From the NCBI GenBank assembly GCA_037379345.1, contig CM074518.1, positions 2,108,001 to 2,172,000 on the forward strand: a stretch of DNA of 64,000 bases, given 5' to 3'. Source of the DNA: Perna viridis (lineage: Eukaryota). The notes beneath the pieces were generated by a model that was given only the letters and a program-made list of their open reading frames with translations, was not told the DNA's origin and did not search any database. Each line of letters starts with the position of its first letter. The first letter of the stretch is position 1. Positions 1 to 64,000 of this stretch are shown piece by piece. The position numbers and the translations under genes were made by a program.

Positions 1-454
1 AACATAACACATTTTTTCACAGGTAAAATGTTTTGAAATACTTTAACATTGCAACAATTTTTAACATGAAATGAAAATTTATTTTCGCGAAATTTTAAGC
101 TATAGATTCCACTTCCAAATGTCAAACTTTAAGTTTAATTCAGTTATTTAAAAACATATATGCAACTTAATAAAGAAACGTAAGTGGTGCGTTTCTTATT
201 TTGCCGAGTAAAATGATAATTCCACTTTAGTTAGAGATGAGGTAATATTTAAAATTTTGCAGAATGCATGGCATTTTTTCTGGTCTTCAAAACATTTTAA
301 TATCTTGTTAAATTTTATATTAAATATTATATTACACATTTAGCGCAATTTCAGTTTTTTTCAGTGAGTGTCTTTATGTTGCTATGCAATAAGCATGAAG
401 ATTTGTTTTCAATGTCAAAAACTGGTTTTAGATATTTCAATGCCCGATCTTCAG

Positions 455-1110
455 TTGTTTCGATACTTCTACATTACTGAATTCGATGCCACTGCTTGTG
501 GACCAAAGCTCCCCCAGGCTATTCCACTAGTCAGACTTGTTTGCCATTAGCAGTATTACATTCATAATTCACCAATGCTTCATTCCTTGTACTGTACACG
601 GTAATTTTTCTTGGTGCTGGATTTGGCTTTCTATTTCGATACTTCTATTTGATTTTGAGAATTTCTTGTATACATTTTCATGTTGCTGGTGGTTTTTTGG
701 AACAGTGTACAGCATATCGAAATTTACATTATATATATGACTGGCATTTTTTGTACTTTATAACCACTTGGTCCCTGCCACTGCCGGTGGACCTTAGGTC
801 CCCGATAGTTTTCACAAACCCAGTAGTCAGACTTGTCTGACCACGAACCAGTTAATATGTTATTAATCGAAATTTGCAGTAATGCAAATTTAAAAATTCA
901 TAAAACACCAATGCTTCATTCCTAGTACTTCACATAGTAGGACTTCTCGGTGCTGGATTTGGCTTTCTTTTTCGCGATTTTTGGGTTTGAGAACTTTTTG
1001 GGTACATTTTTTATTTGGATCCTTTGTATTTGATTTTAATGTTGCTGATGAGAAGTTAATCCTTGAAACACCTGTACAGAATATTCAAATTAGCAAGATT
1101 ATATGATTAG
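455..1110 (+). mobile_element. Tandem hammerhead-ribozyme-containing repeat (non-LTR retrozyme / PLE pseudo-LTR-like), 2 units
   Basis: Repeated block order GATGCCACTGC..TAGTCAGACTTGT..ACCAATGCTTCATTCC..GGTGCTGGATTTGGCTTT..HHR; the predicted GTA cleavage triplets end at 709 and 1076, 367 nt apart. Confidence 0.7.
1039..1082 (+). ncRNA. Type I minimal hammerhead ribozyme motif
   Basis: ATGTTG-CTGATGA-GAAG ttaat CCTT-GAAA-C ACCT GTA-CAGAAT: intact CUGAUGA and GAAA boxes, GUA triplet, stem I with 5 of 6 pairs. Confidence 0.7.
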
Positions 1111-1251
1111 TTTACTAAGCAGTTACTAAAGCATTAATATTTTTTTTCTGAAATATATAATTCTAGTGTAATGAAAGAATGAGAAATTGCAGGTTAAAAA
1201 TATGCTTGAAAAATCAAATTTTCAAGTAGCACTCCAGATAAGAATCATACA

Positions 1252-1555
1252 AGAGTAATCAAGGGAACCAAGATTCTAGTGGAAACCAAAAGAATATTAT
1301 CCACAATAAAGCACATAAAATAACCAAAATAATACATACAAAGTAACAAAAGTAAATGAGAAATTCATGTTCACTAAAAAATGGGAGCATGTACCAGGTG
1401 TACCTGTAGGGTAAGCGTCCACTGCTATTCTACAAACACCTGCTGAGATGCTCATAAAAAGTCAAGTCCAAGGTCGACGACAGAGGAAAGGGAAACTATG
1501 ACACAAATCAGTTTTCATGGTACAGATGGATAAAAAATGCGATTCATGGTTGAAA
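1252..1555 (-). mobile_element. Penelope-like (Naiad-type) retroelement, degenerate 3' end
   Basis: Family terminus AGAGTAATCAAGGGAACCAAG and GTAGGGTAAGCGTCC, as in the other copies. Confidence 0.75.
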
Positions 1556-1954
1556 AGCCTACATATTTTTATATTTGATTTTATGTTTAAAATGTTATAA
1601 TTGAAAGAAATTTACATTTGGCTTTTGATATAACCATTGTTTCATAAGAGATAAAATGCATATAGAATGTACTGCAGAATTCAAAATCAAGGGAAATAAC
1701 TACTACTAAAGACTACTACTTAATTATTTACTGTTTCGGCATTCTTGTCGCCTATTAATAAAAATTAAGCATTCGTTCAATAATGTATTTTTCCAATTAG
1801 TTGAATACCTGTCCTCTATAGTATTGCTGGTATGATGTAGATTTTTAATAATTGAAAACTGCCAAATAGCAACTGAACTGATACTAAACAGTAAATTGCT
1901 TAACCAGTCCATGGGAGCATACATTTGATCAAACGTTCTAATGCTTTACCTCTA

Positions 1955-2710
1955 CATAGCAGCCTCAATAAACACAAAGGTACCAGTCATATTAATATTG
2001 GAAATTTCGGTGTGCATGTGTTTCAAAGAATAACCTCTCAGCAGCAACAATCAAATATTTTGAAAGTTCATGACCCTAAAACAAAGTACTAAAATCACAA
2101 AATAAGTAACCAAAGTTAGCACCGAGAAAACAACGTTTGAATTTTAGGTATTTTAAGGATCTCCAATTTCCAACTACTGAAAATTTAGTTTAATAGACTA
2201 TGATCAATTTTGCGCCAGACTAATCTTACTACAGAGCTGCCAAATAACCTTAGGGAACCTACTAGCAGTGTCATCGACTCAGGGGTTTCTAAAATCAAAT
2301 ATTAAGGAACATACACATACTGCATATTTTTGTATACTGTACGCGTATTAAATTTCTCATCAACAGTATTCGATCCAAAAATTTAGGAAGTTTAAGATGC
2401 TAAAATAAATTTCATTCAGGAGATAATCAACACCAAAAACCCAAAATGCAAAACAAAGTTTATTACGTATAATACATGGATTAAAGCTTCAGGCTTTGAG
2501 GGCTTCAAACATAGTGCTAAATTACGGAGAATAAATATATGACATTGTTCGAATTTGTTAGACAGATCTAACTATTGGGCTAATCAGGAGACATACGTTC
2601 TACTAGTAGTGGCATCGATCTAGTGGTTTTTATATACAAAGTTACCAATCGCAAATTGTGGAATGGCATACACGTGTTTCAGCGAGTAACCTATCAAAAG
2701 TAGCATTAAA
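1955..2710 (-). mobile_element. Tandem array of three degenerate HHR-containing units (same family, about 330-bp period)
   Basis: Degenerate HHR motifs at about 2008-2048, 2333-2369 and 2665-2707; family box GTCGATGCCACTGCTAGT near 2262-2281 and 2601-2621. Confidence 0.65.
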
Positions 2711-4129
2711 GCTTAAGATACTTCAAAGTCCTAAATTATGTTTTTAATGATTAGTCGTATTAAAACAACTGATTTTCTTAATACCATCAATAATTTTTTG
2801 TACTGTTTTGAATATTAATCTTTTATCCACTTTGTCTGGTGGTAATTTTATGCTGCATGTTTATATTACTATATACCGGGCGAGAGGTATAGCGTGCTAT
2901 AAAGCCTGGTTTACCATTTCCATCAGACCTTTGTTTCTAACTTTCTGCTATTTGTTTTCAATTTGTTGTACAGAATTTATTTACTTTCGCCTATAGTTTA
3001 TCAGTTGGCAATTTTTTTATTATGGCCGTCAATGTTATAAACTTTCTAATGTTTTGCTGCTATAATATGAGGCAGGTTTAACCAGTAGGAGGGCGACCTT
3101 TATACTAGAGTGGCCTTTTCTATTACGAACAAAGTTCTAGTAGTCTTTGGACGACTTGTCGGTGGTCCGAAATGTTTCATATATTAAGATACGAAACTAG
3201 CTTACTCTACATTCAGGTATGAGAACACAATTAGTTCGTTTTCGTTGTATATTTATCGAATATAATTCCAACTTTGGTAGTAGGTACCTTCTACATTTTT
3301 TCATATTTTTACTAGAAACTGATTTGCTGATGTTTTGCCTCTAATTGGTAGAAAATAGGTCAAAATTACATGGGATTTTTTTTATTAATCAATTCTGACT
3401 AAAAGTTGTGATTTGGTTCAGTGGAAGAAGGTTAAAATTCAGGACTTAACTCAATTCATTTGTCATGTCTACCCCATCTCCGGGTCATATGTATTAATTA
3501 AGAAAAATGACGGTAAAATTTTACATATCTATAGATAAAATCCTGTTTGTACATATCTTTAGGCCAGAGAAGTTTTATTCAGTTTGCGCCGAAATTTATA
3601 CAAATGTGTATATTGAAATGCGCTTGAAAATTAATTGTGGTCTCGTGCCTTCAGTGTGTTTTTATCATTCGGAACTGTTTCGTCATTAAGCATGCACTAA
3701 ATCAATAAATCCCGGAAAGTTCCACAGGATGAATGTACCTGTCAGATTGAATTCTGGCTCTCAGTGTTGCTAAATGCTATATCTTGCTTTTTTGTTTATT
3801 ACCGTTATGAGTACTTCGTCCCCTATAAAATCATATTTCTTAGAAAAATTTCTAACGGTTTACTATATTTGAATAATATTAATATTATAAATGTACTAAT
3901 GCATTACCTATATGTAGTAATCTGATTATCGTAGAATGATTTACTTCTATAGATCAGCTGATCAAATTTATTTATGCATTGCCTCTATACAATAGATTAT
4001 CTTTTATAAAACTTTATAAAATTTCAACTTCCTTCATATGCATATCCTCGATATAATGTTTATCTCTCATAAAACTTTCTAACAGTCCATTTCATTAGAG
4101 TAAATTCACCGTTAAAACGAACTCTTACT

Positions 4130-4290
4130 TTGCTCCTTGAAACATGTGTACATCATATCGAAATTTGCAATTTATATGATTGGTTGATTTGTATTACTTA
4201 TAACAACTGAGTCGATGCCACTCCTGGAGAACCTAAAATTATCGAGGGTATCCACCAACAATATAGTCAGACTTGTCTAACCTCGAATTT
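4130..4290 (+). mobile_element. Fragment of the HHR-containing repeat
   Basis: CTCCTTGAAACATGTGTACATCATATCGAAATTT followed by GTCGATGCCACT..TAGTCAGACTTGTCT. Confidence 0.6.
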
Positions 4291-6360
4291 AGATAGATAT
4301 AAAATTTAATTAATAAATGTATGTATTGCACATGGTAGAACATTTTTGGTATTTCTATACATTTAATTTTTTTGGAGTAGCTAACCACTAATAAAATATT
4401 AATGATTCACTTTTATAGAAGAACTTTACTGTTAACAAAACTTTGAAATGGTTTACCTTTTTTGTGAAAACATTGCTCCCATGAAAATGTTCTGTAATCA
4501 GTATATCTCATAGTTAATTACTGATTTATTCGAGCTAAGCGAAACTGAAAGCGAAATTCACAAACAAAAAATTGATCAGTTACAAATTTCGATTAGTTTC
4601 AAACTTGCCTTTGGTTATTTGTATGCTGTGTGGAATTTGGTGTTGTAATACCTCAGTAGTATGTATATCATTCCTTAAAGTGGGTTATTTTTTTCAAGGA
4701 AGGTTAATGCATCTAATCAGTTCCTGAAAGGATATACATTGCCAGGTTGACGTTTATGAGAAAGATTCAGACATTTTTTCAAGGAAAGCCAATGAAATAG
4801 CAATCTTAGATATATTTTGATGTTTATTTGAAAACTGGTGGCCCTAGCAAAAATTCATATCAATTATGAACCTCTATATTATACACACGTCTAGCATTTA
4901 ACAGTACTAAGTTCCCCTTATAATCATTACACTTTTATATGACACATGCCTGCTAGCGTAAGCGTACATTTATAACATGATTTTATCAAGTTGTAAGCAT
5001 TGAGAAGTGGGTAGGTACATGACCCATTGACAACTAAAATTATTCAACGTGTTTTATCGAGTCATTGCTTTATTCTAAAGACTCTTCAAATTACTAAAAC
5101 AAATCTAATCTGTAATTAATAGTTACATGTTACTATAATAAGAATTACGCAAAGTCGATGTATTGTAAGCGAAAAAGATGATTTTTGTTCTATGTATCTC
5201 GACTAATCAGCTTCATTTCCGAGGCTTCCTCTAATGTAAGAAAGATATTTAAATGATTATTATCTTTTTTCCTATTTGGAATAAAAATAAACTTGTATGT
5301 GATATGTTCACGCAAGTCTGTTGCATTACATCTTTTTTGATGAATGTATGCACTGTAAGTTCAATATATCAATTTATGTCCAAACCAAAATGGTCTTACT
5401 CAACAATATCCAAACAAGGACTTAATCCATACAAGGACTATGAAAATAATAAAACATACCTTTTAGTTGCCTGTGTATATAAGATGATATAATGTACCGA
5501 GATAAAAATAGCCTATTCTGTGATGTATACATGTAAATATGATTACATGAAAATATAAATTGTGTGATAAAGGGCGTGTTTGCCTTTAGTGAGATTATCA
5601 ATACTTCCTATTTCTATTTTAAGCCTATGAAAAGTTATAAAATATAATTAAAATTTCTTTTTATCTACAAGTTTAACTAAATGTAACCTTTATTGATTTC
5701 AAATTGATTTACTTCTATAAATCTGATGTGATTTAATCCTGAAGCAAGCTGTGCTGGTTAATCCCTAGACGGAGTAATTGCTTTCCGGTAGTTGTGATTA
5801 CGTGTTTCAACTTCCTATTAACTATTACACACAGGACGTAACAAAACATTGATTACATCCAGTAAATGACATCGTATTTTTATGTATTATACATACATAA
5901 TACCTTTCATTGTGACAAGGTTCTTGACAAGTTCACCGACTTTATTACACCTGATTACACCCGGAAAGTGGACTTGAATTGGGCAGATGATAACCAATCA
6001 AAACGACTTCCTCGTATATTTATAGTCTGTTTCATTGTTTTAATGCAAAACAATGTAAATGATGGCATCACATTTAGTCACGTGCCAAACACCTTATCTA
6101 ATCTAGTGTACAAATATGACAGAAATATACATTGCATATTGTGATTCTTATTTTTTTTTGTAGGCCAACTATATTCAATTGGAAACTAGCAAAAATCGTG
6201 TTTATCTTATATTTATCTTTTATAAAAAAATATGAAAAAAATGTAAAACGAAATTATAAAAACAATTAACACTTTATCTATACTTAGCACTAATAATAAC
6301 TCTAAAATGAATCACTACAATAATGCCGCTATAAGCTGGTACATTTTTAGAGATAATGTA

Positions 6361-7062
6361 AGAGTAATCAAGGGAACCAAGGTCATAGCGGTAATCGGAA
6401 GAATGCAATCCAGGGTAAAAGACCAGACATGGAAAAGAGATATACACAACAAAGAACATAAAGTAACTAAAGTCATACATACAAAGTAACAAAAGCAAAT
6501 GAGCAACTCGGACTCCACTAAAAACTGGAAGCATGGATCAGGTGCAACGGTAGGGTAAGCGTCCTCTGCTTTTCTAGAAACACCCGTCGAATTGCTCATA
6601 AAAAGTCAAGTCCTGGGTAGACGAAAGAGGAAAGGAAAACTATGACATATGGATACACCGTAACGATCCACGAGTTCATGATGACGACCATAAAATCTTG
6701 TAGCAGCATAACCAGAAGCCTATTTGTTAGAATTCTAGCGCAATATGAAAAGTCTGCATAGTTTCGGAAAGTTCTGGCATAACGTACGATTTGTGATATG
6801 AACACTCCATACGCAGGTGCTGAAGGGATGTTGCCACAGATGAAAGGAAAGTTGGCAATTCTGAATGAAAAGTCATCACGTTTGTCGTAAAGTTTGGCAA
6901 GTAGTTTTCTTTTACCATCGATTTCTAAGTGTAGGTCAAGATTGAAGCTGACTTCACAGTGTCTGTAGTATCCTTTATCTCAAGTTCTTTGGGTAGATGC
7001 GATGTATCAAATCTCCAAAATTAGGATTGTTTAAAGATAATACGTCATCTATATAGCGGAAA
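6361..7062 (-). mobile_element. Penelope-like (Naiad-type) retroelement, 5'-truncated (RT C-terminus + 3' UTR)
   Basis: FRYIDDVLSLNNP..YDKRDDFSFRI..FISQIVRYAR followed by the conserved 3' UTR. Confidence 0.88.
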
Positions 7063-7730
7063 ATGGAAAACACCATGGGTCAAACAAAGCTATGAACACC
7101 AAAAAGAAACACCAAGAGTAAACCACGCTAGAATCACCATGTGGAAAAAACAGGGTAAACCGAGCTATGAACACTAAAAAGAAAACGCCATGAGCAAACC
7201 AAGCTAACACACCAAAGAAATGACACCTCGGGGCAAACCAAGCTATAAAAACCAAAAAGAAACACCAAAGGCAAACCACGCTAGTTACACAAAGATGATA
7301 AAACCTTGGGCAAACCACGCTAGGAACACCAAGATGATAAAACCTTCGGCAAATCCGTCTATGAACACCAAAGGGAAAACACCTTGAGCAAACCAAATTA
7401 GGAACACCAAAACGAGAACACCTCCGATACATCAAACAATGTAAATAAAAAGCGAATCACTATGGGCGACCGAAGCTAGGAACACAAATTGATAACGCTT
7501 GGGCAAACCGAGCTATGAGAACCAAAAGAAAATTATCATGTGCAATCCAACCTAGGAACACGTTGAGCAAACCAAGGTAGGAACATCAAGATGAGAACAC
7601 TTCGGATACACCAAGCAATGAATATAATAAAGAAAACACCATGGACAACCCAAGGTAGGAACGCCAACCGAGCTAAGCATAGGAAGAGGATAACATCCTT
7701 GGCAAAGTAAGCTAGGAACACCAAAATGAT
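7062..7730. repeat. Degenerate minisatellite, about 38-39 bp (AAACCAAGCTAGGAACACCAA..CACCTTGGGC)
   Basis: Recurring AAACCAAGCTA/GAACACCAA; directly abuts the 5' truncation of a Naiad copy. Confidence 0.85.
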
Positions 7731-8999
7731 AAGAGGCGCAGAAAAAAATTGTGCATCACAAAAAAAGTCTGGAAATTTGAACGAAAGTTCTATTTATGGG
7801 CAAACGATAACGCCATTTGAAAGAAATTCCTATCCAAAGACTTAAGGCAAGACAAACCTATCAAAGGAATTGGCTTACAGTGGATAGAAATGAAAAGTAG
7901 AAACAGGACACTCTCTATCAACTGACCAAAGTAAGAAAACTTCAAGAAAATTCATATCCAAATACATTCGGAATGGCAACTTGAAGATAATCATTTTCTA
8001 ATTACTTAAGTTTCGACTATTTGAGGAAAATCTCAAGGACTAAATGTAAGGAAGCCATTGGAAGTGAATCCTAATATAAGAGGTAAAGGCAGGGCAAATT
8101 AAAGGTAAACCCTTTCTTGTGACACAAAGTAATGCTATTTGAGAAAAATCTCTAAATGTAAGGCGGCCATTTTAAGAAAATTCCTATACCAAGGACCAAA
8201 GTTAAGGCAACATGAAGGAAATAACTGTCCAAGACTAAAAAGTGATAAAATTTGCTTATATTGTAGTCAACATACAGATACCTTTGCAATGATAAAGCAA
8301 ATGACGCATATTCACAAAGTTATATAATGTCAAATTATTCGATGATTAAATCTACTTTTAAGATAAGGATATGAAATTATATTCATGTCGATTTCTCATG
8401 TATTTATGTTGACGTTTTACATATTTTGTAGACTTTTGGATGGGATACATTGGCATAAGAAGGTGTATTGACCAGGCAATACTAATTGACAAGTAAATAT
8501 AACTAAGGCGATATAGCTATATTGTATATCAACATGGTACTTTGCAAGTCAAATTAATTTTATTGAAAGTTTGTTAATACATGTGTTTCTTTCTTTCTTT
8601 CTTTTTTAAGATGTTGCTTTTTCAATCGCTGTATTTGCATTCGTTTGTATTTGTTTTAATTTTCAAAATGTTTAATAACCTTTGACCTTTGTAGATTCCT
8701 TCCATAATTTGTGTCTTCCTCGATTTTCCTTCATATCTTATTTATCTTTACCATAAATACTCTTTAAATAGTTCTTGGCAATTATCATGTTTCATATGAA
8801 AGCAATTTCACAAAATTCAAATGAATAAATAAATAAAATTCACAATGACTGTACAAACTTTCATAAATGTACAATCTATCATGTCAATCTTACCTTCATA
8901 AAGAATAAATATGATAAAGTTATTGTCGGTGTTGATTCTCCTTTATATAGAAACGAATATTGCACGACATACCATCATTGAATTTTAAACTGAATACAA

Positions 9000-9240
9000 A
9001 AATATCAACCATATCAATATTGTAAGTTTGGTAGCCTGTACAGGTGTTTCAAGGAGTAACCTCTCATCAGTAGCCTTAGAACAAAGTACCAAAGAAGTTC
9101 AAGAATCAAAACAACATTTGCATACAAAAAGTACCTAAAACAAAAACATATCGAAATAGGAAGTCACTTCCAGCACCGATAATTTTAACCAGAGTCGAAG
9201 GAGGCACATTATTGTAACCACATGCTTCATACAAGAAATT
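9000..9240 (-). mobile_element. HHR-containing repeat copy
   Basis: HHR at 9034-9075 plus the family segment GGTGCTGGA..CTATTTCGAT near 9150-9180. Confidence 0.6.
9034..9075 (-). ncRNA. Type I hammerhead ribozyme motif (stem I degenerate)
   Basis: Minus strand CTGATGA-GAGG ttact CCTT-GAAA-CACCTGTA-CAGG. Confidence 0.65.
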
Positions 9241-9809
9241 AAGCCTCTTCGATTTATGGTAGTTAATGATATGATAAATTATTTTAAATACGGGATTCCA
9301 AATGTTGTAAGAAATGCTACTATCTTAAGAGAAATGCTGCTAAACAGTAGTTTCTGTCTGTTGAATGCTTATCTAAGGTACCCCTAACCATTAGCGATGG
9401 ACAATTAATATAATTTAGATTTTTTTAATTAAATGTCAAATCTTAATTAATAAATTTAAAGGGAATAAAAAAATTGAGATCGTTGTTTTTCTCCTTAGAT
9501 GTCTGTTTATAATATTATGACAATTGCACGAAATTCAATATTACACAACTTTATATACTGTCAATCTAAAACTATCTTACATGTATATAAAAGTATTAAA
9601 GCTAATATGGAGTTAAGAAATCATTGGAAAATAAATGAAATAAAGTCAGAACAATATTAGAAAAAAGATTAATGCTAAAAACACAGTAACAATGAAAAGC
9701 CTCAAAACCGGTAATGTGCAAACGATAACCTTGAAACACTCTTATACTTGGGGAACAATAGTCTATCTAATATCACTTGCTAGCTAAAGAAGCTAAAGAA
9801 CAGTTACAT

Positions 9810-10750
9810 ACCACCCAGTAAGATAGGGAGCAGTAAGATATCGCACGGTAAGCTAGGGAGCAGTAAGATATCGCACGGTAAGCTATGGAGCAGTAATAAA
9901 TCACCCGGTAAGCTATGGAGCAGTAAGATAACGCACGGTAAGCTAGGGAACAGTATGATATCGCACAGTAAGCTATGGAGCAGTGAGATATCTCCCGTAA
10001 GCTATGGAGCAGTAATAAATCGCTCAGTAATCCAGGGAGCAGTAAGATAACGCACGGTAAGCTAGGGAGCAGTAAGATAACGTACGGTAAGCTAGGGAGC
10101 AGTAAGATATCGCACGGTAAGCTATGGAGCAGTAAGAAATTACATAGTAAGCTAATGAGCAGTAATATATTGCTTGGTAGGTTAAGGAACTGTAATAAAT
10201 TGCGCGGTGAGCTAAAGAGCAGTAAGATATCGCATTGTAAGGTAAGGAATAGTAAGATATCTCTCGATACGCTATGGAGCAGTAAGATACAGCTGGGTAC
10301 CCGGGAAAAATGTAAGATAACGTTTGGAAATCTAGTGAACATAAGATATCTCTCAGTAACCTGAGGAACAGTTAGTCATCACATAGCAAGTGTTGGTAAG
10401 CCGAAGAACAGCAAAGAGCAAAGTTCGCCAGGAAATACTAAGAACTCTCACGGTAAGCTAGGGAATAGTAAGATAAATTGCTTGGTCACCTAGGGATCTG
10501 TTACCCTACACTCGGTCACCTAGGGATCAGTTACCTTTCACTCGGTCACCTAGGGATCAGTTACCTTTCATTCGGTATCCTGGGACACAGTAAGCGATCA
10601 CCCGGTAACCTTGGGAAGAGTACGATATTGCTCGGTAACCTTGGTAACAGTAAGCTTTTCCTCGGTCATAGTTAGCTTTCACTGAGTAACATAGGAAACA
10701 TTAAGATATCAATCAGTAACATTGGAAACAATAAGATTTCACTCGGCACC
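9810..10750. repeat. 30-bp minisatellite (AGCAGTAAGATATCGCACGGTAAGCTAGGG)
   Basis: Clear 30-bp period that decays toward the right. Confidence 0.9.
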
Positions 10751-12337
10751 CGGGTTCTTTATCTTAATATTTTCTTGCATAAAGAAACTTTTATTTGTAT
10801 GATTTTTATATAAATAACCTCTCTATTTGCCAATGCAAATATTCCATCACATGAAGTTTAAAAGGGAAAGAGTGGTAAGCTACCAATAGCAAAAACACAT
10901 TTCACGAGAGCCTACCCTAATATGTGTTAATTTAGAATGCGTCAAAAGCTGAACAGGTTAGAGTACTTATATCCGCCATTGTGGAAAGGCTTTTAATAAT
11001 CGTAATTGTGACTGAGTTATATCAAACCCATATTGAGTTTTGTCTACTTATACAAAAATCTTGTTAAATTCATTTTTGTCTATGTAAAGCAGCATAGATA
11101 CCAGTATTAAGTGACCGAGCAAACGAATTATGTAAAATCTTTAAAGGATATTATAGATATACATTCTGCTCAGCAAACCTGCTATTTACAAAATTTTGCG
11201 TCATTTGTTTCTAAAGAATAAGGTTTGATTTCAAACAAAATTATTTCTACTGTTTTGACAAGAACTATTCCGTCCTTTTCGTATCACAACGTCAAATAAT
11301 GCAATTTATAAAAATAAAGAAAACTTACGTTTCATACTTTAGAGAGTTGATAAAGCATAATACTACATCGCCATCTAATTACCTTTATCTCGCCTAGCAG
11401 GACCAGTCGATAACATTTAAGTAGCACTTCCCATCACTTCCGTACACGAGTTGTTTATAACATCCGTTATATAGGCTTCCCTGTTTGGTAGACATATTGA
11501 TTTTTGCTTATTGTTTAATAAATTATTGAACTTGATATGAAATATAAGAACAATAAAGAGGAGTTTATCTTGCGATATATTGGTGTCATATTAGTCATGA
11601 ACAGGAATAGGCAGTCAATTTTCTGCAGTTTATCAGAATGGAGGATGTTTATCATGTGATAATGAATAATACATTAGTCCTTGAACATGCAATTTAGAGA
11701 AATTTCTAAAGAATGTCAGAACGTTCATTTAGACACTTATAAATTTTACGTTGTATCTAAACATGTACATAGAAACGTTTATTGTATTGAACTTTTATAT
11801 TAACGGTACGACAGTTTTACGAAATTGTTGAAAATACAATTTTCCAAAAGGTACTCAGCATGTTTCTAAAACAGAATTCTCTGGAATAGTTTTAAATATC
11901 GGTTACTCTCAAATTGTAAAACAAAATATTGTCGGTGAAATATGACAATAAAAACGTTAATGATTGTAGTTAACTAATGTTATTTTTTTATATTAACCGA
12001 ATAAAGCTAGACTTGATCATACCGTAATAAAAAACAACTGATAAGTGAAACGCAACAAATGTCCGAGTGTATAACCTAAAACCAAAATGCTTTCAGATCA
12101 CCTGAAGGTCTTCAAGAAGTGTAAACATACTTTTAAGTAATCTCTAAAAGGCTATGCCATCAAACGAAATAATATCCATGGAAATAAACGAGGAATATTC
12201 TTCAAAATCAAAAATTATTTAACGACACAAAGACACATTAATGACCGACAACTCTTGACTATGGACAGGCGCTTGAAATATGTGCTTGGGTTAAACTAGA
12301 TTTTTGAGGCCTTATCCATTCCTCTTTAAATTAATAC

Positions 12338-12500
12338 CAATCAAGGGAACCAAGATTCGAGCGAAAACCAAAACAATTATTTCAAGGACAAAGACTAGAC
12401 AGGGAAAATAGACAAACATAACAAAGAAAATGAAATAACCTAAATAAAACATACAAAGACACAAAAGTAAATCAGGACTTCACTACTTACTGGGAATATG
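12338..12500 (-). mobile_element. Naiad-type PLE 3' terminal fragment, degenerate
   Basis: AATCAAGGGAACCAAG..GGACAAAGACTAGACA..CATACAAAG. Confidence 0.6.
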
Positions 12501-12989
12501 ATTCGTTGGTCCTTTGATCAATCATAATAAAATATGAAGTCTAAAGGCAAATCCAAACTCGTGGCAAGGCTGCAAATTCGAGATGCCAATTGGACAAATC
12601 ACTGTGAAGGGTTGGAACTATTTTGAATCTATATTAGCAGAGCGTTATGTGCATCATATCCACAAGACAGACAAGACTGTATATACTTCATATAATTTTC
12701 ATTATCGACACTTCCGTTGATACTACTTGGTCAATTAATATAGAGCATTAACAGTAGTACATGTTGCATTTTTTTAACATTTACGATAGGTCAATCTCTG
12801 ATGCTGTTGGGTAGACAGTGGAGGACCTGCAGCTTTATACAGCCATAGCATTATAAAAGAGAACTGCAAATGTGCATCCGTAAGGTGCTGCATTGGATGG
12901 GATAATTTGATGCATTCATATTTAAAGTACTATCATTAGAAAATCTCTTCCAGGATACAGTTGAAATGGATCAACAGGAGATTGTAAAA

Positions 12990-13790
12990 TATAAAATATA
13001 TCAAAAACTATCAAAGCCGTTAAAAACTATTTATCACATTCAAAACCATCAAAACCATAAAATATTAGGTATCACCCTGAAAACTAGCAGAGTTATTAAA
13101 ACTATGTATCACCCTCAAGACTACTAAAACTATTACAAATTATGTTCTCAAACCTTCAAAGACCTAGGTATCGCACTAAAAACTATCAAAGCTATTAAAA
13201 ATTATTTATTTGCCATCAAAACTATCAAAGCTATTCATAACTAAGTATCACTATCAAAACTATAAAAGCTATGTATCGCCATTAAAACTGTCAGTGCTCT
13301 AAAAAATGATGTATCGCCATCAAAATTATCAAAGCTATAAAAACTATTTATTGCCGTCAAACCATAAGCGCTTTCAAAACTATGTAATGCCATCAAAACT
13401 ATCAAAGCTATTTATATCTATGTAATGCCATCAAAATTATCAAAGCTATTTATATCTATGTAATGCCATCAAAATTATCAAAGCTATTTATATCTATGTA
13501 ATGCCATCAAAACCATCAAAGCTATTTATATCTATGTAATGCCATCAAAACTTTCAAAGCTATTCATAACTAAGTATCACTATCAAAACTATAAAAGCTA
13601 TAACAATTATATGTTTCGCAATCAAAAAGTTTAAATTTATTAAAAATTAAAAACTATGTTTCGCAAACAAAACTATCAAAGCTATTAAAAACTTTATATC
13701 ACCATCAAATTACTACCCAAGCTATTGTAAACTATGATGTTTATTTAACAAAGCCACTAAAACTGCCAAAAACACCGTCAATAATATTGA
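12990..13790. repeat. 38-bp minisatellite (CATCAAAACTATCAAAGCTATTTATATCTATGTAATGC)
   Basis: Near-perfect units at 13381-13560. Confidence 0.9.
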
Positions 13791-16700
13791 TAATAGAAAG
13801 TATCGCCTAAAGATTGATTGTTTTAGTAAAAGCGAATGCATTTTTCTTTCATGAATTATATTCGAGTACTTCTGGGACTTGGTTTCTATTTATATCAAAT
13901 ACGTTTGACGTCATAAGCATGACATATTCTAAATCATTGTTTAAAACCAAACGCCATTTCCAGCATCACATTAACTTTCCTATAAATTGTATAACGATTC
14001 TGCTACTGCTTGGTTGATTATTTCAGAATGTTGGCCATCTTGAACATGCTACCGTTGTTGCCTAGGGAACAGCTAAATGCAACAGGGGAGAGTACGTATA
14101 CTGGACTTACATAATAGTCAACTGTCAAGTGATCAAGAAACCATTAGAGTCGGAAGCCATGAAAGTACTTCACAGATGTTTGTTAGTGATAACAAACTTT
14201 GTCGTTATTGAGCAGAGAATTGATTTTAATTATTAACTCATTAGAATTATAATTTCCTATGTAACCAGATAACCCGACCTATGTTCTTTGAATATTTGCA
14301 TTGTTTTATTGCGTATATTTGTAAACCAAAAATGGTAAGAACAAAACTACTCCAATTCATAATCAAGTCCAAATTAAATCTGACAAAAAAGATTTTACAC
14401 CATTGTTCTTGTGTTCATTTTCTGTTAAGATAAACATGTAATAGTTTTAGGTGGGCGGGATATGGCAAGATGGTATTTAAAATATCATACCTCCATATTG
14501 TACGGCAGTTGATTTTATTTTTTTTATTTATTTATTGTTTTTAATTTTTTTTTTAATTTTTTTTTTTTTTTTTTTTTTTGGAAGGTGGGACTAGTTACTG
14601 TGTTACCACAGAGACTAGTTTAGTATTTACTGTTATGTAAAAAGGAATCTTCTTGGATACCAGAGACGCCAATTGAACCTTTGGACTCTTTGAATATACC
14701 GGGAAGTTTGGGTAAATATATCGTACCGTGGTTCGTGTTACGCTGATTGGATTTCTACCATTGGTTTATTGTCTTTTTTTTTCTCCATTTCATAAAGATT
14801 TACAAGGCATATATTTAATTATTCAACAAAATATATAATACATAAAATGTAACAAGATTTCATATATTCCACACAAATTACTTGTAGACCAAAATGAGAT
14901 CAATTTTCCAGAAAAACGACCTGAAATGCTATGTACATTTTAAACACTTTTAACTGTGACCATACCTCCACTTATATTTCATCCTCATTTAGGCATTATG
15001 AATCTTTTGATAACGACATTCCAGAAAAAAATAATATAACAGCAAGTACAAAAAAGGCATCGCGTCTAGTAAATATCAGAGTTAAAACTAATATGTATAA
15101 ACTGACATTCAGAGCCAAAACAAAATAGCTTAAAGATTAATATTCTTGTGAAAACGATGGACAAATACTATCTGCATTTTGAGTAGGCATACAATTCAAC
15201 CTGTTTTCCGATATTTTATGACAAAGAATTTAGATGCATTCTTACAAATTTGCAATCTGTTTTGACAAAAATACTTGTGAAAGATGGATAGATACCTTGA
15301 CACAGTAATATAATGTATTAGTGTCGTTACAAATAGAGCACAAGATAGAAATAATAGCGTATATTTTGGTAAAGGTGTAGACAAATAACGTATGGAGAGA
15401 TCTAATCAAAATCTTGCATCAGCTTGATCGCATCAAACATTTCAAGTGATGATTCTATGTACAAGTTATAGCTCCACTATCGTACAAAAGAAAACCGTTC
15501 AATTATTAGTGTTTACTAATGTCTGAATCGACTATTTCCATTAAACCTGTACTGAGGCCCATATTTGCCGAAAAACGTCGAACAACTTCTCACTACTTTG
15601 TGACTTGACACATCTTTTTATGCCCATGTTAAGCCACTTATTGCAAAAAAACGACGAAAAACTATGAAAACTGACGAAAAATTGTCAAAAATTTTATACC
15701 AATCATCAAAGTAACGTTTCTTTTGTTTGAACCATTAAAAACAGAAAACAACTGAACCAATTCATTTATACTTGAAAGTAAACAATTGTCAACCACGTCG
15801 CATATATGATGAACAATGCACAAACTAACGCTAATCTATCATTGAATGTAATGCGACAAGGCCCACTCTAACAAATACCATAATGAGGCCCGATATTTAA
15901 ATGGTTTTGAATGCACAAAATAGATAACACACTTCAGGTAAAAATTGGGTCCTTTTAAATTACTACAAGTGTTATATTTCAATACGTAGAAAAACTTAAA
16001 TAATGACATAGTATTTTTACCTTGGATTCTCGGAAATAAAACATTTTAACGGGAACTCAAAAAAGATAAAATCAAACATCATAATTATAATTTTGTTCAA
16101 ATATATGTTCATCACAATGAAACTAAAACACATTTCAGTGATAGACTTTGTGCTAAGTTCTTCCTTATATGAAAGTTGTGAAAAATATCAAATCTTGATG
16201 GCAAGAAATAAAATGTTTTTTTTTCTACAATTGTGTGTTGAAATCTCGTTAACATTTGTTAACACAGGATTAATTAAAGACATTCAATGAAAAATTAGAT
16301 GTTTACGGGATGTTACATGGTGCTGATGTGAGTACATGCTAACTAGGGGTTTATCCCAGTTACAATTGTTATGTTATGAATTCAGTCATGTAGATTGACA
16401 TACGTAACGATTGGATAGGTAGGTATACTAATATTACCGATTATCTGAGAAAGTTAAAATGTGTAAATATCAATGTCCTTACCGACTCCATTTGTATCAT
16501 TATTATCTGTACAGCCTGAAAGTCGTCTTATGGCGGAAATACATAGACAACCTTTTTCATAGAACTACTTTGATAGATATTTTCTTGGAAACTAATAAAT
16601 AACGTGTTTTTTAAACGGCAACTATATACGCATTTTATGAATATGTCTTCTTCCAAGAAAGGAAAACGCTTTGAATGTGTGTTTACTGTTTGTGACTACG

Positions 16701-16879
16701 TGTGACATAATATAAAGAATTAAAAAAAAAACTTAACTATAGGGCAATGGAGAACAGTATTATTTATAACACATCATTAAATTAGGCTGAAATTTGAACA
16801 AAGATAGGATTCTTAAAAAAAAATGATATGATAATAAAAAAAAAAGGCAATTATGCACAATGATGAAGAAACTAAACTC

Positions 16880-18605
16880 AAACTTTTCTCTAGTTATTCA
16901 TAGTAAAGACTTATCACTAGTCATTAAAAGTGAACTTTTAACGTGTTACCCACAATGAAAATTTCTCACTAGTTAGTCATAGAGAAGAAATCTCACTATC
17001 ATCAACAGTGAATATTTCTAACCAGTTATTCTAGGAGATTTCGCACCAATTATTCACATTGAAAACTCCCCACTTTTTATCCATAGTGCAGATATCTCCC
17101 TAGTTATCCACAATGAAGATTCCCATGTGTTATTATTAGTTAGTTATCTATAGTAAAGACTTATAACAAGTTATCCATAGTAAAGACTTATAACAAGTTA
17201 TCCATAGTACAGACTTCTCACTATTTATCCAGTGTGAAGACTTCTCACAAGTTATTCATAATGAAGACTTCTCACTTGTTATTCATAGCGAAAAGCTCTC
17301 ACTAACTATCCCTTTAATAACTTCTCAGTAGTTATATATATTTAAAGTGAAGATTTCTAACTTGGTATTCATAGTAAAGATTTCTCCGTAGTTATCCATA
17401 GAAAAGATTTCTCACTATTGATTCATAATGAAAATTTCTCACTAGTTACCTTGGTGATTACTATTCACTAGTTACCTTGGTGATTACTTCTCACTAGTTG
17501 TTCATAGTGATGACATCTCCCTTGTTATACACTGTGAAGACATCTCTCTATTTATTATTAATGAAGACTTTTCTCTAGTTATGCATAGTAAAGACTTCTC
17601 ACAAGTTATCCATAGTGATGATTTCTCACTAGTCATCCATAGTAAAGAATCTTCAGTAAGTTATTCAAAGTGAAAATATCTCACTAATTATTCATAGTGA
17701 AGACTTATGAAAGTCATCCATAGTGATGACTTCTCACTTGTTATCCATGGTCAAGACTTCTCACTATGTATGCACATTGAAGACTTCTCACTAGTTTTTC
17801 ATAGAAAGGATTTCTCATTTGTTATCAATAGTCAAAAAACCTCAGTTGGTTATTAAAAGTGAAGATATCTCACTAGTTATTCATATTGAAAATTTATCAC
17901 TAGGGATTCCTAGTGAAGACTTCTCAATAGTTATTTATAGAAAAGATTTCACAATAGTGATTCATCTTGAAGACTTCTGGCTTGTTATCTATAGAGAAAA
18001 AATCTCACTGGTTATTCTTAATGAATACTTCACATTAGTTATCAACTGTAAAAACTTCTCACTAGCTATTTATATTGAAGACTTCTTACTAATTATCCAT
18101 AATGAAGAAGTCTCACTATTATTTCAAACAGAACCTATCTCACTAGTTATTCATAGAGAAGGCTTCTCAATAGTTATACATATTGAGATTTTTCAATATT
18201 TATTCATAGTGAAGACTTCTCACTAGTTATTCGAAATGAAGACTTTTCTTTAGTTATCCGTAGTGCAGATTTCTCACCAGTGATACATAGTGCAGATTTC
18301 TCACCAGTGATACATAGTGCAGATTTCTCACTAGTGATACATAGTGCAGATTTCTCACCAGTGATACATAGTGAAGACTTCTCACTATTTATCCATTGTA
18401 ATGACTTCTCACAAGTTATTCTTAGTGAAGATTGTTCATTAGTAATTCACAATGATGACTTCACACCTGTTATCCACTGTAAGGAATGTTCACTAGTTAT
18501 CCACTGTGAGGACATTTCACTAATTATCCACAGTGAAGACTTTTCACTAGTTTTTCACTGTGCAAACATTTCACTAACTATCCACAGTGAAGACTTTTCA
18601 CTAGT
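16880..18605. repeat. 27-bp minisatellite (CTAGTTATCCATAGTGAAGACTTCTCA)
   Basis: About 1.7-kb array; produces the 9-aa periodic pseudo-ORFs. Confidence 0.92.
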
Positions 18606-18655
18606 TTTGTTGTACACGTGTTTCAGTAAATCTCGGATCAGCAGCATTAGAAACA
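18605..18655 (-). mobile_element. Degenerate HHR-repeat fragment
   Basis: Minus strand AATGCTGCTGAT..GAAACACGTGTACAACA. Confidence 0.45.
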
Positions 18656-18659
18656 AATA

Positions 18660-19358
18660 TAAAGGAAGATCTAAATTTAAAAAAAAAAATAACAATCGTA
18701 TACCGTATACGGTGAAAGACGATTTGATAGATCTGCTGCCTTTCAATTGAATACTTTGCCAAATGATATGCGGGACACTACAGTGAGTGTGGATGCTTTT
18801 AAAAAGAGACTAAAAACCCATCTTTTTAAGCAAACATTTATGTGATAACTTGTATCTGTGGATTTGTGATGTGACTTTATTTTAAATTGACAATATTGAT
18901 TTTATTGTATTTTATGACCACATATATATATATATATATTTTTGGAATGTTTCTAAATATTTATTACCATACTTGAATGTTTTCCATGCATGTTTTATAT
19001 TTCATTTGGCATTTTGGTTTATTTATTTTATAGTCTTTTAATTTTGAATGTATTTTTATGCTCTTTACAAATTCAATTCCAATCAATTATTTTTTTCCCT
19101 CTGTCTCTTATTTTCTTATTTTAGATTTTGTTTAAATAGATTGTCTACACTTTTATCATCTTTTGTCGCTTCATTTCATTTTTGTTTCATCAAAATAGGT
19201 ATCATTGTATTGCTTGATAATCATTCAATTTTATTTTGTGGTATTATTTTTTTTTTATTTTTTTATTTTTATTGCTTTATATATGCATCTTATGTACAGC
19301 GCTTTAAGTAAATGTATTATAGATATAGCGCTTTATAAGGAATGTAATAATAATAATA
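18660..19358 (+). mobile_element. L2-clade LINE 3' end
   Basis: TVYGERRFDRSAA..NTLPNDMR..VDAFKKRLKTHLFKQ C-terminus; 3' AGCGCT...AGCGCT hairpin and (TAA)n tail at 19293-19358. Confidence 0.75.
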
Positions 19359-19529
19359 TACAAGAAGTTCTCAAAACCAAAACTATCAAAATAGAAAATC
19401 AAATCCACCAACAGGAAGTTCAAATCAAATCCACCAACCGGAAGTTCAGTCATGTGCAATAAAAGGACTGAAGCCTTAGTGCTTAGATAGGATATTTTTT
19501 TTAATTTGTAACATTGCAAGCCTTGATAA

Positions 19530-19652
19530 ATACCTACCAGGACCTTTGGTCCACTAGCAGTGGCATCGATCCAGTGGTTAATAAATACAAAAGTACTATT
19601 CATATTAAAATATCGATATTCTGTACACTGATTTCAAGGATTAACTCTCTAA
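19530..19652 (-). mobile_element. Degenerate HHR-repeat fragment
   Basis: Minus strand GTTAATCCTTGAAATCAGTGTACAGAATATCGA..AACCACTGGATCGATGCCACTGCTAGTGGACC. Confidence 0.55.
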
Positions 19653-20834
19653 GCTTAGTGGAACGAGAAAAAGACGTGTTCAACCATAAATGAGAAATAT
19701 ATACATGAAACTTTAAATTTTAATGAGTTATTTAAGCTATTTCAATCGTGTTAACAAATGAAATAGTTTGGCAAGTTGTGCGAAGAAGGATACTTGCAAA
19801 AAAAAATCATGCGCTTTAGAATGAAACACATTCCATTTCGTTTTGTAAAAAGAGATGGACTAACAAAATATCCAGGGAATATAACTGGAGTTCTTTGTTT
19901 CGGAAGCTGTAAAATTTGGTTCTCAATTATGATGTAATAAAACATTTAATTACTATGTAGTCTGTGATGATAAATTCAAAGTTTATGTACATTGTTCAAC
20001 CTTTAATAGCTTTATATATACTGAGAAATGTGTTTTCCTCTTCAAAACTTTTAGCTGTTTAGTTAATGATAATTTAAAACAACGTCTTTTTTTATCATTA
20101 TGAAATCTTGTCCTCTCCTGGCGTGCCTGATATCGTGATATAAATGTGTTAATCAAGAATGAAGGAGACGATGAATATTAAGGAAATGTTTTGTTAAAAC
20201 AGTTAACCTCTTCAATACTTAGTATAAAGTATTTTCATGTTATATTCAACCCATTTACAAAATTTTAATTTCTGTCCAAAAGACGGTTACTCAAGGACAT
20301 ACTAGAATCCAAATGTTTAAATAATTATAATACAAAATATTCAATATTTCTTAAATTTATATGTTCTGATGTCTTTTTCGGCAATGATTTCTTGAAATAT
20401 TTTACATTAGGGGCAATGCCACAAAAAGTATTGGATGTAGAAAAGGCAAGAATTTCAACCCATACTAAAGACAAAAGGTGACCTTCACGTTGATTTTGAC
20501 TTTTGTAGAGAACGCGTCAAGTTCGAGATGAAAATAATGAAATACAAGTGAAAATTGTGCTATTATAATTAAGTAATGTGAGCTTTATCATAAATACTAA
20601 AGGAGTTAGCAGTCCCTAGAAAACTGATGATTCGTTGTTCTAGGAACTGTCCCTACTTTACACAGCAGTCAAAGAGAATCTCCAGTTCTACCGCGTCACA
20701 TGTTATTCCTGTAGTGGTACTTATTTAAAATTCGAAAGATCTTCTGAAACCATTAATTGAAGTCATTACCAGAAATAATAGCATTAATCCTATGATTTTT
20801 CCACCATTTATACTTCTATTCCCCGTAATCAGTC

Positions 20835-21036
20835 GAATTCCCGACATACATCGTTGTTACTCCAGAAAAGACGAACCTAGATAAACCTAGATACAGAAAC
20901 GTAGTGTTTGGTTGAGATTCCTCATTCTTTGTTAAAACAATTTTAAATTATTTTCCAAATAGAACGATGTTTTCAAAAAGCTGGAATTTTTCATCGCCAA
21001 CATATTTGTCCAACGGAGAACGTACGGGTTTTTCAA
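20835..21036 (+). mobile_element. Degenerate Naiad-type RT fragment (insertion-in-fingers region)
   Basis: ATACATCGTTGT..GAGATTCCTCA..CTGGAATTTT..AACATATTTGTCCA matches 43765-43935. Confidence 0.6.
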
Positions 21037-21242
21037 TGTTGCGAAATGCGTGTGTGTCAAGACGGGAACACTAGAATCAAGTGCAACAAATAAAGGACCA
21101 GATCGTGGAAACTGCATGTATAAAATACCATGTAAAAAATTTTATGATTATCTAAGTCATAGAACCTGCATAATGTCAGCGTTTAGCTAAAATAATCGTC
21201 AAATGATTCAAAATATGAATAAAAGATCAATTACTGAGAATT

Positions 21243-21361
21243 CAATCAGGTAGGAATGGACTACGGCGTCAACTTCTGGTAAAATCAGGTAGGAATGGGC
21301 TACGGCGTCACCTTCAGGTAAAATCAGATAGGAATGGGCTACGGCGTCAACTTCAGGTAAC
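21243..21361. repeat. 39-bp tandem repeat, 3 copies
   Basis: AATCAGGTAGGAATGGGCTACGGCGTCAACTTCAGGTAA. Confidence 0.9.
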
Positions 21362-21951
21362 ATTGTAGCGGACTTCACCACATTTATACAGTTATGATAC
21401 AGGAATATGTGTATAAATTGCTATACAGTTAACGTTTAGCTCTACAAAAGTTCACAATCTCCAAAATGTGAATTTAACGGGTCAGGAGATCAAAACAAAT
21501 AGCTGATCTCTGGGACAGTTGAATTCCAACTTACCAGTCTTGTTTTTGTTCGCGACTAGATGTCTATAAGTCATGGCAACAAACGGACAGTTTTCCGCAA
21601 TAATCATACTTCGTGGACTTTCCGTGACATTTTTCACAGACAACATACAGTGTAAAGAAGTAATTATTTGATATGGTGATTAGCCCTGACTTTCGAACAC
21701 GGAGTTAAGTTCCGTACACGGTTCGTTTCTTATCACAAAAACAAGTAATTACACAGCGCAATTTTTGTCTGCTTGGTTTTTTCTAGTTATTCCCCTTAGA
21801 CCTGATATGTCATATATCGCTACAGTTCAGTGAAGAGTCGATATATTACTCACGCCGATCCTTTCGTCATTATGTTAGAAATTGTTAGAGTGGTTTGACG
21901 AAAATTTGTTCAGTTAGAATCGTTTGTAATCTTTTCGACTATCGTTTGATT

Positions 21952-23142
21952 ATGGCTGCTGATAGACCTCGGCGAAATATCCCTGGAATTAACTATAAGA
22001 GTCTTTCAGAATATGGTTTTCCAGATGCTTCCAGTTTGAAGTCGGCTAAAAAAGAGGAGGTAAATTAGGAGAAATCGGAGATAAAAACCTCAAGAAGCAT
22101 TAAGAAAAAGCTAGATCAGACTATCAGCTTAGATCAATCTTTCAATGAAGATGATGGTAGTGATGAAGAGTTGGTACAGTTGAAGTTAGCCTTGAAGGCT
22201 ACAGAGGATGACTTAAAAAAGCAGAAGTTAGAAAAATAAAAACGGAAACTTACAGAAGAGCTCAACAAGAAGCAGTTAGATTTACAGAAAGAGCAAGGTG
22301 AGAATGAGAAATGTGTTAAGTCAAAGAAAACGGCTAATTCGTTTAACACAGATTCTAAATATGTTTCTTTGAATGATTTAAGACAGTTCGAGTGTTTGAA
22401 TGCTTTGGTAGATAAAAAATTGTCTAAATTATGTCTTCTGGATCAGGTTATTGATTCCAGTTTGTCGTCGTCAAGTGATGACTCTCACAAAGGGGGCATT
22501 AAGCAGTAAAAAGAAGTTAGGTAGATTTGAAATTTCTGCTAGTCCGGCTTCAAGCTCTGACAGTGATGAGTTAAGATCTAAGAAAAAGAAGAAGAGAACG
22601 AAATCGGGTATAAAAGCTAAGGCTTCCGATAAAGTCAAAACCTAGTTTCTCTGGCCCCCGTCTGCTCTCCAATATGAATTTGTGAACCAGTCTGTGTCGT
22701 TCAACGACTTGGACGTGAAGCCTTTCACTGCCGGTGAATTAGAAATGATCACCAGTAAGTGCATTTCTGAGAAGGAGCGAAATGGGCGTTTCAATTTGCT
22801 AAAAAAAGATTTGCTGTCTTTTTACGCGGCATGTTTGAGGAAAATTGAGTTGGGTCAGAAGTCTTGGGATGACGATCCGTCTTCTATAGAAGTCCAAATT
22901 CTTACACAGTATGTGCTCCCAAAATCAAAGATGTCTGTTCCTTTTTCTAAACCAGGCGAGAGTGATCAAGTTTGGTTTTGTACTTTATTTAATAGGAATC
23001 GTTGTACGCTAAAAGGGGCCCACAACAACTTGTATTAAAGGTCAGCAAAGATTAGTGCAGCATATCTGTGCAATCTGCTTTACAAAAGATAAAAACAAAT
23101 TGTTTCACCCCGAATGCGATAGTTCTTGTCCGTCACGAGTAA
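21952..23142 (+). mobile_element. Degenerate gag-like ORF1 of a DIRS/Ngaro retroelement
   Basis: MAADRPRRNIPGINYK.., coiled coil, KSGIKAK..WP..GELEMI..KIELG..W, and a C-terminal Cys/His finger [24 protein letters not shown]; several stops and frameshifts. Confidence 0.6.
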
Positions 23143-23444
23143 CAATCTTAAGTTGGGTTCTAACAATTAAGTTCCGTATACAGAAATTTCTTATATTTAA
23201 GTTCAAAGAACAACAACTCTGATAGGAAAATCAAACGACAGAGTTGGTGCAAATTTTCAACAAAGACGATAATCATTGATTACAATGATAAATGATTAAG
23301 TGATTCAAAGTAGTCAGTTAACATTATCAGAATTACCTTTAATCATGAAAGCTTTAGAAATTATAGTTTCATGTATAAAAATAGGATTACAATCGTGGTA
23401 TATCCGAAAACCATTACAATTTCACAACATCAGCAAACAGTGTG

Positions 23445-24279
23445 ACACATTTCTTTACTCTTGTGAAGCTGACTTTAAAGCTGATCTGATCCAAAGGAAG
23501 GAACGTCGAGTATCCTTGGATTGTTTCCGCTATATAGATGACGTATTATCGTTAAACAATCCTAGTTTCGGAGATTGTATACTTGACATCTACCCAAAGA
23601 ACTTGAGATAAAAGATACTACAAACACTGTGAAGTCACCCTCGTATCTTGACATACACTTAGAGATCGATGGAAATAACCGAGCTATACGACAAACGCGA
23701 TGACTTTTCATTCCGTATTGTCATTATTAACTTTTCTTTCATCTGTGGCAACATCCCTTCGGCACATGCGTACAGAGTTTTCTTGTCACAACTGATAAGT
23801 TATGCCAGAGCTTGCAGTAACTACGCAAACTTTTTTTTTGTATGGCGCTAGACTTCTTACAATTGGGCTTCTGGAACAGGGTTATGTTACTATAAGATTG
23901 AAGTCATCATTACAGAGGCTTCAAGGTCGTTACCATGAACTCGTGGATCGTTATGGTGTATCCATCTGCACCACGAGAACCGATTTATTCAACGCGTCAT
24001 AGCTATAGTTTACCTTTCCCTTTTCGTCTACCCTGGACTTGATTTTTGATGAGCAACTCAGCGGGCTTTTCTAGAAAAGGAGAGGACGCTTACCCTACCG
24101 GCGCAACCTGATTTATTATCCCAGTCTTTAGTGGAGTCCGAGTTGTTCATTTTTTCTTTGTACGTGTTATACTGATTATTTAAGTTCTTAGTTGTGTGTG
24201 TGTGTGTTTTTCCCTGTTTGTCCCTGAATTGCGTTCTTCCACTAGAATCATAGAATCTTGGTACCCCTTATTACTCTTT
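23445..24279 (+). mobile_element. Naiad-type PLE, 5'-truncated, degenerate
   Basis: EADFKADLI..FRYIDDVLSLNNP..YDKRDDFSFRIV..YHELVDRYGVSIC, then the 3' UTR ending CCCTTATTACTCTTT. Confidence 0.85.
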
Positions 24280-24281
24280 AA

Positions 24282-24730
24282 CCTGAACAAGTTTCCTGAA
24301 GAACAATCACTTGCATGTCATTAACACTGTGGTTGGCCTCTCGGAAATGTCCACTTACTGGACAGTCACTTCAACTGATGACGCTTTGTTTTGTCTACAA
24401 AGCGATCATTCTACTTTCGATTAGTCTCACTCACGTCAACCATTTCCCAATTCACAGCATGAATAACGTTTTCTGGTGTGCTAGGTGAAACTGTTTTGTT
24501 AATCGAAGACGTTGCATGGACCAACTACTTTGTCGGTTTCCCTAGTAAAGGGACATGTCGAAAAGAGTAATCGTTTACGTTGTCTTATGCCTTTGTACCT
24601 TGCAGGGGATCGTGTAATTCTGGTGACATGAATCCGTCTTTGAGCACTTTTTATTCAAAATTGCGAGTCAGAATATTCTGGATTGCAACATTACGTCAAA
24701 ACTTACATGACAAGGTCACTGGTATTAGTC
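24282..24730 (-). pseudogene. Degenerate linker + GIY-YIG endonuclease of a canonical (C-terminal EN) Penelope/Neptune-type element
   Basis: Minus-strand translation across stops and frameshifts: IPVTLS..IQNILTRNF..; ENVIHAVN..VSETNRK*NDRFVD..PVSGHFREANHSVNDMQVIVLQE, matching the PLE EN pattern NVIY..YVGET.R.L..RF.EH..PV..HF...H...D..V..LE. Confidence 0.6.
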
Positions 24731-25429
24731 ATCCTGTTTTCGTCGACTCAGATCCATTTTTATATTTATCTTATTGCTGTATGATTAAAAAAAACTTTCT
24801 TACACAAGAAGCCGATATCCGCTTTAAATGACACTTTATTGAAAAATAAAAGCTTTTTCATAGGCACGTATTTATCTAAGATATAGAAATTGTTGTTATT
24901 GCAATGTGTGCCTGGTATCTATAAATATCTAAGTGCAAAAATCTTTTAAAATATTTGTTGTACAGAAAATAAGAATGAAATACTAGTACTAGTATATCTT
25001 ATTAGGAAAATCTCTCAAGAGGACATATTTCTTCAACGAGACGCAGACAACATCGAAACTTTCGAAAGACTCTGTAAAGTTGTGTTTACATCACAAATGA
25101 AAGTAAAAGCTGCACTTCGTGTCGCATTAAAACACTTCTTTTTGTAGTTAAAATGAGGAATACAGAAAAAAATTAATATGGATTGGTATTTTGATCATGA
25201 AATCGAATTATCATATTATTTATTCACATGAATACATTAACCTTGTTAATAAATAACATTAAATTATGTTCAAATACTACGTTGTGTAGAATCAATAACA
25301 AATTTCTTTAAAAATGAATGAGCATTAAGACCTTGTGGAAACTAAATAATAAAAATAATAATACAATAATAACCTTGGTTTTAATGTTTTATACCAAGAA
25401 GTACATTTTTTTTTTCAATTACACAATTC

Positions 25430-26070
25430 TTTTAGTTACTTTATGTTCTTTGTTGTGTTTGTCTGTTTTCCATGTCTGGTCTTTGTCCCTGGATTTATAT
25501 GAACAGGCTGTAGGCTGTGTGCAGTCATTGTATGCTGAAAAGAGTATTTTCGATCATGCTACATGAACTCTTTAACATAGTTATTTTATATTCTTATTTC
25601 AATGATTTTTTCTTTGTAGTAGAAAGGGTGATCAAGAAAACCAAGATTCGTGCTGTTATAAAAAGAATATACTCGAAGGATTCAGACTAGACAAGAAAAA
25701 TAGAAACAAACCACAATGAAATGAAATAATAAAAAAAAAAAGAGAAACAAAAGTTAATGTGAAACCTGGACTCTACTGGGGGCATGGACCAGGTGCATCG
25801 GTAGGGTAAGCGTCCTAAGCTTATCTGGTATCCAAACCGATTTGGTAAAAAAATGTCACGTAAGGAATACACGACAGAGGAAAGGAGGCCTATGACACGG
25901 TAAATAGATCGGATGGATACACCATACTGATCCATGAGTTCTTAGTGACGATCATAAAGAGTTTGTAGTGAAGACTCTTGTAGCAACATACCCCGTTACA
26001 TAAACCCAGCACGGTATATGAAAGAGGAAAGGCTATCTATGACACAGTAAATAGTTCGGATGGATACAAT
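25430..26070. mobile_element. Two inverted Naiad-type 3' fragments (+ at 25430-25496; - at 25625-26070)
   Basis: Match to the family 3' UTR and to DRYGVSI coding sequence. Confidence 0.65.
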
Positions 26071-26599
26071 TCTTTCTTCAATGTTTTTAATCACAATTCT
26101 TTTTTTTTTTTTTTTGGGGGGGGGGTTGGGGAGAGGTGTTAGATGCGATGTTTAAATTCCCAGAAAATAGGAGTTTTAAAGTTTTAAACCATGCATTTCA
26201 CAAATACTAATAATAAAAAATAAATGTAAGCAATAGTCAGTTGCGTGTGGAAAAAATAGTTCATAAATTGCTCAAAGACAAGGAGTGTTGAGAAACTTAT
26301 AGTCCAAAGAGGAGTATAAATCAAAAGATCGTCTTACAATTTAAATAAGTTCAGAAGAGGGTATTTTGACCGATTTATTTCTTTTATTCTTAAAATAATC
26401 AATTAGATAATGGGGAAAAAAACCTTGTAAATTAAATATCCCAATAAAGATATACGAAATAGTGTCAAAGGTTGTGCCTGACAATTGTGCAGAGGAGAAC
26501 AGACCGGAAAACCCAGGTTCATCATTGACGGAGGATTTGACTGGGTATATGCAATTGCTGAGTTTGACATAGTGTTGCCAAAAGGGTTAAATGACGCTG

Positions 26600-27420
26600 A
26601 GGCTTCGTCCGAATCAGCTAGAATGCATTTGAGTTGGTTATCGTTTGTTATCACATGTTTCTTTTCTGCTTTATCGGTAATGAAAATTTTTACCATTCCA
26701 AACGGATGTTTTACTTATTTTACCAACCAACTCTCACAGCATTACAGGCAATGAATGCTAATTTAGCACGAGGTTTAGTGAGGTCCTGACTTATACCAAC
26801 ACCTTTAAGGTTTTCAACGTTTTTAATGTTTTGGACGCTCTCAAAAGTCGTGACCTTTTTTTAGCGAGAGTAAACCTAGCTATGATTTGCTTTGGTCCTT
26901 CTCTGTAGGCAAACGGCGTGATACGCTTAAATCATTAGGATCGAGGTCGACGTCAGGTTTCTTTGCAACTTCATATACTATGTTTGTCTGACTTTGAGGC
27001 ACCCCACTTTTGCAGCTGTGCTGTTCAATGTCGTCTAATTCAGATCCCATACTCGGAATTTCATTAACGGATTTTTTAACCACACATTTTCAGCCTTCTG
27101 ATTATCTATTTCGGCATATAATGGTGCAATTGCCGTGTTAACTTGATATACAACGTCCGCTTTCAATTCTTTTCTTAGATCATCTAACATAATAGATTTA
27201 ACGGCCTGTGCCAAGCGTTGTACGTCATCATCGGTAGAAAAGAGACTGTTGAGTTTGTTGTGTTTGCGACATCTTTTTATTGATTGATATATCTGTACTG
27301 TTATTATTAGATTCCTCTCGCTCAAGGTCAAGGTCGCAAAAAAAGTTTTTTTTCCAAAAGGGTTTTATACTATCTTCGCTTATATTGGACGAATGTTCAG
27401 GTGAGTGTCTACGTTTTTAA
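26600..27420 (-). mobile_element. Degenerate LINE (CR1/L2-type) ORF1
   Basis: Coiled coil, ELDDIEQHS..GVPQ..DLSVSRRL..ARF..GISQDLT..WNGKIFI pattern with frameshifts. Confidence 0.6.
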
Positions 27421-28339
27421 TACATGTATTGATAATACTGACATAATATATGACCGGTTTATAAATGCACAATTGCTGTTTCAAAGTAATCGATCTGGGT
27501 GCACTCGACTACCTGTGGCTTTATAAAATGTAAACAATGTACTTTCAGTCAATTTTGCTGAACATTATTACCAATTAACACTAAGAGAATAACGTCCATT
27601 AAATTATCGTTGATATACTAATAGCCGACTACGTGGTGGTTAAAACATTGTTAATTTACGCAGTAGAAAAGGACGCAGCCATTACCATCAAGGGCGGTAA
27701 CTTTCCTCGTCCTGTCTTGTCTTGTCTTGCATTGGATATCCACCCTGAGGATACACACGTTATTTTACATTATAAGGTAAAGTGTACAAAAATTTAAAAA
27801 AAATACAAGAAGGACTTATTTACAGTGGGTTCAATGATGTTCATAAAGATTAAGGTAGTATAATAAAAGTTAAAGTGGTGTTAAAAGTGACCTTAAAACT
27901 TTCCATAAAAGCTCAACTTCTAGTTGTAGAAAATTCACACAAAGGTTCTGAAGCCATCAAGTGTTATTTTTTTTAAATTAAAATAATATAATGAAGGGAA
28001 AAAATTCAAAGGACATTAGCAACGAACTTTGTTTCATTAAAAGATACTCGACTTACTAAATCAAATTCAGATAACTGGTAATCAGCGGTTAGACATTCGA
28101 AACTTATCAGTGAAATTTATTTACAATTTACTTACTTCAATCTTTGACCATTTTTCATGTATTCGATTATTAAAGAAACTTTAAGATTACACAGTAGTGT
28201 GACGAATGTGGCATGTCTTGCAGAACAGAATCGACATCTCCTAAAAATAAAAATAATGATACAAGTAAACACAACACTGTAAATAAGATTTACAACACAG
28301 TAGTTTAAGGGAAATCAAATAAAAAATTTGCTTATATAA

Positions 28340-28680
28340 CAGTATATTTATCAGTCAAACCATATAGGACCTTTTAATGTTGACATCTGTAAATTCAAAG
28401 CAGACAGGTCCACAATTTGCAAATATAGGATAAATGCTCACTCTAGCACTAATGCGAGTGGAACACTATAACAAATTCCCTAAAAATAATCGTGTTTGCA
28501 CCTTATGCAAAACTGTACAAGTAGAAGATGAAGTACACTTTATCATACACTGTCCAGCATATAGAAAATGTAGGCAAGATCTCGTCAATAAAATGAAAAA
28601 AAAATCAACAAAAATTTCCATTCAATTACTGATTATAATATTTCTTTCATTTCCAATAGCACCTGATTATTTGTTACCAT
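28340..28680 (+). mobile_element. Non-LTR retrotransposon ORF2 C-terminal CCHC remnant
   Basis: ICKYRINAHSL..RVCTLCKTVQVEDEVHFIIHCPAY. Confidence 0.65.
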
Positions 28681-30084
28681 ACGTGTGAACTGACTATGGA
28701 TACACCAACTGAGATCGTCTCACATTCGTTATTTTAAATATGTCTTTATTTATGTGACGGCAACATGTTATTGGAACAAACCAAGAGTTGCGTTTCTTTT
28801 ATCAATAATTCCCATAATATGGCATACTTATCCTACCCCCGTTTATCGTGGAACGCGACTTCCAGTTTTTAGTGTTTCAAACGTGTTTCCTTCTGTTCTT
28901 TAATTTTAGTGTTGATATTTTGTTACAAACATCTTAATTTATCACGCATCTAATTAGCATTGGAAACGCACAATAAATAATATACAAAACACAGTTAAGT
29001 GTGACCATATATAAAGTTGGAATGACCTCATGAGTTAATATACAAAAGACAATTACAATACGCGTTATGATAGTGTCAAGCCAAATGGAGAAATGTCGTC
29101 AGATTGAATATACATATAACAGTTTTAGAAACTGCTCTTAAAATATTCATAGATGCATCGTTTTCACTTTATGACAGATATTTGGTATGTTTACCGTGTG
29201 CCATGGATGATGTTAACTGAATCAGATTTCAAGATAAGTTTATAACTATGGGTCAGACAACCCTGCATACCCTCTCAGTCGACGTAATGCAATATTTTAA
29301 CCGATATTGTTTTTCATGTCAGTTTATGGTGTTGTTTTTCGCCAATATGACATTTCTGTACCTATTTGAACTTAAATGTGTATTGAAAAAAGACTGAATA
29401 GAGGCTTGTTGTCATATTTTTTGGTCCGAGCACAAGTTAGAACATTTCAGTTCTTAAGAAAATATTTCTATATAATTATATTATCTTAATAAATATTGGA
29501 TGACTTTTTTTCTTCATTTTGATTTCTCTTTGAATAGAGTCACGACTTAGAATTCGATATCGCCGAAATATGGTATATTATCTTATGTTAAATCAGATTG
29601 TTTTAATGCTAATAACAATAACCGAATATTAAGTGTCTTCTAATGGTCATCCTTCTTATAAAAAAAAACAACACAGCACTTCGGCACAGCTATATATAAG
29701 TCAGCAAAAGTCGAAGCTTAATACAGCTCTGAATTTTGATTGTGATTAAATATTTGACACAAAATATATAAATGTGGCAGTGGAAAAATTATGGTTTAAT
29801 TTGGGTTCAGCATATATAAACATGGCCACTGCTAAAAACTGAGCCGTCCAAGGATAAAGATTTATAATTTTATTCTGAAAGACGGCGATGTTACTCACCC
29901 GCCCTACATGTGACTAACTACTGGACAAAGAATATTGTCCGATTCGATTAAGATACCAATGATGCGCGGGTGCTCATGCAGATAGTTTAGCGCGCGAAAG
30001 CATATACCGTTAAATATGGTCCGTCCATAATATAAAGTCTGTTTCTTCATACTGTCCCGTCGAATTCGTCAATATAATAGAAGT

Positions 30085-30145
30085 AATGAATGAATGAATG
30101 AATGAATAAATGAATGGATGGATGTATAAATGAATGAATGAATGA
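30085..30145. repeat. (TGAA)n microsatellite
   Basis: Seen directly. Confidence 0.9.
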
Positions 30146-31334
30146 TTTAAGTTTATCATGCAAATCAACCCGGCGACACACACACCCTGCGTCTAGAAAG
30201 AATCAGTTCGTCCCTGAACCCTTAAACACTTGCAATGTATATTCAATATAGATTAAAATATTCAGTCCATAGCATAATAAAAAATAAAGTTCACATGATA
30301 TGAAATTTGTTCATCCTTACATTGCATTAGTCCATGGACTGGGAGGGTCCACCGTGCACCCCCAACTCATCAACTTCATGGTGATTTTTAGGTACCTTTA
30401 TACCTCCCATTACCAAATCAATTTGTCCCCAAAGAATATTCTCGGATTCTTTTTTCAGTATAAGCCTATATGTGTACACCACTGGGTCAAAAAGCCGAGA
30501 TTTTTGTGACTCAATTGTTTGAGCGTCTTAGCCTTCCCAGGATAGCATGTGTAAACAAATTAAACAAATTTAGGTATCATTGTATACCGCTTTATAATGG
30601 TACCAAGAAAGTTTTAGTAACACTTGGGGTTTTGGGGTAAATTGAAAAAAAATGTTCCCTTCTTGTAATTGTACCCTTCTTACATTTCTGCAATGGTGAA
30701 TGCAGAAAAGGTGTAAGTACACAATTACTGGTGTTCATAAATGTATTCAAGTTATAGATCTCATGTAAATAAGAAATTTGCTCTTGGGAGTTGGAAGAAC
30801 AAGAATCTTTTCGGTCAAAGGTCAGAAACAGAATATTTATGCCTTGAAAAACTACTTTCAGAACTTGTAGATGAAGCTACGCCATGCCTTCTTTGAGCAT
30901 TACAAAATGTAGGTTGAAATTCATTCGCCAAAGGATTCATGACACCATGGTGCATCAGGAAAAGCGACACTAAGGTCTGTAAAATATTATTTGAAATATA
31001 TTTTTTTTTGAAAAACAAACAACAAAAACGATAAAACAAGAGTAAGCAATTGAAAATTTAAAAGTACATTTTAAAATAGTACAATGTGGTATTTTTTTTT
31101 TTTGTATAAACAGGCTGGTTACATCAGTTGACTGTAAAAAGGTAAAAAGATACGAAACACCTATAGTTACCAAAAAACGTACACCTGCACACCAATGGAT
31201 GATGAAATTCTCCTTTCGTACAAATGGACCAGTTCATCTTGCCCGTTCTTTCGTAAAAGAAAAATGTTACGTAGATTTGTAGCAATGAGTTGTATAATGT
31301 ATAAAGAAAACTCTTCATAACTCATGTTTTAAGA

Positions 31335-32587
31335 GGATTAAATTATATTTAATGATAAAAATATACCAGATACAGATATGCATAACCATTTAGGTGTAAC
31401 ATTTAGTAACGATGAAAAATGGAATAATCATGTTGAATGTATAATCAAAAATGTATCGAAACATTTAAATGTATTACGGAAACTTAAGTATAGTTTAGGA
31501 AGAAAGAATCTTGAATCACTATATCTTACTTTTATTCGACCGTTATTTGAATATGCATGTGAAGTTTGGGACAATATGGGCGTGGGTTATTGCAATAAAC
31601 TTGAACAATTGCAGCTAGAGGCTGCTCGAATAGTAACTGGACTTCCAATCTTTATTAGAGCACGACTCATTTATAGTGAAATCGGGTGGGAAACTGTAGC
31701 AGAAAGACGCGAAAGAAGAAAACTACAGTTGTTTTATAGTATTCAACATAATAATGCTCCAGAATATTTATACAATTTGATCCCACCAACAATTCGGAGT
31801 ACAGCAGTTTACCCCTTACGTAATGGAAATGACTTGATACATCCTTTTTGTCGACTATCTTTGACACAAGACTCGTTTTTACCATCAACTATACGGTTAT
31901 GGAATAAACTCGATTTGTCTACTCGTAACATTGAATCTATAGGTAAATTTAAAAATGAATTAAAGAGGAGTAAATCAAATCCAGCAAACAGAATTCCTAA
32001 ATATTTCGAGTTTGGAAATCGTAAATTAAACATTATTTTAACACAAATACGATGTCCGGATCTCCTTTTTAAATTGTGATCTCTCGAGAGTTAACATTAT
32101 AACTGATCCATCCTGCCGATGTGGTGCTAGCATTGAAGATTCAAATAATTTTTTCTTTAAATGTCCTCACTATTCTGATATTAGAAACAGACTCTTTATT
32201 AATCTAAATTGGTTACCGGAAAATTGTCGAGTAAATTTAAGTACCTTAACGTGTGGTCACCCGGCTCTTGCCGATGAGCAAAATACAATGATTTTTAGTC
32301 ATGTATATAATTATATAAAAGGATCTAAGAGGTTCCATATTGTATAATCAGTATCATTGATACTGTAAGTATATTTATAACAACCACATACATCATCACA
32401 TCATCACAATATTTGCTAGTTATATCATGTCAATATTATGTTTATATAATTATTGTATTGTTTTTGCATGCTTTCAATATGTATTGTTACACACTGTATA
32501 TGGGAGAAGACTTAATAAGTTCGTCTAACTTGTGTCTAATCCCTTTTGCATAATTACGCAAATAAAATATGTTTAAACTAAACTAAC
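31335..32587 (+). mobile_element. CR1-group LINE, 5'-truncated (RT thumb, C-terminal CCHC, 3' UTR)
   Basis: HLGVTFSND.KWNNHV..FIRPLFEYACEVWD..LQLEAARIVTG; frameshifted CRCGASIED..FFFKCPHY; AATAAA and (AAACT)n tail at 32560-32587. Confidence 0.85.
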
Positions 32588-32622
32588 CCAACTTGTTACA
32601 TCTATTCTATTTTACGATCAGT

Positions 32623-33932
32623 AAAAGAGTAATCAAGGGAACCAAGGTTATAGCGGTAATCAAAAGAATGTAATCCAGGGACAAAGACCAGACATGGAAA
32701 ACAGACATACACAACAAAGAACATAAAGTAACTAAAATCATACTTACAAAGAGGCATGGACCAGGTGCACCGGTAGGGTAAGCATCCTCTGCTTTTCTAG
32801 AAACACCCGCCGAGTTGCTCATAAAAAGTCCGGTGCATATAAACGAGGAAAGGAAAACTATGACCCGTTGAATAGATCAGTTTTCATGGTGTTGATGGAT
32901 ACACCATAACGATCCACGAGTTCATGATGACGACCATAGAACTTCTGTAGTGATGACTTCAATCTTGTAGCAACATAACTCTGTTCCAGAAGTCTATTTG
33001 TTCGAGTTCTAGCGCGATACAAAAAGTCTGCGTAGTCTCGGCAAGCTCTGGCATAACGTATGAGTTGTGATATGAACATTTCATACGCAGGTGCTGAAAG
33101 GATGTTGCCACAGATGAAAGGAAAGTTGACAATTCTGAATGAAAAGTCAACCCCTTTGTCGTAAAGTTTGGTCAATATTTTTCCTTTACCATCGATTTCT
33201 AAGTGTAGGTCAAGATAACAGGCTGACTTCACAGTGTCTGTAGTATCCTTTTTTTTCTCAAGTTCTTTGGGGTAGATGCGATGTATCAAATCCCCGAAAT
33301 TAGGATTGTTTAAAGATAACATGTCATCTATATAGCGGAAACTGATATCAAAGGATCTAGCCAAACGATATTCTTTCTTTCGGATCAGATCCGCTATAAA
33401 GTCAGCATCATAAGAGTGAAGGAATAGGTCAGCAAGTAAAGGAGCACAGTTTGTTCCCATTGGAATGCCGACCTTTGTTGAAAAACACATCCACCACGCT
33501 GGACAAATATGTTGTTGATTAAAAATTCCAGCATTTTGTAAGCATCTTCCTCTGTATATACAAACAATGATGTATAATGTTTTTTTAAGTCGGGATTTTA
33601 ACTGAGTATGGGGAATAGATGTATACAGTGTTGAAAAATCATAGGTTTTGATGCTATTATATTCAGATAATAGTCTTGAACTGATTGTCTCCATAAGATC
33701 TTACGAATTTTTCAGGATCCACATTGAATTAATACCACTACAGGAGTAACAAGTGTTGTTGTAAGACTGTAGACCCTCTTTGACAGTTGTGAGTGTAGAA
33801 GTTAAAAGTTTTGAAAGAGGTTTGGTGGTACATTTTGCAGATCCAACTATGAAACGTTGTTTGTATGGATTCTTGTGGATTTTAGGAATCCAGTACATTG
33901 ACGGTAAATCACAATCATCGCAAAAAATATGC
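32623..33932 (-). mobile_element. Penelope-like (Naiad-type) retroelement RT, 5'-truncated with internal deletions
   Basis: MYWIPKIHKNPYKQRFI, TYDFSTLYTSIPH, GIPMGTNCAPLLADLFL, FRYIDD, YLDL, YDK; the ORF ends (DLFNGS*) with no C-terminal GIY-YIG. Confidence 0.9.
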
Positions 33933-34103
33933 AAAATACATATGCGAAGATGAAACTAAGGTTTCACTACGAATTTAATTTTGAACAAATTTTTGTTACC
34001 AAATATAAAATATAAACAGTTATGGACCTAGTTGGAGTTATATTATTTCACATCGGGAACTTTTCTCGACAATGAACCCCAAACAAGTACAAGCCTTATT
34101 TCT

Positions 34104-34143
<40 letters not shown>

Positions 34144-34494
34144 TTTTGTTTAAATTACTACTCAGTTTAGTCACCCATCAAATAGCAACCTGTGCTTCCA
34201 TGCACGACAACACATTCTGCAATCTACTTAAAATTAAATCTTTAATTACGCTACCCTCCATGTCAGATCGTGTATTTTAATCAGATTGCATATTCTATAA
34301 TATTTGGCTGTGCTTACCTTTAAGTGGACCGTATAATTTGTTATCTACACTTCGCGCATTATAATAGTACTCGTATTACTTCATTTTTCGTTCCTTAAAC
34401 GGACATTTTATCGAGAAAGATTTCCTATGATATTGTTTGTTTGTGTAGTGATTTAGTTTCTTTCATGTTTTGCTATTTCTGTAAAATTGTAATT

Positions 34495-34632
34495 CCAGGG
34501 TCATCTCAAACCGAGTATTCCTCAAATCCTCTCTCAACTCAAATTTCGACCAATCAGATCACTTGAAATTTAAGATCTGAGGACTTGAGGATTTTCTCAA
34601 TTTGAGATTTTTTTTGTATGAAACCCAGGCCA
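34495..34632. mobile_element. Short palindromic MITE-like element
   Basis: CTCAAA.CGAG..TCCTCAAATCCTC versus GAGGACTTGAGGA..CTCAATTTGAG inverted arms. Confidence 0.45.
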
Positions 34633-35327
34633 GGTCTACAAAACGGTATAAAAATCTGCTCTGTTTCTGTTACCACCTTCTTTCGCATTCTCAGTGTTGT
34701 CTTGCTTTAGTTCACGTCAAGTTTTAGCCTACTCCAAATAAATTTGGAGGTTTTCTGGGTTTATTTCGGTCATAATGCTAAAGATTGAAATTGGACTGTA
34801 TTCCCCAAAAAAGTACATCAATATATTTTTTCTGAAATATATTACCAATCTTATATTTCTAATGAAATTCATATTTTATAGTTTTCATTTTCATGTTAAT
34901 GTTCACTGTAAAATATTTTCTTTGGTGAAATTATCAAAATCAGGGTCAATATTGATTGGTCAAATATCTATTTGTGGGTATTTGTCGAAATTTGTTCATA
35001 TTTAAGAAGACTTAAAAAAATACATACAAAAATTCTGGCTATACGTACTTGACTTGACCACATTATACAGATAATGTATGTATATCAATTTATTTGTTTT
35101 GAAAATCGAGATGAAAGGTTACTCACTAACCGAGTGGAAAATTTTAGACACTTTTACTGGAAATGTAATAAACAATTATTATGGCACCTCACTACATGCA
35201 ATATCATGTTGTATGGAACAAAAAAAAAGATATAGACCGAGTCCCACTTGCACAAGTTTAATAGTTCGTTGCTTGGTATTTGGTGGATGCATCATACCAT
35301 ATCTTCTTTTTCCCGACACTTTGACAT

Positions 35328-36330
35328 GACGTGACACCCATGATGCTTAACCATGGCAACCTAACCGATGTAACTTACAACCTCGCATATCATTGGACAA
35401 ATGTGATAACAACCGTGAAATGTAAGGATCCATTGTGGGCAATTGTGTCCGGAATATTTTTAATTGCACTTTCATATATTGAATATTCTTTTATAAATTG
35501 AATTGGAAAAGGTTACGTGTTAAACCAATAAAATAATTGAATTACGAAATCACGCAGTTCACCGAATAAAGTCTTAATCAGATTTGAGTATTAACAAAGC
35601 GAGAATATGCGTCGGCTATCTTTTTTCTAAGTCGATAATATTGTTAACTGTTATACTCGTAATTTCAGTACTGTACATTCGTATAAGATTTGCATAGTTA
35701 TATATTACTACGCCACCTTATGCTGCAGATCGGTGCCGTAGAACCGCGTCAATTCTTGCTTCATACGAGAAAAAAATTAAATTAAATACCATACGTGTAC
35801 ATGTGTTCTACATTTATTTTTGACACAGTCGGTATTGAGTTCGCTTGGACGTCATGTGATATCCACGATGCTTAACCATGGCAACATAACCGATAAAGCT
35901 AACAACCTCGTATTTCATTGGACAACTGTGATAGCAAACGTGAAATTTAAGGCTCCGTTGGGGGCATTGGTGTCCGGACTATTTTCGATCACTTTTCTAT
36001 ATGGAATAATCTTTTATAAATTGAATAAATGGAAATAGTTTACTTGTTGGAACAATACAATATTTGAAATATGAAACACAGTACAATGATCACACAATTC
36101 ACCAAATAAAATCTTAATCAGATTTGAGTATTAACAAGGCGAGAATATGTGTCGGCTATCTTTTTAAGTCGCTAATATTGTTAGCAAATTCTTGCACTCG
36201 TAATTTTTGTACTTAATAATCGCATATGATTTGCATAAATATGTAGTTATACGCCACTAAATGCTGCAGATCCTAACCGTGTTCACCACCATAGCGTCGT
36301 AGTTCTAGCTTCATACGAGATGAAAATTAA
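35328..36330. repeat. Tandem duplication of about 525 bp, part of a modular repeat also present at 37140-37855 and 59680-61050
   Basis: GATGCTTAACCATGGCAAC, TCTTAATCAGATTTGAGTATTAACAA and CTCGTAATTT..GCTGCAGATC blocks are repeated. Confidence 0.8.
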
Positions 36331-36847
36331 TATCTTAAGTTTTATACACGTGTGTCGTACGTGTTTCGTGCTTGTACGAGAACGTGATCTTAAATATCAT
36401 ACAGGTGTGATTTACGTGTGTTTCTTGCTTGAATGAGAACAGAAAATTTACATGAAATGATCACTTAGCTTTGAACATTACCCTGTTTTCGATTCAGGCA
36501 CTGAGGCTAGTTACAAGACTATATAGGTCATATACATTAGCACGCCCTGATATTTATGAATATTTCTTTCCAGCTGCTTAATCAGGTTCATAATCAGGTA
36601 CAGTCAATATCATAAGTGACCCTAAGACCACGTACACGTACCTTTTTTTAAAATATCTGTGTCTGGTTTTTTTTAAGATAATGATAGGTTAGCATTGAAT
36701 TTATGTAATATTATCCAGTTTCCGCTTCAAACAAAGGCGTTCGTTAAAATTGATTATTATATAAAGGTCATATATCTATATTACCAGGACATCGATAAAT
36801 ATTTATAGCCATTCGGGTCATAACGGTTACGAAATAGTTCGCAATAA

Positions 36848-37140
36848 TATCAAGGGAACCAAGATTTTAGCGGAAGTCATCCGATTTTAGAATATATCGC
36901 ATTTGTGCCATTTCGGATGTTTAAAAAGAGTAATCAAGGTTATAGCGGTAATCAAAAGAATGCAATCCAGGGACAAAGATCAGACCATGGAAAACAGACA
37001 TACACAACAAAGAACATAAAGTAACTAAAATCATACATACAAAGTAACAAAAGCAAATAAGCAACTCGGACTCCACTAAAAACTGGGAGCATGGACCAGG
37101 TGCATCGGTAGGGTAAGCGTCCTCCGCTTTTCCAGAAACA
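36848..37140 (-). mobile_element. Naiad-type PLE 3' UTR fragment with partial terminal duplication
   Basis: Family 3' UTR at 36925-37140; extra AATCAAGGGAACCAAG at 36848. Confidence 0.8.
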
Positions 37141-38037
37141 GTAAGCCAAAATCAGTGACAGAGAATATTTGACGATTAGCGACTTTGAAGACTTCAGTCT
37201 TAGATTTAAATATAGCACTTTTTTTTTTTACTTTTTACTCTTTGAGAGCGTGAAGTTTACATTAAAATATGAAATGATCGGTTAGCATTGAACTTTCCAT
37301 AATATAGCTGAGAAACGCATAGTGTCCGAGTTGTTTTGATCGAGAAATATTCGGGAAGTTACCCGATTTTAAGTAAAGCACACCGCAGTTTGACGAATTG
37401 ATGCACAACACAACAAAGTTCAAAATTCAAAAGAGAAGTCGGTACATACAAAACATTATAACACAATCTCTGTTGAGCTTTTAAAACCGACATAAGCTTT
37501 TAAAACGGCCTAAATTGTCCTATGTTCGAAAAAGGGTTACTATTGTTTTGTTAGTAACGTTCAATTGTACGATGTGTCAAAAGATGTAAAATGGGAAAGA
37601 ACATGAATGTATATTATCAATCGACCTGAAATCTTCAGCATTTTCAGCTCATTAAAATTTGTTATTTTTCAAAAATTCTGAATCAAGTTCATCTATACAT
37701 CTTCGCCAGGGTTTACGTTGAAAATGAGAAAAATCACTGATTGATTGGGAGTTAAGTTAGGTAGATGATTACAGTCTCCTGGAAAGGAAGTCAAAATCAG
37801 TGGCAGAGAATATTTGATAATTAGCGACTTAGAAGACGTCAGTCTTTGATTAAAGCTGCATTAGCATTGAATTTATTTGTAAATTGTTTTTAGCACAATG
37901 TTTGAATTTACCGCGCATGATTTGAGGTTTTTCACTGGGCCTCCATACGATCCCGCAGTCTCGTTTTGATGAGCCATGCTGCTAGTGCAAAAATTTGCTA
38001 ATGGCGGCACGCTGTTTTTGTCAGCTTTGAAAGTAAA

Positions 38038-38830
38038 ATGACGACTGGAGCCGATACTCCGGGTAAACTCAAAGACCTGATAGAAGGGTTAAGACGAGGA
38101 AAGGGCAGAAGACCCGATTTAGACGACGGTTCAAATACAGCTGACGAATCAGCCGAGGAAAATGATGTCGACGTACAACCCGAAAGCCCCAAATCAGACA
38201 GTGCACACGATGCTGATGAAGAACTGCAGGATCTAGAAAAACAGTTGAGGGATCTCAGACTTGAAAGGAAGAAAGCACATTTACGCCAGGAAATTGAACG
38301 AGAAAAAGACAGTTTGCGGACTTTGCAAGTCTCGGCGATGAATTTTGGAATGCATTCGCTCAAGACAGGACCAACGATGTCACCTTCACAGTTTCCTTCA
38401 AATACAGGTGAGCCTATTAGCTTAGCAGATACTACCAAAGAACAAAAAGTGCTTCAGATTTTGTCGTTCATCTGGCCAGAGCTCGTTGAACAATTTCAAA
38501 CGTTTACTTTGGACGGTGAAATTGAGTTTCATATAGGCAAAAAGAAAGCTTTGGATAAGGTTACAATAGAGGAGTGGGGCTACGCGAACATTAAAATCAC
38601 GCAGGAATTGGTGAAACAAAAGCGGCTAACGGACATTAATGGTTACCTCAACTATACCGCCGATATCTATCGCTTAGCCGCCCGGAATGTATAGTATTCA
38701 GTTTTGCTGTACGACAAAGAATATCGTCAAGAGCTGGCCGATGAGTTATTCGAATGGAGAACATATAGACAAGATTTGCGTGACTTCCAGTTAGTTTCGA
38801 AACGGGATAACCCAACATCTAGAGCATTCG
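38038..38830 (+). pseudogene. Ngaro gag-like ORF1 (in-frame stop at 38692-38694)
   Basis: ORF 38038-38694 continues past the stop as YSVLLYDKEYRQ..W. Confidence 0.7.
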
Positions 38831-38849
38831 TTTATGTTCAAAATTTGGC

Positions 38850-40100
38850 CGAACCAATCGTGAAAATTATGCATTAGCATTTAAATTGCGCGAAAAAGTA
38901 GAAATTCAGTTAAGAAATGAGCTTGCTTTAGGAAATTATGTGATTACTAAAAAGATCCCAACAATTGTGAGCTCACTAGGGGCTGTCCCAAACCCAAATG
39001 GTGAAATACGTTTAATGCATGACGCTAGTCAGTCCGTAGGAATTTCCCTCAATTCTTATAATACAAGTGTTCATATATGGATACGCGACTCTCTTTAAAA
39101 CTTACTGAACCAAATAGTTTTCTTGCAAAAGTTGACCTTAAAAGTGCGTATAGATCCGTTAAATGTCACAAGTTAGATCATGAATACACCGGCTTAAATT
39201 GGACCTTCACAGGTGATGATGTTCCTACTTACATGTATGATTTTTAACTTCCATTTGGCCATTCGCGAATCCCAAAAAATTTTCAAATGTTGAGTGGGTC
39301 AGTTTGTAATATTATGAAATATGTATACAATGTAACATGTATTATCTAGACGATTTTTAAATGATTTCAGAAACTATGTATGATTGTAGTAGGGATTTGC
39401 TTTTATTGGTTCGCATATTGAGACAATTTGGATTTAACATAAACTATTCGAAGATAGAAGGTCCGGCACAGCGAATAACTTTTTTAGGCATAATAATCGA
39501 TACCCGTGATTTGACACTTACCATGCCAGAGCAGAACCAATCTGAATTTTATAGCCTTCTGTTATCCTTTGAAAAACGCAAACGTGCAAGTGTTAAACAA
39601 CTTCAGTCACTTCTGCGGCAAGTTAAACTGGGCTTGTCAAACGGTGAAAGGTGATAGAACGTTTCTGAGACGTTTAATTGACGCTATTTCTAATGTAGAA
39701 AACCGCAGTAACAAAGTGTCATTATCTGCCGATTTTCATGCTGACATTTCTTGGTGGATTAAATTTATGAAGGTTTTCAATGGCGCAGTAAAATTTATGG
39801 ACTCGAACAAAATCACTTCGTTACAAACTGACGCGTCTTCATTAGGAGGAGCTATTACAACGGAGATTTCTTTTATGTTAATTGGTCTATTGACTTGCCA
39901 GTTATTCAAAATGAACATATCAGTATTAAAGAAACTGCTGCTATCATCTTATCTGTACTTCGCTGGGGACATTTATGGACAAATAAAACTGTTATAGTGT
40001 TTACGGACAATATGCCGACCAAATGTTTTTTGAATAAGGGGTCGTCAAAGACAAGTGGCTAATGAGTTTACTGAGAACTTTGTTTTGGTTGTCCGGGGTG
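38850..40100 (+). pseudogene. Ngaro RT-RNase H, disrupted
   Basis: SLGAVPNPNGEIRLMHDAS, AKVDLKSAYR, LPFG, YLDDF, ITFLGIIID, GKLNWA, QTDAS, HISIKE, VFTDN. Confidence 0.85.
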
Positions 40101-40109
40101 GGCTGAATC

Positions 40110-40965
40110 AACAGCTGGAACGTACGCCACGCACCTGAATCTTCAGTTTTGCGATGAGTACAAACTGCAGCCGGTACCATGTGACCAGAAGACTATTGAG
40201 ATTTATATTTTGCAATATAATTCTATTCGCTCCTACTTGAATTATTTCTGTTTTACATAAGGTAAACGATGTAAAAGATCCTATTTCTAACTCTTGGAAT
40301 ATACAGCACTTACTAACGGGTGTGAAGAGAGAATTAGGAACAAGCAAAGCGCCAGTTACGCCGGAACTGTTATTGAATTTAAGAACATTCTTAATTTGTC
40401 AACCACAACAATATTGTTTTTTTGGGCAGCTTGTTTGAGAGGGTTCTTTGGCTTTTAAGACCAAATAATTTTCTTGTAAAGGGAACGTTTAATCCCGACC
40501 TTAATCTTCGCAGGGTTGATGTATTACCATGTAGCTGGGGTATGCTTTTACGTTTAAAAGTAGTTAAAACGCTTCAATTTCGTTCAAAACCAATAGAAGT
40601 GGTATTGCCTTGTTTAAGTAATCACCCGTTATGTCCAGCTACACCATGTCTCATGTATTAGCTTTAGCCGGAAATCCTCTGGACCCCTTTTTTCTCTTGT
40701 CAGATAAGTCATGTTTAACATATACTGTTTTTTTTAAATGCCTTCCATTTTGCTTTGCAAAATTTAAATGTAGATTCTGCAAGCTATGGTGGTCATTCCT
40801 TTCGCCGTGGTGCCGCTACCTGGGGCTCAAAAGCAGGTCTCTCTGACATCGAGTTTTAAGTTACTAAGATATTGGTCAAGTGATTGCTTCACAAGATATA
40901 TAGATAGTGATGTTGATCAACCTTTAAAAGCTATTTCCTCCCTCTGTACCCTCTTACCCCGTTAA
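40110..40965 (+). pseudogene. Ngaro tyrosine recombinase, disrupted
   Basis: LLTGVKR..LRPNN..KVVKTLQF..HPLCPA..GHSFRRGAAT..WSSDCFTRYI. Confidence 0.85.
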
Positions 40966-43727
40966 AATTCTACTTTGGGTTTGGGACTTTTTTATTACAT
41001 GTATCTGTTTATCAATGCAGGGGGGCATGTGTGTAATTGGGGGGGTTGTTTGCTTGGGGGTACCAAGCTATTACATTTGCCATACTTATTGTTGTGTATA
41101 TATGCCTATCATAGTAGTAATCATAAAAAATAGGTAAAATTGAATTTATTTGTAAATTGTTTTTTTAGCACAATGTTTGAATTTGCCACGCATGCTTTGG
41201 GGTTTTCGATGGGCCTCCATACGATCCCACAGTCCCGTTTTGATGAGCCACGCTGCTAGTGCAAAATTTGCTAATGGCGACACGCTGTTTTTGTCAGCTT
41301 CCCACCCACCCTCCCAGTAGCATTACTAAGGGTATTGGGTTTTGCATATTTAGCATGCATTCTGATGTTATGTTTTATTGTAAAACTGGACTTTTTTATT
41401 ACATGTATCTGTTTATCAATGCAGGAGGCATGTTTGTAATCGGGGGGTTTGTTTGCTTGGGGGTACCACGCTATTAAATTTGCCATAATTATTGTTGTGT
41501 ATACATATATGCGCCTATCATAGTAGTAATCATACATACTTTTCCTGTGTAATTTCATTTGATATCCACACATAAAATGCATTAAATACGTGAAATAGGT
41601 GTCTTTATATTTATTGTCTTGCAAGACAAAAAAATCGACCTAGATAACTTCGTATGTATGTGACTTCTGGTGACCTTAATCCGCGCATGTGCTGTAATTT
41701 AAAGAGTCACTTTCTGTCTTAGAAAAAATAAATAACTATACAAGTATCTTCCTATACACATACTGAATGCATTTGCAAAGTTTCAGTGAAATGTGACAAA
41801 CACTTTTTAAATATTTGATTTTTAAATATAGGGTATTCAAGTTGGGCAGCAAACAAGTGACAATATTCTACCATACTTAAATGCATTAAATATTTGCAAA
41901 GAACTTTTTCTGACTTTTCAAATAAAAAAAATCAATCACAACTTGCTTTTAAACAATATTAATAAAGAGATAGCCTTAAAAGTAGTCTTTTTCTGAAAAA
42001 TTGGTCTATTTTTAAAAATTTATGTCTGACATGCCTCCCCCTTTTTCTTGATCACATGTCAAAAACCCTAAATCTTTAAGTTTTCACAAAAGGTGATATC
42101 TTTGGCTTTAAATTTGTAAATAGTGTTTTCACAATAAAACATGACAAGTAAAGGGCACCTAAAGCCAAAAAAGTACTCAAAAATGGATTTTCCATGTTGC
42201 CATAGGGAAATGCTTATATGTCCTTAACTGCAGTAATGAAAGTGAGTTTTTCCTCATTTCTAATCAAATTTTTGCTCAAATTTACACAAAACTTGATTTC
42301 AAGTGCTGATTACCACCATATTTAGGTAAATATAGCCCTCAAAGTTAAATATTTGATATTTTTACTAAATTTTCTACACTTTTCACAAGATAGGACATAA
42401 AAATCAGCCAAAAAGACCAATTTTCCAAAATTTGGACCTATAACTTAAAAAAATGCATATTTTGAAGGATTTTTGTAGTGTATTCCTCTCATAGCAAAGT
42501 TTAAAAGATCTTCAAGTAGTTTAAAGCTATTCCAAGAAACTTTTCATTTTGCCATGGCCTCAGCTTAAGGCTAGAAACCACTAATTCCACTTCCCATAGG
42601 CTTCTATGCTAATTTCACAATATTCAATGGCTTCTCTGGACTTTACCTCAACTTTAACCTGCAGAGAACTATATATCAGCATGATTCTACATATGTCAGC
42701 TGACAATCCTCAGAATGGCATGTGGGGTTAGCAAACTTGCAGTGCAGTACTGGTCACTGGAAGTGAAGTGTCTATAAATAGCATGGGAAATCCCAGTGTT
42801 TTCACAAGATAGGGGTATATTTAGAAATCATTATGGAGATTAGGCTTCACATCACAAGAAGCAAAATGCACTATAAAATGTACAGAAATGTTTTTCCTTT
42901 CAGAAACTGTTTAAATTTTTTTAATGAGATGAGAACTTTTTTCACAGCACTATGAGGAACAGGGGTAATCTCTGTGTAGGACTATTTTTGCGTACATTCC
43001 AAATGCTCATTGGTTGAATTTGTGGTCTGTAACCTGTAAGGGTCGCTTCTTTAGTAAAAAATCTGATTGCAAAGCGAAAGTGGTTATTCTACGGCAAGGA
43101 AGACCGACGGACTCAAGCCTTACAAGAAAAACGTTCGAAAATAACGCAAGGATCCTTTTGAAATTTACGTATTGTGATATAATGTGGCTAAAATATGGTC
43201 ATTATTCATTTGAAAACTAATCAAGAAATAGATGAAGTGAAATGAAAACAAAACACGTGCTTACCTGTGTATCTGTTATTGTTATTTTTTTACCAAGGTT
43301 AACGTATTTTTAACCAGCGTGTATGTCCTGTCGGCAATCTTCGTAAGTAATAGCGGAAAATAATTAGATCAGAGCTATCGATCTTCTCTGATTAAAAAAC
43401 GTTATTTTCACAATATTCTGTAGGTATCATCGACATTGATTGCTTCAAATGCAATACTACAAACTTATTTCATTGAATCAGCAAAATTGAGCAGAATCAA
43501 AACTGAACAAATTTGACAGCTAATGTAGCTTTAAAGATAATTCTTGTTATATCTATGATGTCTAAACGTGTCGATTAAATATATAATACTACTCAGTGAT
43601 AGCTTTAATGTGAAGAGTATAATGATAATAAATGAATGAAGCCAGAAATTGGAGACAAACACCGGACTGTTAATAATAGGATAATTAATGGGAAGGAATG
43701 AATAACCAAAATATCACAACGCATAGG

Positions 43728-44820
43728 TTCCCCATACTCAGTTAAAATCCCGACTTAAAAACGTTATACATCGTTGTTTTTTCCAAAAAAGATGGTAAAC
43801 CTGGATACAAATATATAGTTCTTGGTAGAGATTCCTCATACTTTGTAAGAAATAATTCAAAATCATCTTCCAAATATACAGAGGAAGATGTTTACAAAAT
43901 GCTGGAATTTTTAATCAACAACATATTTGTCCAGTGTGGTGGACGTGTTTTTCAACAAAGGTCGGCATTCCAATGGGAACAAATTGTGCTCCTTTACTTG
44001 CTGACCTATTCCTTCACTCTTATGAGGCTGACTTTATAGCTGATCTGATCAGAAAGAAAGAATATCGTTTGGCTAGATCCTTCAATCTCAGTTTCCGCTA
44101 TATAGATGACGTATTATCTTTAAACAATCCTAATTTCGGGGATTCAATACATCGCATCTACCCAAAAGAACTTGAGATAAAGGATACTAAAGACACTGTG
44201 AAGTCAGCCTCTTATCTTGACCTACACTTAGAATCGATGGTAAAGGAAAACTATTGACCAAACTTTACGACAAACGTGATGACTTCCATTCAGAATTGTC
44301 AACTTTCCTTTCATCTGTGGCAACATCCCTTCAGCACCTGCGTATGGAGTGTTCATATCACAACTCATACGTTATGCCAGAGCTTGCCGAAACTACGCAG
44401 ACTTTTTGTATTGCACTAGAACTCTAACAAATAGGCTTCTGGAACAGGGTTATGTTGCTACAAGATTGAAGTTATCACTACAGAAGTTCTATGGTCGTCA
44501 TCATTAACTCGCGGATCGTTATGGTGTATCCATCTGCACCATGAACACTGATTTATTCAACGGGTCATAGTTTTCCTTTCCTCGTTTGTCTACCCCGGAC
44601 TTGACTTTTTATACGCAACTCGGCGGATGTTTCTAGAAAAGCAGAGGACGTTTACCCTACCGGTCCATGCTCCCAGTTTATAGTTGAGTCCGAGTTGCTT
44701 TGTATGATTTTAGTTACTGTATGTTCTTTGTTGTGTATGTCTGTTTTCCATGTCTGGTCTTTGTCCCTGGATTACATTCTTTTGATTACCCTATAACCTT
44801 GGTTCCCTTGATTACTGTTT
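43728..44820 (+). mobile_element. Naiad-type PLE RT, 5'-truncated
   Basis: PHTQLKSRLK..GIPMGTNCAPLLADLFLHSYEADF..FRYIDDVLSLNN..; stop at 44568-44570; 3' UTR to GGTTCCCTTGATTACT. Confidence 0.9.
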
Positions 44821-45109
44821 AACGAGTGTGCGGAACTTGTTCCGCGCACGAGTTACATCATACTGTGTTCTTGGCATATTTTACTTATTCACGATAACCA
44901 ATTGATTATCCTATATATTATACAGAGTTCCTCGATTATTTGTTGCTATTTTCAACATAAATTTCAAATTTTGTGAACGGCGGATTGATGTCAAAGTTGT
45001 GACGTTTTGGCGGGAGAAAGTCCGAGAGTGAAATTACCGAATTTATTTCAGTGTGAATTATCAAAATTTATTTTACTGGTAACATTAATTCGATAAAACA
45101 CTGCTATCT

Positions 45110-45275
45110 GTATTATACCATCTTCTCTTTACCCTGTGATATGTGTAGATCTGAAGACTAATATCACCGGACTGTTAACATCTTCTCTTTACTCTGTGAT
45201 ATGTGTAGATCTTATGACTACTATCACCGGACTGTTAACATCTTCTCTTTGCTCTGTGATATGTGTAGAACTGAT
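45110..45275. repeat. 60-bp tandem repeat, about 2.7 copies
   Basis: Consecutive 60-nt lines are nearly identical. Confidence 0.9.
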
Positions 45276-45816
45276 GATAAATTTAGTGACACCTGATATT
45301 AAAGAACACGTTACGTGTTCTCAGCATTCAGTATTTGGTCCTTCTTTTAATAAGTTTACACCCTATTAACGCGGGTCCGCCCCGAGTGTGGACGAGGGTA
45401 TTAGTTTTGCTGGTTCTTGTTAAATTGTACTTATTTGCTTCTTCTAGAAAAAACGCAAAACACTAGAAGTGTCCAAGAGAAGATATTTTCCCGTTTTACA
45501 CCCTTCTGACTTTTCCATTACTGTCACTTTCCATTTTAGTTTCCGTTTTTTAAATTGATTCTCAGTACATCTGAACAACATTTTACAGGAGTAAAATATC
45601 ATATACATGTATATACATTGCAGTCCATGTTAAAGTCTTCACTTGTCGTTCCTTCCACATTAAGACTGATAAAAAGAGAGAAAACTAAGTATAAAAAGGA
45701 ACTGTGTGTACCTAAACCTTTTCCGCCAGAGGACTGCATACTTAAATATCTTATTTCTTCCTCACTGTCCTAAAGTAAAAGGTGTAATAACAAATCATGA
45801 GCACAATATTCAATGC

Positions 45817-45826
45817 TTTATTTATT
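45817..45826 (-). terminator. Probable polyadenylation signal (AATAAATAAA) of the ETS gene
   Basis: Overlapping AATAAA hexamers about 440 nt downstream of the stop codon. Confidence 0.5.
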
Positions 45827-46267
45827 CAATAATCTAAAGTGACAAGTATGTACACCAATACCTTAAATATACATTGTATTTTTTCTTCGAGCAAAGCAGA
45901 TTATTCTCACCGCTAAATCACAGATAGTTTAAGCACTTTCCATATAACTATATTGATACATGTACTTGCACCACATAGTAAGGCACTGTTTCTTTTCCTT
46001 CAAGCAAATATACAATGCCAGTTTATATATTACACAAGTCAAGCAGATATTAACCTTTAACAAGCAACCCTATGCTTATATCAAATGTATTCGCTGTTTG
46101 ACAGCCACCTGTTACGTCTATATGTTGTAATGATAAGCAAATCTGGAGTTCTGTACCAGACAGAAATGACTAGAGATAGTTATCTCCCTTTAGCGTCAAG
46201 AGAGACCAGTGGGCAGTAATTCTATGGCACAAAACCCGTTGGAACCTCAGTCTTCTAGACCGATTGT

Positions 46268-46379
46268 TCACGCCACGGAATGTCTTTTTTCTCTAACACG
46301 GTCCATGGCCACTCGTGAAAACTTATAAACCAGTCTTCTACCTTCAACTCTTTCTAGGATTCCTCTTTTATAGTAGTGC
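46268..46379 (-). CDS. ETS gene, last coding exon (C-terminal part of ETS domain)
   Basis: Acceptor tttttcag at 46380; encodes (R)HYYKRGILERVEGRRLVYKFSRVAMDRVREKRHSVA, stop TGA at 46270-46268. Absent from the ORF track. Confidence 0.95.
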
Positions 46380-46808
46380 CTGAAAAAAAAGCAATATTTA
46401 ATTATTATGTTTGTGTTACGAAGATAAACGGAAATCATCCATTTATTGCTACAATGTCATGTTCATGGTTAATCTTAATTCTATCACTTTGTAAATGAAC
46501 AATATTTTACCAGTTTTAATTGACTCTAAGGGGCTTGAAAAATCGCAACAACATAACTGGTACTAATGTTATACTAAAGACTCAAATAATTATTTATAAC
46601 TACTAATCTTTAAGATTGAAGAATTCAAACTATAGTATAACACCAATACCTCATATTGCTAACTTGTGTAGCTCCTAAAATATTTCCATATTGAGAAATA
46701 AGAGACTTTTTTCTGTTAATTAAATGGTATTTAAACAAAACCTAAAAACCCTCATGAGGTAACAAACGAATGCGAGTAAACACACGCGACCAAATGTGAT
46801 TGAAAACA

Positions 46809-46888
<80 letters not shown>

Positions 46889-49800
46889 GTATATATATAT
46901 CTTCATCGACTGTTCTGCCTCACAGAGAGAATACATCTGAACCACAATAAGAGCAAAGAATTAACGTAATCTCTTAGTGAAGGTAAAAAGATTTATTGAT
47001 CGATGAGAAACAATAGATAATGCGTGCAGGATTTATCCTTAATTGTCTGTCTATACAAGTCGACTTATGAGTTCAAAGTTATTATTTACAGGAGCTATCA
47101 AAACGGCTGAATATTAGCTATTTCAGCACAATGTATTGGATTTGTGGCTCTAACGAACAAGGAAGTTAGCCAACAACCAATCAAAACAAAGATTTGGATT
47201 TTAAAACTACAATGTATCTCGAAGGTTGAAAGACAAAGGAATGTTTCTATTTAAGGTCATTTGACGTTAGTTAATAATACTGCAATCTCTGCTACGACAA
47301 AAAATAGTTGTGAGCCTGTAGAGAAGCTCTATACTCGTCTTCCTGGTAGAACGACTTCGGTGATTCGCTGTATAAAAGGGGAAGAAACTTTAGTTTGCAT
47401 GTCTGGTATAATTGGAATCATTAAGTCTTCGACATGTTCAAAAGGATTATACTAAAGAACACCAACATAAAGCACTACCAATAAAACTGTACACGAGTGT
47501 TAGTCACTAAATACCAACATTGTCATCACTCTGGTTATAGATGTACTGCATTCAATGACGTCTAGTTTTTTTACTTTATTGTATTGCGTCTTTGGTAAAT
47601 TTTGCAATGTAAGAGTTCATTACGTTTGAATGCGTTTCACTTAAAATTATGCTCAACAGTTTCTAATTGTACAGGATTGAAGCAGGGAATGTAGCTGTCT
47701 TTATAAATGTCATGCAGTGGTCAATACAGAAGATAAACGAAAAGTTCATTATCTTCCACGCCATCAGAAAAAGAAGCACAATATCGTTTTCTTTACTTCA
47801 TATTTCATTACAAAATGTCAACCCATGCATAATTCGCTTTTTCTAACATTCAATATTTATGAACACTGATAGCTTTCTGTGACAGATGGAGATTTACAAT
47901 ATTTTTAATGTTGATTTTGAAATAAAATAATAGATTTTCCAACAAAATACATCTAAGGTTATGTGTGGTATGAATTACGTGAATTTACTTATAACAACTT
48001 ACTGCATTATCTGAAAGTATTGAAGGTGATGAACAGAAAAAATATTCCAAAACATTTACAACAAAATCTCAACGGGGAAAAAACATGGACATCTGGATCA
48101 GAACATTAGCAAAGCTGACATAAGTGGCCACATACTTCGGCATAAAAACTTAAAAGAAGTCTTCTTATTCCCTATATAGACAATAAAACTTGGAATCTAT
48201 TTAAGTCTAAATATTTAAAACAGTGAGTTTTAACGGGACTCACAACTAAATGCTACTTATTGCATTTTCCCCTATTTTCTATATCACACACAGCCTTTAC
48301 ATGGGGTTATAACAGATAAAAAAAAACCTTTTCATTTTATACTAGAATTACTTGCAACCTATAATTCTTCTATGTTTTAGATAATAAGTAAGAAAACAAT
48401 ATTGATCGGAGCAGACCCTGCGATCAAAGCGGAACGCTGTGCATGACTTGTGTCACTGCATCTTATCAATGAAACCAAAATATACATGTTTGTTAATCAA
48501 TTGATGCATATACGGAATATTATACTTCCTGTAATGTAGATGCATATTGCATTTCCGCTTATTGAGTTACGTACATTAATCATTGACTTTTCATGTTCAG
48601 GTTGTCGACCCTCTTGATATACCATTGAAGAGACTGTCATCTATGGGGCATATACACTTGAAATGGTGTTAGAAAATATATAAAAATCAGAGTGCTTTCT
48701 TAAGACTGAGTGCAGAAACTAAAGTCAGCCTCTTAAGAGGATGATCCAGGGCGAAAAAAAGACAATAATTTACTCAAAAAGCAGTTGCAATTCCAAGATA
48801 TTAATTACTGAAAAACTAGAAGAGGATGAACCCGTAAAAACAGAACAAACCAACAATAAACTACCAAAACAAAATTGTAAATTCATTTTACTTCTAATAT
48901 TCTTTTGTTTAGAAAATCTGTTACTCTGTTATGTATGATTTATTTTGGACATCAGGAAGAGGAAACAGAGGTTCTAACTTCGTATTGACGAATCAAACGT
49001 CTTCAGTTAGGTGTTAGTGAATTTGAGAAAGTTATATTTATATATGGACAGATGTTCAGAAGCAATCACCCTGACTGTTTAGAGCAAATGATTTCAGTAG
49101 AATATTGGCGCAAACGAACATGATTAAAACATACTAATTGTGTAATAACAGCATACATGTAATTCAAGAAGAAACAAAAGACATTTAATGGTAGGAAAAA
49201 TAATTTGAAGTAATTAGGAGAAAATTAATTGCATCAACTAGAATTTGTTTGCAAGAAGGGTGCAGTCAACTTTTTACAGGAAAAAATCAATACCTTGAGC
49301 TGAATCCCGGTAAAGTTAATGTTGCCAAAATGGTAAAAGGTGAGCAAACTGTATTAAGGGCATTCGAAGGTAACATGAGGACAAGCCAACCTTTAACTCA
49401 CAAATACACAAACAAACCTAATTTGACAATGACACAAAAATGTAAACATTGTAGCGATTTAATTACCTCATTGCCCGACTGAGTTTTTCATATGTCATGT
49501 TGTCGTTGTTTTTCAGACTTCCCCACAATTGAGCTACTGCTTCTGATTGGACAAAACGGAAAACGCCTTCCCTCTGGTTCTCCCAACGGACGTATTGAGG
49601 ATTATAAAGTGGATTCATTAGAACTTCGTATATAAACTCCCATAAATGCTGATTCTTCACTGAAACAAAATAAAGAAAAAAAAGAACCATTAGTTTTTGT
49701 TACAGATTGACCATTAAATTACATAGTAAATATAGCATGTCGGGCAGACATCACATTCGTTTACGTTTGAGTCAAGTTTTTTCGTTGTAGTACCATGGTT

Positions 49801-52800
49801 ATCAAAACTTGTCATTAAAATATATCTCATCATTTTACAAACCATTATATTTCAACAGTACTGTTCAAAACTGTATTAAATACACAAATAGAAGTCTCTA
49901 TTCATTTCATTGAGTATCTGGTCTATGTATATGTACCTTTCTTCTCTCGTTGAGTTTCTTCGTCAGTCGGCAGACTTTTGATGCGGGGTCTTCCCGGCCT
50001 ACGTCTCTGTATCGGTGGGGCTGGAGGGGTCTCATGCATAGAACATCTGTTAAGATGGTGAGCCATGTTAGATGGAAATCGACGTAACATCTGGTTATTT
50101 GGTGATAAACATGGGTTCATTCTGTGGTGATGTGATGGAGAGAAAGGCGGGTGGTAATCTATAGATAGTATAAAATATGTAAATAATAAGTAAAAATAAC
50201 TTTCTGCTTCAGTAACTAATATTCAAGGATCAAATTATAATTGCTATCAGGTTATTCTAACAACATGCAGCAAGTTTTCTATGTCAATATGCACATGAAG
50301 CACTTCAGTTATTCAAGTTGCTTCCTCCTTTTATTAATGTGTGCTAAAGATAGAAAATATACTTTATAAAAGAGTAATCAAGGGAACCAAGGTTATAGCG
50401 GTAATCAAAAGAATGTAATCCAGGGACAAAGACCAGACATGGAAAACAGACACACACAACAAAGAACATAAAGTAACTAAAATCATACATACAAAGTGAC
50501 AAAAGTAAATTGTTTAAAGATAATACGTCATCTATATAGCGGAAACTGAGATTGAAGGATCTAGCCAAACGATATTCTTTCTTTCTGATCAAATCAGCTA
50601 TAAAGTCAGCCTCATAAGAGAGAAGAAATAGGTCAGCAAATAAAGGAGCACAATTTGTTCCCATTGGAATGCCGACCGTTTGTTGAAAAACACGTCCACC
50701 ACACTGGACAAATATGTTGTCGATTAAAAATTCCAGCATTTTGTAAACATCTTCCTCTGTATATTTGGAAGATGATTTTGAATTATTTCTTACAAAGTAT
50801 GAGGAATCTCTACCAAGAACTATATATTTGTATCTAGGTGTACCATCTTTTTTGGAAAAAACAACGATGTATCATGTTTTTAAGTCGGGATTTTAACTGA
50901 GTATGTGGAATAAAAGTATACAGTGTCGAAAAATCATAGGTTTTAATGCTATTATATTCAGATAATAGTCTTGAACTGATTGTCTCCAAAAGATCTTTCG
51001 AATTTTTCAGGATCCACATTGAATTAATACCACTACAGGAGTAACAAGTGTTGTGGTAGGACTGCAGACCCTCTTTGACAGTTGTGAGTATAGAAGTTAA
51101 AAGTTTTGAAAGAGGTTTGGTGGTACACTTTGCAGATCCAGCTATGAAACGTTGTTTGTATGGATTCTTGTGAAGTTTAGGAATCCAGTACATAGACACT
51201 ATTTTCCTCTACACTAGTAAATGGTTCTAAACAAAACCTTGAATATATCCAATAAATTATCTTGGGATCGAGGTTAGTAGAGATCTTACCATGCATAGGT
51301 TGTAATGGTTGTGGTGGGTATCTAAAGCCTGGGTGGAAGTCGTAGGCTCCCGGGCTTCTCTCTACTTTAATATCCTCTCTAAACCGAGTTGCTTCTGATC
51401 AAAAGAAAGAATAGGAACTTAGATTGTTGTTATAATAAGTAATATACTGTGAAAGTACTTTCATTCGAGGATAATTATTTTGGTGGTTTTATGAATATAC
51501 GCAAGGCGCAAGTTTGTGGATTCAGGAATTCGTATATTAGACACCTCTAAGTACAAAACAATCGGAAATTTCCTTTACTTCGGGAACCAAATTTCGTCAG
51601 ACCCATGAAAAACACTAAAACCAAATTTGATAGAAGACATAGTGTTGGTTATACAGAAGTCGCAGACTGTGTCACAATTATAGTGATGTAAGGTGCATCT
51701 CGGATACATCCGCCATTTTACAAATCTTAGTCGATACCGAAACGATTGTGAAATTAATGTTTACCAAAATACTAGTTATTCCACAATATTTGAAAAAAGT
51801 CTACAGAAGAATTTAATTCTATTTAGAAAAAAAACATTCTCACAGGCAAATACCGTCAATTACTTTTCAATTTATAGATCAAAGTCATGAAGTCCTACCT
51901 GGCAAATTGTTGTTAGGATACGGATAAAACCCAGGGTCGGAATTCATATGAAAAAATGGTTTTTGAGATCGTTTGGAGTCAAATACGTCATCTAAATCCA
52001 TATACTCATTTGGTAGTTCTTGTGGCTTAGAAAATTGCACTGAAATAAAAAGGGGTTTAAAATAAGGAACCGAATTTAATAGACCATGTAACGCTAAACA
52101 AGTTCCGCTCTATAATTCATATGCAGTTTATAAAACAGATCCGGTTTGTTAGCATACACCATAAAACATGGGAAACTTTACATTAACAATTGAAAAAGGT
52201 GTTTTTTTTCTGTGTGTGAAAACTATGTCCTGGAGAGATTACGTTACTATGCGATTTGAAATTTCTGTGTTTTATTTGTTGTATTGTTAATAAACTTCAT
52301 ATAACAAAAACTGTCATACACAAAAACGGTGATTCAGGACTTAAAGCTAAATTATTTTGTTAAAGCTAGTAAACAGTTAGTGACTTTAACATGCTGCGTT
52401 TTTAATTTACACACAAAAATGTTATTTTGCAATTTCTACACTATTACTTTACACTTTTAACTTCGTATTGGCTTGTTAACTGTGACAAATATTTATAAAA
52501 ATATGATACGTACATCCTTCACGTAAGTCTTTGAAGAGAAGATACAACATACGTCCGTATTCAGATTCGATTCTTTCGAAGTCTTCGATGCTTAAATTGC
52601 ATAGATCTGCGCCAGATATTGATCTAAAGTTTTCAGCTCGTAATTTGCCACAATCTAGATTGCATTTTTCAGCCGTGTAGAATAACCAGTCAAGTACGTC
52701 CTGTGAATCCCAGTTCTCTGGATGCTTGTTACGCCATCGACAAGTAACATCCGGGGATTCTGCAATGAAAAGACGCTTTTAAAACAGTTGTTAAAAGTTC

Positions 52801-55800
52801 ACTTTTCTCTATACCCCTGTATTCCAAAAATTGTAGGAGATGGTCGGAGGTATAGGTGAGCTCTCGTCACTAATATTCTGACTGATTTTGGTCCCTGCAT
52901 GAATCATATGTTTATATAGGAATTTATTCGTTAGGTCTTGTACTACAAAGTAATATTCAAGGTGGTCGTCAGTCAAGTATCTGTTCAAATAAAACTAATC
53001 TTTGATTTCGTCATTTTTAGTGATCAGATAAATCTATGGTTTTGACAGCAAACTCAGTACAGCAGACCTGACTACTGAACTTACAACTTGAAGCATTGTA
53101 AAACAATAATGTCACGTGACATGTACGCCATGTTCGTTCTTTGAGAAAACACAAAACATCAAACACAAATTTAGTCTTTCTTCTTAAAAAATCAGGTAAA
53201 TTGGTGCAAATATGTCATTTTAGTGTTCTTGTTGACAAAACAAAGGCAATTAAAAGTAATAATTAAACAATGCTTCACCACAACATTTTAACTTAGAAGC
53301 TGTTAAACTATATTTTTGGGGCAGTTTTCAAAATGCAAAGACCCTTACGTGTACAAAATGTAAAAACTAAATTACTTCGGCAAGTCGTTACTGTCTGTGG
53401 ATTATCTTGTTTGTTTCAAATTACTTCATTCCGCTTTGCATAATTGCCAAAATGAGCAAGGGCACACAATAATGACAAGCTTTCGCGTATCTTATTTACC
53501 ATTTTGTACTGTGGTTTGTATTCGTGTCTCATTTACCAACCGTTTGAACCAAAAGATTCATATTTCTCAAGATGGGCCTAAATAACAATTTCATCCAAAG
53601 AGTTACTGAAAAGTCTAGGATAAAGGAGAAAATAAAACCAGGAATTGATGTACAATATTATAAACTCTTAATTCTATTCTAGTAAACGGGTTTTTGCCCA
53701 TTCCTACATCTATCTTCAAAGTTTCATTTACATGTATTTAAGATAAGACATCAAGATAATTTTATCATCAATCATGGACCCTCCCTTTCGTGAAGAAAAA
53801 AAAGTAAAATGGGATAACTGATTCAAAATTTATTAACTTGTTAATATTGAAATCTTTGGGAAGGCTTTTTTTCGCTTTTTAGCCCCGTGCAGGTCCGGGT
53901 GTCAAAAGAATAGTCCTGCAGCAGCGCTAAGCTTGTCGTAAAAGGCGACTAAATAGTGCCCACAGAGCAACTGGGATGTGTATCCCAGGTGGTGGAATGG
54001 GATACCCCTGGCGTGTTACATGCTGGGGTTGTCAGGCTATAATACGGAAAACCTTACCGCAAACCATAGTGGTGCACCGTGTTGGGAAAGATGCGTTAAA
54101 GAACCCTGCTGTGGTATTCGATAGGAGTAGGAACCTTCGCGCTCCGCCACAAGAGGCTAAATTGCCCGACCTTGCCCATCACTCCCCTTTTTCTAGTGAC
54201 AATCAAAGTTTGCCGACCCTATTATCCTTGTGTCCCATCCCATTTTTCTTTTCATCATCATTTCATGTTCATTTTATCATCCATTTCATGTTCGTCGTCT
54301 GAATATGGCTGAAATATTGCTGTTAAATTTAGCAAGTATTTTAAACGTTAAACCCCAACAATCAATCAACCAATCATTCTTTTCGCTTTTTAAAGGGGCT
54401 TTCCTTGTCAGGCCTTGGTGGCTTGTAAGTCTCAGTTTTTTAATCAATTATGTTAAGACAGGTTATGTTGGCAAGTTCGGAACGTAAACAACCCGAGCAG
54501 GGTAAAAATTGCAATGGTTAAAAATCATTTGAAACATAATTCTGAATAATTCAGATGTACTGTATGGAAAAAGTTAAGCCATAATATTGAAAATCTAATA
54601 TTCTATGATTACATGCAATGGTGTTAGTGTGGAATGATTACCAATCGTTGGGTAAATAAATTCAGAACTGAAGGGCAACGTTCAAATGTCTGTTAATAGC
54701 ACGTGGTTTGTTTGTAACTGAAGGGAATAGTTCAAATGTCCGTCCATTGTACGTGGTATGTTTGTAATTGAAGGTTTTCCTGTTCAACAAATGTCTTTCC
54801 ATAGTACGAGGTGTGTTAAATGATAACTTTTTTCCAATATATTTTTGTAACGCATTTGTGCATTGATTTGTATAAACGGGTTTTTCAGAGGTACAAAACA
54901 CTAGAATGTGGTCTCATTTCTGTAACACCTATCGATATTTTCACTTTGTTTTGGTTCTATATTGTCTGCTTTGCTGTATTTCTATTTTTATAACGCTATA
55001 ACAATGTACATAATATGGTATTTTGGAACAAATCATCACAAATTAGATAGGATAACAATTTGTAATATGTAAGAGGTAAATGAGAAAGAAGGTGTAACCG
55101 ATAAATCTAAACATCAAGCAACTTATTATTATTATAATTATTATTATTGTTGTTGTTGTCGTTGTTGCTGTTAGTATTATTACAAAGTACAGCACATAGA
55201 GTCGTTAAAACAGGCAAATCATTTACAATAGTTGATATGTGTGGTACAGCGAGATAAATAATATTTACATATGACAAAAATTGATTCATTTCCAAGTTTG
55301 GAATTAGTAATTGATAGTATATCAATGCATACAACATTGGCCACCTGTAGATTTTAAGACCAAATACATACAATAAGAAATACTTACCAGATGGTGATAC
55401 ATTATAGTACCTAGGAACGTTACTACACTCGCTTTCTGAATTAGCACACATTTGCTCAGTGGTATTGCACAATCTTTCAATATTATTGCACGCGCGATTT
55501 GAACTATTGCACAATACATCATTACTGTGGCACATTCTGTCAGTGTTGCACACGTTTAACTGTTTCATTGAATTGAGCTCAGCTTCTGAAGAGGAGCAAT
55601 TGCTACTGTATTGCACTTCACTAATCGGTTCCGCTTGATTGTCCTCACTTGACATGCTGCAAGTCCGGCTCATGGGTTGTTTGTTTATATTAGCACTAAA
55701 CCCGCTGTCCTGATAAAAGTTCATTTCTGAAGAAAGAGATCGTTTAACGCTGGGAACGTTGTTGTAATTCTCGCATAAAATGTCAGAAAATTCAAAATTC

Positions 55801-57061
55801 ATATTCCTTTCCTGATGCAGTGGAAAATCATTAAAGTATGGAGGTTGGGCAGATAAATGTTCAATATCTAACATACTGCTAAACTGAAAAAAAGGACGAT
55901 GCAACTTTATACCTCATAATGCATTAAAGCAGGAAGATATAAAAAACGCAGCAAACAACATTTGTTGTTAAAATATATTCAAAAATTAAAAGATGCGCGT
56001 AATGCATGACTTCTCAGTTCGGAACAGCTTGCATCACGGCTATACAGTATCCGGTAGTCGCCAGAAACATGTATAATCTACCTGAATTAGGACTATGGAT
56101 TTTTTTCTTAATCCGCTGATGCCATTTCAGTAGGATAAAAATAATTACCTGTCAGAGTTATGACTATATAGACTTAATGAACTAAGTTTTAAAATTATTA
56201 TCCTTCCAGTAAAATGCTAAGTCATGAATGTTTTCAACCCGATTAGATTGTTCTGTAGATTACTTCAGATAACTTCATCTTTGTTGATCGATGATGTTGC
56301 TAAATATGGTATTCAACGCTTCTGGATTTAAGCTTGCATTACAGCTATATATGTTTTCAAAGCATTATTACATGCCAAAGCAATTAAAATTCTCTCACTT
56401 TTGAAAATGGTTGTATAGTTATATGTAGTACGTTCTCTTCCCTGCTCATATATATAAAAATATATAATGCCAATATATAAACGTAGGTAAATGCTCGTTA
56501 GTTACATCAATCCATTTACGAAAACATAATTTATTAGAAATTTCCCACAGCTAACATTTATTTCCAAAGTAACGATTTTACTCAGTTTCTCATTGATGCA
56601 GCTCTCTACATCCATAACATTGTATTATTTAAATTGCTTATCACAATATCAAAAAATCTGCATTAACTTAAAGTTATCCGAAAATGTCTACATCCTAACA
56701 TGCAAAAAATGCATCAATTAAAAGTATATACTAAAACGGATATATGCTTTAAGCATGTTTTGCATTGCAAAAGCTAAGAATCTCATAATATTCCGAGCTA
56801 ACTTGAACATCTAAATATTATCAATTTTGCAATAATTCAAAAACTATAAGCATCATAGTTATTTATTTCATTTTTTAATGCACTTTTGCTTCAAAATTGT
56901 GTACAAGAAAAAATGCGATGAATGCAAGTTATCAAATTCAATGCAATGTTCTGCGTATACAATGTACTCACGATCTTGAAATGTAAAAGTATCCTGAAAT
57001 AATTTCAGCTAAATACATTACTGCTTTATCGATGCTTAGTTCTGCATGCTATTACTTACAT
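46268..57061 (-). CDS. ETS-family transcription factor, ESE (ELF3/EHF/ELF5)-like, with PNT + AT-hook + ETS domains. Spliced CDS: join(57061-57060, 56993-56972, 55883-55388, 52759-52514, 52039-51899, 51394-51290, 50158-49937, 49659-49467, 46379-46268), 512 aa; 501 aa if it starts at ATG 55874
   Basis: Every intron is GT..AG with compatible phases and the joined frame has no internal stop. ETS domain HLWEFIYEVL..WENQREGVFRFV..VAQLWG..KNNDNMTYEKLSRAMR|HYYKRGILERVEGRRLVYKF; PNT domain HPENWDSQDVLDWL..FRSISGADLCNLSIEDF; AT-hook RRPGRPR. The two 5'-most exons are less certain. Confidence 0.9.
46810..46900. repeat. (AT)n microsatellite
   Basis: Seen directly. Confidence 0.95.
49467..49659 (-). CDS. 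ETS gene exon (main ETS domain)
   Basis: tttcag acceptor and AG|gtaat donor; KNQHLWEFIYEVLMNP...MTYEKLSRAM. Confidence 0.97.
49937..50158 (-). CDS. ETS gene exon with AT-hook (RRRPGRPR)
   Basis: tatag acceptor, G|gtacat donor, phase 1-1, 222 nt open. Confidence 0.9.
50368..51197 (-). mobile_element. Naiad-type PLE in an ETS intron (sense orientation) with an internal deletion of about 0.5 kb
   Basis: ORFs 50834-51199 and 50344-50739; RT motif C (YIDDVLSLNN) is fused directly to the distal 3' UTR at about 50509. Confidence 0.9.
51290..51394 (-). CDS. ETS gene exon (Pro-rich linker)
   Basis: ttttgatcag acceptor, G|gtaag donor; ATRFREDIKVERSPGAYDFHPGFRYPPQPLQPMH; phase 1-1. Confidence 0.8.
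51899..52039 (-). CDS. ETS gene exon (linker)
   Basis: tttcag acceptor, G|gtagg donor; QFSKPQELPNEYMDLDDVFDSKRSQKPFFHMNSDPGFYPYPNNNLP; phase 1-1. Confidence 0.82.
52514..52759 (-). CDS. ETS gene exon encoding the Pointed (SAM_PNT) domain
   Basis: ttgcag acceptor, T|gtacgt donor; WRNKHPENWDSQDVLDWLFYTAEKCNLDCGKLRAENFRSISGADLCNLSIEDFERIESEYGRMLYLLFKDL. Confidence 0.92.
53882..54379 (+). mobile_element. SINE with Meta-like and Deu-like central boxes and a LINE-derived (CAAT)n tail, in an ETS intron
   Basis: 13-bp TSD TTTTCGCTTTTTA at 53869-53881 and 54380-54392; TTGTCGTAAAAGGCGACTAA; GTTAAAGAACCC..GATAGGAGTAGG; tail ACGTTAAAC..CAATCAATCAA. No tRNA head visible. Confidence 0.7.
55388..55883 (-). 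CDS. ETS gene large N-terminal exon (contains ATG 55874 and a Cys-heptad repeat)
   Basis: ttttttcag acceptor at 55884 and TCTG|gtaagta donor; lies within ORF 55107-55904; phase joins the PNT exon. Confidence 0.82.
56972..56993 (-). CDS. Candidate 22-nt micro-exon completing a split start codon (AT|G ATA CTT TTA CAT TTC AAG ATC)
   Basis: Flanked by atttcag and gtgagta; upstream donor AT|gtaagt at 57059 (66-nt intron); in frame with the exon starting at 55883. Confidence 0.5.
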
Positions 57062-57545
57062 GGTCGCCGGTTCCAGCCGTAGGCATATTTTGGTTGTATT
57101 TTTCCACGTGGTTCGACCTTTGATAAGTCGGCTGTTTCCCTACCATAAGAAAAAATACTATGTAGTAACGGCACGTGCTATTGTTTTGTTTTCAGTCCAA
57201 TCGAACTACTATGAGGATTTGGAGTGTTATGATTGGATGACAAGTAAATGACGTATCGGAAGGCTTCAGTTCATTCACTCGTAAAAATATGAGTCAGATT
57301 GTATTTGCTGAAGTGTGAACCAATGGAAAGCGATTAGTATAGTATGAATAGACTTGGTCTATAAATAGCTTATATAATGTGATCTGCGGTATGTCATATA
57401 TGATGTTCAAGTTTTTGTTTTCTTTATGCATAAGGCAATAATTAGAATGATTTGACAGCTAAACATGCTTTAACTATATAAGTAAGGGCCTGAACTAATC
57501 TTATTTTAGTACGAGTCTTCTGATTGGTGAATGAGGGTCCAATAC
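57062..57545 (-). promoter_or_regulatory. Putative first exon / proximal promoter of the ETS gene
   Basis: Directly upstream of the donor at 57059: CACGTG E-boxes (57105, 57172), TGACGT next to CGGAAG (about 57249-57262), AP-1 TGAGTCA (57290-57296), TATATAA (about 57371-57377), CCAAT boxes (about 57522-57543). TSS cannot be determined. Confidence 0.4.
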
Positions 57546-58489
57546 GTTAACGCCAATGTCGAGTTATAACAGCTTTATATGTATTGAATTATGATCGCTT
57601 TAACTGCACTAATAACTTATTGTAAATCACTCTTTTATCAACTTGTATGAAAATCTCCAAGATCTAGGTCTCGGAGGAGGTGAACTTTAACTAATATGAC
57701 TAAATCCGTTTGCCTTTTGAATAGCGGCATCATCAGATTTTACTTTTGTATTTTAGAGATACAAGATTATGTTTTATTAATAAATTGAAATTTAACTTAG
57801 TCGAACGTTGTTTGTCCTATGAGTTGAAGTTTTACAATTGTTTAATGTATTTGTACTCGTGTAGTCCATTTGTAAGTGACTTAGGTTCTGTTATATCATT
57901 TGAAAATGAAATCATATTGCAAACAATTTGACATTGTAATCAGTGTCAAAGATTTGTGAAACAAAAATGCTTAAGCTTGTTTTCTATTTGTATTTAGTGT
58001 AGGGCATTCAGTAAAACAAGAAATCAGTTAAGAAGCCGTCAGCTGGAATTTATTATTATGCAATAATCGTTTATCACATCTAAATATATTTTATAGTACT
58101 TAATAGCCCTTAAAGTAATCTGCGACATTTTGTTATTCCTGTCCGTTCGGTCACAGGGACTTGAGGTCTCGAGTTAGATTCATTAAATGAGCAAAAAGTG
58201 TACTAAAAAGGATGAAAAATAAACAAAAAACAAGAAACGATCAGAAAGTCCATCAAAGAAGTAAATCTACTTTATGCCCCGGAGAAGGCCTTGAAATGTG
58301 TGCAATATTTACACCATGCGATTCAATCAATGTGTTTGACGTTTGTTTTTATACCTATATACATATTTTTGGGGTAAGTAAGGGTATATCGATCATTAGT
58401 GACAGATCTAGAAATTCAAAAAAAGGTGCCCGTTGACTGGCTCTGTTGTTTCAAATTTTACTATATTATCATCATTTTGAGCAAAGGGG

Positions 58490-59078
58490 ATTTCGGAACA
58501 ACTCTTCCTACATGGACCCGCCTTTGACCTGACACATAAGGGAGTTAGGGCCTTCCCTTCCTATTTGGACCCGCCTGTGACCATAACACCTAAGGGAAAT
58601 CGGGACTCCTCTTCCTACTTGGACCCGCCTGTGATCACAACGCATAAGGGAGTTCGGGACTGCTGTTCCTACTTGGACCGCCTGTGACCATGACACATAA
58701 GGGAAATCGGGACTCCTCTTCTACTTGGATCCGCCTGTAACCATGACACCTAAGGTAGTTCGGGCCTCCTCTTCCTACTTTGACCCGCCTGTGACCATGC
58801 CACTTAAGGAACTTCGGGACTCCTGCTCCTACTTTGACCCGCCTGTGACCATGCCACATAAGGGAGTCCGGGACTTCTCTTCCTACTTTGACCCGCCTGT
58901 GACCCTGACACAAGGGAGTTCGGGACTGCTCTTCCTACTTTGACCCGCCTAAGACCATGGCACATAAGGGAGTTCGGGACTTCTGTTCCTACGTGTACTT
59001 GGATCCGCCTGTGACCATGACACATAAAGGAATTCGAGACTGCTGTTCCTACTTTGATCCGCCTGTGACCATGACACA
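58490..59078. repeat. GC-rich minisatellite of about 54 bp, 11 units
   Basis: GACCCGCCTGTGACCATGACACATAAGGGAGTTCGGGACTGCTCTTCCTACTT. Confidence 0.92.
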
Positions 59079-59679
59079 TTTCATTTCATGTACCACCTAT
59101 GATACCATTGTTCGCATCATTTCTAAACTGTAGTTACATGAAACATTTCCGATGTCACAGTTGCGACCATCATGTGGTGGGTGGGTAATTGACCTTGTCT
59201 CGATATCATTAATGCCTTATTAATAGCCATTTATTGATATGATATGGTCACGCTATTTATACGTATTTGTTTGGGCCATTGGACATTTTATCAAGTGTTT
59301 GTAGGAGAACTCGTGCGTTGTAAACAAAACAAATCATAACATAAAATGACCCAAAAAATGTGTAAAGACATAAAGGGTTAAAAAAGCATCAAATTCATAA
59401 AACGGTGTTATAGATTGTAACAGGTGAGTATCGTTTATAGCTCAATAATCTACCATGGTCCTTTTTCTGATTTATTTTGTTTTGGTATTCTATTCAAAAA
59501 TACATTAAAAAAGGGAAATTGCATAATGATAAGTTGAAAGAACTATAATATATAAACAATTAGGACGTGTGGTCATTAGAAATACTTCTTATTGACATAA
59601 ATGTAACGCAGAGGAAATCAAATGTGTTTTAAGTAGATATAGAATTCTATGTTTTTTCGCTGATTTTGTTAGCGACTTC

Positions 59680-61050
59680 TTGCACTCGTAATTTCAGTAG
59701 TCAGCGTACATTCGTATATGATTTGCATAATTATATATTACTACACCACCTTAAGCTGCAGATCGGTGCCATAGAACCGTCAATTCTAGCTTTATACGAG
59801 ATCAAAATGTATCCCTTAAATACCATACATGTACACATGTGGTTTTTATTTGTATGAGAGTGGGAAGTTTACATTAAAGATGAAATGATCGGTTAGCAAT
59901 ATAGCTGAGAAAGCCAAGTCTCCGAGTTTTTTTTTTATTTAGAAACAGTAGGGTCACCACAGTTACGAAGTCCCCCGATTTTAAGTAGAGCATATCGCAA
60001 CTTCGCGTGAGGTTTGCCGATCTTAGCCGACTCACGAACTGTTGCGTTAAACAACAAAGTTCAAAGTTCAAAAGTAAAGTCGTTTCATATAAAATATTAC
60101 ACCACAATCTCAAATGAGCTTTTAAAACCGACATAACATATAAAAACATTCTAAAATGTCAAGTATTTTTTTTCGAAAAAGGAATACACTTATTATGCTA
60201 GTATTGTACAAATGTGCGATATGTCAAAAGATGTGAAATGGAAAAGAACATGAATGTATATTATCAGCCGACTTAAAATCTTCAAGTTTCAGCTCACTAA
60301 AATTTGTGAGTCGTAATTTCAGTACTGTGCATTTGTAAATGGTAAGCATAATAGCATGCACATGTTCTACGTGTGTTTTATACTTGTATGAGAGCGGGAA
60401 GTTTACATTAAAAGATGAAATGATCTGCAAGCATAAAACTTTCTGTAATATAGCTGAGGAGCGACTAGTCTCCGATTTGTTTTGATTGAGAAACATTCGG
60501 ATCATCGTAATTACGAGATCACTCCATTTTAGAGTATGTCGCAACTTCGCTTAAATTCGTTCCATTTTGGACTCGCCCAAAGTTTGCCGATCTTAGCAGA
60601 TTGACGAACTGTTACGTGACACAAACAAGTTCAAAGTTCGAGTCGGTACATACACAAGTTCTAATGAGCTTTTAAAACCGACGCATTATAGTTCTAAAAT
60701 GTCAGTTATCTTTTCAAAAAAGGAATACACTTATTTTTACTAATAATGTATAAATGTAGGATGTATAAAAAGAACACGAATGTATATTATCAATCATCAT
60801 TCTTGCATAGTCCTCCTTTAGTCGGCCAAGAATCTTAAAGATACAGCTGACTAAAAGTTAGGATTTTTTTAAAGTTCTGAACTTAGTCCATACATACATC
60901 TACGCCATGGTTTATGGTGAAAACGAGAAAATTACTAATTTATTGGGAGTTAAATTTAGTAGAGCACTGAATTCGCCTGGATGTTGAAAGCAAGCCAAAT
61001 TCAATAAGCATAAAATATATAGCGATTAACGACTTTGAAGACTTCAGTCA
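59680..61050 (+). repeat. Modular dispersed repeat homologous (same orientation) to 35655-37855, internally duplicated
   Basis: Shared GAAGTTTACATTAAA, AATATAGCTGAGAAA, ACAACAAAGTTCAAA, GAGCTTTTAAAACCGAC, GAACATGAATGTATATTATCA and CGACTTTGAAGACTTCAGTC. Confidence 0.8.
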
Positions 61051-61093
61051 TCGGTTTTTCATGGTTGCAAAGTTTCACAAGTACTAATCGTCT

Positions 61094-61225
61094 CGTCCGT
61101 TACAGCAGTATACGACGGGGTACATAGTCGATTACAAGTCGCCTAGTCCGTTACAGCAGCACACGACGGTGTACATAGGCGATTACATGTCGCCTAGTCC
61201 GTTACAGCAGCATACGACGGGGTAT
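61094..61225. repeat. Hairpin-rich tandem repeat of about 51 bp, 2.5 copies
   Basis: GTCCGTTACAGCAGCATACGACGG..TAGGCGATTACAAGTCGCCTA. Confidence 0.85.
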
Positions 61226-63536
61226 AGTCATTATTACGAATTTCCTAATACGTTCACTAGTACAATCAATGACCAACCGGAATTCATTAGCGTTTAGTGA
61301 CCTTTGTTGTGGCTATTTTGTTTTTGTCTCCAATGATAAACAAAACGAACAATAAAAGCACAACTATTTGAATATTACACCTTTTCCAAATGGCTCCATA
61401 TTTCCAATCCAAGGAAATGATCACGAGGATTGGTTTTCACTTTGAAAACCACGCCATAAAAGTATATGACCTTCTGTATACCTGTACTACATTTTGTCGA
61501 CGATTAGTTGCAAATGAAAAATAACAGCTTTCTAAGACTGCTTCTAAACGATTCTCAAAATAAGTAAAAAGAATTCTCGTCGGTGAAAACCATAAACCGT
61601 ATACATGTACTACTTTATTATTGTAACAGTTAACAAGTTTCCGATTAGTTAAAACTCGTCCAATAAAAAGCAACGACACATACTTTTGCGTCTCGTTTTA
61701 TATGTGTTACCACCATTCATAAAAATAAATATACATCCGATGTTTTTTCTCTTAATTGAAAGATTTCCGTTTATGGATATTATAATTTTGCAATCTTTAC
61801 CTAAGCTTATACACGGTAGGTTTCTTTTTACGATACAAGTTATCGAGAAGGTTAATAGGAATTAGACCAGGCCGTACTAACTAGGACATGAATTTGTATA
61901 ATTGATTTATTAGGTCGATCACATGAATTTCATATTTCTCAGCAATTAAATTTGCATTGGCCTTCTGTAAGGACAGTTCGAATACAGAACTTCAGAATCT
62001 TATAAATACAAATTAAAATTGTGTCGTCTTTTCGCACACATTTTTACTTGTAAACTATGACATAGAATGTTACCAGTACTTGGTTGTACAAAGCCCAATC
62101 AAATCACTATTTTTAAATTTTGTAATAACTCCTGTAAATTTCACATAAGTTTAATAAATTTACTAATTTTGTTTCAGGAAGACGATATAAGAGAGGCGAA
62201 TGTTTCATTCTTTACTAATTACGAATTCATTTCGTGTATATCACCAACTTAACAAGACCATTGTATTATTTATTGTATCAAATACTATACCTTATATAGG
62301 CCAATTGACATGACAGAAGTAATACAGCAGACATGAATTTTTGAACACATTAATAAAAATTAATCATGTAGTGTAATTAACGGCAGTACAAGGTAACAAG
62401 TAAACTCTTTTAGAATAAAGTCACTTCGAATTTTAAAATCTCTATAAATAAATTTTCAAAGATTCCACAATGCCTGATACTTTCGAAATTTAGTAGTTCC
62501 AGTAATTTGTAAACAGTAGGTTTTTTGTCCAAAACTAAGGTTTAATAACTACCTTTCTTAAATCTTGGGTCATTCCATGTAGTGTTTACATCCCTTCTAT
62601 TTATTTTTAATATTTTATAATTATTTTTAGGGAAATGGTAATTATTAATAATTAGGTGGAGGCTGGACATTTTTTTATTGGGGAAATAATTTTTACATGC
62701 ACTTATTTCCATACTATCATTTGTGTATTTATTTATTTTGAAGACGCGAAAATTCAGATTTTTAACATTTATAAGTCTCTTTGCTTTTGTAAAACATTAT
62801 CCTAAAAACTTGGGAATTTGACCGTTCCGAACGTTACTATTAGTTTTGCACGGCCATTACTTGGGATGCCTAATTTTTCATGTATGTCTGCTGTAAACCA
62901 AGTTATCGCTTCCATATGGTTAGGGTTAACAATACATGATATTATGTTTGAGAATATTTATATTTTGGGTTATTACTTAATCCCTGCTGGGGATCATGTT
63001 CAGTCAATATTCACTGAAATACCTCTTCAATCCTGGTTATATCAGCTTAGTGTTTGAAGTAATTTTATGTACTCGGAATGCACTTATTTTTTAGGTAAAT
63101 ATTGGTGAATTATAATTTGAAAATGAAATTGAATACTGAATCATTAGTACATTATTACAATCTGCCTTTTAATTGACTTCGATATGGTAATAATCCTCCA
63201 AAACAGAGCCACATTTTAATGAAAATTTTTTTTTTCGGCATGAGGGTGAGGTAAGAAAAACAATTCTTAATCTGATCAGGTGGTCAAATAAAAACATGGC
63301 GGATGCATTCTTTAAATTAAGCTTATTTAACATGTTTCCTTTTTTGTTTTCATGCATCATTTATAGATGTCTCCATTTTCTGATATATTTTATAATAACA
63401 ATAATCTTAACTTATGTAATAAAACCAACAGATATAGAAATGAAGGAGTATATCAAGTTTAAATTTGTTCGGTTTCTGTCCATGAAGATTTGAAACTTCT
63501 CAAAATAAAGCTAATGGACTATAACTAAGATCATCA

Positions 63537-63655
63537 GTCTCTGAACACCCTGCCATAGCCCATGACTGTAATTGTGAATAGTCTCTGAACACTCTGCCAT
63601 AGCCCATGACTGTAATTGTGGATAGTCTCTGAACACCCTGCCATAGCCCATGATT
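63537..63655. repeat. 44-bp tandem repeat, about 2.7 copies
   Basis: GTCTCTGAACACCCTGCCATAGCCCATGACTGTAATTGTGAATA. Confidence 0.9.
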
Positions 63656-64000
63656 GTTATTTAACATCGTTTATATATCACATTGTGTCTATATGTCTTA
63701 AAAATATCAGTAACTTGTATGTAATTCTAGGCTCTATCAAAGGACCCTTTCATTGGAATAAATGATAGTATCTGTTATCTCCTATTACAGCAAATCATAC
63801 TACATGTATCTACAAGGATACTTTGCGACTATTATTCGAAGTCTTATATATTTAGATTTTTTATTTTTTAAATATGGTATATTTTGACTCGTTTATATCA
63901 CTTATCTTTTTTTTTATATTTGGAAAACATCAGGAGCCCTAGTTAAATCTAGTTATTCTAGTAAGAAAAGGTCCGCGACAAAACTTATCGAATGGACTTA

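Follow-up and report, generated by a model that had tools for sequence, protein, structure and literature searches.

The window analysed here is a stretch of 64,000 nucleotides from the Perna viridis genome (GenBank assembly GCA_037379345.1, contig CM074518.1, positions 2,108,001 to 2,172,000 of the forward strand). On its minus strand lies a 5'-truncated and frameshifted copy of a Naiad retroelement, in which a remnant of the C-terminal part of the RT is followed by a 3' UTR that carries a structured RNA motif (Table 1). The motif had been proposed in an earlier note made from the letters of this DNA alone. It is present at this place, although the letters quoted there are those of the family sequence and the copy itself carries five substitutions. 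Compared with the near-intact copy L007, its closing stem (P0) has 12 bp rather than the 13 bp that had been described, palindrome B is broken and one long-range pair is lost. With changes at five places the copy counts as a fossil, and the analysis is therefore centred on the family. Folding of a single copy of the motif gives a z of -2.6, which is weak evidence taken alone. The six copies that had been listed in the window were all recovered with a covariance model (at 1357, 6499, 32753 and 37060 on the minus strand and at 24049 and 44611 on the plus strand).

Table 1. Motif copies, parts of the copy at 6499-6599 and other features of the window (positions are those of the window).
Feature	Position	Strand	Remark
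5'-truncated, frameshifted Naiad copy with motif	about 6360..7065	-	RT C-terminal remnant and 3' UTR
Structured RNA motif, decayed copy	6499..6599	-	5 substitutions relative to L007
Closing stem P0, 5' strand	6587..6599	-	abuts invariant CGGGUG
Invariant CGGGUG	6581..6586	-	candidate partners: CACCYG, YACYC, or the purine and C of spacer-CAG
Palindrome A, 8-10 nt	6571..6580	-	self-complementary through centre; predicted intermolecular helix
1-2 nt spacer and invariant CAG	6566..6570	-	first spacer base a purine in 25/25
P2 5' strand, 5 nt, variable	6561..6565	-	covaries with 6534-6538
Invariant GCUYAC plus YC	6553..6560	-	candidate catalytic or protein-contact core
Palindrome B region, 4-8 nt	6545..6552	-	one change breaks the palindrome here; predicted intermolecular helix
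Invariant CACCYG	6539..6544	-	
P2 3' strand	6534..6538	-	one pair lost in this copy
Variable hairpin P3, between P2 and P0	6512..6533	-	
Closing stem P0, 3' strand	6499..6511	-	
Motif copy, damaged closing stem	1357..1455	-	
Motif copy, several core changes	24049..24150	+	
Motif copy, strongly decayed	25755..25860	-	model match near 25786-25815; absent from the earlier note
Motif copy, core intact, 3' part deleted	32753..32822	-	follows RT frame 32858-33700
Motif copy truncated at 5' side	37060..37140	-	
Motif copy, 9-nt core deletion	44611..44699	+	
Decayed copies of the 383-bp retrozyme	483-1099, 1972-2056, 2597-2710, 4130-4288, 8993-9179, 18608-18671, 19346-19650		also at L564
Open frames resembling the C-terminal RT part of another non-LTR retrotransposon	31342-32347	+	
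DIRS-type-like fragments	22134-23038, 37998-39997		gag-like and RT/RNase H-like frames, by eye
Exon-like frames resembling an ETS-family pointed-domain gene	52476-52778, 55107-55913	-	by eye
Degenerate tandem repeat arrays	9790-10654, 13003-13734, 16880-18609, 58481-59079		

Sampling, fold and palindromes of the motif

The family was sampled with a search pattern made up of the invariant bases only, with no pairing imposed. At least 122 stretches in metagenome contigs match this pattern; viral contigs gave no match to it, together with one spurious RT match, and prokaryote genomes gave 11 matches, ten of which have 0-3 of the five P2 pairs and were taken as chance. The eleventh, on a 407-bp AT-richer contig of a bacterial assembly (L467), resembles the 3' UTR of a Pinctada Naiad by eye and is likely to be contamination. 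Among the matches listed there are 132, including nine loci of the P. viridis genome itself; 41 have an RT within 700 nt upstream, many of the 132 loci having only 300 nt of flank for this check. Removal of three duplicates left 129 matches, which fall into 36 clusters represented by one medoid each. Thirty clusters, drawn from the metagenomes and the P. viridis genome among the matches listed, have a locus GC content below 0.55, and the six GC-rich clusters were taken as controls for chance. A second data set was an alignment of 23 sequences picked by hand, for which eight decayed single copies and one cut-off contig were dropped and two subfamilies were added.

The invariance of the core is preset by the search pattern, and independent support for it comes from the published Naiad consensi (PMC8557442 File S5). 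In a reading by eye of the final 420-490 nt of every record, which could miss motifs further from the end, 12 of the 54 consensi contain the motif core: Clytia 1 and 2, three oysters, Tegillarca, Pinctada, two Saccoglossus, two Ptychodera and the toadfish Chatrabus. One of the 12, Pfla-1, breaks the YC of the core. Recovery of a further variant by the covariance model, and not by the pattern, gave a sequence that keeps P0, P2 and palindrome A. The RTs of the motif-bearing relatives are down to 30% identical to that of the P. viridis family. Both Clytia consensi (Naiad-1_Chem and Naiad-2_Chem; PMC8557442 File S5) have in common a GC-rich block about 110-190 nt upstream of the motif. There is also a second, older Naiad-like family in the P. 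viridis genome, which carries the motif with different palindromes and a different P2 (L416, L422, L423 and L428).

The motif is a conserved 3'-UTR RNA structure. Its long-range stem P2 joins the five nucleotides after CAG to the five after CACCYG, with 128 of 150 positions paired in the 30 clusters among the matches listed (null mean of 82, maximum of 98 in 10,000) and 11 of 30 in the six GC-rich chance clusters. Two-sided changes are seen at all 13 variable pairs of the alignment of 23 sequences (108 cells versus 29 in shuffles), and none of the slid versions of this alignment comes near the real pairing. P2 and both palindromes covary across families, a check that the earlier note had put forward. 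The pseudoknot that it drew between a purine loop and a downstream CCCT is not borne out (59% of cells paired versus 60% in shuffles, with no two-sided change); the loop pairs with the five nucleotides after CACCTG, where 95% are paired and all five pairs covary. The closing stem P0 holds across families, with a mean of 8.0 bp compared with 5.7 bp for swapped partners (maximum of 6.5 in 2,000 swaps), and abuts CGGGUG in 22 of 23 sequences. The 3' hairpin P3, described before as CTCC..GGAG, is likewise supported (6.7 versus 5.2 bp). The 2-bp GC/GC closure of the purine-loop hairpin is possible and lies outside the reach of covariation; a CGGGTG/CACCTG stem is also possible but invariant, and so beyond the same reach. 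Both candidate CGGGUG helices are 100% paired and have one-sided changes only, and covariation does not discriminate among the three possible partners of CGGGUG (Table 1). The motif has about 20 invariant bases and is likely to be a pseudoknot.

The 10-nt palindrome reported in the earlier note (palindrome A) recurs across families, and a second one (palindrome B) had been missed. The centre is Watson-Crick paired in 24 of the 30 clusters among the matches listed for palindrome A (null 1.7, maximum 8) and in 22 for palindrome B (null 4.8, maximum 13), with ten and eight different self-complementary central tetramers, respectively. As hairpins the palindromes have computed energies of 0 to -2.6 kcal/mol, and palindrome B is too short to fold alone; as self-duplexes they are stable in 23 of 23 (A) and 22 of 23 (B) sequences. 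A hairpin needs no complementary loop bases, yet the centres stay self-complementary, which implies a dimer. The motif RNA is thus likely, judging from these substitution patterns, to pair with a second copy of itself through both palindromes. The energy gain of the whole-core dimer exceeds that of shuffled palindromes in only 16 of 23 sequences, and the wobble asymmetry (nine G-U versus four A-C) is not significant (p 0.27).

The Naiad host, its downstream stem-loop and its insertion ends

The motif starts about 40 nt past the RT stop codon, and 227 nt separate the beginning of its invariant core from a sharp insertion 3' end, at which a 28-nt word has at least 11,785 copies, counted as exact matches, in the 723-Mb genome (0 for the reversed control). 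The earlier attribution of the element to Naiads is supported. A GIY-YIG domain with an upstream CX2-5CxxC finger is N-terminal to the RT (in L171, frames 3030-3626 precede the RT frames, and the Pfam GIY-YIG score is 23.1 bits compared with a cut-off of 22.6), and a CxC lies between EN and RT (CTC in L171, CSC in L051 and CDC in L085). The DKG/DKA site is DKG in L171, which is one decayed copy from the genome itself, and DKA in the motif-bearing relatives L051 and L085. Partial tandems (pseudo-LTRs) and 5' truncation are present among the P. viridis copies. The finger and GIY-YIG, the CxC and then the RT are the Naiad marks as given in PMC8557442, and the likeness to this clade extends to the partial tandems, the very high copy number and the absence of a canonical hammerhead, which according to the same source is not found in Naiads. 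The difference is that the accessible parts of PMC8557442 mention neither such a 3'-UTR structure nor a shared RT-start stem-loop.

All 101 exact junction copies join the Naiad 3' end to one same sequence, which folds as a stem-loop 231 nt downstream of the motif. By eye, many published Naiad consensi begin with this stem-loop, some of twister type and some of hammerhead type among them. Conserved over about 60 nt directly after the insertion end, it can be seen at L222:2590-2680 (minus) and in the G000 junction copies L475-L544. When the P. viridis genome was searched for variants of the stem-loop, most of the loci recovered belonged to a 383-bp repeat. This repeat carries a minimal type I hammerhead, which has a palindromic stem III and lies 84 nt upstream of the stem-loop; the 28-nt hammerhead word of this retrozyme has 220 exact genome matches. 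Retrozymes of 350-390 bp in mussels are known to undergo self-cleavage and to give rise to circles (PMC7229834). The retrozyme and the Naiad have only the 63-nt stem-loop in common (84%, E 2e-13). Thirty stem-loop loci include two Naiad copies and one that was unaligned, and 17 of the remaining 27 aligned loci end within 12 nt before the stem-loop, as the Naiad copies end. Because the stem-loop is common to both, the comparison suggests that the P. viridis Naiad RT mobilises the mussel-type retrozyme. The same layout is found in another family (L110). In a Poseidon PLE, whose hammerhead is protein-assisted, the RT begins internally, at a stem-loop downstream of that ribozyme (PMC11167929). Given this precedent, the shared stem-loop and the similar ends, RT recognition probably belongs to the downstream stem-loop, separate from the motif, and we regard the stem-loop as a candidate RT binding or start element.

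No pile-up of 5' insertion ends is present in the motif: 65 truncations from an enriched set of 100 copies, 35 of which were set aside as deletions or rearrangements, are spread over 46 positions with at most six at any one. The ends are likewise spread in a finer listing, made by eye with a misregistered filter. A candidate cut site at -4..+3, indicated by six ends among 90 copies, is gone in the enriched set (of 65 ends, none at -4..0 and three at +1..+5), and a mild peak at +28/+29 is not repeated in the finer listing. Pseudo-LTR starts in 65 junction copies range from -983 to +210; 34 of these pseudo-LTRs include the whole motif and run on into the RT frame a second time. Of 90 ordinary copies, 60 read through the whole motif; the template is thus usually either uncut or re-ligated. 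These negatives on insertion ends and read-through weigh little because PMC11167929 reports the same for a working hammerhead: the active PLE hammerhead cuts only with protein, is dispensable for in vitro insertion and has no read ends at its own site.

Known RNA classes and the hammerhead slot

Rfam gave nothing at E up to 10 for window positions 6200-7000, none at the gathering score for 12 motif loci and only four weak, unrelated matches, off the motif, for 19 motif loci. The plain minimal hammerhead of the P. viridis retrozyme was also missed by Rfam, so this negative is weak evidence. Manual fits to HHR, HDV, twister and SECIS fail as well, in agreement with what had been judged by eye before. 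A hammerhead can be placed in no strand order, since CUGANGA and GAAA are not both present from 200 nt upstream to 300 nt downstream in any of 23 loci; the position that follows the invariant CYG varies and takes part in the covariation of P2. SECIS elements have an AUGA/GA non-canonical quartet and an apical AA loop, and act in the recoding of in-frame UGA. The AUGA of the motif is Watson-Crick paired in P0 and is not kept across families, and Rfam returned no SECIS match. Twister ribozymes cleave at a U-A step next to P1, and their P4 loop forms the pseudoknots T1 and T2. The twister loop word (drawn in part from the File S5 blocks) is absent from the 23 loci, and Rfam is also negative for twister. 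HDV ribozymes are nested double pseudoknots of P1, P1.1, P2, P3 and P4 with the catalytic C between P4 and P2 (in part from PMC6561176); in the motif, CACCYG runs straight into the P2 3' strand, and there is no P4, joining strand or conserved P3. In pistol ribozymes the P1 loop forms a 6-bp pseudoknot, G40-C41-G42 is present and P2 is joined to P3 by a G-U step (PMC6154101); here the manual fit fails on both strands and Rfam gave no match. We could place the RNA fold in no known family; the role inferred for it is already known. The literature searched, with subscription journals outside its scope, contains no description of the motif, and the accessible part of a 2026 retrozyme preprint does not mention it.

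The same place in the 3' UTR is occupied by other blocks in related elements. By eye, other Naiad consensi among the 54 of File S5 have about seven twister-like and about 20 hammerhead-like blocks where the motif would stand, and five of the approximately seven Naiads with twister-like blocks also have a palindromic stem in them. Near the motif, both hammerhead core words or the twister loop word are found in 0 of 23 loci, although exclusivity is imperfect, the motif-bearing Naiad-1_Chem being flagged HHR_core in a table of PMC8557442. Rearranged hammerheads (type SGC; PMC10085705) and the Naiad hammerhead-like and twister-like blocks keep class-defining core words, whereas the motif has none. 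The closest functional likeness is to the minimal type I hammerheads found in PLEs and in non-LTR retrozymes (PMC6765202, PMC7229834 and PMC11167929): a pseudo-LTR position upstream of an RT-start stem-loop, a palindromic stem that points to dimer action, and occurrence in autonomous elements as well as in short non-coding repeats. Stem III of PLE hammerheads is palindromic, and these ribozymes are believed to cleave in dimeric form (PMC6765202). The motif differs in having no CUGANGA/GAAA, two palindromes rather than one, a long-range covarying stem and other invariant bases. The shared position supports the view that the motif fills a slot held by hammerheads in related elements; among RNAs identified through this slot logic, several failed to cleave (PMC6765202).

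Two metagenome repeat units, of 796 nt (L094) and 987 nt (L099), contain one motif each and have no Met-started frame longer than 68 aa, no RT match and no hammerhead fit. The 796-nt unit forms a partial tandem, terminates in a (TATC)n tract and has a hairpin immediately past its junction. Each known from one single metagenome contig, the two units look like retrozymes with the motif instead of a hammerhead. The repeat of L099 begins within the invariant CACCUG, which is a single case and a possible assembly effect.

Proposed mechanism and rival explanations

Taking the fold, the palindromes and the slot together, we put at about 0.55 the probability that the motif is a dimer-forming, self-cleaving and possibly protein-assisted ribozyme in the PLE hammerhead slot. 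Two copies, either the pseudo-LTR and 3'-UTR copies of one tandem transcript or copies on two transcripts, would join via both palindromes to form a two-fold symmetric dimer, which would assemble the invariant bases into a cutting site. The cut would release a unit-length RNA that could be circularised like retrozyme RNAs, and the RT would bind the downstream stem-loop and start copying just upstream of it. The larger share of the probability of self-cleavage falls to a new ribozyme class, for which we see somewhat less than an even chance: an obligate symmetric dimer clamped by two palindromes in the Naiads of cnidarians, molluscs, hemichordates and fish, interchangeable with hammerhead and twister modules and having its own retrozyme-like non-coding repeats that would borrow the Naiad RT. 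A small share falls to a known class in rearranged form.

Such a strongly rearranged known ribozyme, in which GCUYA and a pairable AG would correspond to the twister-sister L1 loop with a cut at Y-A, or in which the core would be that of hatchet, is unlikely. GCUYA resembles the cleaved twister-sister strand, its CU could pair with the AG of CAG, five of six bases match the LINE-1 twister-sister-like strand G7-A12, and C or U is tolerated at the -1 base (PMC11620745). The strand GCUCAN with its C-A step has its counterpart in GCUYAC in all aligned families, but this was fixed by the search pattern. Only the AG of the opposite strand GCNAG is kept, the second-strand G-C is not conserved, the two strands are 5 nt apart on one chain, and the flanking loop stems P1 and P2 that twister-sister requires are missing, the flanks pairing elsewhere. 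Hatchet conserves C20-A22, U28-G31, G63-G66 and A73-A75 and crystallises as a dimer (PMC6561176); the motif has GGG following one stem and GCAG following the next one, which recall U28-G31 and G63-G66. These are look-alikes only, as the order and pairing differ, the required flanking stems are absent, nothing corresponds to the CAA link after P1 (C20-A22) or to the AAA block (A73-A75), and the G63-like position holds G in 21 of 25 sequences and another base in four. Having missed the plain retrozyme hammerhead, Rfam would also miss a rearranged form.

The strongest competitor to self-cleavage, to which we give roughly one chance in four, is a non-catalytic RNA dimerisation signal. The palindromes provide the same evidence for a dimer here, and such a signal would hold two RNAs or the ends of a tandem transcript together so that a dimeric RT switches templates and rebuilds the pseudo-LTR. 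Retroviral genomes, which dimerise through palindromic kissing sites, offer a model. The insertion ends without a cut-site signature, the 34 of 65 junction copies that run through the motif into the RT frame again, and the predicted dimer of the PLE protein (PMC11167929) all fit this explanation, which leaves unexplained why about 20 bases are fixed between elements with 30%-identical RTs and why ribozyme blocks replace the motif in sister families and the retrozyme. Recognition or priming by the RT, the other role that the earlier note had offered beside a ribozyme substitute, would make the motif comparable to the telomerase RNA pseudoknot domain. Naiad RTs are telomerase-like (PMC8557442), and the motif, which is likely to be a pseudoknot and has fixed bases, lies 140-230 nt from the insertion end. 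This role is better assigned to the separate stem-loop that directly follows the insertion end in the 101 exact junction copies, and that is common to a motif-less retrozyme ending at the same place and, by eye, to twister-type and hammerhead-type Naiads; for the motif itself it is improbable, and of the two options the ribozyme substitute is favoured on the present comparisons. Least probable of all, and only slightly credible, is a role at the DNA level, with the palindromes as factor sites in the promoter of the pseudo-LTR, or one in mRNA stability or translation. Promoters lie in PLE pseudo-LTRs (PMC6765202) and the wobble strand asymmetry is not significant, but the palindrome sequences change freely yet stay self-complementary, the long-range pairs of P2, P0 and P3 make sense on a single strand only, and non-coding units keep the motif.

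New small self-cleaving ribozyme classes are rare. Recent ones were found where known ribozymes swap places (PMC6765202), a setting that the motif fits in animal genomes. If self-cleavage is true, it would overturn the view that Naiads do without a ribozyme, and the motif offers a short construct for studying the role of ribozymes in Penelope-like elements. Even without cutting, a two-palindrome RNA dimer conserved across four phyla would bear on how pseudo-LTRs and tandem insertions are made.

Two further observations concern the P. viridis copies. At G000:C3:46029218-46081550 (L235-L242), 15 or more full-length Naiad units stand head to tail, repeating at intervals of about 3,409 bp. In at least seven of 100 selected copies (L340, L348, L359, L366, L373, L394 and L395), a recurrent short deletion between short matching ends removes CAG and the P2 5' strand.
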